Assembly: GCA_937930535.1 (NCBI GenBank) | Contig: CALGKJ010000043.1 | Location: 1 to 32,000 of the forward strand | Source of the DNA: an uncultured Clostridia bacterium | Lineage (GTDB): Bacteria; Bacillota; Clostridia; Lutisporales; Lutisporaceae | Length of the DNA stretch: 32,000 bases | Direction of reading: 5' to 3' | Shown here: in pieces, positions 1 through 32,000 of the stretch | How positions within the stretch are numbered: position 1 is the stretch's first letter | How the letters are laid out: every line of letters starts with the position of its first letter | The notes under the pieces: model-generated | What the model saw: only the letters and a program-made list of their open reading frames with translations | Database searches by the model: none | Told to the model about the DNA's origin: nothing | Translations under genes and position numbers: made by a program

Positions 1-2
1 CA

Positions 3-146
3 ATACGCCCCTATGTAACAGGTCGAAAAAACTGGCTATTCTGCGACACAAAGCGAGGAGCAGTAGCCAGTGCTACAGTATATAGCATTATTGAGACTGC
101 AAAGCTGAACAACCTGAACCCTTATATGTACTTGGTTCACCAATAG
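3..146 (+). pseudogene. IS66-family transposase, C-terminal fragment (5' part is off-window and the natural C-terminus is missing)
   Basis: Frame 3 reads IRPYVTGRKNWLFCDTKRGAVASATVYSIIETAKLNNLNPYMYLVHQ*. The RKNWLF...IETAKLNxLNPY block is the conserved C-terminal signature of IS66 transposases. The frame stops at 144-146, where homology to the opposing peptidase begins. Confidence 0.75.
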
Positions 147-737
147 TTGTTCTTCTCCATTAAAGGCACAAAATATTATATTTGACTCAAAAGGCTTACC
201 TGTAGATATTTCTTTTAACTTTTTAGCTATTTCTATTAAAGCTGCTACACCTGAAGCATTATCTAATGCTCCCCTATTTATGTTTCCTTCTTTAATTCCT
301 AGAGAATCAAAATGTGCTGATATTACAACTGCTTTTCCACTATCTTTGCCTTTGATATATCCTACAATATTACTAACTTCCTTAGAGATTGCAGCATAAT
401 CTTTTGATGCCGGTTCTGATTGTGTGTATTTTTGAAAGTAGCTTTCTCCCGACATTGGCTCTAACCCTATATTTTTAAAAATATCAGCTATGTATTCCCC
501 AGCCTGTTCATTTCCTTTTGAGAAAGTTCGCCTTCCTTCAAATTCATCTGAACAAAGTTTATTAATGGTCTCCTCGATTGTTGGGTACTTTGAAAAGTTG
601 GTCTGTTGTACTTCCTGTTTATTAACTGTAGATTGAATTTTGTATTCCGCAAGTTTCTCTGTTTTTTTAATAAATGAGCAAGATGAAATAGTTATAACTA
701 TAGCAATGATAACACTTAACTTTAATATAGACTTCAT
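147..737 (-). pseudogene. M28-family aminopeptidase lipoprotein, 3'-truncated
   Basis: N-terminal lipoprotein signal MKSILKLSVIIAIVITISSC. M28 metal-ligand blocks VVISAHFDS, GALDNASGVAALIEIAKKL and FCAFNGEEQ are present. Homology ends right after NGEEQ. The remaining 36-146 of the tracked ORF is antisense to the IS66 fragment and is an artefactual tail. Confidence 0.75.
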
Positions 738-1204
738 AGTAACTCCTCCAAGTAACTTTATATCCGTAATTCTTTCCTACTATCATTATAGCTATTCCAA
801 TATTTTTAAATCTATTCCTAAATAAAATATTGTTCTTAATTTTAAGGCTATCTCTAAGACTAATGGTGAAACATTAAATTTACACCGTTAGTTCGTTCTA
901 AATTACCGTTACGTCTTAATCTTCAGATATATTCATAAGCTACACTTCCAAAGACCATAACTAATACATAGTATAACCCTTTTAGTTGATGTAATCAACT
1001 AAACAATTAAGCTATTCATTTAATAGTTTTGCTGATAAAGGTCTGTAGGCACTGTTGGTTTAGAGTATCATATGTAACTGGTAAAATAAAAGGGAGAAAT
1101 ATCGGCAAACAGAAACGGAGAAAAATTTCCAGTTAATACAATAATATACCTAACATATACCTAACTCTGATAAAATTGAATAGTCAATTGCATCAGAGGG
1201 GGTT

Positions 1205-2767
1205 ATGGATTTGAAGGGATGGAAAATGTTTGCTGAAATAAAAAGATTTAAGGAAATGGGACTTAATAAATCACAGGTTGAGAGAAAACTTGATATCAAC
1301 TACAAGACCGTTGATAAGTATTGGAATATGAGTCACGAAGAGTATGTTACGCTTTCTCAGAAGTCTAAGTCAAGAAACAAGAAACTTGAAAGATACGAAG
1401 ACGTAATTCTTGACTGGCTCAGGGAATTTAACGATATATCAGCTGCTCAAGTAAATGACTGGATCAAAGAAAAATACAATGATTTCACTATCAAAGATAG
1501 GACTCTTAGAGACTTCATACAGAAGCTGAGAGAAAAGCATAAGATACCTAAACAGGTCTCTAGCAGACAGTACGAAGCAGTATCTGAGCTGCCTATGGGT
1601 TATCAGGCTCAAGTTGATATGGGACAGATATGGATGAAAAGGTACGATGGCGCTAACATCAAGGTATACTGCTTTGCCATGGTACTCTCTCATTCAAGGC
1701 ATAAATTTGTGTACTGGTCAGACAAGCCTTTGACTACCCTGACATTTATTGATATGCATCATAAGGCTTTTGAGTTCTTTGGCGGCATGCCAAAAGAAAT
1801 AGTATACGATCAAGATCGGGTGCTGACGGTAAGTGAAAATCATGGGGACATCATATTTACTGAAGGCTTTGAAATATTTAGAAAGGCGGTGAATTTCAAG
1901 GTGAGGTTCTGCAGAGGCTTTGACCCTGAGAGCAAAGGAAAGGTTGAAGCTGTTGTAAAGTATGTAAAAATCAACTTTGCAAGATACAGAATTTTTAAGA
2001 GTCTAGCCACGCTAAACGATGAAGCAATCAAATAGCTTGATAGAACTGCAAATGCAAAGGTTCATGATATAACCAAAAAAATACCGGCAGAAGTGTATGC
2101 CCTCGAAAAACAACACCTGCTGCCAGCGCCCATAATGTTTAAAACAAAACATTATGAAGATATATTAACCTATCCAGTAAGAAAAGACAATACCATAATG
2201 TACAAGCAAAACAGATATCAGCTTCCAAAAGGAACTTATACTCCTAGCAAGAAGGTGGAACTGATAAAGAAAAATACAAGCATAATTCTAAGAGACATTG
2301 AGACGAAACAGATATATGTCACTCATCCGATATGTCTTGGTAAGGGCAGCCTTGTAAAGATAATACATCCTGAAAGAGATATCAATACGCCTCTGGATAA
2401 GGTTCTAGAAAGTACTTTGAAGGCATTGGGCAGTAGTGAAAACGCAAAGATACTTCTAGAGAATATCCAGCGCGAGAAATCAAGATATATCAAGGATCAG
2501 CTGGGAGTAATATTAAAGTCAGTAGAAGGCTACAGCAATGAGCTGATTCAAAAGGCATTAGGCTATTGTGTAGAACGAAGCTTATGGAGTGCAACAACAT
2601 TTAAGGATGTACTTCAGTATCTTACAGCTGAAAGCAAGGCAATAGTAAAAGATACCACGGCAAACATAGATATCTCTTCAAAGTACAAAGGCTTAAAGCC
2701 TGAGATAAGGCACATCAGTGAATACATATATGCTTTGAAGGAGGATAAGAACAGATGGAAAAACTGA
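1205..2767 (+). pseudogene. istA: IS21 transposase IstA, interrupted by a single in-frame TAG at 2033-2035
   Basis: ORFs 1205-2035 and 2093-2767 are in the same frame (888 nt apart). Read-through gives ...NDEAIK*LDRTANAKVHDITKKIPAEVYALEKQHL. The TAG sits where IstA proteins have the W of W-LDxxANxRxH, so TGG>TAG is the likely change. An N-terminal HTH and a DDE integrase core (QVDMGQ, VYDQDR) are present. Confidence 0.8.
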
Positions 2768-3498
2768 CGCAGATAAAGGAATGTGCAAAGCTTCTAAACC
2801 TGACAAATCTAAAGAGCTATGTAGATATATTCATAGAAAAAGCAGATTTAAGCAATATGACATACCAAGACTTTCTACTTAAGGTGTTAGAAGAAGAACT
2901 GGAGTTGAGAAGCAAAAAGGCTAGGGAGAGACGGTTTAGAAGTGCTGAATTCACTGTGATAAAGAAGATGGAGGACTTTGACATTAACTTTCAACAGGTG
3001 ATTACACAAAAGCAAATAAATAGGCTACTGGAGCTTGAATGGATAGATAGGATGTACAATCTTATCTTCCTGGGGCCACCCGGGGTTGGCAAGACTCATA
3101 TATCAATATCCTTAGGGATTAAAGCTATAGAGGCTGGTTACAATGTAAGCTTTACAACTATGGATAATCTCATGTACTGTCTGAAAACTAAGGAAATATC
3201 GAGAAGAAGCAAAAGTAAAATCAACAGGATACAATCTTCAGAGCTGATCATAATTGATGAGCTTGGGTATCTCCCAATAACAAGAGAGGAAGCGAATCTC
3301 TTCTTTCAGCTAATTTCATCTCTACATGAGCAATCATCATTAATCATCACATCAAACAAGGGCTTTGAGGATTGGACTGAGTTGCTGGGTGATGCAGCAC
3401 TAACAACTGCTGTTTTGGATAGAATAACTTACCGCTGTGAGCTATTTAACATGTCGGGCAAAAGCTATAGGCTGGAAAACCGTCAATCATTGTTCTAA
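2755..3498 (+). CDS. istB: IS21 helper ATPase IstB
   Basis: Walker A GPPGVGKTH and Walker B LIIIDELGY. Overlaps the istA end by 13 nt, as is typical for IS21. Confidence 0.9.
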   Translation: MEKLTQIKECAKLLNLTNLKSYVDIFIEKADLSNMTYQDFLLKVLEEELELRSKKARERRFRSAEFTVIKKMEDFDINFQQVITQKQINRLLELEWIDRMYNLIFLGPPGVGKTHISISLGIKAIEAGYNVSFTTMDNLMYCLKTKEISRRSKSKINRIQSSELIIIDELGYLPITREEANLFFQLISSLHEQSSLIITSNKGFEDWTELLGDAALTTAVLDRITYRCELFNMSGKSYRLENRQSLF

Positions 3499-3986
3499 AT
3501 TATGCGACTGTAAAAAAATCGGTAAAATTATTTGCCGTTTTTTCTCCAAAACTACTTGCCAGTTACACATAAGGGTATACCCTTATGATAGAGCCTTAAA
3601 CCGTGTCAATAGGGTAGTTAATATGAGAAGGTCAACATGCCACGTCCTCAGGAATATATCTACACTTAAGGTCTACCACCCTGGCAAGCTGGACATTTTC
3701 TTTGAAAGATGTCAGAACCATTACTTTTATATTGTTTTTTACAGCATTGGGACTCCAATATATAAAATTTCTGCATATAATCAGTACCGTTTTCATTTTG
3801 CAACCAAGATTTTTCTGATTGTTTCTATTAAAATATCCTACTGACGTTGTTTTTGATTCAGCGATAGTACCCTAAATCATCCCTTCAAAATTCCATTATA
3901 TATATTTTGATTTCTATAAATTATTATACCCTTTTATCTCATTCCAAGGCAATAATTGCTATTTTATGGCTTCTATCATTTGTGCC

Positions 3987-4168
3987 AAAAGGTGTACACC
4001 CCATGTCCAAAAATGCACCCAAATGCACACCCCCGGTACATTTTACCCTAATCCTTCCACAAATACCGACAAAATCCAACAAATAACCCCACATATTTTA
4101 ACACAAAAAATACTAAAAGCCTTTGAAATCAAAGGCTTTGCTACGTATCAACGTTTTATACTTATTTG
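3987..4168. repeat. Left copy of the ~182-bp direct repeat bracketing the island (orphan copy of the ssrA-downstream region)
   Basis: Aligns end to end with 25863-26043 (about 160/182 identical by hand, one 1-nt indel). Contains a copy of the ssrA terminator hairpin at 4116-4139. No tmRNA sequence follows it. Confidence 0.85.
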
Positions 4169-4340
4169 TCTAAGGACAGGCTGTTTGATACAATCTAGCG
4201 GATTTGGGTAACGCTAAATTGTAGGGGTTTCCGCTAATAGGTGCACACCCTACAGCCACATGTTTCTATTGACTTACTATATGGAGTGTGAATAAGAATA
4301 AAATTTTTCCATACCCTTGCATCAATTTATTATTATATGT

Positions 4341-4358
4341 ATAATGCGAAGTTGAATT
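4341..4358. repeat. Copy of the recurring spacer motif ATAATGsGAAGTTG(AATT)
   Basis: ataatgcgaagttgaatt matches 7175-7192 (ataatgggaagttgaatt) at 17 of 18 positions. Confidence 0.6.
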
Positions 4359-4473
4359 GTTCAATAATCTTGAAATCGATATAGGTTATATTCTTTTGCA
4401 TCACTTTGGTTTTTATATATTAACAGTATCTTGGCGTAGTTAAACATTGCTTATGCCCAAAAAACAAAAACGG

Positions 4474-5328
4474 CTATTCTTCATGTATGTCTATAGTCAT
4501 TTCAACTCTAATTCCGCCATGCAAATAGCCTTTATAAACTTGAGCAATATCTTTCATACACCCTAACTCAATTGGGGCATCGTGAAGACGCTTCATTATT
4601 TTTCTTTTTTTCGTCTTTATAATTATTCTAGCTTCACTCTGTTCTTTAAAACTTGTGTTTTTAACCAGTAATTCGTATGGATACTTCTGTCCAAAATCCA
4701 TCCAACCATCATTGCCATATGCTTCAAAATCAAAATATGTCACTTTCCTAATAAGTATTTCTGTATCTTCAAGGCCTATAGATATTAATGTTTTATATAA
4801 CCTAACTTTAAACTCATCAAAGCTGTCTATAATTATTAATGCCGGCTGATCTTCTAATGGAAGTTTTTTTATATCTTCAGGAGACAAGTGATCTGAAAAA
4901 TCTCTGAAATAAGAAGCCGGAATATTTGCAGATACTCTATGTTTTCCTGCACTATCTGGACAAGGAAATAAACTGTGCTTCATTATATAAAAGCAAAAAC
5001 AAGGCAACAGTAAACTTCTCTTATCTTTTAGAAGTAATCTTTGACCAATAACTTCTTTTGTTAGAGGTCTCAAATTAGTATTTAATATGCAAGCAGAGTC
5101 ATATTTTTGATTCAATTCAATTGCTCTTTTATAATCAAGAACATTACAAAAAGCAATTGTGCCTTCATATCCATCTCCACGTCCGTTACCGTATTTTTTC
5201 GAATAATCTATCCATGATTGAGGTTCATTAAGTTTTATTGAACCTTTATTAATGAAATCCTCTGCATATTTTGAACTCGTCAATCTGAACACAGCAGTAA
5301 AATGGTCAGGATTTGCCCATACACCCAT
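4474..5328 (-). CDS. Uncharacterised 284-aa protein, possibly DUF2971-like
   Basis: Long ORF. The ATG at 5326-5328 is preceded by AGAGGGTG, and I prefer it to the GTG at 5337. The N-terminal GSIKLNEPQSWID and C-terminal KNTSFKEQSEARIII segments resemble DUF2971 blocks only loosely. Confidence 0.55.
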   Translation of the reverse strand: MGVWANPDHFTAVFRLTSSKYAEDFINKGSIKLNEPQSWIDYSKKYGNGRGDGYEGTIAFCNVLDYKRAIELNQKYDSACILNTNLRPLTKEVIGQRLLLKDKRSLLLPCFCFYIMKHSLFPCPDSAGKHRVSANIPASYFRDFSDHLSPEDIKKLPLEDQPALIIIDSFDEFKVRLYKTLISIGLEDTEILIRKVTYFDFEAYGNDGWMDFGQKYPYELLVKNTSFKEQSEARIIIKTKKRKIMKRLHDAPIELGCMKDIAQVYKGYLHGGIRVEMTIDIHEE

Positions 5329-5388
5329 TGAAATCACCCTCTTATCTAAATACTTACCATAAAAACAATTTAAAAATTATGGTTTTTC

Positions 5389-5454
5389 GTTCTGTTCAAC
5401 TTCTCAATATCTATGATAATGGGAAGTTGGTAGAAAATTGTTAAACTTCCCATT
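5389..5454. repeat. Recurring spacer module: GTTCTG..CAACTTC..GAAGTTG plus an 11-bp perfect hairpin
   Basis: gttctg 5389-5394, caacttc 5397-5403, gaagttg 5423-5429. aatgggaagtt (5418-5428) is the perfect reverse complement of aacttcccatt (5444-5454). Confidence 0.6.
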
Positions 5455-5530
5455 TTCCATATAATAAAAAGCTCGTTCGCCTTTGGGGAATAAGCCGTAC
5501 ATACATGCACGTGTGGGCTGCTTTACCCGA

Positions 5531-6001
5531 TTAGGATGAAATACGTAATTCCAGTCCTGCTTTAGCCGCAAGATGCTTTATTTTACTGTACATTTCTGGT
5601 TCAAATTTGGGAGAGTAATTTGTTGAGACGCTCGAAAGTCCGGGTCTCAGTTGGTGAACGATTCCACTACTCATAAAATCACTCATAATACCCCTGCATT
5701 GGTATTCTTCTAAGACTAAAACATGCAAATCACATTCACCCATCGGGAATACGATACCAACAGGAATATTATTTTCAAGCAAGATAATTATATCTTGATA
5801 TCCGAAACATCCCTTCGGTAAAGGCTTGCCGTTGAGCATTAAATTCCAGCCATGTGATGTTAATTCTCCATTTCTCAGGTATTGGAATTTACGAGTTTTT
5901 GTATTTTCAATGACATCAAGGATAATCCCAACATCGCGGATTGGTATTCCCACACCGATATTGGCATTTCGGCAAATGAGTTCGAGGGTTTCATTAGTCA
6001 T
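5531..6001 (-). CDS. Uncharacterised 156-aa protein (weak GNAT-like Q-x-R-G motif)
   Basis: ORF with SD AAAGGAG about 9 nt upstream of the ATG. VLVLEEYQCRGIMSDFM resembles GNAT motif A only weakly. Confidence 0.5.
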   Translation of the reverse strand: MTNETLELICRNANIGVGIPIRDVGIILDVIENTKTRKFQYLRNGELTSHGWNLMLNGKPLPKGCFGYQDIIILLENNIPVGIVFPMGECDLHVLVLEEYQCRGIMSDFMSSGIVHQLRPGLSSVSTNYSPKFEPEMYSKIKHLAAKAGLELRISS

Positions 6002-6150
6002 GCCCGTATGCTCCTTTCAAGCTTTCAGGTCAAAGATGATTGATACGGTAAACCACATTTCAATCACACCAATAGTTATGAAATTTGAATAGGACCCCTT
6101 ATCGCACTATCGCGAACGTCCGATTATAATAATACTTAGAACTTAGATCT

Positions 6151-6190
6151 GTTCTGACAACTTCACAGTATTAGCCTAATGTGTAAATGG
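6151..6190. repeat. Diverged copy of the recurring spacer module
   Basis: gttctgaCAACTTCacagTATTAGCCTAATGtgtaaatgg. It shares gttctg..caacttc with 5389-5403, and a 13-mer (6169-6181) with 9301-9313. Confidence 0.55.
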
Positions 6191-6298
6191 ATTATGAAAA
6201 ATTCAAAAGTATAATAGTACATACAAAATTTTTTATGACTTACATTTGGATTTATTGACCAAATAGTTTTATATTTAGTAATTGTTTAGTAATTTATA

Positions 6299-7102
6299 TC
6301 AAAAGAGTCCAAACTTTTTCCTTTTGTAGAATGGTTTAATATTATTTGTGGCATTATGTCCAAAATCAGAATCATACGGTACCAAGTCAATAAGCATACC
6401 TTTTAAGTGACTTATTGCGGCATTACCTATTCCATCAAATATTTCTCTTCTCTCACCAGTAAAATCAACTATTATTAAATAGCTCTGTTCCTCTTCTTTT
6501 ATCATAAGCTGCAAATACGCTGCTTGTACACTTTTTTGTTTCTTCAAATAATCTGAAATGGCATTAACCATTTCTTTAGGATATATACGTGGTTGCCCTA
6601 ATTGAACAGTTGTATCTTTCTTCACCACTTGCTCAATTACGCCCCCCTTTTCACGTCTTTCTTTCTCATCTTTTAATGCTTGTACCATTGTTTTATTAAA
6701 TGTAACATTCCCGCTAAAAGGATTAATTACAAATCCGTCCGAATTTCCTTTTTCATCTAGTACCATTGCAGCTAAATCATCAAAAGTTAATATTAAGGTC
6801 TGCTGATTTTCAACCTTATGCCATTTCCATAACTCTTCCCAATCCGTAAAAGCTAAAAAGAATTGCTGATTAACTGTATTTTCAATTATACTAAAGTTAA
6901 TTATTGTTTTTTCCTTCAAAACTACCTCTTTGCTATCACTTGAAGATTCTGGTATTGGCGAGATAATTACAGGTGAAATAAAATGAGCTTTCATTACCTC
7001 ATTAATTACTTGGTCTTGATTCTCTTTTGTGTTGCTTTCTTGCATTGCTTTTATAGCTACTACTAGCTCTGGATTATATATAGGTTTATTCACATCTATC
7101 AT
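6299..7102 (-). CDS. SseB-family protein (SseB N- and C-terminal domains)
   Basis: FFLAFTDWEELWKW...GFVINPFSGNVTF matches the SseB_N pattern. ...VQAAYLQLMIKEEEQSYLIIVDFTG matches the SseB_C pattern. SD GAAAGGAAAA lies upstream of the ATG. Confidence 0.6.
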   Translation of the reverse strand: MIDVNKPIYNPELVVAIKAMQESNTKENQDQVINEVMKAHFISPVIISPIPESSSDSKEVVLKEKTIINFSIIENTVNQQFFLAFTDWEELWKWHKVENQQTLILTFDDLAAMVLDEKGNSDGFVINPFSGNVTFNKTMVQALKDEKERREKGGVIEQVVKKDTTVQLGQPRIYPKEMVNAISDYLKKQKSVQAAYLQLMIKEEEQSYLIIVDFTGERREIFDGIGNAAISHLKGMLIDLVPYDSDFGHNATNNIKPFYKRKKFGLF

Positions 7103-7146
7103 TAGAATTTTCCTTTCTATTATAAAGCAAATTGATCATTTTGACA

Positions 7147-7192
7147 GTTCTGTTTTGTACTAATTGGTATATGGATAATGGGAAGTTGAATT
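7147..7192. repeat. Copy of the recurring spacer module
   Basis: gttctg 7147-7152 and ataatgggaagttgaatt 7175-7192, with the same spacing as in 5389-5429 to within 1 nt. Confidence 0.6.
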
Positions 7193-7452
7193 TCTTCACC
7201 TTTGATGTATATTGATATAACATGAATTTCATTTTAACCATTGTCTTATATAAGTTGCAATTAATCTATTACATTACACTATTTTCCTTATAGGTCAATG
7301 CAAGGGCTGATTCAAAAGCCAATGTAACGTATTTTTTGCAACTTATATAGTAAACTATAAAGGTTGTTACAATAAATTCCTATTCTCATATGTTAGCACA
7401 ACCACTATGACTTTTTACAATGCCCATAGTGTATGTACTCATTTTTACTTTC

Positions 7453-9156
7453 CTATTTTATGGCTAATATTTCATCATAAAAAAGCTTGGCTAAATAGTC
7501 TGTCCTTTTGTCAATATCAAATTTATGCTTCGATTTATATTTCTTTGCAATGCCCCTAACAGTGTAAAAGCCAGATTCCTCATATATTAATATTTTCTCA
7601 TTTAACGGTTTTTTCTTACATCTTTCATTCAATGTTTGTTCCAAGGGTATTAAATTTCCTATTTTAGCGTTATCTTCATGCTCACTATCTGGATAGATAT
7701 GTTCAATAGTATAATCAATATCCAGATTGCAATTAGATAAATGTTTTTCCAAAACCTCAAGTACAAGTTTAGCACGTTGTTTAGCTGCACTATCTTTATA
7801 TAAACCCCAATGATTTGACCATCCAATATTCCTAAATGCATTTATAAACCAATCAACACTTGGAATTTTAGATTTTAAATTACTTATGAACTCATCTAAA
7901 AGTTCATCGGTGCATCTAGCTTCCAATAATGGAGCATATTTATATATTACATCAGTCAGCCTATTCGATTTTTCTTTTCCAATTATGGTATAGCATAGAA
8001 AAAATTTATATAAGAAATTAAGAACAAAATTGTAGCGATCTTCTGAAATTTTCTCAAGTTCACGCTGATGCATGAGGGTTAGCAGTATTGGTCTAAACTG
8101 TTCTTGACGCTTGGTTTTGAAAAAGGAAAAAACAAAAAATTCCATTTGAGTGCAAATTTGAACATCATCATCGTCTAATATCCTTGGTTTATAGATTTTA
8201 GAATAGTATTTGCATTTTAATTGAATATCTCTTAGTAATTTCTCCATATCCTTATTATCAGAAGATTTACGTATGTTTTTATATGGCTCTTTACGTAATT
8301 CTTCTGATGTTGCATATCTGTGTGGTGCATAGTGCTTTATGAAATTGGACATTCCTTTTCCAAGTTCATCTTCCATTTGCTCCCATGCTTTTTTAACTTT
8401 GTCTCTGTTTTCTATAGGTTGTATATATCTCATAATATAATTTTTTAGTAAGTCGTGATCTTCCAAGGGTTGTCCTCTAGCATTTAGTATTTCAAAAATT
8501 GTGTACGAGTCTTCTTCGGTAGTTGCTCTTATATGGACATAATTCATCCCAACCAGTGCATCCAAGAGTGAAACTATTGCATTGCCAGGATTTTCTTTAT
8601 TAGAGGATAAGTATTCATTCAACTGGTCGAAGAAAAACTTCACAGCATCGCCTATGATCTTGTCTTTTCTTTTTGACACTGTATTTAGATTTATGAATGA
8701 GGAAATAGACAAATATTTGATATCATCTGTTGGCATATCGATAAGAGAATCTATCATTTTCTCAAATGATTCATGATAGTCAGCATTAAATATATGGTTA
8801 TTTCTATTTTTTCTGTCGGTAGTTATCAAATACTTAACACATCCATCAAAGTCATCAATCATCCCACGAGTTTTCATAATAAACATTATTGCTAATAAGA
8901 AGATGGAAACAGTCATCATGCGCTGCTGCCCATCAATTATTGTATATTGTTCTAAGCCGCTAATGGCACCTTCTTCTTTTAATACAATACTACCAATAAA
9001 ATGTGGAATTTGGTTTTCAGAAACAAATACAACATCCGTCCACAAGTCTTTCCAATTATCTTTCTTCCAAACATATTTTCTTTGATTTCTTGGAATACGG
9101 TAAACTGCATTATTTAGCAAATTTGATATAGTTTCTTGGCGTGCATCAAAACACAT
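7453..9156 (-). CDS. DUF262/DUF1524 (GmrSD-like) nuclease, candidate type IV restriction enzyme
   Basis: N-terminal DUF262 motifs IPRNQRKYVW and IIDGQQR. C-terminal DUF1524/HNH-like block YTIEHIYPDS...IGNLIPLEQTLNERCKKKPL. I prefer the ATG at 9154-9156 (AGGAGGAG SD) to the upstream ATG at 9186. Confidence 0.8.
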   Translation of the reverse strand: MCFDARQETISNLLNNAVYRIPRNQRKYVWKKDNWKDLWTDVVFVSENQIPHFIGSIVLKEEGAISGLEQYTIIDGQQRMMTVSIFLLAIMFIMKTRGMIDDFDGCVKYLITTDRKNRNNHIFNADYHESFEKMIDSLIDMPTDDIKYLSISSFINLNTVSKRKDKIIGDAVKFFFDQLNEYLSSNKENPGNAIVSLLDALVGMNYVHIRATTEEDSYTIFEILNARGQPLEDHDLLKNYIMRYIQPIENRDKVKKAWEQMEDELGKGMSNFIKHYAPHRYATSEELRKEPYKNIRKSSDNKDMEKLLRDIQLKCKYYSKIYKPRILDDDDVQICTQMEFFVFSFFKTKRQEQFRPILLTLMHQRELEKISEDRYNFVLNFLYKFFLCYTIIGKEKSNRLTDVIYKYAPLLEARCTDELLDEFISNLKSKIPSVDWFINAFRNIGWSNHWGLYKDSAAKQRAKLVLEVLEKHLSNCNLDIDYTIEHIYPDSEHEDNAKIGNLIPLEQTLNERCKKKPLNEKILIYEESGFYTVRGIAKKYKSKHKFDIDKRTDYLAKLFYDEILAIK

Positions 9157-9286
9157 AACATCACTCCTCCTGATATTTAAACACAATCGCTATCTATTAA
9201 TTGATTCAATCAATGTTAATCTAATTTTCTATCATTGTACATATTGTTAAGCTCAAATTACACACTATTGCTATAATATTGTAATC

Positions 9287-9322
9287 TGTAAACTTACCAT
9301 TATTAGCCTAATGAGAAGTTTG
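9287..9322. repeat. Copy of the recurring spacer module (imperfect palindrome)
   Basis: AAACTTACCATTA-ttagcc-TAATGAGAAGTTT (9290-9321). ctaatgagaagtttg parallels ataatgggaagttg in the other copies. Confidence 0.55.
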
Positions 9323-9415
9323 CTGTACTGCCCATAATTATAATTCGATAGTGGCAACACATCCTCCTCGATTTGCTCATTAGTCACTTTACCAAGACAG
9401 TACAGTCTAATTGTA

Positions 9416-10462
9416 TTAGGTGATAATACTTGCAGCGAGGGCTTTTTTCCAAAATAATAAATTCCTAATATCTAAAATATCGTAGTCTTCCTCTAAAGCG
9501 ATATAGCTGTCTTCATCAAGGCCCTCGATGCATTTTTCCAGTTTTTCTAAACTTTCTAGTAGACTTCTCATATTCTTGGTATTATCCCACAATATGCTCC
9601 TATCTTCATCAATATATCCGCTTGCTCTAGCTGCTTCTATCTCGCGTTTATATGCATAATATTCTACTTCTAGATTGTGGTTAGTGAAATCATTAAATAC
9701 AAAGGTCACTATAACCGAATCAAATTTATTGAGCATATTACTTACTTCTTTTGTGATAGCTTCAAATTCATCTACCTTCGAGAGTAAGCCTACTTCCTTC
9801 TTGGAGATTTTTATATCTTCTGCATCTCTTTTACCCTCTAATACCTTAATATAATTTGTCATTTTTTCATTCTCTTCAAGCAACGTATCATTAACTAGTG
9901 TTAACTCATTCAATTCTTCCTCTAGTTTCATTATTGTATCTTTACTAATAGGCTCTGGAAATGGATTATTCACCAGAAAATTATCAACAAATTTTAGAAA
10001 TTTCCTTTTCTGGGTAGTCCATCTGGCTTGCGCAGGTTTATCTACATCAGTAAATTTACTTGTTAGTGAGTCATAAATATTATCTAAACCAATAGAAGAA
10101 TTTAACTTCTCCACTTGTTTAACTTCAGCTAAAACTCCTACAGTTCTGAAATTAATAGGCTCGATTAGCATTGGAATAACGGTGGCATCCGTTGCCCAGG
10201 AAGCACCCATTTCATTCATACAAATCTCACTCGACTTATAGTTAGAAGTTATAATTAAAATAATAACCTCTACGGTCAAGAGTCCTTCCCTTAGGAATTT
10301 ACGCCAGTCAACTCCAGACTCGATACCCATTCCTTCGCCTGAAGTATAAAGTATTTGGTTATGATGATATCCTAAACCGCCAATCAAAATCTCATTCACA
10401 AAAGCATCGACTATTTCTTTATCAGCCGAGGAATGACTTACAAAAACTCTTTTTTTTGTCAT
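9416..10462 (-). CDS. TIR-domain protein with a long helical/coiled-coil C-terminal region
   Basis: N-terminus KRVFVSHSSADKEIVDAFV... then ITSNYKSSEICMNEMGASW, which is the TIR SxxCxxE block holding the putative catalytic Glu. Residues ~170-348 are E/K/L-rich and helical. GGAGG SD upstream. Confidence 0.75.
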   Translation of the reverse strand: MTKKRVFVSHSSADKEIVDAFVNEILIGGLGYHHNQILYTSGEGMGIESGVDWRKFLREGLLTVEVIILIITSNYKSSEICMNEMGASWATDATVIPMLIEPINFRTVGVLAEVKQVEKLNSSIGLDNIYDSLTSKFTDVDKPAQARWTTQKRKFLKFVDNFLVNNPFPEPISKDTIMKLEEELNELTLVNDTLLEENEKMTNYIKVLEGKRDAEDIKISKKEVGLLSKVDEFEAITKEVSNMLNKFDSVIVTFVFNDFTNHNLEVEYYAYKREIEAARASGYIDEDRSILWDNTKNMRSLLESLEKLEKCIEGLDEDSYIALEEDYDILDIRNLLFWKKALAASIIT

Positions 10463-10534
10463 TTGATTAACCTCCGTTCCGATTAATATCTAAAAATTTT
10501 AATAATCTAGTCCTTCTCAAATAAATTGTATCTA

Positions 10535-10559
10535 TACCATTATTTCCGAGCTTCCCATT
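10535..10559. repeat. Half-site copies of the spacer motif (opposite orientation)
   Basis: ataccattatttccgagcttcccatt contains taccatta and cttcccatt, like the arms at 9294-9302 and 5446-5454. Confidence 0.4.
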
Positions 10560-10680
10560 GTAGACAAAACGCGTATGTTCAAAAGGAACATTACACCTCA
10601 AGTTCTAAAATTCTACATTTAACATTATAATTCCTTCTATAAGCCCCATAATTTTACACCAAATTTCGACATTAGCGCAA

Positions 10681-10731
10681 ATAAAAAAGCCGCAGATAGT
10701 TATGTGTTAATATCACATAACTATCTGCGGC
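10681..10731 (-). terminator. Rho-independent terminator of the recombinase operon
   Basis: Perfect 18-bp stem gccgcagatagttatgtg / cacataactatctgcggc with a 7-nt loop. On the minus strand it is followed by TTTTTTAT. Confidence 0.85.
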
Positions 10732-10768
10732 TCTCATTTATCATATAAATAAACTATAAATATTGCTA

Positions 10769-12355
10769 TCAAATATCCCAATCCATCTCCATACCATCCT
10801 TAAACACAAATGTCACCTTCTCCTTACTATGAACCACTACCTTATCAACAGTACCATTCCAAAGCTCCTCATCAAATTCAGTAATCACCCCATCCCTTTG
10901 CTCCAGTTCCTTAATAAAATCCAAAATCCTTTCGCCCTTAGCCCTTCTTTCTACCCTCTTATCCTCTATTTCCTCAAGTCCTCGCTGTATATTCTCATAT
11001 CTATCTTTTAAACTATTGTACCTTTCCTCATATTCAGCTTGGTCTAAAGCACTATTAGCATTTTCCTCCACACATTTTCTAAGCATTTCAGCAGCTATCA
11101 CCAATTCACTTTGAAGCCTAGTGCCTTCACTATCAAGCTTTGTAGTATCAGTCAAGGCTTCAATTATCTCATAATAACTTTTCAATATTTCTTCCTTATT
11201 ATTAATAAGACTATTGAACACTCCTACAAAGGCTTCCTTTATAGTATCCTCATATAAATGCGGTGTTGTACACTTTTTATCATTCTTAAACTTATCATTG
11301 CACTGCCATATTACCCTTCGGTATTTACTGTTAGAATGCCATGTCTTGCTACCGTAGAAGCTTCCGCATTCACCGCAGACTATGGTTCCTGAAAAGCAGC
11401 TGTTGATTCTCTTGCATCCCTTGATATTTTCCAACCTCTTTAGCTCATGCTGTACTAAATCAAATATTTCTGGACTAATTATTGCTTCATGGCTGTTTTC
11501 TATATAGTATTGAGGTATTTCTCCTTCATTTATTTTCTTTTTCTTAGTTAGAAAGTCAATTGTAAAGCTCTTTTGTAGTATAGCCGAGCCTTTGTATTTT
11601 TCATTCTGTAATATGCTTCTTATGGTACTAATGCTCCATTTCTTTTTTCCTGCTGGTGTTGGTATTCCTTCTTCTGTTAATAGCCTTGCTATTGCTGATG
11701 GTGTCTTTCCTTCAAGGAACAGTCTATATATCGTCCTTACTACCTTTGCTTCCTTTTCTACTAATTTAGGCAGGTCATCTTCTCCCTTTTCAAAGCCTAA
11801 AAAGTGCTTATAGGGAAGGCTTACCTTTTCATCAGCGAATCTCTTTCTCATTCCCCAAGTAACATTCTCGCTTATTGACCTTGATTCTTCTTGTGCAAGG
11901 CTTGACATTATTGTGATAAGTAACTCTCCTTTGCTGTCAAGGGTATAAATATTTTCTTTTTCAAAGTATACTTCTACCCCTTTTTCTTTTAGTTGACGAA
12001 CTATCATCAGGGTATCTACGGTATTCCTAGCAAAGCGACTGACCGATTTTGTTATTATTAAATCAATTTTACCTGCTAGTGCATCAGCTATCATTCTGTT
12101 AAAGCCTTCTCTTTTTTTAGTGCTTGTTGCGGAAATTCCTTCATCATAATATACTTCAATAAAAGTCCATGCAGGATTTGCTTTAATATGTCTTGTATAG
12201 TGGTCTACTTGTGCTTCAAAGCTTGACAGCTGTTCTTCATTATCGGTGGAAACCCGTGCGTATGCGGCTACTTTCTTTGTTGGTGCTATTGTTGGTATTG
12301 CTTCTATTCTTCTAGCTGTCGGCTGTATTACTGTTACTGCTCTTGCTGTGCTCAA
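10769..12355 (-). CDS. Large serine recombinase (second of a tandem pair)
   Basis: Resolvase catalytic N-domain VAAYARVSTDNEEQLSSFEAQ...ITKSVSRFARN. Recombinase domain and Cys-rich zinc ribbon (CGECGSFYG...WQCN...C). TTG start at 12355 with GGGAGGAG SD. Overlaps the upstream recombinase by 44 nt. Confidence 0.9.
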   Translation of the reverse strand: MSTARAVTVIQPTARRIEAIPTIAPTKKVAAYARVSTDNEEQLSSFEAQVDHYTRHIKANPAWTFIEVYYDEGISATSTKKREGFNRMIADALAGKIDLIITKSVSRFARNTVDTLMIVRQLKEKGVEVYFEKENIYTLDSKGELLITIMSSLAQEESRSISENVTWGMRKRFADEKVSLPYKHFLGFEKGEDDLPKLVEKEAKVVRTIYRLFLEGKTPSAIARLLTEEGIPTPAGKKKWSISTIRSILQNEKYKGSAILQKSFTIDFLTKKKKINEGEIPQYYIENSHEAIISPEIFDLVQHELKRLENIKGCKRINSCFSGTIVCGECGSFYGSKTWHSNSKYRRVIWQCNDKFKNDKKCTTPHLYEDTIKEAFVGVFNSLINNKEEILKSYYEIIEALTDTTKLDSEGTRLQSELVIAAEMLRKCVEENANSALDQAEYEERYNSLKDRYENIQRGLEEIEDKRVERRAKGERILDFIKELEQRDGVITEFDEELWNGTVDKVVVHSKEKVTFVFKDGMEMDWDI

Positions 12356-13661
12356 TGTGACTCCTCCCTTCTAAATACTTCAATTGTCTTTCTCTAGCCT
12401 TCTGTCTTGCTTCCTCACTCCAGCTTTCACTTCTTGATTTATATTCCCATTGTTTTTGTATGGCTTGTCCGTTGTTAAGAATAAATATAAGTGTGTTATC
12501 GTTAGGCACTTGTATTTCCTTTATTTTCTTTTCAAATACAGCTTCATCAAATTCATTAAGCTCTAGTATTTCGGTGCTTAGTGATATTAATATGTCTTCT
12601 GGTATCTGCTTTGAGGGACAACTGCTCTTTCCATATTTCCAATAGGTCGAACAAATCCATAAGGCTTTATTGTTCTTGACCTTATGCTTATATTTTTTTC
12701 CGCATATTCCGCAGATTATTTTGCTTGTAAAAGGGTATTTTATTTTTTCTTTTTTACCTGAGTATTTTTCACTATTTCTACTCATTATTTCTTTTGCTTT
12801 TTGAAAGGTTTCTTCATCTATTATTGCAGGATGTGTTCCTTCTGCATAATACATAGGAAGATTTCCTTTATAAAATACTAAGCTTTTGGTTAGGTGGTCT
12901 TTTACGTATTTTTTCTGTAGAAGGGCGTTTCCAGCGTATTTCTCATTTTTAATAATGTCTCCTACTCTTTCTCCGTTCCATATACCGCCTCTGAGTTTTG
13001 GTATGTTCATAGATCTCAGCTTATTGGCTATTAGTGTAGTTCCCATTCCTTCTATGTAGTCCTTAAATATCATGCGGACTATTTGTGCTTCATCTTCTTG
13101 TATTTGGATTATTCCCTTTTTGATTCTATATCCATACATAAATCTAAGATTAACAAGCTCTCCTTCTGCAAAGCCCTTTCTTATTCGCCATTTACAGTTT
13201 TCACTTACTGAGCGGCTTTCTTCTTGAGCAAAAGAAGCGAGGATAGTAAGCATAAGCTCGCCATCCCCGCTAATACTGTGAATATTCTCTTGTTCAAAAT
13301 ACACATCTATATTTAGACTCTTAAGCTCTCTTACTACCTCAAGCATAGTTAAGGTATTTCTTGAAAGTCTAGATATTGATTTTGTTATTATCATATCTAT
13401 TTTACCATTTCTGCAATCATTAATCAGTCTTTGAAATTCTGGTCTGTGTTCCTTTGTTCCAGTCAGTGCTTCATCTGCATATACACCTTTATATTCCCAG
13501 CCTCTTTGATTTTGTATTAGTTCGCTGTAGTAGCTGATTTGTGCTGAAAGAGAATGAAGCATTGCATCCTTGCCGCTAGATACCCTGCAGTATGCGGCTA
13601 CTCGCTTTCTTGTGGGTATTTTCGGTATCAAAGGCTCTATTTTCTGAACTATTCTATGCAT
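12312..13661 (-). CDS. Large serine recombinase (first of a tandem pair)
   Basis: VAAYCRVSSGKDAMLHSLSAQ...ITKSISRLSRN catalytic domain. Recombinase domain and zinc ribbon (CGICGKKYK...WICS...C). SD AAGGGGGA upstream. Confidence 0.9.
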   Translation of the reverse strand: MHRIVQKIEPLIPKIPTRKRVAAYCRVSSGKDAMLHSLSAQISYYSELIQNQRGWEYKGVYADEALTGTKEHRPEFQRLINDCRNGKIDMIITKSISRLSRNTLTMLEVVRELKSLNIDVYFEQENIHSISGDGELMLTILASFAQEESRSVSENCKWRIRKGFAEGELVNLRFMYGYRIKKGIIQIQEDEAQIVRMIFKDYIEGMGTTLIANKLRSMNIPKLRGGIWNGERVGDIIKNEKYAGNALLQKKYVKDHLTKSLVFYKGNLPMYYAEGTHPAIIDEETFQKAKEIMSRNSEKYSGKKEKIKYPFTSKIICGICGKKYKHKVKNNKALWICSTYWKYGKSSCPSKQIPEDILISLSTEILELNEFDEAVFEKKIKEIQVPNDNTLIFILNNGQAIQKQWEYKSRSESWSEEARQKARERQLKYLEGRSHIEHSKSSNSNTADS

Positions 13662-13725
13662 GGTATTTCCCCCTTTCAGCTACCTATATTAGCTCTGATA
13701 TTGATACAAAGCAAGTTAATATATG

Positions 13726-13881
13726 CTATAAGCTTCCTATAATAGGCTTATATTTTGATATCAGCATTTTATTTATTTTGTTGTATTCCTGCTCTGTTAT
13801 GAGCTTTTTTATTAGCATTGATTTTGCTATAGCAAGTGATACTCTATAGCTTCTTTCACCTTCAAATTGTTTACTGATCAT
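13726..13881 (-). CDS. 51-aa recombinase-associated small protein (not in the ORF track)
   Basis: MISKQFEGERSYRVSLAIAKSMLIKKLITEQEYNKINKMLISKYKPIIGSL*, with GGGAGAG SD. Its ATG (13879-13881) overlaps the ancestral stop of the upstream gene (ATGATCAGTAA). Short LITxxEYxxI...KY proteins are, from memory, common upstream of clostridial serine recombinases. Confidence 0.5.
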   Translation of the reverse strand: MISKQFEGERSYRVSLAIAKSMLIKKLITEQEYNKINKMLISKYKPIIGSL

Positions 13882-14311
13882 TAGAATCTCTCCCTTTTGT
13901 AAATCTCATAGCTATGTAACAGCTATGGCTGCAAAATCTTCTATTTTTATTGCCCTAGCTTTCAAATGTCCTTTTGCACATATTGCAGGTTAATGTGTAA
14001 TATGCCTTCTTGGATAATTTATCTTCATTGGACTTCCACCATTTACGTCTGCATTCATCAGTGCAGAATTTTTTACGCTGTCCTTTTTTGTTCTGCCCTA
14101 TTGGCTTTTCACATTGCTTGCAGGTTGTATGTATTTGTTTATCTTTATTTGATTTGTCAATTTCGGCAGTTGTGGTTTGAATACTAAGGTTATTTCTTCT
14201 GCAATAGGACTTTATGGTATTTTCAGAAATATTGAGTGTTGATGCTATCTGCTTATAGCTTTGACCATCCTGCCTCATTTGGTGTATTTTATTCTTTTGT
14301 TCATTAGTCAC
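13871..14311 (-). pseudogene. Sigma-70 region-4 HTH / zinc-ribbon protein, interrupted by an in-frame TAG at 13955-13957
   Basis: N-terminal HTH QSYKQIASTLNISENTIKSYCRRN, then CKQCEK...KKFCTDECRRKWW...CNMCKRTFES*. Read-through continues in frame as GNKNRRFCSHSCYIAMRFTKGRDSNDQ*, a second xFCSxxCY unit. It ends in an ATGA-type overlap with the next ORF. Confidence 0.65.
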
Positions 14312-14398
14312 TTGTTTCGCCTCCTTAAATTTATGGCTTGTTCTTTGCTTCTATATAATTGCTGTTTCTTCTGAATTAATTTCACTTTGATTTGAGGG

Positions 14399-14435
14399 TA
14401 AAATAAAAACCACCCAACCGTTATTAGTTGAGTGG
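14399..14435 (-). terminator. Rho-independent terminator downstream of the symE-like gene
   Basis: The minus strand reads ccactcaac-taataac-gttgggtgg (one G-U pair), followed by TTTTTATTTT. Confidence 0.7.
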
Positions 14436-14573
14436 CTGATTGATGCTGCCTTATATAGAGCATCTTAGCTGTTCAGCTTTTATATATAAACCCTATTGGT
14501 GTTGCCATAGGGATTGTGTCAATTTTAGGAGTAGCAAAAGGAGGTCGGATACATATACCCTGACCTCCTTTTG

Positions 14574-14846
14574 CTATTCTTCTTTTACATTTTCTTCTGC
14601 GATCTTTTGTACTGCTTTATGCTGTATTGTTTTCTCTTGATGTTGATTTACTCCTTTTTCCTTACCCAATATTGATATAGTCAGATGTCCATGACTCTGC
14701 TCCACGACTACCTTCTGCCCTATTCTAAAGCCTAGCTTTCCCAGCCATTTACCATGAAGTCTGATGGTTGGTGCTTCTTGATAAAGATATGTTGACTGAC
14801 CTGTTACTGATAGTATACGTATATCCTTTTCTTCATTAATACTCAT
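14574..14846 (-). CDS. SymE-like (AbrB/SpoVT-fold) type I toxin family protein
   Basis: PTIRLHGKWLGKLGFRIGQKVVVEQSHGHLTI matches the SymE/SpoVT-AbrB swapped-hairpin pattern. SD GAAAGGAGA upstream. A 13-bp hairpin (14534-14574) follows the stop directly. Confidence 0.65.
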   Translation of the reverse strand: MSINEEKDIRILSVTGQSTYLYQEAPTIRLHGKWLGKLGFRIGQKVVVEQSHGHLTISILGKEKGVNQHQEKTIQHKAVQKIAEENVKEE

Positions 14847-14856
14847 AGTACAAATC

Positions 14857-14881
14857 TCCTTTCAAAATTGTGTTGAAAGGA
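14857..14881 (-). promoter_or_regulatory. 5'-UTR hairpin sequestering the symE-like Shine-Dalgarno
   Basis: tcctttcaa (14857-14865) pairs perfectly with ttgaaagga (14873-14881). The minus-strand SD GAAAGGAGA (14855-14863) lies within one arm. Confidence 0.5.
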
Positions 14882-15147
14882 AATAAATAAGGCACACTGC
14901 AGAATTGATATAACCCTACACTGCGCCTTTTTGTATTATTGTTCATAATAGCAAATTAATATATAATAAATACTAGGTCGCTGTGACAGCTTTAATGCTG
15001 TCTGTGTTAGGTACTGTAACTACCTGCATAGGCTTTCGAGTGGTGGTACACTCGGAAGACATGGCGTCCTTATTTAATTTCCTTGTCTCATATTAACTCT
15101 GAAAGCCTTACTTTACAAGTCATATATCCAATCTATCGAGACTTTTT

Positions 15148-15600
15148 TTATCTTCTATCATTTAAAAAAGCTACCATCCTTTTAATAAGTGTAGCAGCAT
15201 ATTCTCCTAGAACTGTCTTTCCTTTTACAGCATTTTCATTCCAATATTCTGGTACATTTATTATTCCAAGCTTGTATAGTATATCTATGTCACTCCGTAT
15301 ATTTGTATTAGTTTCTTCAAATGATATATCAAAATATCGGAGTATTCCCTTTGCTATAGCTGTACCTATCAGCTCAATATTGGACATAATCCATTCAGCA
15401 TCCTCGGCACTATCGTGAAAAGCTACCTCCACTAAAACAGCAGGAGCATTTGTATAGGCTTGTCGAGCGTTTTAGCCCCATTGACTCCATCATATTTTGT
15501 CCAAGCTTCTTTGAACTTCCTCCAATAACCTCTTCAGGATTTCCAAGAATTAACCTATTAGCTTCACTTACTCCCTTGGGGCTGAAACTGTAGTTACAAA
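15148..15600 (-). pseudogene. Phage-type N-acetylmuramoyl-L-alanine amidase (endolysin), frameshifted remnant
   Basis: The intact 3' ORF begins inside the conserved block: the upstream in-frame text reads ARQAYTNAPAVLVEVAFHDSAEDAEWI, preceded by a stop. Further upstream, pieces (..GSSKKLGQNMMES..) lie in another frame, and there is no plausible intact start. Confidence 0.6.
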
Positions 15601-15821
15601 AGTAAATGGTAGCAACAGTTTTTTACTATTACTACCATTTTAACATTGATTTGAGGTTTATTCACCTACTCACTACAGAATTATAAATTATGCAGTCTTT
15701 CTTTTATTGGAAATAGTATAAAAATAGACCATTCTAGAAGCTAGTACATATTTATTTTTTATTGAAGTCAGTTGTACATTTTAATGTATTCAGTCACTCA
15801 TATTATTTATAATCTTATTTA

Positions 15822-16223
15822 CTAACTGTTTATAAACATAGAAGTAATATTAACCCATGTAACTTTTGTCGACAATAAAACCCCATCAGCAAATTCCATA
15901 AACAATCTTTGTACTGTTTCAATATTTAGAATTTGACTTGCTGGGATCTTCACAGATGCCCCTGATATTGAAAGAGTTCTTAAAACAATACCATCACTTT
16001 GTTGATACTCTGCTTTCCAATGAGTAAAGTCATTACTATTTATATATACCCTCACTTCAACAGTAAATTCTTCCGGTCCACCACCAACTTGAATATAGCT
16101 TTCTGTATCATTTTCAAGTATTATAAATGAATTATCAACGCCATCTAGTACACTTATCTCATCTAGTATTTGTTGTTTCGTTGGATTTATTGTTTTATAT
16201 CCACTTTCTGTTTTTAATATCAC
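15822..16223 (-). CDS. Small cytoplasmic protein, candidate second or orphan immunity protein
   Basis: 133-aa ORF 24 nt downstream of the preceding immunity-like gene, on the same strand as the toxin. No signal peptide and no recognisable catalytic motif. Confidence 0.45.
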   Translation of the reverse strand: MILKTESGYKTINPTKQQILDEISVLDGVDNSFIILENDTESYIQVGGGPEEFTVEVRVYINSNDFTHWKAEYQQSDGIVLRTLSISGASVKIPASQILNIETVQRLFMEFADGVLLSTKVTWVNITSMFINS

Positions 16224-16247
16224 TGTACCACTCCTATTTTTACCTTA

Positions 16248-16856
16248 TTATTCTGCTAATCTTTTTAATGCTTGATTTAGTACCTCTACAGAAGGTTTTC
16301 CATGTTCCCAGTTCTCTAGTACTTGTTTAGCTTTTTCAGTTTCTCCGCTAGACCAATAAGCAGCCGCCATTTTCCACTTATAGCTGTTACCGTTTAACAT
16401 TAACCTTAAATCGTGATTTTCAAAACCATCTTTTACTCGTTGTATTGATGAGAATTGCTGCCAAAATGGATATGCATACTCATTTAAATATTTTGAAATT
16501 TGTTCACTTAAAGAATTTATGTCTGTTTCTGCATTCAAAAACCATTCAGCAAAGTCTCTTTCTTTTTTTAGGTTTCCAACATTTATAGAAACAGTTGGCC
16601 AGTCTTTCCTTGGTTTCTCACCCTTCAGTTCAGCCGTAAGTTTTTCTAACTGGTCAAATGTAAATGCTACAAATATTTGAATATATCCTGCCTCTTGCCC
16701 GTTAATTTTCCTAAACAGTACATTTACTTCTTGCTTACACTCTCCTACTTTTCTAATAAATGTATTCTTTCCTTTTAGAATAAAACCTTCCTTCTGAAGA
16801 ATATTTCCAAGTCCATCAACAATGAATACATTTAGTATACTATTAATATTAATCAT
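16248..16856 (-). CDS. Candidate cognate immunity protein (DUF4304-like N-terminus?)
   Basis: 202-aa ORF starting 21 nt after the toxin stop codon. The N-terminal ...LGNILQKEGFILKGKNTFIRKVGE...VNVLF pattern resembles DUF4304-type immunity proteins, from memory. Confidence 0.5.
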   Translation of the reverse strand: MININSILNVFIVDGLGNILQKEGFILKGKNTFIRKVGECKQEVNVLFRKINGQEAGYIQIFVAFTFDQLEKLTAELKGEKPRKDWPTVSINVGNLKKERDFAEWFLNAETDINSLSEQISKYLNEYAYPFWQQFSSIQRVKDGFENHDLRLMLNGNSYKWKMAAAYWSSGETEKAKQVLENWEHGKPSVEVLNQALKRLAE

Positions 16857-16877
16857 TACTACATATCACCTCTAATC

Positions 16878-19800
16878 TCATTTTACCTTAATCTCTTTAA
16901 AAGTATCAATCCTATCTACACCGATACTTCTTGCTTTATCTCCAACAGTATTTAATCCTCCATTTTGCAATAGCTCATTATCAATCAACTTTTGTTGAGC
17001 AGTTCTAGTAGCCGTTCCACTTTTCACTTCAATTCCAACAATTGAGCCGTCTGGTTTTCTAGCTACAATATCATACCTTCTCAAAGTACCATCTGCTCCC
17101 CTTACTGATATTTCTGTACCGAGTATATCATATCCTTTATATGTTGCGTCATTTTTTATGATATCCATAGCTTTATCAACTCCAGGAGTCCCAGGTACTG
17201 TTCCAGTCTTTCCTGCGAACCGACCTTTTGAATCTCTTATGCTACCATCTGGGTACTGCTTTAGTCCATTAGCTTCAGCCGCCCCCTTAGTACTCTTACC
17301 TATACCCTTACCTTCGTTTATTAATTTAGTTACATTCTTGCTTGGCTCTCTTCTTGTATCTACAACTTCAGCAATATTTCCTTTATACTCATACATTTCG
17401 CCAACTTTAACAGGTTTTGTTTTAGGTACTCCTAAGTCCTCTTTTTCAACCCATTCGACAGTTCCATCATATAACAATATCCATGGATTTATTTCGCCGT
17501 GAATTTGCAAGCGTTTTCCTTTACGTTCTAGCTTAAATTTCTTAAACCTGAACCTTTGCAAAAGCTTAGCAATTAAATTATCTAGCTTTTTGACACCTTT
17601 TATAAGTCCCTTCTGTAAGCTCTTTATTATTAGCTTGCCGTTTTGTATTATCATACTACCGCTTCGAGATACTAACTTTGTACCTGATTTTAGTAGTTTT
17701 TTGATGCTTTTTGCTGCTTTTTTTATACCCTCTTTTGTTCTTGTAGCAGCAGCTTTCATTTTTGTCTTTACTGATGATTTTGCACTCTTTAATCCCGCTC
17801 CTGCTTTCTCTAATCCTTTTCCTACTCCCCTAAAGATTAACTCCATTGCTAATTCTACAAGCCCCATTGCTAATGCTGTTGCAAGTGATACAGCAGCAAC
17901 TGGTATATTCTTCGCCCATCCCTGAGTCAGATATTTTTCTACGTATACTGCCGCTTTTGTTATAGTGTCTACTATAGATACTACTGCGGATGCATTCATT
18001 ATATTTACTATTGCACTTATGATAGTAGGCAGAGCAGCTGTTATTGCACCTCCAGTTATAATTTCTAGTACCACAATTCCAGCTAATGCACCGATTACTC
18101 CAAGTAGAATTTTAGCCCAGTTGTCTTTTAGCCATTTTATTACAAATTGTTTTATTTGGTCAAGTACTTTTGCACCGTTTTCAGCACGCATTTTCACTTC
18201 GTCTACAATGTTCATATCTGTTTTTTTGTTTGCTTTGTCCACGTCAAATTCATTTGCTATTGTATCTATTGTATATGGATTATTACTTCCTTGTATTTCT
18301 CTTACTTCTCCATCACGTAGATTTAGACTTTCAATGAATTCAGGATCCATTTGTCCAGACATTATAGGGTCAACCGCTATGTCATCTTCTGTTAACTTTT
18401 CATTTTCTCCAGTGGACTCATTATTTATTGTCTCAGTTTCAGCTATATCTTCGTTTTCAGCTTGTCCCATGGGTTTTGATAAATCTACACCTATTAACTG
18501 TTCCCATATAGCACCTTCTATGTGAGATAATGATTCTTTTGCTGCCTGACCCAAAGCTCCTATACGCTCCATTATGTCTGCATAATTTCCAGTGATAATG
18601 TCACCAATTATAGTAAATATACTGTTATACAAGGATTGGATTGCACCAAAAAGTCCATCCAGCGTTGATGCGAGAAAATCAAGTACTTTAGTTATGCCTT
18701 TTTGAAGCATATCAGCGGCTGTATTTACAAACTTTATAGCATTATTTACTTTCTCATCAATTTTGCTGCATATTTTCTGAGCTATCTTAGGGAATTTTGC
18801 AAATACCACTTTTACAAGTTCTTTTAAGAATTTGCCTAGTTCTTTTATGATGTTAACAATTAGCTTACGCCCAGCCTCAATAATAGTTTTGACAACTTGC
18901 TTAGCTTTATCAAATATAATTTTTACTGCTTTACGCAAAACATTGTATATAGCATTTATTGCGTTCTTAATTCCATCAAGAAACTTCTTAGCTTTTTCTT
19001 TAACCCAGCTCCAGAATCCGCCTTTCTCTTTTTCTTTTTCCCCATCCTGCCGTTTCTTATCTGCGTCCTTTTTAGCTTTTTTAGTTTCATTTTGTGCGTC
19101 TTTTTCTGCATTTACTAGTTCCTTTTTAACTTCACTTTCTTTTTGTGTCTTAATATTTCCTATCTCACTTTTCTTACTTTCGGATGCCTTATTTGCCAGT
19201 TGATCATATTCTGCAACTGAATTGTTTATTTCAGTTCTCCATTCACCTCTTAACTTATCTACTTCACTTTTTGTACTTGCTTGCTCTGCAAGCTGTTTTT
19301 CCCTTGTTTCAAGTTTTTGCTGTTCAATTTGCGAATCTGTATCTGCTTTTGTAGCAATTACATCAGTATCAAATTTTTCTTTGCCTTTCTGATATTCATT
19401 TCTCTTTTCTGTCATTTGCTTATTAAGTCCCGGACTTAATGACTTATTCAGATGTACTGCTATATCATTTGAAATAGGTGTTGTTTTTGGCACTTGTACA
19501 GAAGGTGAAGTCACTGCTTGTATACCTTTTTGTGACTTCAACATTGTAGTGGTTTCCTGAGGATATATGTTATTCTCACCGAAGTCACTATTTACAAGAC
19601 CTAATTCTGCTTGCTTAGCAGCTTTCACATTTTGGTCAGACTCAGTTTTAAACCCAGTTATCTGTGATGGATCTGCTTCTCCATCCATACTGATTTTGGG
19701 GGACTGTGTAGATAGTGCTCGTGCTTCAGCCATTATTGTATCCGGGTCAGGCTCACCATTTGTATTTGTTTTAAATTCACTTAGCATTCCCTCATACAAT

Positions 19801-20927
19801 TTTCCGCTAGACTTCTGGCTCTTAAAACCATTAATAGCTGCGTGTTTGATAGGATTTAATTTCTTACCTGCTTTGCCTGTCATCTTCTTAGCTTGAAGTC
19901 CTGTAGGAGCAGATATTTGCGGTATAATCTTCTGTGTATTTTCTCTTTGTTTTTCTAGTGCTCCACGAGAAAGAGCTGCTGCTTGCGAATAAGCATCTGA
20001 TATTGCAGTAGGCGGAACATTTCCAAGCTGTTCTAAAATCTGTGCAGGGTCTTCTCCTTTAATCTTTACTGCTTGCTCTTTTGAAGGTTCCTTTGATTTC
20101 TTTTCAGAGAGTGTTGATGTAATTTCCTTAAAGGAATTTGACCATGTTTCCTTATTGTCTTGCTGATTGCTTGACTTACCGTCTTTGGTTATCTTATTCT
20201 CTTTTTCTTGGGAGTCTTCCTTTTGTATAGATTTTGTCTCTTCTTTTTCCTCTTTTGCTTTAGGAGCTTTCTTTTGTTCAGCTTCTACTGCTTCATAATT
20301 TCCTCCCATATCATCAGGAGTTTTCTCTACCTTATTTACCTGCGGTGTGTTATTATCCTTTTTTGCTTTTTTGTCTGCTGCTGGTGTATTATTATCAGCT
20401 TCTTTCTCTTTAGCAGGTAGGGCTTGTTTATCTTGTGGTGAAGCCTCCTTTGCTTCTGCTGGAGCATCTTTAGTTTTTTCAACTTTATCTGTGTCAGTAT
20501 TTTTCTTATCGCTTGCTTCAACAACTTCCGATGATTCTTGAATTACTTCTTGTGCTTTGCTTTCTGATTTACTTTGACCAGTTGGAGTTACAGCATCATT
20601 GGCTGTCATTTCATTAGGTTGTTCAGCCTTTTCTCCTGCAACGTTCTGCTTCCCAGTATTTTGTTGAGATTGGGCTTTTTGAGCTTCATGCTTCTTTTTA
20701 ATCTGAATTAGCAATTTTATAACAGCTCTGTTTCCTATTGTGTTTTGAAGCACCACCATATCCTCACGGGATAAGGTTTCAGGCTTCAAACGAATACGCT
20801 GTATTATTTCTAGTGGGTCAGCTTTATGTTTTATTGGAGTTTTCATAGCAAGTTTATTCTGTGCCTTATTTATATTTTTATCTAAAGAATTATCTTTTGG
20901 CTTTTCTACTGCTTTCATTTTCTGCAT
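16878..20927 (-). CDS. 1349-aa polymorphic-toxin-like protein with four regions: N-terminal LQxTIGNRAV motif, K/E/Q/A-rich low-complexity and coiled-coil region, hydrophobic multi-helix segment, C-terminal PD-(D/E)xK-like nuclease module
   Basis: aa 60-73 LQNTIGNRAVIKLL (20709-20750). aa ~80-650 is charged and low-complexity. Hydrophobic helices ILLGVIGALAGIVVLEIITGGAITAALPTIISAIV...VAAVSLATALAMGLVELAMELIF lie at ~17821-18112. C-terminus ...RDSKGRFAGKTG...GTLRRYDIVARKPDGSIVGIEVKSGTATRTAQQKLIDNEL carries a D...E-x-K...Q pattern. Confidence 0.7.
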   Translation of the reverse strand: MQKMKAVEKPKDNSLDKNINKAQNKLAMKTPIKHKADPLEIIQRIRLKPETLSREDMVVLQNTIGNRAVIKLLIQIKKKHEAQKAQSQQNTGKQNVAGEKAEQPNEMTANDAVTPTGQSKSESKAQEVIQESSEVVEASDKKNTDTDKVEKTKDAPAEAKEASPQDKQALPAKEKEADNNTPAADKKAKKDNNTPQVNKVEKTPDDMGGNYEAVEAEQKKAPKAKEEKEETKSIQKEDSQEKENKITKDGKSSNQQDNKETWSNSFKEITSTLSEKKSKEPSKEQAVKIKGEDPAQILEQLGNVPPTAISDAYSQAAALSRGALEKQRENTQKIIPQISAPTGLQAKKMTGKAGKKLNPIKHAAINGFKSQKSSGKLYEGMLSEFKTNTNGEPDPDTIMAEARALSTQSPKISMDGEADPSQITGFKTESDQNVKAAKQAELGLVNSDFGENNIYPQETTTMLKSQKGIQAVTSPSVQVPKTTPISNDIAVHLNKSLSPGLNKQMTEKRNEYQKGKEKFDTDVIATKADTDSQIEQQKLETREKQLAEQASTKSEVDKLRGEWRTEINNSVAEYDQLANKASESKKSEIGNIKTQKESEVKKELVNAEKDAQNETKKAKKDADKKRQDGEKEKEKGGFWSWVKEKAKKFLDGIKNAINAIYNVLRKAVKIIFDKAKQVVKTIIEAGRKLIVNIIKELGKFLKELVKVVFAKFPKIAQKICSKIDEKVNNAIKFVNTAADMLQKGITKVLDFLASTLDGLFGAIQSLYNSIFTIIGDIITGNYADIMERIGALGQAAKESLSHIEGAIWEQLIGVDLSKPMGQAENEDIAETETINNESTGENEKLTEDDIAVDPIMSGQMDPEFIESLNLRDGEVREIQGSNNPYTIDTIANEFDVDKANKKTDMNIVDEVKMRAENGAKVLDQIKQFVIKWLKDNWAKILLGVIGALAGIVVLEIITGGAITAALPTIISAIVNIMNASAVVSIVDTITKAAVYVEKYLTQGWAKNIPVAAVSLATALAMGLVELAMELIFRGVGKGLEKAGAGLKSAKSSVKTKMKAAATRTKEGIKKAAKSIKKLLKSGTKLVSRSGSMIIQNGKLIIKSLQKGLIKGVKKLDNLIAKLLQRFRFKKFKLERKGKRLQIHGEINPWILLYDGTVEWVEKEDLGVPKTKPVKVGEMYEYKGNIAEVVDTRREPSKNVTKLINEGKGIGKSTKGAAEANGLKQYPDGSIRDSKGRFAGKTGTVPGTPGVDKAMDIIKNDATYKGYDILGTEISVRGADGTLRRYDIVARKPDGSIVGIEVKSGTATRTAQQKLIDNELLQNGGLNTVGDKARSIGVDRIDTFKEIKVK

Positions 20928-21241
20928 TTTCAGTTCTCCTCTCTATAAAGGAGCCGCTTACCAGCTATCCTCTATTTTTGCATGAGTTTGCCTTTTTAAC
21001 ACCTTCACTCATATATATATAGGAGATTTGAGATTGATTTTTACAGCCAAATTTTCAATTTATTATTGCTGAATTTTATATGTACAAATATTTATATCTT
21101 TTATCGCGATAAAAATAGAGATTACATCCAATTATATAATCTCTCTTATTTTTAACTTATTTATTAGACCTGTGTAGTAAAAGGGGAAATTTCAAGAAAC
21201 AAGCCCTAACTTGGTAATACATAGAGCTTTAATATATCTAC

Positions 21242-21660
21242 TTAGTGCACCTTAGTATACAAATTTACAATTTCAACCACATATTGTTGATAAAAACACC
21301 CTATTGTGTCTCCTATGGTCTTTAATCCTAAATTTTCACCTTGGTACTCTAAGAGTTCTAGTAATATATGGGTCACAAAAACCATGCTCCAGTATCTTTT
21401 AATAGATGTTAAAGACTCCACTTGATACTGGTCAAAATCTAGCGAATTCTTATGATATCTTTAACTAACCTCTATATCCCAAAGGTTTTTATAGTATTCT
21501 AATATAGCTTTACTATCAAGATTTACATCTGTGCTTATAATATATGATGCCTTATCAGATATATCTGTTTTGCTCCAACATATAAAATTTACTGCATTTT
21601 TAAGGTCATTGATCTTTCCTTCATAACGATATTCGTAATATTTATCGTTACCTGCTCCAG
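21242..21660 (-). pseudogene. DDE transposase (IS4/IS701-like) C-terminal fragment with an internal stop
   Basis: The minus strand reads ...SKAILEYYKNLWDIEVS*RYHKNSLDFDQYQVESLTSIKRYWSMVFVTHILLE..., matching the YxxRWxIExxF(K/R)xxKxxLxLDxxQxRS..I.R block of DDE transposases. There is no N-terminal half. Confidence 0.6.
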
Positions 21661-21670
21661 CTTCTCCAAT

Positions 21671-21796
21671 CTAAAAAAGAATATTGTCAATGGTATCATA
21701 AGCTTCTGCTTCCTCTATTCCATTAACCTGTTTATATATTTTAAAGAGTGCTTGAAGCTTTTTAGGAGTACAGCTCCAAAACTGCTCCTCTGTCAT
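21671..21796 (-). CDS. 41-aa phage-tail-module remnant ORF
   Basis: MTEEQFWSCTPKKLQALFKIYKQVNGIEEAEAYDTIDNILF*. Located just downstream of the tail chaperone gene, where a second chaperone or the tape-measure gene would start. It is cut off at the transposase fragment. Confidence 0.3.
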   Translation of the reverse strand: MTEEQFWSCTPKKLQALFKIYKQVNGIEEAEAYDTIDNILF

Positions 21797-21861
21797 TTTT
21801 AATAGATTAGTCGCTAAATACAAAAGCCACTCCCACGACCATGCTTGCTCATTGGAATGGC

Positions 21862-22188
21862 TTATGCTTCCCCCATATTTTCTTCTACCCCTGGCATTGC
21901 TGTATTAAGTGCTTCATTGATGGCTATACCTAATCTTTCTAAATCATTGACACCTAGCTTCTCACCTACTTCCATTAAGGTAGCAGTATCATCTTCAACC
22001 TTTACCGCCGCATATATCAAGGCTCGTATTGCTTTAATCTTCATGTTTTGTAAATCCTCAAAGGCTTTGTTTAGGTCCCCATAGATTTCCTCAAGCTCGC
22101 AAAAGACGTTCATATTGAGCTTTAGGCTGTATTCCGTATCACCTAATGTGAACTTGATACCTTTGTTTTTTAAGTCCACTGCTTTCAT
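21862..22188 (-). CDS. Phage tail assembly chaperone
   Basis: MKAVDLKNKGIKFTLGDTEYSLKLNMNVFCELEEIYGDLNKAFEDL... is typical of siphovirus tail chaperones. GGAGGTAAAACAA-ATG at 22186-22188 is preferred to the upstream ATG at 22266. Confidence 0.65.
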   Translation of the reverse strand: MKAVDLKNKGIKFTLGDTEYSLKLNMNVFCELEEIYGDLNKAFEDLQNMKIKAIRALIYAAVKVEDDTATLMEVGEKLGVNDLERLGIAINEALNTAMPGVEENMGEA

Positions 22189-22216
22189 TTGTTTTACCTC
22201 CAATCTGTTTTTGGGT

Positions 22217-22247
22217 ATAAAAAAACAGGGAGTTTTTGTTCCCTGTT
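22217..22247 (-). terminator. Rho-independent terminator after the TIM-barrel gene
   Basis: Minus strand: aacaggga-acaaaaac-tccctgtt, followed by TTTTTTTATACC. Confidence 0.7.
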
Positions 22248-22288
22248 GGTTTGTAGTATATATCAATATGCAATCCTTTTGTAAAATC

Positions 22289-23017
22289 CTATCTTTCCAT
22301 AAATATCTTTTGTATTATATCCTTAGATTTGATAATTTCCTCATCTGTATTAACTACTTCAAATATTATTTTTCCATCATAACCCTTTAAATAATTTTGA
22401 AAGATTAATTCGAAATTCAGTTCACCTTGTCCTATCGGAATATGCTCATGCTCTACATTAAATCGTTTATCTGCAATATGTAAGCATTTAGGGAATTTAA
22501 CGTTAATTATTTCCTGCAAATGATTATAGTTATCTATGTGTGCAATATCAAGAAGCAACTCAACATCAGGATTTCTATCAAATACTATTTTTAAGTCGCT
22601 AGGTGTATAATTAATCTTATCAATCACACTATTGTTTTCAATATATAACTTAATATTATCCTTTTTAAGCAGCTGATTTGTTTTATAAATATTCTCAGCA
22701 AGTATATTTATTGTTTCAGAATCTACTGGATGTTCTTCGCAAACAGGATGTATAATTACCTCCTTGTGATTTAGATATTTTAATATTCTAATTAATTCGT
22801 TATTATATTTATCATAATCATTAATATCATAAACAGCATGAATTATTGCTGGAAATTTACAATCTAGTATATATTTTTCTTTGGGGCATAATACCTTATC
22901 AAGTACTAGCTCACCTTTCGCAAACCAGATTTGCATAAAGTCAAATTTATTGGATTTTGAAAACTCTATTTCATCTTGATAATTATTAAACCACCTTATA
23001 CTTCTTCCATACTCCAC
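22289..23017 (-). CDS. Xylose-isomerase-like TIM-barrel protein (sugar phosphate isomerase/epimerase or AP-endonuclease-2 fold)
   Basis: Pattern KFDFMQIWF...IIHAVYD...VIIHPV...LYIENNS...LLLDIAHI...LHIADK...EHIPIGQGELNF is characteristic of the AP_endonuc_2 / xylose isomerase-like TIM-barrel family. GTG start. Confidence 0.7.
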   Translation of the reverse strand: MEYGRSIRWFNNYQDEIEFSKSNKFDFMQIWFAKGELVLDKVLCPKEKYILDCKFPAIIHAVYDINDYDKYNNELIRILKYLNHKEVIIHPVCEEHPVDSETINILAENIYKTNQLLKKDNIKLYIENNSVIDKINYTPSDLKIVFDRNPDVELLLDIAHIDNYNHLQEIINVKFPKCLHIADKRFNVEHEHIPIGQGELNFELIFQNYLKGYDGKIIFEVVNTDEEIIKSKDIIQKIFMER

Positions 23018-23065
23018 TATATTTTCACTATCCTTTTTATAAGCTTTATTGTCTAAAACTATAAC

Positions 23066-23629
23066 CTATCTAGTATTCTGCCATATATTTAACATCTTTC
23101 TTACTCTATCTCTTACATCTATTGGTAAATTACCTTCTACGGCTCTTTCTAACAAAAGCGGTTTCTTTATTCCGTTTGATAGTATATAATTTTCTATCAT
23201 ATTAACCTTTAGCTCTCTCCTAGGTATTAGCTGATAAATTACATACCAATCTTCTAATGATGTGAATGGAATATCTATTCCATTTATTTTTCTATATTCA
23301 GAAATAGAATTATAATCAAAAACGTATTTGAATACTCCGCTCTTATGATTGATTCTAAGTCCTGCCATTACATCAACATCAACTTGATTTATTATGTACT
23401 CATAGAAATATTCTGTAGAATATACATCTACCCTCTCCAATTTTTTCCTTACTCCAATGCTTTTAAGGATATCATCAGTTCTATCTATATCATTAATATC
23501 AACTAATATATCTATATCATTGGGATCATCTATAAAGCCAAATTGATTTAGTAATATTGAAGCACCAACACCCCATACTATATTTGATTTATTTAGTTTT
23601 TCTCCTAAATAAGCTAAAGTATTAAACAA
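23066..23629 (-). CDS. Small nucleotidyltransferase-fold protein (ANT(2'')/Lnu-like architecture)
   Basis: IVWGVGASILLNQFGFIDDPNDIDILVD matches the Pol-beta NTase motif G-[GS]-x(n)-DxD. The C-terminal IPFTSLEDWYVIYQLI resembles small antibiotic and substrate adenylyltransferases. TTG start, and there is no in-frame ATG nearby. Confidence 0.6.
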   Translation of the reverse strand: MFNTLAYLGEKLNKSNIVWGVGASILLNQFGFIDDPNDIDILVDINDIDRTDDILKSIGVRKKLERVDVYSTEYFYEYIINQVDVDVMAGLRINHKSGVFKYVFDYNSISEYRKINGIDIPFTSLEDWYVIYQLIPRRELKVNMIENYILSNGIKKPLLLERAVEGNLPIDVRDRVRKMLNIWQNTR

Positions 23630-23684
23630 ATTTTCTTCACACCTTACTCTTAATGTTTTTCAACTACAAATTTTTTATTACATT

Positions 23685-24162
23685 CTACCATATAATTCTA
23701 CAATCAACAATATCTACAGCATCCGCATCTCCAACAAAACGATAATTCCCATCATAGTCTCTAGCATAGAAAGTCCCCTTTAGCTTTGCACTCTTTGGCT
23801 GTGGCTTCTCCCCTTCAACAGCCATACAAATCTATACTTCCCATTGTTCTTCTTAGATTAAAACGCTAGTGCAATAGTAGGCGGTATATTATCCTTGCTC
23901 TCAATCAAATCCCCTTTATAACCTTCGCTCTGCTCTAAAGGTATAACTGATTAATTTCTATTTCAACATCCACACCTTCAAAGGATGTTACAACATCTTC
24001 AACGCTATCTTCAGAGTAAATGTTCTCCGAATTTGACTTAGGTGTGAGCTTGGCATTTATTGCCCTTTCAAGCTTTTTAGGTACATTATAAGTAGCTCCT
24101 GTATTATAATCCTTAGTAAGTGCCGCTATATGTATATCTCTCAATCCTATTTGTCTTGCCAT
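23685..24162 (-). pseudogene. Phage major tail protein (phi13-like), multiply frameshifted
   Basis: N-terminus MARQIGLRDIHIAALTKDYNTGATYNVPKKLERAINAKLTP... The rest is recoverable only by switching frames: ..LEQSEGYKGDLIESKDNIPPTIALAF*, ..SKKNNGKYRFVWLLKG.., ..EGEKPQPKSAKLKGTFYARDYDGNYRF... Confidence 0.7.
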
Positions 24163-24300
24163 CTAGTCTATCTCCGTTTCTTCTATATAAATAGTGATAA
24201 AGTTTTTACATTGACGAAATTATGAGACACTATTTACATCTGATAGAAAGCGCATGTTTTATAATATTCCGATGTAAGTTCATTGGCACTTTCTATATAA

Positions 24301-24342
24301 ATAAAAAAACAGGGGTGATTAAAACATGAACTGCTCCCTGTT
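24301..24342 (-). terminator. Rho-independent terminator after the TA operon
   Basis: Minus strand: aacaggg..ccctgtt stem, followed by TTTTTTTATTT, 12 nt after the toxin stop. Confidence 0.6.
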
Positions 24343-24353
24343 ACCAGTTTTAT

Positions 24354-24668
24354 TTATATTAGACTCAGCCAGTCTCTTCTATTATATAGTATTCTTATAA
24401 TTGTAACTGTTTTGCTTTCCTCAGTAACAATATAAAATATAATATAGTTATCTACGATTATTTTTCGTATACCTTTATATGCTAATCTTTTGTCTGATAC
24501 TAATGCATTTCTTAAGGGCATAACCTCTAAAGAGTTAATACCTTGAGCAATTTTTGTAATTACCTTTCTTGCAACTTCAGGCTCTAAAAGTTCTTTAGAT
24601 ATATAGGAAACAATTGCTTGTAAATCTATTTCAGCAGGTTCAGTGATTTGAATATCATAAGTGTTCAT
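24354..24668 (-). CDS. Type II toxin, RelE/ParE superfamily
   Basis: MNTYDIQITEPAEIDLQAIVSYI...IRKIIVDNYIIFYIVTEESKTVTIIRILYNRRDW is a typical ParE/RelE layout. The ATG at 24666-24668 lies 1 nt from the antitoxin stop (TAAAATG). Confidence 0.8.
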   Translation of the reverse strand: MNTYDIQITEPAEIDLQAIVSYISKELLEPEVARKVITKIAQGINSLEVMPLRNALVSDKRLAYKGIRKIIVDNYIIFYIVTEESKTVTIIRILYNRRDWLSLI

Positions 24669-24669
24669 T

Positions 24670-24927
24670 TTATAAATCCTTCTCAATATCTGACAAAGCT
24701 TCTTTAAAAGGTCTTACCTTCTTCTTTCGCATTGCATCTGCACCCTCGTCAAGCAATTTATATAATTCAAATTTGCCTACTAGCTTTTCATAGGTTTCAA
24801 TGCTCATAACTGCTAAGTCTCCCTGTCCATTTTTAGTTATATAGACCGGTTCATTATATTTATGGCAGAACTCTGATATTTCAGTATATTTATTTCTCAA
24901 GTCCGAACTTGGTCTTATTGCTGGCAT
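24670..24927 (-). CDS. Type II antitoxin, Phd/YefM family
   Basis: MPAIRPSSDLRNKYTEISEFCHKYNEPVYITKNGQGDLAVMSIETYEKL is the canonical Phd/YefM N-domain. GGAGGTAATACT-ATG. Confidence 0.8.
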   Translation of the reverse strand: MPAIRPSSDLRNKYTEISEFCHKYNEPVYITKNGQGDLAVMSIETYEKLVGKFELYKLLDEGADAMRKKKVRPFKEALSDIEKDL

Positions 24928-25008
24928 AGTATTACCTCCTAAATATAGATATATCAATATTATATCATTATTTAGATATATTAACCAAGTTTTTTTATGT
25001 TGTTTGAA

Positions 25009-25692
25009 TTAGTGGATCTTTATGTTTACTTCATTAATTAATGAAATAAGCATTTTCAAATCATCTATGACTCTTACAATGTTCTCAAAGGGGTGATGCG
25101 GAAAAATATGCTCCATGTCTGGTTTAACAAACCTATTTCTATCAAAATCATGAAAAATAAATGTTGAGGTGGGATCAGTGCTGTGGGTGTATGAATTTCT
25201 CAAATAATTCCTTACATACAAATGATTACCTGAATTCAAGTAATTAAAAAGCTTCTGTGTATCTTTCTTGTTCCATATTTTCTCACTTCTAATCTTGATT
25301 AACAATTTAAAGATGCTATATTCATTATGCCGTAAAAAACCCACAGCATAGTATTCATTTACAAGCTGTTTATATAAGTCCCAAAGAACCAAAACCCGAT
25401 AAGCTGAATTCTCCAAATAATACGAATACATGTCCTTAATTTCATTTTCATCCAAAGGGCTGTCCAATTCTTGAGCAAGCTTTAAACACTCATTAAGTGA
25501 CAAGCTTATGAATTTTAGAACTTTGTTCATCCTGATTATCCATTCAATGCTATTTCTAATTCTAAACAAAAGCCTTATATCCACTTGAAGCTGTTCTTCC
25601 TTAAATAATCGATGTTCTTCAAAGTATTCTAATGATTCCAAGCTTTCATTGATGTAATTTACTATTTCTTCATCGGTATTAAACCTATCCAT
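25009..25692 (-). CDS. HEPN-like protein (Cthe_2314-type?) with an Rx4H motif
   Basis: The C-terminal YVRNYLRNSYTHSTD contains R-N-S-Y-T-H (Rx4H), in an otherwise all-helical-looking 227-aa protein. The ATG at 25690-25692 is preceded by GGAGGTG. Confidence 0.55.
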   Translation of the reverse strand: MDRFNTDEEIVNYINESLESLEYFEEHRLFKEEQLQVDIRLLFRIRNSIEWIIRMNKVLKFISLSLNECLKLAQELDSPLDENEIKDMYSYYLENSAYRVLVLWDLYKQLVNEYYAVGFLRHNEYSIFKLLIKIRSEKIWNKKDTQKLFNYLNSGNHLYVRNYLRNSYTHSTDPTSTFIFHDFDRNRFVKPDMEHIFPHHPFENIVRVIDDLKMLISLINEVNIKIH

Positions 25693-25862
25693 ACAAAGCA
25701 CCTCCACTTATACAAACTCGTATTAATTATACCATAAAAACCCAACAATAAACTTATAGTCTTTTCTTAGGTAGCAATATGTTAAACTGAGAATATATTG
25801 TCGAAATCCATATGCTCAGCATACACAAACATAACAAAACTCACCAGCATTCCATATACGCT

Positions 25863-26043
25863 AAAAGGTGCACACCCCTTGTCCAAAATGCACCTAAATG
25901 CACACCCCCGGTGCATTTTACCCTAATACTACCACAAATACCGACAAAATCCAGCAAATAACTACACATATTTTAACACAAAAAACACTAAAACCCTTTG
26001 AAATCAAAGGGTTTGCTATGTATCAATATAAAATTCTTATTTG
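25863..26043. repeat. Right copy of the ~182-bp direct repeat, abutting the tmRNA 3' end
   Basis: Aligns with 3987-4168. It ends in cttatttg, overlapping the first 2 nt of the tmRNA CCA end. Confidence 0.85.
25978..26014 (-). terminator. ssrA terminator
   Basis: Minus strand: aaaccctttga-tt-tcaaagggttt, followed by a T-rich run (tagtgttttttgtg). Confidence 0.75.
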
Positions 26044-26407
26044 GTGGAGGCGAGGGGAATCGAACCCCTGTCCGAAAGTGCTTCAACCAAAGCTTCTCCG
26101 AGCGCAGTTAATCCTTTAACATTCCCTCTGCTGCACGCCGATTAACAGGCTTACAGCTTTAGTAGCTTCATTTTACATCCCTATCGCAAAGCTTAGATAA
26201 GTGACGTCCTCACCTTACAGTGAGGCACACCGCTAAATGACGCCCAATCCTAAAGTGCGGTAACTCTAGGTTGAACGAGCAGCCTTAGGCTGCTAACGCG
26301 TAATTTTCGTTAGCGTTTAAATTTAATTTCCAGCTTTTTTTCGTGCCTCTGGGACCACGGCTCGCTACCTCAATCTCTACTACCCCCGTCGAAACCATTA
26401 CGCCCCC
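26042..26407 (-). ncRNA. ssrA: tmRNA (SsrA)
   Basis: The minus strand starts GGGGGCGTAATGGTTTCGACGGGGGTAGTAGAGATTGAGG and ends ...GGGGTTCGATTCCCCTCGCCTCCACCA (tRNA-like T-arm and acceptor). The internal tag ORF GCT AAC GAA AAT TAC GCG TTA GCA GCC TAA (26285-26314) encodes ANENYALAA*. Confidence 0.95.
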
Positions 26408-26580
26408 TTATATCATCAATGTTACTCTGCAATAAGCAAAATAACAAATAATGCTTTAGCATTATACTAATACTTTGGTATTATTGAGAACAAACTTCAA
26501 TATTAAAATTATACGATTTGTTCTCAGAAAGGTGTTAGCATCTCTTAGCGAAAACTATTTGAGCTTAGAGTTGATTACTC

Positions 26581-27045
26581 CTAATAGTCCTTACCTCTAA
26601 ATTGCCTTTCAATGTCACGTTTGGCATCTCGTTCAGCGATATCATGACGTTTGTCATGGAGCTGTTTACCTTTTGCTACTGCCAGTTGTACCTTTACTAA
26701 GCTGCCTTTAAGGTATATTGACAAAGGAATCAGCGTATATCCCTTTTGCTGTACATATCCCATAAGCTTATCTATTTCCTGCTTATGCATTAACAGCTTT
26801 CGGGTTCGCATTGGATCCTTATTAAATATGTTTCCTTTTTCGTAGGGACTTACATGCATATTGTATACAAATATTTCACCTTTATCTATTTGAGCATAGC
26901 TGTCTTTGAGGTTTACGCTTCCCATTCTTATGGATTTAACCTCAGTTCCAAAAAGCTCAATTCCTGCTTCATAGGTTTCCTCTATGAAATAGTCGTGTCT
27001 TGCTTTTTTATTTTGTGCAATTGTTTTTAAATTATCTTTTGCCAT
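26581..27045 (-). CDS. smpB: SsrA-binding protein SmpB
   Basis: [40 protein letters not shown]...KLLMHKQEI...KGKQLHDKR is canonical SmpB. The ATG at 27043-27045 with a GGTGGGGA SD is preferred; the 18 upstream codons in the tracked ORF are an artefact. Confidence 0.95.
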
Positions 27046-27371
27046 AATATCCCCACCTGAAAGTTCGCTGTATTTATATATTATACCACCAGCTAACATG
27101 ATGTCAACCTAACTATTATATCTTAATACAATTGTAATAACAATGTAATATTTTGCCTATGAAATATTCGTATCTTTCATTATTATTTATATGAATTTTT
27201 AGATTAACTTAACTAAAGCAGACTATGAAACGCACAAATAAATATGGAAAAATCAGCAAAAACTCACATATAGCAAGCTTATGCTGATTCCCTTAATATT
27301 ATTCATTATTTCTATATTTCTTGCACCTAATAGCACATTATCAATTTTCTAACTTCTTCACAAATATTACT

Positions 27372-28898
27372 TTACATTCTCTTAATAATGCTCATAACAG
27401 CTTCCGTCATAGCATTGACTTCCTCGATAGAAGCATTTACTTCTTGTGTAGAAGCCGCCTGAGATTGAGTTAATGTAGTCATAGTTCCTATATGATTCAC
27501 AATAACTCCCAAGGAACTTTTCATATCGCTTAGGCTGCCTTTAATTTGCTCTACAGCATTTGCACTGCTTATTGCCAGCTTACGAACTTCTTCTGCAACT
27601 ACGCTGAATCCTTTACCTTGCTCTCCTGCTCTTGCAGCCTCAATTGCAGCATTCAATCCCAGTAAATTAGTTTGTTCAGCAAACTGCTTAATTAGCTCAA
27701 TAATATGAGTTGTTGAGTCTGCACTTATTTTGGTTTTCTGCGCTGATTCTAATGTAGCATCCTGGGCAGAAACAAGCTCTTGAGCACTAATGGTAACTCC
27801 TGTTATAGCTGCTACCATTTGATTCATCGACTCTGCAAGCTGTTCCATCATTACAGCCAGTTCCTGCTCTAGCTGCTTCTTCATTTTCTTCTTAGTAATA
27901 TCCTTCAAAGTACCAGCAACTCGCAAAGGAACACCATTTTTATCACGAAGTGTTTCGCCGCCGGCATAAAACCATCTATATTCTCCACTTTTAAGCTTTA
28001 ATCGATACTCTACACTGTATGGTATTCTTCCAGTTCTGTCATTTAAATGTGCAGCAAATGCTGCTATAACACGATCATAATCCTCAGGATGCAGCTTCTC
28101 ACTCCAACTGCTTAGTATGTTGGGAAAGTCCTGTTCATTGTTATATCCTAAGAGCTTACGGAATTGCGGAGACCACCAGAATTCATTATTAGGATTAACT
28201 GGATCACCAGCAATAACACTCATATCCCAAGGAGCATCACTTAGCTCTTCATCAGCGGCTAGTGCTTTGTTGATCAGTTCAAATCGTGTAACAATAGTTT
28301 CCAGTTCATCTTCTTTCGTTTTCTTTTCGTGTATATCATATAATGCTCCTGCTACTCTTAATGGAACTCCTGCTTTATCCCTTACAGTAGTCCCTGTGGC
28401 ATGGTACCAACGATACTCCCCATTTTTTTGCTGAACACGATATTTAACATCATAGGGAGTTCGCCCTGATTGATCAATCAAATGACCCATAAAAGCGTTC
28501 ATTACCATATCTTTATCTTTGGGATGTATACGGTCAATCAAGCTTTCGCTCCTGTTAGGAAAGTCATGTTCATTGTTAAATCCCAACATCTTACGGAACT
28601 GATCAGCCCAGATATATTTATTGTCAGGATTAACAGGATCACCTCCAACCACAAACATTTCCCATAATCCAACATTTGTAGCCTTATTAACTAACTCAAA
28701 GGATTCTAACATCCGTTGGTTATTATTATTTATTATATCCAGCATACTATTAAAATTATGGATAATTTGCTGAGCCTCTGGAGGTATATTTTGCACACCA
28801 GCTCGTGCACCAATTTTTCCCGCCTTTACGGCTTCTAATAGAGCTTCACTTTCAGCTAAAAGAAGGTTATAATTATTTTTTTCTTTTTTAAAAAGCAT
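27372..28898 (-). CDS. Soluble methyl-accepting chemotaxis protein with two tandem PAS domains
   Basis: No hydrophobic N-terminal segments. Two ~115-aa repeats ([21 protein letters not shown]...[25 protein letters not shown] and [21 protein letters not shown]...[25 protein letters not shown]). The C-terminus carries the MCP signalling core [31 protein letters not shown]. Confidence 0.85.
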
Positions 28899-29232
28899 GA
28901 TTATTTTCCCCTTTGCTTCTACAATACAATTAAATACTGTATTTTATTAGATTTAGACAAACATTACCTTAATAATAAATACCTAGAATAGAAGCAATAG
29001 CTAGTCTACGAATATGGTTGCTTCCCTATAGTACATTTTTTCTTGAAACGAACCTCTAAAGCACATAATAGAAGAAATCCCGAAATCCAAGGTAAAATAC
29101 CGTGAAACTCCGGGTTCTAAGTCCTTATGTATTTTTATTAAGATAGGGAAGCGAATTTCTTTCTAAAAGTGTTTCGAACAAAGCTTAGATAGGTGATAAA
29201 CACAATGAGTTGGGTTCACTGTTGCATAGCAC

Positions 29233-29385
29233 TCAATTGCTGCTTCATAAGTTACATAATAAAACAATCTCACTGCACTTTTCTATTTTGCAATTGCTGT
29301 GATATCCCGATCCTAAAGTTCGCTATACCTATATATTACAACACCACCCAACATTATGTCAACCTAACTGTTATACCTAGTGCTT
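29233..29385 (-). pseudogene. Degenerate duplicate of the smpB 5' end plus its upstream region
   Basis: Aligns with 26955-27125, for example aagttcgctatacctatatattaca..atgtcaacctaactgttata versus aagttcgctgtatttatatattata..atgtcaacctaactattata. The coding part reads ..ISQQLQNRKVQ*DCFI versus SmpB ..[13 protein letters not shown]. Confidence 0.6.
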
Positions 29386-29445
29386 TGTAACATTTTCCCT
29401 GTGTATATTCATATACTTGTCGATAGCTAATATTCTTATTTTTAA

Positions 29446-29486
29446 AACAGGGGAAGGTATTTTCCTCAGAAATACCCTCCCCTGTT
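29446..29486 (-). terminator. Terminator directly after rnr (bidirectional-looking)
   Basis: aacaggggaaggtattt...aaataccctcccctgtt is a long stem flanked by T-runs on both strands, 2 nt after the rnr stop. Confidence 0.75.
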
Positions 29487-29488
29487 TT

Positions 29489-31606
29489 TTATATTAATGC
29501 AAAGTCAATAGTCCTGCTTGCTACGTCTGCTTTTACCACACGGATTTTTACTACATCACCTATCTTGTAGGTTTTTTTCAGTCTTTCACCTATCAGCATA
29601 TGGTGCTTTTGATCAAAGATATAGTAGTCATCCTCAATATTGCTTATGTGAATCAAGCCTTCTACTGTATTATCCAGCTCAACGAACATACCAAAGGAGG
29701 TTACACTTGAGATTATACCTTCGTATTCTTCTCCTACTTTTTTCTTCATGTATTCGGTCTTTTTAAGATCTTCCACTTCTCGCTCAGCTTCCTCTGCCAT
29801 TCTTTCTCTTATTGATGATTGATCCGCAATCTGCTCTATTTTGGAGCTTAGTTCTCTTAATCGCTTTTCATTTAGCTTCCCATGTAAGTCTTCTTTTATT
29901 ATTCTGTGAATAATAAGGTCAGGATATCTTCTTATTGGTGAAGTAAAATGGCAGTAATATTTAGCTGCAAGCCCAAAGTGACCGTTGGTCAAACTAGTAT
30001 ACCTTGCCTTTTTAAGAGAACGAAGCATCAGTGTGCTTATTATTCTTTCCTCTCTTGTACCCTTCACCTGATCCATAAGCTGCTGTAAAGCCTTTGGATG
30101 TACTTCCGCAAGTCCCTTTAATGCGTATCCAAAATTGTGTATAAATTCGTTGAAGGTTTCTATTTTTTCCGGATCGGGATCTTCATGAACTCTATATACA
30201 AAGGGTCTTTCCTTCCAATACATATGCTCTGCTATAGTTTCATTACATACCAGCATAAATTCCTCAATTATCTGCTCTGATACACCTCTGTCATAAGGTC
30301 TTATTTCAATAGGTGTACCTTTATCATCAAGTATTATCTTTGTTTCCTGGAACTCAAATTCTACGCTTCCTCTTACTCTTCTCTTATTATTTAATATTTG
30401 CTTTAGCTCATCCATTACTTTAAAGGTTGGTACAAGCTCTTTATATCTTTCTATTGTCTCTGGATCATTGTCTGTAAGTATCTTGTTTACATTTTTATAT
30501 GTCATTCTTTCCTTTGTCTTTATGACACTCTCGTATATCTCATATTTTTGAACTTTACCTTTTTTATCTATCTCCATATCACAGCTAAGGGTTAGTCTTT
30601 CAACTTGTGGATTCAAGCTGCAAATTCCATTTGACAAACGTCTAGGAAGCATCGGTATTACTCTATCTATTAAGTATACACTGGTACCTCTCTTAAGTGC
30701 TTCCTTGTCTAATGGGCTGCTTTCAAATACATAGTGGCTGACATCTGCTATATGTACTCCTAATAGGTAGTTACCATTAGCCAGCTTCTCAACCGATACA
30801 GCATCATCCAAGTCCTTGGCATCTTCGCCGTCTATGGTCACTATGATTCTATCTCTGAGATCCATTCTCTTTTCTATTTCTTCTTCTCTTACCGTTTCAG
30901 GTATCTTTGCTGCTTGGCTTTCTACCTCTGACGGAAAGTCTTCTGGCAAATTGTGTCCTCGGATAACGGATAGAATATCTGTCCCTATATCATCCTTATG
31001 TCCTAGTATCTCAACTATCTTTCCTTCAGGATTTCTTCTTCCGTCTGGCCACTGAGTTATTTCTACTACTACCTTAAATCCGTCTTTTACTCCGTTAAAG
31101 TCTCCCTTTGAGATAAAAACATCCTGATATATCCTTGGATCATCGGGTACTACAAAACCAAAGTTTTTGCTGTTTTCAAAGGTACCCACAATTTTTTCAT
31201 TGGCTCTCTTTAATATCCTTATTACTTCACCCTCGCTTTTTTTGGTTTGAAGCTCCGGTGATGTAAGTCTGGCAATAACTCTATCATTGTGCATAGCACC
31301 ATTCAGTTTTTCCTGTGGAATGAATAAATCTTTAAAATCTTTATTGTCAGGGATCAGAAATGCAAAGCCTTTTTTATTTCCCTGTATACGTCCCGCTATT
31401 AGGTTCATTCTTTCTGTTGTTCCATATTTTTTCTTCTTGGTGATGATTATATCTCCGTTATCCTCCAGCTCCTTTAGCGACTGATTGAACTCTGATAGAT
31501 TTTCTTGATCAATATTGAGTTCTGCTTTAAGCTCTTCATAAGATAATGGTTTATATGCATCTGTCTTCATAAAATCCAAAACTATTTGTTTAATATTATT
31601 TTCCAA
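29489..31606 (-). CDS. rnr: Ribonuclease R
   Basis: 705 aa. N-terminal HTH/cold-shock-type region, RNB catalytic blocks (IDGEDAKDLDDAVS, HIADVSHYV, SVYLIDRVIPMLP, HFGLAAKYYCHFTSPIRRYPDLIIHR) and a C-terminal S1 domain (GIISSVTSFGMFVEL). TTG start with GGTAGGTG SD. Confidence 0.95.
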   Translation of the reverse strand: MENNIKQIVLDFMKTDAYKPLSYEELKAELNIDQENLSEFNQSLKELEDNGDIIITKKKKYGTTERMNLIAGRIQGNKKGFAFLIPDNKDFKDLFIPQEKLNGAMHNDRVIARLTSPELQTKKSEGEVIRILKRANEKIVGTFENSKNFGFVVPDDPRIYQDVFISKGDFNGVKDGFKVVVEITQWPDGRRNPEGKIVEILGHKDDIGTDILSVIRGHNLPEDFPSEVESQAAKIPETVREEEIEKRMDLRDRIIVTIDGEDAKDLDDAVSVEKLANGNYLLGVHIADVSHYVFESSPLDKEALKRGTSVYLIDRVIPMLPRRLSNGICSLNPQVERLTLSCDMEIDKKGKVQKYEIYESVIKTKERMTYKNVNKILTDNDPETIERYKELVPTFKVMDELKQILNNKRRVRGSVEFEFQETKIILDDKGTPIEIRPYDRGVSEQIIEEFMLVCNETIAEHMYWKERPFVYRVHEDPDPEKIETFNEFIHNFGYALKGLAEVHPKALQQLMDQVKGTREERIISTLMLRSLKKARYTSLTNGHFGLAAKYYCHFTSPIRRYPDLIIHRIIKEDLHGKLNEKRLRELSSKIEQIADQSSIRERMAEEAEREVEDLKKTEYMKKKVGEEYEGIISSVTSFGMFVELDNTVEGLIHISNIEDDYYIFDQKHHMLIGERLKKTYKIGDVVKIRVVKADVASRTIDFALI

Positions 31607-31733
31607 TAATATACACCTACCTATTCTTATTTTATTTTTTCTTTTGTTTTTATATATAACACATTAAAGAAATTGCATTAAGTAATCACTATGTACATGT
31701 TCTATCAAATAGAAATACCATCTTTAAATTATT

Positions 31734-32000
31734 TTAATATTGAAGTTGTTTCTCTATAATAAATTTGTCTACTTCTGAAAAAACTCTTTCCTTGTCACAA
31801 TCACTGGTAACTATATGTCCGCTTCTATGTAAATATACTATGCTTTTATCTGTTGAAGCTATTCTTTTATATATAATATTCGCACTAATGGGATTCACTA
31901 TTCTATCTCTATATGATTGCATAATTAATATAGGTTTATTAATTCTAGTTAGATTATTTTTTATATATCTTATAAGCCGGAAAAGATTATAAATGCTTAT
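31734..32000 (-). CDS. Alpha/beta-hydrolase carboxylesterase, C-terminal part (5' end is off-window)
   Basis: The frame is open to the window edge: ..LTRINKPILIMQSYRDRIVNPISANIIYKRI...LHRSGHIVTSDCDKERVF (catalytic His region). Its position upstream of rnr matches the Bacillus secG-est-rnr-smpB-ssrA arrangement. Confidence 0.65.
   Translation of the reverse strand: MSIYNLFRLIRYIKNNLTRINKPILIMQSYRDRIVNPISANIIYKRIASTDKSIVYLHRSGHIVTSDCDKERVFSEVDKFIIEKQLQY

Follow-up and report, generated by a model that had tools for sequence, protein, structure and literature searches.

Palindrome-bounded gene cassettes, apparently mobile, in Clostridia

Five genes of defence type lie one behind the other on the minus strand of a chromosomal stretch of an uncultured Clostridia bacterium (Lutisporaceae; GenBank assembly GCA_937930535.1, contig CALGKJ010000043.1, positions 1 to 32,000; this 32,000-nt stretch is hereafter the window), and related inverted sequences recur in the spacers between them. 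Why should unrelated single genes share such a spacer? The initial annotation offered two readings, i.e. (i) a shared operator or promoter that co-regulates the genes or (ii) a cassette junction left by a recombination mechanism that stacks single genes in an integron-like way. Its observation holds, and its interpretation is supported in part: the second reading is supported, while the first is not supported as the primary explanation. Our results suggest that the genes are separate mobile modules bounded by a conserved 14-base inverted arm, the paired form of which is a 32-base palindrome. The same junction separates unrelated gene modules in other Clostridia, so it looks like an integron-like or dif-module-like cassette system in Gram-positive bacteria, of which we found no description in the literature searched.

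A recurrent 14-nt arm between the five genes

We first re-examined the genes and the motif. All five minus-strand genes and their domains were confirmed (Table 1). The spacer lengths given in the initial annotation mix alternative start codons (194 and 229 nt use the GTG at 5337 and the TTG at 9186), which is immaterial. The motif copies are also where they had been placed. A search with ATAATGSGAAGTTG, allowing up to 2 mismatches, gives 8 hits in the window against 0.63 expected (0 of 100 shuffles reach 8), and seven of the 8 lie at 4341-9303. A 17-nt weight matrix built from 20 arms gives 8 half-sites (consensus ATAATGGGAAGTTG) of at least 16.8 bits, all within 4340-9323. By contrast, window shuffles give 0.08 per 32 kb, and 159.8 kb of control Clostridial DNA gives 0 at 16 bits or more. 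All 8 half-sites are intergenic although 78% of the 6.3-kb array is coding. The palindromes at 5397-5429, 5418-5454 and 9290-9321, the reported identical 13-mer (part of a 29-nt repeat at 6153-6181 and 9285-9313) and GTTCTG-N-CAACTTC are all present, while the half-site reported at 10535-10559 is weak.

Table 1. Features of the cassette array and of the surrounding island, in window coordinates. L numbers denote loci outside the window.
Coordinates	Strand	Feature	Observations
4232..4250		19-mer CGCTAATAGGTGCACACCC, repeated at 25859-25877; likely ends (att) of the ~21.6 kb island that carries the array as its cargo region	Window 4104-4250 is homologous to the distal end of the cargo region in L040 and L041
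4325..4354		Junction A, the 3'-most end of the array: degenerate arm (4325-4336), centre ATGT (4337-4340), strong arm ATAATGCGAAGTTG (4341-4354)	21.8-bit half-site; homology with L011 ends exactly at 4341
4341..5410	-	Module M1 (1070 bp): unknown 284-aa gene at 4474-5328 (no Pfam hit), bounded by inverted 14-nt arms at 4341-4354 and 5397-5410	89.7% identical over 1074 nt to L011 5424-6490, in a different array; flanks on both sides unrelated; no target-site duplication
5397..5429		Junction B1: CAACTTCTCAATAT-CTATG-ATAATGGGAAGTTG, an atypical 5-nt centre	Half-sites of 18.8 and 22.5 bits
5416..5456		Empty mini-module: two inverted arms 13 nt apart with no gene (includes the 11-bp perfect palindrome at 5418-5454 of the initial annotation)	A comparable degenerate arm pair fills the 52-nt gap in L011 at 5371-5422
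5443..5474		Junction B2: arm AAACTTCCCATTTT, centre CCAT, degenerate arm ATAATAAAAAGCTC	17.3-bit half-site
5461..6171	-	Module M2: unknown 156-aa gene at 5531-6001 (no Pfam hit)	5' arm at 6158-6171 with the extension CAGAAC; 3' arm degenerate
6158..6189		Junction C: CAACTTCACAGTAT-TAGC-CTAATGTGTAAATG	Second arm matches 9 of 14 positions; shares a 29-nt repeat with junction E
6176..7170	-	Module M3: SseB-like gene at 6299-7102 (Pfam SseB and SseB_C)	Both arms degenerate; boundaries inferred from junctions C and D
7147..7188		Junction D, composite: remnant of the 5' arm extension (GTTCTG), CTAATTGGTAT, centre ATGG, strong arm ATAATGGGAAGTTG (7175-7188)	23.8-bit half-site; the same composite linker, CCAT-ATACCCATTAG-GCTA, occurs in L011 (twice) and in L022
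7175..9303	-	Module M4 (2129 bp): GmrSD-type gene at 7453-9156 (GmrSD_N+C), bounded by arms at 7175-7188 and 9290-9303	Homologues of 77% and 70% identity elsewhere lack the arms
9290..9321		Junction E: full site AAACTTACCATTAT-TAGC-CTAATGAGAAGTTT	Arms of 17.8 and 19.2 bits; 96.7% identical over 30 nt to the Syntrophomonas site at L006 1600-1629
9308..10561	-	Module M5: TIR / SpbK-like gene at 9416-10462 (TIR_2)	Arms at 9308-9321 and a weak arm at 10548-10561
10548..10579		Junction F, the 5'-most site of the array: weak arm GAGCTTCCCATTGT, centre AGAC (GTCT on the coding strand), then non-arm sequence	11.9 bits; a GTCT centre also marks the first recognisable site in L006, L007, L022 and L030
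10687..10733	-	Intrinsic terminator of the serine-recombinase operon, separating that operon from the array	20-bp stem followed by a T-run
10769..13661	-	Two large serine recombinases (449 and 528 aa), the integrase module of the surrounding island and not the array's recombinase	Resolvase + Recombinase + Zn_ribbon_recom domains; homologues of about 75% identity end prophage-like elements in L040 and L041, whose cargo lacks the motif

We then searched for the paired form elsewhere. Two abutting arms form CAACTTCyCATTAT-N4-ATAATGrGAAGTTG, and near-perfect copies occur in 8 genome loci, all with identical arm spacing and 7 of them assigned to Clostridia lineages, and in 16 metagenome loci, 13 of which keep that spacing. 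The copies often form arrays between same-strand accessory or defence genes, with sites in successive spacers in L005, L006, L007, L011 and L022. The cargo differs between arrays and is rich in defence genes, including GajA/GajB (Gabija), QatA/C/D, GmrSD, TIR, FRG and KAP NTPase, together with GNATs and ANT(6). Scans of viral contigs with two motif patterns found nothing, and a BLAST search of a consensus site against plasmid and phage collections found no full site. The window's own proteins, in exact look-ups, occur only in their source and in one Logan run (ERR9287890), which precluded a strain-level comparison of this exact array.

The initial annotation had named a dispersed genome-wide REP/MITE-like repeat as a finding that would overturn it. 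On the DNA scanned, this is not what the data show: there are no copies in the control DNA, at most one strict hit per contig and 1-2 per genome, and the sequence is conserved across lineages, although these counts do not include a weight-matrix scan of any complete genome.

Where homology between arrays breaks

Two results point to recombination junctions. First, module M1 recurs in the array of L011, and the homology (window 5410-4341 = L011 5424-6490) begins and ends at the inner ends of its two arms. Second, four contigs (L021, L027, L029 and L032) share one flank plus the site and diverge just after the arm into four different genes. However, M1 is the only module found moved as a whole between arrays; in a search for a second one through GmrSD homologues, those of 77% and 70% identity lack the arms. 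The motif is not attached to the genes themselves, because close homologues of genes 1 and 4 in five other contexts (L012, L016, L018, L036 and L039) lack it.

The sites are polar with respect to gene direction. Arms facing gene 5' ends are preceded by GCTA, GTCT or AGCA in 17 of 28 cases, while arms facing gene 3' ends are preceded by ATGG or ATGT in 11 of 25 cases. Inverted 14-nt arms bound 11 modules, and none of these 11 modules with two recognisable arms has a target-site duplication.

We also looked for a linked enzyme or regulator. Among the window ORFs of at least 60 aa that were scanned (those left out are mostly short ones overlapping larger genes), no Phage_integrase domain was found, and a Pfam search of more than 100 ORFs in 4-10 kb of flank at the other loci revealed no recombinase linked to any array, no Phage_integrase domain among the top families and no recurrent recombinase or regulator family. 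A 331-aa first cassette in L029 has only a sub-threshold Xer-like N-terminal match and no PDB relative.

A proposed recombination mechanism

The best explanation is that the recurring sequence is the junction of a cassette array. In this view, each gene, or each small operon in other genomes, sits in a discrete module that starts with ATAATGnGAAGTT and ends with the inverse, AACTTCnCATTAT; where two modules abut, the two arms plus a 4-nt centre form the 32-bp palindrome, which can be read as 11-6-11, the architecture of a dif or Xer site. A site-specific recombinase acting in trans would bind the arms and exchange strands in the centre, so that modules could be excised, inserted and reassorted between arrays and genomes. 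In the window, the array fills the cargo region of a prophage-like island that is integrated by its own pair of large serine recombinases downstream of the tmRNA gene.

Our analysis itself demonstrates that the sites are non-random and strictly intergenic, that the same site with the same spacing occurs in arrays of several Clostridia lineages, that homology between arrays breaks at the arms, that alternative genes follow the same site in related contigs, that the sites are polar and that no linked recombinase is present among the ORFs scanned. It is only by inference that we assign the enzyme to the Xer-type tyrosine recombinases, either host XerC/XerD-like or a dedicated paralogue, with any binding or recombination by XerC/XerD equally inferred, and that we consider the arms a possible source of promoter hexamers.

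We hold recombination-site-bounded mobile cassettes with reasonable but not high confidence. Some observations do not fit easily: the centres differ between sites of one array (ATGT, CTATG, CCAT, TAGC and ATGG), whereas simple integration into a like site would leave identical centres on both sides of a module, and many sites have only one good arm. The Xer assignment is more tentative. It rests on the match of each arm (ACTTCCCATTAT) to the XerC-side arm of Firmicutes dif, ACTTCCTATAAT, at 10 of 12 positions in the same register relative to a 4-nt centre (dif sequences from the supplement of PMC3025954). However, no XerD-type arm is present, and the resemblance (by our estimate, roughly 1e-3 to 1e-2 after multiple comparisons) could be coincidence.

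Alternative readings and known systems

Two alternatives remain possible but unlikely, and about equally so. In the first, the palindrome is an operator or promoter element for a transcription factor that co-regulates island genes and marks module edges only because each gene travels with its own regulatory region. The arms do contain -10-like (TATAAT) and -35-like (TTGAAn) hexamers; in four alternative cassettes a -10-like hexamer (TATAAT, TATGAT, TATGAT and TATGGT) lies 16-17 nt downstream of the arm's terminal TTCnnn; in L006 the arm sits 17 nt upstream of the start codon, leaving no room for another promoter; and a 14-N4-14 palindrome would suit a dimeric regulator. A secondary promoter role is thus possible. 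However, arms also sit, inverted, at the 3' ends of modules, where they carry the best-conserved variant, TATGGATAATGGGAAGTT, and distances from arm to gene range from -41 to more than 260 nt. A promoter consensus scan of the region shows no enrichment (35 found against 36.9 expected), and a Fur box, a Cheo box and a SinR site do not fit the 14-N4-14 palindrome. Together with the motif-free homologues and the absence of a recurrent regulator family among the ORFs scanned, this speaks against the operator model, which also does not explain four different genes following one identical site.

In the second, each module is a non-autonomous transposon, a mobile insertion cassette or MITE with cargo, bounded by 14-bp terminal inverted repeats and mobilised in trans by a transposase that preferentially inserts next to existing copies. 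Modules M1, M4 and M5, the 41-bp empty element and modules in L006, L007, L011 and L022 have inverted terminal arms, M1 moved as an arm-to-arm unit, and mobile insertion cassettes are a described class in Bacillus. Against this stand the lack of target-site duplications and the fixed spacing of abutting arms, which points to the palindrome itself as the functional unit. Lone full palindromes also occur with no second end within 8 kb (L003, L004 and L010). No transposase with these ends was seen in any locus; the IS21 in the window and the IS91 in L003 are each seen in a single locus only.

It is very unlikely that the palindromes are att sites of the neighbouring serine recombinases, with the array an SCC-like tandem accretion of small elements. 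The array does abut the recombinase operon, sites of large serine recombinases are roughly 32-50 bp imperfect palindromes around a central dinucleotide, and SCC composite islands in staphylococci are stacked in this way. However, the cargo regions next to homologues of the pair in Clostridium cellulovorans (L040) and Clostridium sp. FP1 (L041) lack the motif, the other arrays have no serine recombinase within reach, and the 19-mer direct repeats of the island are unrelated to the motif. Least likely is a REP-like structural or RNA-level element (hairpin, terminator or mRNA stabiliser): full sites lie between co-directional genes and would fold into a 14-bp stem with a 4-nt loop, but no T-run follows the sites, none was called as a terminator, most sites in the window are single arms that cannot form a hairpin, no copies occur in the control DNA, the sequence is conserved across lineages, unlike species-specific REPs, and Rfam gave nothing at gathering threshold in seven array loci, the only hits in the window array being a far-sub-threshold miRNA match, on both strands, at the recombinase terminator hairpin.

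We then compared the array with four described systems. The dif (pdif) modules of Acinetobacter plasmids are likewise discrete accessory-gene modules, found in series and in different contexts (as M1 is here), bounded by short recombinase-type sites and without a recombinase of their own, so that XerC/XerD is presumed to act in trans. Their sites have an 11-6-11 architecture (28 bp, with an 11-bp XerC arm, a 6-bp spacer and an 11-bp XerD arm), which is only a possible reading of the sites here. The sites described here are instead near-symmetric, with two XerC-like arms and no XerD-like arm, chromosomal and in Clostridia, with genes all in one orientation; pdif sites alternate between C/D and D/C orientation on Rep_3 plasmids, while here polarity lies in the centre sequence and follows gene direction. 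Integron arrays, including sedentary chromosomal integrons that hold defence genes (10.1101/2024.07.02.601686), share same-orientation arrays of mostly single-gene, compact cassettes, junctions exactly at cassette boundaries, different first cassettes after the same site and defence-rich cargo. By contrast, no intI gene was found here, each cassette has arms at both ends, and the site is a 32-bp near-perfect palindrome without bulges, lacking the R''-L''/L'-R' structure and extrahelical bases of attC sites (57-141 bp), as judged without an attC covariance model.

Chromosomal dif (in Firmicutes, ACTTCCTATAAT-ATAT-ATTATGTAAACT) and integrative elements exploiting Xer (IMEX) resemble the array in arm sequence and in tandem stacking between dif-like sites. 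However, the array lies inside a tmRNA-adjacent island and not at the single dif site of a replication terminus: cumulative GC skew is monotonic across the window and does not change sign, and there are several sites per genome, one genome having sites on two contigs (L005 and L010). The arms are also symmetric. Mobile insertion cassettes (MIC231 and relatives) also carry a passenger gene between short inverted repeats with no transposase inside, but here there are no target-site duplications and no cognate IS, and abutting ends keep a fixed spacing.

A bolder reading, not excluded but rather unlikely on present evidence, is a Gram-positive counterpart of the integron, i.e. a dedicated cassette-capture system with its own 32-bp palindromic site and an as yet unidentified recombinase encoded elsewhere in the genome, which would assemble and shuffle anti-phage and resistance genes in Clostridia chromosomes and within their prophage-like islands.

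Firmicutes lack complete integrons (PMC4889954), and dif modules have been described essentially only on Acinetobacter plasmids. A cassette system in Clostridia would give a mechanism for how single defence and resistance genes, such as the GmrSD, TIR, Gabija, Qat, ANT(6) and GNAT genes seen here, are collected and exchanged across Gram-positive anaerobes, and it would also provide a simple sequence tag for finding new defence genes in these genomes.

Genomic context of the gene array

Reading on the minus strand, the window holds RNase R, a PAS/MCP chemoreceptor, SmpB and the tmRNA gene, and directly downstream of the tmRNA gene lies an insert of about 21.6 kb. The insert is bounded by two copies of a 19-mer, CGCTAAWAGGTGCACACCC, that is present three times in total (starting at 3983, 4232 and 25859), and the ∼185-nt sequence immediately downstream of the tmRNA gene is present twice with 89% identity. 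The 19-mer copies that bracket the island are the likely att of the two-serine-recombinase element. The insert carries a HEPN protein, a ParE/Phd pair, a 1349-aa open reading frame (ORF) with no Pfam or NCBIfam match, a SymE-like toxin, a small HTH protein and two large serine recombinases, followed by a strong terminator and then by the five genes of interest. An IS21 copy lies beyond the insert, and a direct repeat links the smpB start region to sequence downstream of rnr.

Homologues of the recombinase pair at about 75% identity sit at the end of prophage-like elements in Clostridium cellulovorans (with tail, holin and amidase genes; locus L040) and Clostridium sp. FP1 (with Bro-N/ANT-type genes; locus L041). 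In both, the arrangement is SHOCT, recombinase, recombinase, followed by a few kb of variable cargo, and window positions 4104–4250 are homologous to the far end of that cargo region. The five genes therefore occupy the cargo region of an island that the two serine recombinases integrate, and the likely att sequence of these recombinases is unrelated to the motif between the genes.

Features of the array, the island and its surroundings (window coordinates)
Feature	Coordinates	Content or remarks
IS21 copy	1205-3498	beyond the insert
Second copy of tmRNA-downstream sequence	3983-4179	diverged (89%) copy of the ~185-nt sequence; copies of this sequence and of the 19-mer lie within 3983-4250 and 25859-26043
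19-mer	4232-4250	CGCTAAWAGGTGCACACCC; end of the insert
Module M1	4341-5410	unknown 284-aa gene
Mini-module	5416-5456	no gene, 41 bp
Module M2	~5461-6171	unknown 156-aa gene
Module M3	6176-~7170	SseB-like gene
Module M4	7175-9303	GmrSD-type gene
Inverted repeat in M4	7247-7349	29 nt, 83% complementary, 45-nt loop; downstream of the GmrSD stop codon
Module M5	9308-10561	TIR / SpbK-like gene
Weak copy	10546	11.9 bits
Terminator	10687-10733	strong; follows the recombinases
Large serine recombinase	10769-12355	
Large serine recombinase	12312-13661	
1349-aa ORF	16878-20927	between a DUF4304 protein and unannotated sequence
Weak half-site	22142-22158	14.2 bits
Weak half-site	23832-23848	12.7 bits; intergenic
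19-mer	25859-25877	CGCTAAWAGGTGCACACCC; end of the insert
tmRNA gene	26042-26407	
SmpB	26581-27099	
Direct repeat, first copy	27024-27123	100 nt, 76%; spans the start codon and upstream region of smpB
Direct repeat, second copy	29279-29378	about 100-200 nt downstream of the rnr stop codon (rnr on the minus strand)
RNase R	29489-31606	

Distribution and anatomy of the inverted arms

The initial annotation described a recurring inverted-repeat module in the spacers between five same-strand genes, and this observation holds. The sequence ATAATGSGAAGTTG with up to 2 mismatches occurs 8 times against 0.63 expected, and seven of the 8 hits are in the spacers. A 17-nt weight matrix gives 8 half-sites of at least 16.8 bits, all of which lie in 4340–9323 and all of which are intergenic although 78% of the array is coding. 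Shuffles give 0.08 such sites per 32 kb, and a control set of 159.8 kb of real Clostridial DNA, fetched by protein and not by motif, gives none at 16 bits or more. Two of the weak copies lie elsewhere in the island and may be relics of older junctions.

Oriented copies show a 14-nt arm, ATAATGnGAAGTTG, and arms occur as inverted pairs around each gene. Where two good arms abut they are 4 nt apart (5 nt at 5411–5415), which gives a 32-bp palindrome, CAACTTCyCATTAT-N4-ATAATGrGAAGTTG; an example of a full site is CAACTTCCCATTAT-AGAA-ATAATGGGAAGTTG. The inverted repeat inside M4 contains ATAAGTTGCAA / TTGCAACTTAT, which resembles the arm core, and it may be a decayed empty module or a hairpin.

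We then searched for the same site elsewhere. One scan of 185,579 species genomes with AACTTNNCANTAT-N{3,6}-TAATGNGAAGTT returned 8 loci, all with the same spacing. Seven are assigned to Clostridia lineages: a Clostridiaceae MAG (CAWBTU01), C. polyendosporum (JCM 30710), Clostridium sp. Enrichment4 (two contigs), Syntrophomonas, a Peptococcaceae MAG and Tepidibacter (sp. Z1-5). The eighth is a Patescibacteria MAG (locus L008, identical to L026), which carries a single copy of the palindrome (AAACTTCTCATTAA-ACTA-ATAATGAGAAGTTA, L008 5176–5205) between thrS and a small ORF, with no array; this could be that organism's own dif-type site. A metagenome scan gave 16 more loci, 13 of them with the same spacing.

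The weight matrix then revealed arrays in five of the loci that carry the site: (i) in L005, a contig of Clostridium sp. Enrichment4, sites lie in most spacers between ANT(6)/VanZ, a GNAT, a hydrolase/creatininase pair, a second GNAT and a TPR gene; (ii) in L006, from Syntrophomonas, sites lie around an AAA_13 ATPase and two unknown genes; (iii) in L007, they lie between DUF3825, FRG and an unknown gene; (iv) in L011, they lie between Mrr_cat, an unknown gene, FRG, a homologue of gene 1 (the M1 gene) and a type I restriction-modification system; and (v) in L022, they lie around a four-gene module and two single genes. PADLOC finds QatA, QatC and QatD among the scanned cargo ORFs of L022, and we infer from gene sizes that the four-gene module is the Qat system. 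Homologous HNH-like proteins (43% identity) lie next to sites in two unrelated arrays (L011 1134–2090 and L031 2229–3224) and represent a second cargo family shared between arrays. Also, the two contigs of Clostridium sp. Enrichment4 that carry sites share 94–95% identical non-coding segments of 50–170 nt near their arrays (L005 3977–4424 and L010 2426–3068).

Homology breakpoints at the sites

Several lines of evidence suggest that the sites are recombination junctions. The closest relative of gene 1 outside the source (P0002, 89% identity) lies in the L011 array, where DNA homology runs from window position 5410 to 4341 and from L011 position 5424 to 6490, at 89.7% over 1074 nt, that is, from the inner end of one arm to the inner end of the other, while the sequence on both sides is unrelated. 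Furthermore, four metagenome contigs (L021, L027, L029 and L032) share a flank plus the full site CTGAACTTTCCATTAT-AGCA-ATAATGKGAAGTTC and diverge completely right after the arm into four different genes. These are the only whole-module transfer and the only four-way alternative-cassette comparison that were found.

The motif is not a property of the genes: gene-1 homologues in loci L012, L016 and L018 and GmrSD homologues in loci L036 and L039 lack it. In L012 (9976–10868; also in L013–L015), a gene-1 homologue with 89% DNA identity sits without the motif next to a truncated resolvase gene and downstream of pyruvate phosphate dikinase, and the homology ends exactly at the stop codon, which suggests a different capture mechanism there. 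None of the 11 modules with two recognisable arms has a target-site duplication. The interpretation in the initial annotation, which offered either a shared operator or promoter or an integron-like cassette junction, is partly supported: the evidence favours the junction, whereas a shared operator or promoter is not supported as the primary explanation and a secondary promoter role is possible.

Candidate recombinase, related systems and possible roles

No recombinase or regulator family recurs within 4–10 kb of the sites, and relatives of the adjacent serine recombinases lack the motif. The enzyme therefore probably acts in trans. One of the four alternative first cassettes (L029 873–1868) encodes a 331-aa protein whose N-terminus weakly resembles the SAM-like domain of XerC/XerD (E about 5e-4, far below cut-offs), but its recombinase-like motifs look degenerate and it has no PDB relative.

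Read as 11-6-11, the site has the dif architecture. Each arm (ACTTCCCATTAT) matches the XerC-side arm of the Firmicutes dif consensus (ACTTCCTATAAT-ATAT-ATTATGTAAACT; PMC3025954 supplement) at 10 of 12 positions in the same register, for which a binomial estimate is about 2e-4 before, and about 1e-3 to 1e-2 after, allowing for the comparisons made. The arms of loxP and FRT are also similar. This makes a Xer-type tyrosine recombinase the leading candidate, as for Acinetobacter pdif modules, although there is no XerD-like arm, and the centres differ between sites of one array, which a simple model does not predict. In brief, the non-random intergenic placement of the sites, their recurrence with the same spacing in other Clostridia, the breaks in homology at the arms, the polarity of the sites and the lack of a linked recombinase family in the flanks scanned are direct results of our analysis, while the trans-acting Xer-type enzyme, its action on the site and any promoter activity of the arms are inferred from sequence alone.

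The closest analogues are Acinetobacter dif modules and integron cassette arrays. Defining features of each were tested: compared with integrons, there is no intI among the ORFs scanned and no attC structure; compared with Acinetobacter dif modules, there is no C/D alternation or plasmid backbone. The array is also not an IMEX stack at a terminus, not a transposon with target duplications and not a known RNA family. Gene cassettes bounded by recombination sites are known from other systems, but full-text searches found no description of such arrays in Clostridia or Firmicutes, and complete integrons are reported absent from Firmicutes. We regard these arrays as a variant of recombination-site-bounded gene cassettes.

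The arms contain TATAAT-like and TTGAAn-like hexamers. In the four alternative cassettes, a -10-like hexamer lies 16–17 nt after the arm end, and in L006 the arm lies 17 nt from the start codon. The junction may therefore contribute promoters. The sites are also polar, which is a further line of evidence that they are recombination junctions: arms facing gene starts are preceded by GCTA, GTCT or AGCA, whereas arms facing gene ends are preceded by ATGG or ATGT. GTCT tends to mark the first site of an array, and a composite linker, CCAT-ATACCCATTAG-GCTA, recurs in L011, L022 and the window junction between M3 and M4. Such polarity would explain why all cassettes point the same way.

Follow-up and report, generated by a model that had tools for sequence, protein, structure and literature searches.

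A giant DUF4157-less, tape-measure-like polymorphic toxin gene and its probable immunity gene in a decayed prophage

The cassette and its prophage setting

The window, i.e. the whole stretch of 32,000 nucleotides that was analysed, contains a cassette of three ORFs on the reverse strand, at 16878-20927 (1349 aa), 16248-16856 (202 aa) and 15822-16223 (133 aa), separated by intergenic gaps of 21 and 24 nt and each preceded by a Shine-Dalgarno-like sequence (Table 1). The ORFs, spacings and motifs quoted in the first-pass annotation were all found in the sequence.

Table 1. Features of the cassette and of the surrounding prophage remnant (aa, residues of the 1349-aa protein unless stated otherwise)
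Position	Strand	Feature	Evidence
10769..13661	-	two large serine recombinases, far end of prophage remnant	Pfam Resolvase, Recombinase, Zn_ribbon_recom
15148..15534	-	endolysin (amidase) C-terminal remnant	PHROG endolysin matches; phage amidase aa 102-183 = window 15301-15534
15604..15640	-	terminator-like hairpin 3' of the three-gene cassette	
15822..16223	-	second cassette gene, 133 aa	same-position homologue only in L007; Imm1 match below threshold
16248..16856	-	probable cognate immunity protein, DUF4304, 202 aa	PF14137, 29.9 bits; homologues 3' of tip in L007, L072, L073, L074
16878..20927	-	intact eCIS-type, tape-measure-like polymorphic toxin gene, 1349 aa	ORF; collinearity with P0002-P0012 (homologues, lowest E 1e-273); family size
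16881..17261	-	toxin tip, predicted PD-(D/E)xK nuclease domain, aa 1223-1349	AF2, Foldseek, conserved columns
17262..17822	-	K-rich basic helix (aa 1036-1125, net charge +22), then pre-tip segment (aa 1126-1222) with KFKLERKG...INPW motif	composition, motif positions
17823..18152	-	hydrophobic block (aa 926-1035) of four TM-like helices, serving as recombination handle in tip exchange	Kyte-Doolittle peaks; L007 orphan module
18153..18527	-	acidic linker, aa 801-925, net charge -20	composition
18528..20087	-	conserved family body, aa 281-800	invariant columns; 40-51% conservation
20088..20687	-	variable K/E/Q/A-rich low-complexity spacer, aa 81-280	KEQA fraction 0.52; 12% conservation
20688..20837	-	conserved N-terminal module, aa 31-80, with LQNTIGNRAVIKLL (aa 60-73, nt 20709-20750); candidate particle-loading signal	hmmsearch
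21240..21640	-	decayed remnant, probably of a DDE transposase C-terminus, between phage remnant and toxin gene	in-frame stop; weak match to the C-end of DDE_Tnp_1 (E=0.059)
21671..22266	-	phage tail assembly chaperone (134 aa) and downstream partner (50 aa)	phrog_2115, E=3.7e-23; weak Phage_TAC_6 match; CWou-2020b DNA identity
23691..24190	-	major tail protein pseudogene, same prophage	tblastn in two frames; 72% DNA identity to CWou-2020b
26042..26407	-	tmRNA gene (ssrA) next to smpB	ARAGORN; SmpB

The cassette takes the place of the tape-measure-to-lysin segment in a decayed siphophage prophage resembling Clostridium phage CWou-2020b, located at ssrA; the tmRNA gene is the likely integration site of the island. 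The ORF upstream of the toxin gene does encode, as first annotated, a phage tail assembly chaperone (67% identity to CWou-2020b; phrog_2115, E=3.7e-23), and its region shows 72% DNA identity to positions 9019-9497 of that phage, stopping just short of the phage's tape-measure gene. Together with its 50-aa partner it is the last part of the prophage's tail module to survive. The lysin remnants recognized downstream of the cassette are likewise genuine, a 94-aa ORF being the C-terminal fragment of an endolysin, and CWou-2020b has a recombinase in the position equivalent to the serine recombinases of the window. Dit, Tal, the other tail genes, the head genes and the holin are all missing from the remnant. 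The toxin gene occupies exactly the position of the tape measure of a CWou-2020b-like phage, as had been proposed; with a probable transposase fragment at the junction, every other tail gene missing and no relative in either phage collection searched, its placement there looks accidental, a by-product of the decay of the prophage.

Architecture of the giant protein and fold of its tip

The N-terminal module, with LQNTIGNRAVIKLL at aa 60-73, is present in all Bacillota members of the family (hmmsearch E 1e-28 to 1e-35 for full-length members) and, by analogy with data on the N-terminal domain of AlgoCIS cargos, may act in particle loading. The Pfam search found neither an HExxH domain (DUF4157) behind this LQRxxGNxAV-type motif nor an export domain, both in agreement with the first reading, and no signal peptide, LXG, WXG or other export domain was found in the protein. 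The subsequent ~550 aa had been described as K/E/Q/A low complexity and coiled coil, which holds for aa 81-280 (12% conserved) but not for aa 281-800, the best-conserved stretch across the family (40-51%). The latter comprises, in order, the motifs GEDPAQILEQL..PPT and GEADPSQ, a charged coiled-coil-like stretch and amphipathic helices resembling those of tape measures. Residues ~640-1127 match six PHROG tape-measure families (best E=2.2e-10), as do relatives; a Pfam tape-measure family was not detected. The AF2 model of the body is uninformative (pLDDT 37), and the acidic linker is non-helical in the low-confidence AF2 model. The reported block of hydrophobic helices was recovered as four TM-like segments within aa 936-1026 (Kyte-Doolittle). 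In most complete members of the NPW-bearing subfamily the NPW motif lies ~150-530 aa (mostly ~150-400) from the C-terminus.

The tip carries the motifs RRYD (aa 1283), EVKSG (aa 1300) and TAQQK (aa 1309), with D1286, E1300, K1302, Q1312 and D1316 as conserved residues. It is predicted to be a PD-(D/E)xK nuclease-fold domain and models confidently (AF2 pLDDT 88.5, alpha-beta-beta-beta-alpha-beta core). Foldseek E-values are modest (best 2.7e-3); the named matches are AdnA, Can2, EndoMS, MGME1, Cas4-like, Exo5 and Bax1, which we take to be PD-(D/E)xK-type nucleases. The module given a D...E-x-K...Q pattern in the first-pass annotation has a nuclease fold as predicted by AF2 and Foldseek. Pfam matches are weak (NOV_C and MmcB-like), and no Pfam model of the Tox-REase families considered at that stage matches the tip. 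RDSKGRFAG, regarded as a linker ahead of a swappable tip, is present at aa 1231, and the same tip is found in other proteins behind Rhs core, PT-HINT and filamentous-haemagglutinin (FHA) scaffolds.

Family, tip-linked genes and neighbourhoods of relatives

The features of the giant protein exceed chance, since whole-protein homologues reach E=1e-273 and the body finds matches in 968 representative clusters at E<=1e-10; the family itself comprises 315 representative clusters at E<=1e-30. Its members combine a constant N-terminal module and body with swappable C-terminal tips, as expected of the polymorphic toxin first suspected here: the tips of 53 distinct members form 29 clusters, some of which span phyla. 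Most family tips are nucleases (AHH, Colicin-DNase, WHH, GH-E, Endonuclea_NS_2, Tox-SHH), and RelA_SpoT also occurs. The protein is an intact member of this large, uncurated family of swappable-tip nuclease toxins. The link drawn between LQxxxGNxAV and DUF4157 holds in related loci, with LQRTIGNQAV preceding an HELTH signature (DUF4157) in three proteins of one locus (L063), HExxHxxQ occurring in 30 of 117 representatives and PF13699 (DUF4157) being carried by the distant members P0006, P0007 and P0011. About three quarters of the top representatives lack the HExxH domain, and the giant protein is a DUF4157-less variant, DUF4157 being the accepted marker of effectors of extracellular contractile injection systems (eCIS), which are injection particles resembling phage tails.

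Of the two immunity-like genes initially proposed, the first downstream gene co-varies with the tip, whereas the second is tip-linked in one other genome only. The 202-aa protein matches PF14137 (DUF4304) with 29.9 bits (cutoff 23.2), and a DUF4304 homologue lies directly 3' of the tip in L007, L072, L073 and L074, which is every context that could be checked; as judged from these homologies, it is probably the cognate immunity protein. The 133-aa protein has a same-position homologue only in Paenibacillus macerans (L007; 39% identity), and its Imm1 match is below threshold (E=0.072); its role is unclear, and the gene may be accessory or an immunity gene left over from another toxin. Together, the giant gene and the probable immunity gene represent a genuine toxin cassette whose general type is known. 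In P. macerans, an orphan cassette within the eCIS locus consists of the same tip and homologues of both downstream genes. Because this orphan module begins at the hydrophobic block and is 94% identical to the resident toxin across it, the block is regarded as the recombination handle for tip swapping.

The delivery route, at first unexplained, is suggested by seven distinct Bacillota loci in which the family gene adjoins an eCIS operon (AAA+ ATPase, Pvc16_N, sheath, tube). In L001 the order is toxin, Ank protein, AAA, Pvc16_N, sheath, gp19 tube, CIS_tube and Phage_GPD, and it is the same in L007, L008, L011, L012, L031 and L039. The Bacillota relatives are flanked by a module of holin, amidase and CBM3-HYR giant protein on one side and by AAA+ ATPase, cap, sheath and tube on the other; the loci also include a holin and a tail assembly chaperone, and a separate 490-aa ORF fills the tape-measure position. 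No eCIS structural gene was found in the 32-kb window, no eCIS structural family is among the 25 flanking-gene families listed for 16 non-Bacillota loci, and for many members from other phyla the surrounding ~9 kb contain no eCIS structural gene. R. papyrosolvens C7 has one eCIS-linked (L031) and one unlinked copy (L006). Copies unlinked to eCIS are normal for the family.

Interpretation and comparison with known systems

We consider the protein, with a probability of about 0.7, to be a DUF4157-less member of a widespread group of giant, modular, tape-measure-like polymorphic nuclease toxins that are eCIS-adjacent in related bacteria. We infer delivery by eCIS in the source genome as well: the N-terminal ~80 residues would guide the unfolded toxin into the lumen of the tube of an eCIS whose genes lie elsewhere in the genome, an Afp15-like ATPase might help loading, and contraction would expel the toxin. 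The tape-measure-like and the four hydrophobic helices could then insert into the target membrane, so that the nuclease tip would reach the target cytoplasm and cut nucleic acid, while the DUF4304 protein would shield the producer and its kin. Weighing against this reading are the window free of eCIS structural genes, the missing DUF4157, the location in a decaying island, whereby the cassette may no longer be used, and the modest Foldseek E-values, absent Tox-REase match and uninformative body model.

The cassette might instead be a relic, brought by mobile-element traffic into a host with no compatible injection particle, its toxin undelivered and the locus persisting only through immunity against neighbours' toxins or because decay is yet to come. 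A neighbourhood of pseudogenes, a probable IS remnant and a prophage that has lost most of its genes, a window devoid of eCIS genes and the orphan tip-immunity cassettes of L007 and L072-L074 are consistent with this; however, the three ORFs are intact with good ribosome-binding sites, the 4 kb toxin gene has no frameshift, the protein is full length and retains the N-terminal module, unlike true orphan modules, and an unlinked full-length copy coexists with an eCIS in R. papyrosolvens C7, which leaves a relic rather unlikely. The earlier suggestion of tail-associated or phage-particle delivery pointed in the right direction as regards a tail-like particle, but the tape-measure slot to which it appealed looks fortuitous. 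That the protein is or was the prophage's own toxin-bearing tape measure, delivered by a phage tail or tailocin, is already disfavoured and highly improbable: the exact slot, the PHROG matches of aa 640-1127 and a weak pairwise match to the tape measure of CWou-2020b (E=2e-4) are opposed by the lack of any relative among the 2.9 million viral contigs and the 50,697 phage genomes searched, phage DNA homology that ends before the tape-measure start with the probable transposase fragment in between, the absent tail, head and holin genes, collinearity from residue 1 with eCIS-linked relatives and the separate 490-aa ORF in their loci. Just as little probability is given to a route independent of contractile particles (membrane self-insertion, vesicles or cell lysis), to which the hydrophobic helices, the many members of other phyla without nearby eCIS genes and the holin and amidase alongside Bacillota loci would be suited; the absence of export signals, the consistent eCIS synteny in Bacillota and the DUF4157 association of distant members argue against it.

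Among known systems, the siphophage tape measure (CWou-2020b QPW62297.1) is likewise long, all-helical, with hydrophobic segments, downstream of tail assembly chaperones and weakly similar by profile, but the window protein has no Pfam tape-measure family, no relative in the two phage collections and an incomplete surrounding tail module. Rhs, CdiA and LXG loci also exchange tips by recombination at a conserved handle, contain silent orphan modules and have immunity genes directly 3', whereas their scaffolds are an Rhs cage, a T5SS filament and a T7SS LXG domain instead of a tape-measure-like eCIS cargo. Sle1 of the Streptomyces lividans SLP particle is also tape-measure-like and has no DUF4157 of its own, but works with a separate small DUF4157 partner encoded alongside (bioRxiv 10.1101/2025.11.06.686954); neither the window nor the Bacillota loci examined contain such a partner. 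In AlgoCIS, loading into the lumen of the tube depends on an N-terminal region common to the cargos of one system but not on DUF4157, and the effector at the C-terminus varies; compared by description, the N-terminal module of the window protein differs in being conserved and in part ordered instead of wholly disordered, and it would act in loading by analogy. The DUF4157/PVC-metallopeptidase polymorphic toxins and eCIS-associated toxins, whose linkers can exceed 1000 aa (PMC3482391, PMC8213781, PMC11297309), share the constant N-terminal part, long linkers, variable C-terminal toxin domains and eCIS-locus linkage, and distant members of the present family carry PF13699; HExxH is absent from the window protein and most top representatives, and a probable immunity gene adjoins the toxin in the window, whereas many described PVC-type toxins lack one. 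The closest known analogue by description is a tapemeasure-related CIS effector from Streptomyces davawensis, Tme (BN159_7576; PMC11126660). It carries DUF4157 at the N-terminus and an EndA-like HNH tip and lies directly upstream of baseplate genes, whereas the window protein has no DUF4157, a predicted PD-(D/E)xK tip and an adjacent probable immunity gene, and its relatives lie upstream of the AAA+ ATPase, outside the tape-measure slot. Both proteins are very large, with long disordered regions, coiled coil, several predicted TM helices and, at the C-terminus, a nuclease domain (a predicted one in the window protein); both resemble phage tape measures remotely and are associated with contractile injection systems, the window protein through its relatives (PMC11126660).

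Architecture of the toxin cassette

The cassette consists of three co-oriented ORFs, spaced 21 and 24 nt apart and each with a Shine-Dalgarno-like sequence ahead of it; their positions are listed in the table together with those of the other features of the window. All of the motifs quoted in the first-pass annotation were found in the giant protein, in which four hydrophobic segments lie within aa 936-1026. The extended low-complexity stretch described there was recovered only for aa 81-280, a poorly conserved spacer, whereas aa 281-800 are the most conserved part of the protein. Pfam searches with the whole giant protein and with five separate segments returned no HExxH/DUF4157, export, tape-measure or Tox-REase family, which upholds the earlier statement that HExxH and an export domain are absent. 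NCBIfam gave no match for the toxin, its tip (aa 1223-1349) or either downstream gene. Six PHROG tape-measure families matched aa 640-1127 (best E=2.2e-10), and the relatives of the protein behave alike. An AF2 model of the body (aa 630-1125) is all-helical with a pLDDT of 37, which is too poor for a fold search.

Positions of the cassette, its sequence motifs and the prophage remnants
Feature	Position	Strand	Remark
Toxin ORF	16878-20927	-	1349 aa
First downstream ORF	16248-16856	-	202 aa
Second downstream ORF	15822-16223	-	133 aa
Terminator-like hairpin	15604-15640		3' of cassette
Motif LQNTIGNRAVIKLL	aa 60-73		giant protein
Motif RDSKGRFAG	aa 1231		giant protein
Motif RRYD	aa 1283		giant protein
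Motif EVKSG	aa 1300		giant protein
Motif TAQQK	aa 1309		giant protein
Frameshifted major-tail gene	24190-23720		~72% DNA identity to CWou-2020b
Tail assembly chaperone and downstream partner	22188-21710		~72% DNA identity to CWou-2020b
Phage amidase fragment	15534-15301
tmRNA gene	26042-26407

Exchangeable tips, predicted nuclease module and probable immunity gene

The homologue search yielded eleven proteins, 1000-1770 aa in length, whose N-terminus and body align collinearly with those of the giant protein and which carry differing C-terminal Pfam toxin domains (PF15604; WHH with Colicin-DNase; AHH); PF13699 (DUF4157, the 'eCIS core domain') was present near the N-terminus in three of them. 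In an exhaustive search the number of representative clusters matching the body (aa 285-1166) was 315 at E<=1e-30 and rose to 968 at E<=1e-10. When species-representative genomes were scanned, related loci numbered 67; they come from Bacillota, Cyanobacteria, Bacteroidota, Myxococcota, Leptospirales and other Proteobacteria, and none is from Actinobacteria (loci with relatives of the toxin family or of the tip are designated by L numbers below). The tips (last 260 residues) of 53 distinct complete members fell into 29 clusters, several of which span phyla; the Pfam tips among the members were AHH (8), Colicin-DNase, WHH and GH-E (2 each) and Endonuclea_NS_2, Tox-SHH and RelA_SpoT (1 each). Homologues of the window tip sit behind unrelated scaffolds, namely the Rhs core, PT-HINT (PF07591) and filamentous haemagglutinin. 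Judged by sequence, the family is a constant body with a variable tip, the pattern of a polymorphic toxin, and the predicted toxin displays every bioinformatic hallmark of a polymorphic toxin system in the sense of Zhang et al. 2012. The original proposal of such a toxin is thus borne out by the diversity of the tips, the reuse of the window tip on unrelated scaffolds and the immunity-like gene downstream.

Homologues of the last 127 residues are short proteins and fragments, and the start of the tip module is marked by a RDSKGxFAG stretch. The AF2 model of the tip, built on the homologue alignment, reached a pLDDT of 88.5 and has an alpha-beta-beta-beta-alpha-beta core. Of the conserved residues, D1286 lies on the second strand (60-68), E1300 and K1302 on the third (74-81), and Q1312 and D1316 on the helix after the third strand. 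In the PDB, Foldseek placed the AdnA nuclease domain, Can2/Card1, EndoMS, MGME1, a Cas4-like protein, Exo5, Bax1, SfsA and VRR_NUC among its best matches; we take these to be PD-(D/E)xK-type nucleases, and the matches score modestly (best E=2.7e-3 at a probability of 0.99). The modelled tip has a PD-(D/E)xK nuclease fold, and the D...E-x-K pattern pointed out in the first-pass annotation finds its place in this confident prediction, with D1286, E1300 and K1302 positioned as in a PD-(D/E)xK core. Pfam returned no Tox-REase model for the tip, only weak matches to NOV_C (E=0.015) and MmcB-like (E=0.1); to our knowledge, some Tox-REase families are missing from Pfam. Comparison of the tip sequence with the PDB gave noise only.

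The 202-aa protein belongs to DUF4304 (PF14137): it scores 29.9 bits, above the cutoff of 23.2 (E=5.8e-7), and the match spans 113 of the 115 profile positions. A DUF4304 homologue lies directly downstream of this tip in L007 of Paenibacillus macerans (42% identity) and in the Rhs/HINT-type orphan arrays L072, L073 and L074 (E 1e-16 to 1e-20), and the 202-aa protein is therefore probably the cognate immunity protein of the tip. Other tips have different downstream genes, encoding YezG-like or Ank proteins. Both small genes of the cassette had been called immunity-like; this view stands for the 202-aa gene, which co-varies with the tip, but is not supported for the 133-aa gene, the sole counterpart of which is in L007 (39% identity) and the place of which is taken in the three arrays by an unrelated 116-aa gene. 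Against Imm1 (PF14430) the 133-aa protein scored 14.3 bits (cutoff 22.4, E=0.072), below the gathering threshold. A literature search on DUF4304 returned no papers, and neither a curated model nor a paper was found for the body, the tip or an immunity role of DUF4304. In L072 (868-6088) the tip also occurs within a classic polyimmunity/orphan-toxin array that contains PoNi, Ntox15 with a GAD-like/Tdi1 protein, and GH-E with a SUFU protein.

In L007 the tip of the resident toxin is of another type, and the immunity gene of that toxin is YezG-like (E=6e-47). This gene is followed by a hairpin terminator and a 323-aa orphan module (L007:14708-15679), the first 138 aa of which are 94% identical to the hydrophobic block of the resident toxin and the C-terminal end of which is of the window tip type; after the module come homologues of the two downstream genes and, beyond them, the eCIS AAA+ gene. 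A second P. macerans strain lacks the window tip type. The orphan module and the difference between the strains thus provide direct evidence, at the level of the genomes compared, that tips are switched by recombination at the hydrophobic block. In strain MER 50.2 the orphan module is start-less and stands behind a strong hairpin terminator together with the two downstream genes (L007:14640-16739), an arrangement in which an eCIS locus clearly keeps an alternative tip in store.

Relatives in eCIS loci and the prophage around the cassette

The family gene has a fixed position in seven distinct Bacillota eCIS loci (L001/L013, L007, L008, L011, L012, L031 and L039), L007 and L008 being from P. 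macerans and L011 and L031 from Ruminiclostridium. The order is a 206-aa gene with no assigned identity, a holin (phrog_13712, E=1.4e-31), an Amidase_2 gene, a CBM3/HYR protein of 2200-2400 aa, the toxin family gene, an immunity-like gene, an AAA+ ATPase, Pvc16_N, the sheath, a gp19-type tube, a tail assembly chaperone, a second tube gene, a 490-aa ORF between the tube and tube-initiator genes, CIS_tube and a Phage_GPD spike. This shared gene order is that of an eCIS operon. The holin, the Amidase_2 lysin and the CBM3/HYR protein lie just upstream of the toxin in L001 (1158-9742) and likewise in L002, L007, L008 and L012; the block suggests a built-in lysis cassette for particle release, combined with a carbohydrate-binding fibre or adhesin.

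The N-terminal ~75 residues are conserved across all Bacillota members (E 1e-28 to 1e-35 for full-length members); a homologue search with the N-terminal 85 aa alone returned no candidates. DUF4157 (PF13699) is carried by distant family members, and among 117 full-length-like representatives HExxHxxQ was found in 30, the N-terminal motif in 8 and both in 3. Neither a PF13699 match nor HExxH was found in the window protein and its neighbours. The link between the N-terminal motif and DUF4157, which the first-pass annotation had given, holds in the Leptospirales locus L063, where LQRTIGNQAV or LQRTIGNRAV at aa 48-57 precedes HELTH at aa 310-426 in three proteins. These DUF4157 proteins (L063:461-12738; 1720, 648 and 608 aa) have nearly the same first ~100 residues, including LQRTIGNQAV. 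These findings agree with published work: toxins of eCIS are marked by DUF4157, with linkers often >1000 aa (PMC8213781; PMC3482391), and loading of AlgoCIS cargo needs the N-terminal region, DUF4157 being dispensable (bioRxiv 10.64898/2026.05.27.728243). EAT12 (Ccel_1518) of Ruminiclostridium cellulolyticum, considered as a possibly validated relative, was rejected as an unrelated 59-aa gene.

Regarding the 16 non-Bacillota loci with long flanks, no eCIS structural family was among the 25 commonest Pfam families of the flanking genes; additional DUF4157 proteins and YbjN-family proteins recur there, YbjN being the commonest Pfam family (8 of 148 ORFs). The YbjN-family proteins may act as chaperones, adaptors or immunity proteins. 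Downstream of the toxin in the cyanobacterial loci L017, L024, L029, L030, L037, L040 and L045, a recurrent pattern is a ~390-aa ORF preceded by ORFs of ~165-260 aa.

The cassette itself lies inside a gutted prophage adjoining smpB and the tmRNA gene; the prophage occupies 10769-26042 and resembles CWou-2020b, the reference Clostridium siphophage. A major-tail pseudogene, a chaperone pair, an amidase fragment and two serine recombinases survive, and the head genes, tape measure, Dit/Tal, holin and all later tail genes are lost. Similarity to CWou-2020b stops exactly where the 839-aa tape-measure gene of the phage would start. The fragment past this break has an in-frame stop and is weakly like the C-terminal end of a DDE transposase (E=0.059), probably an IS/transposase remnant between the chaperone remnant and the toxin; it is followed by the toxin cassette, the phage amidase fragment, SymE, an HTH gene and the two serine recombinases. 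By this comparison, the tape-measure-to-lysin segment of the prophage is wholly replaced. Direct repeats of the ssrA 3' end delimiting the island were not found.

The position that had been assigned to the gene, in the slot of a tape measure, is correct relative to CWou-2020b, but the segment has been replaced, the other tail and head genes are gone and no family member turned up in the two viral collections searched. A bona fide phage tape measure is rejected because no family relatives occur in IMG/VR (family scan of 2.9 million viral contigs) or in 50,697 phage genomes (INPHARED, tblastn of the body); Pfam gives no tape-measure match, and the PHROG matches are partial. It is very improbable, in our estimate, that the slot is no accident, with eCIS effectors and siphophage tape measures still exchangeable and the element derived from a phage or tailocin that had a nuclease-tipped tape measure and immunity genes; if true, this origin would link phage tape measures directly to injection-system toxins in evolution. 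The main rival to a functional, eCIS-delivered toxin is that the cassette is a relic in a host without a compatible particle, kept for immunity or not yet decayed. No eCIS core genes were found within ~10 genes of the window toxin, and homologues of the sheath, tube, Pvc16_N, AAA and spike genes are absent from the 32 kb. The eCIS-locus neighbours (holin, amidase, CBM3/HYR giant, AAA, sheath and tube) gave zero tblastn matches to the window, which therefore holds no eCIS-locus debris. Unlinked copies are not rare in the family: Ruminiclostridium papyrosolvens C7 carries one copy of the family gene beside its eCIS (L031) and a second, unlinked copy among unrelated genes (L006).

The region around the cassette behaves like a defence island. 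At 7453-10462 and 14574-14846 it contains genes for a 348-aa TIR-domain protein and a GmrSD-type restriction enzyme of 577 aa as well as a SymE-like toxin ORF, and a Phd/YefM-ParE toxin-antitoxin pair with a Cthe_2314-like HEPN protein lies directly beside the tmRNA gene (24354-25707). Between the major-tail and chaperone genes, which adjoin in CWou-2020b, a two-gene insert (22289-23629) encodes a 187-aa nucleotidyltransferase, which resembles NTP_transf_5 with a score below the Pfam cutoff, and a TIM-barrel protein of 242 aa (AP_endonuc_2); the insert could be a moron or defence pair. An IS21-type element with an rve integrase-core ORF and IstB (E=1.2e-69) is located at 1205-3498.

Predicted delivery and relation to known systems

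For a functional, eCIS-delivered toxin, the particle would be supplied by an eCIS encoded at another site in the genome: the N-terminal module would direct the protein, still unfolded, into the lumen of the tube, and an Afp15-like ATPase would aid this loading. On contraction of the particle the toxin would be expelled, the tape-measure-like and hydrophobic helices would insert into the target envelope, and the PD-(D/E)xK tip would degrade target nucleic acid, kin presumably being protected by the DUF4304 protein.

A large protein family for which Pfam and NCBIfam have no body model hereby gains a name and a delivery context. DUF4157, the current marker for eCIS effectors, is present in just ~1/4 of the top representatives of the family, and marker-based surveys therefore probably miss most members. 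The classic polymorphic-toxin genetics of this Gram-positive eCIS cargo, with swappable tips, orphan cassettes and adjacent immunity genes, argue for an antibacterial use of the particles; the adjacent immunity genes also bear on a published puzzle, the lack of immunity genes for many eCIS toxins. The PD-(D/E)xK tip and the DUF4304 protein are a new candidate toxin-immunity pair and the first functional lead for DUF4304, and the ~75-aa N-terminal module is a candidate loading tag that could serve the engineering of Bacillota eCIS.

The closest described analogue is Tme (BN159_7576) of Streptomyces davawensis, which has DUF4157, disordered regions, a coiled coil, TM helices, remote tape-measure similarity and a C-terminal nuclease (PMC11126660). 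The window protein shares with the Tme-like effectors (Nagakubo et al. 2024) tape-measure similarity, TM-like helices and a coiled-coil/disorder-type composition, but lacks an N-terminal DUF4157; Tme-like genes lie directly upstream of the baseplate genes, in the CIS tape-measure slot, whereas the Bacillota relatives of the window protein lie upstream of the AAA+ ATPase. With two Tme-defining features absent and the likeness being one of features, the protein is therefore best said to work like Tme, not to be a member of that group. The shared N-termini in L063 resemble the shared N-terminal regions of AlgoCIS Cgo1 and Cgo2. Phage tape-measure genes lie between the chaperones and Dit/Tal, whereas the window gene has chaperones upstream, a probable IS fragment in between, and no Dit/Tal. 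Unlike eCIS-associated toxins of the EAT/PVC type, the window protein has no DUF4157 in itself or in an adjacent gene. The window cassette is not a new kind of system; its toxin belongs to the broad PVC/eCIS-type toxin class recognised since 2012, and within that class it is a variant that lacks DUF4157 and has immunity genes and orphan cassettes.
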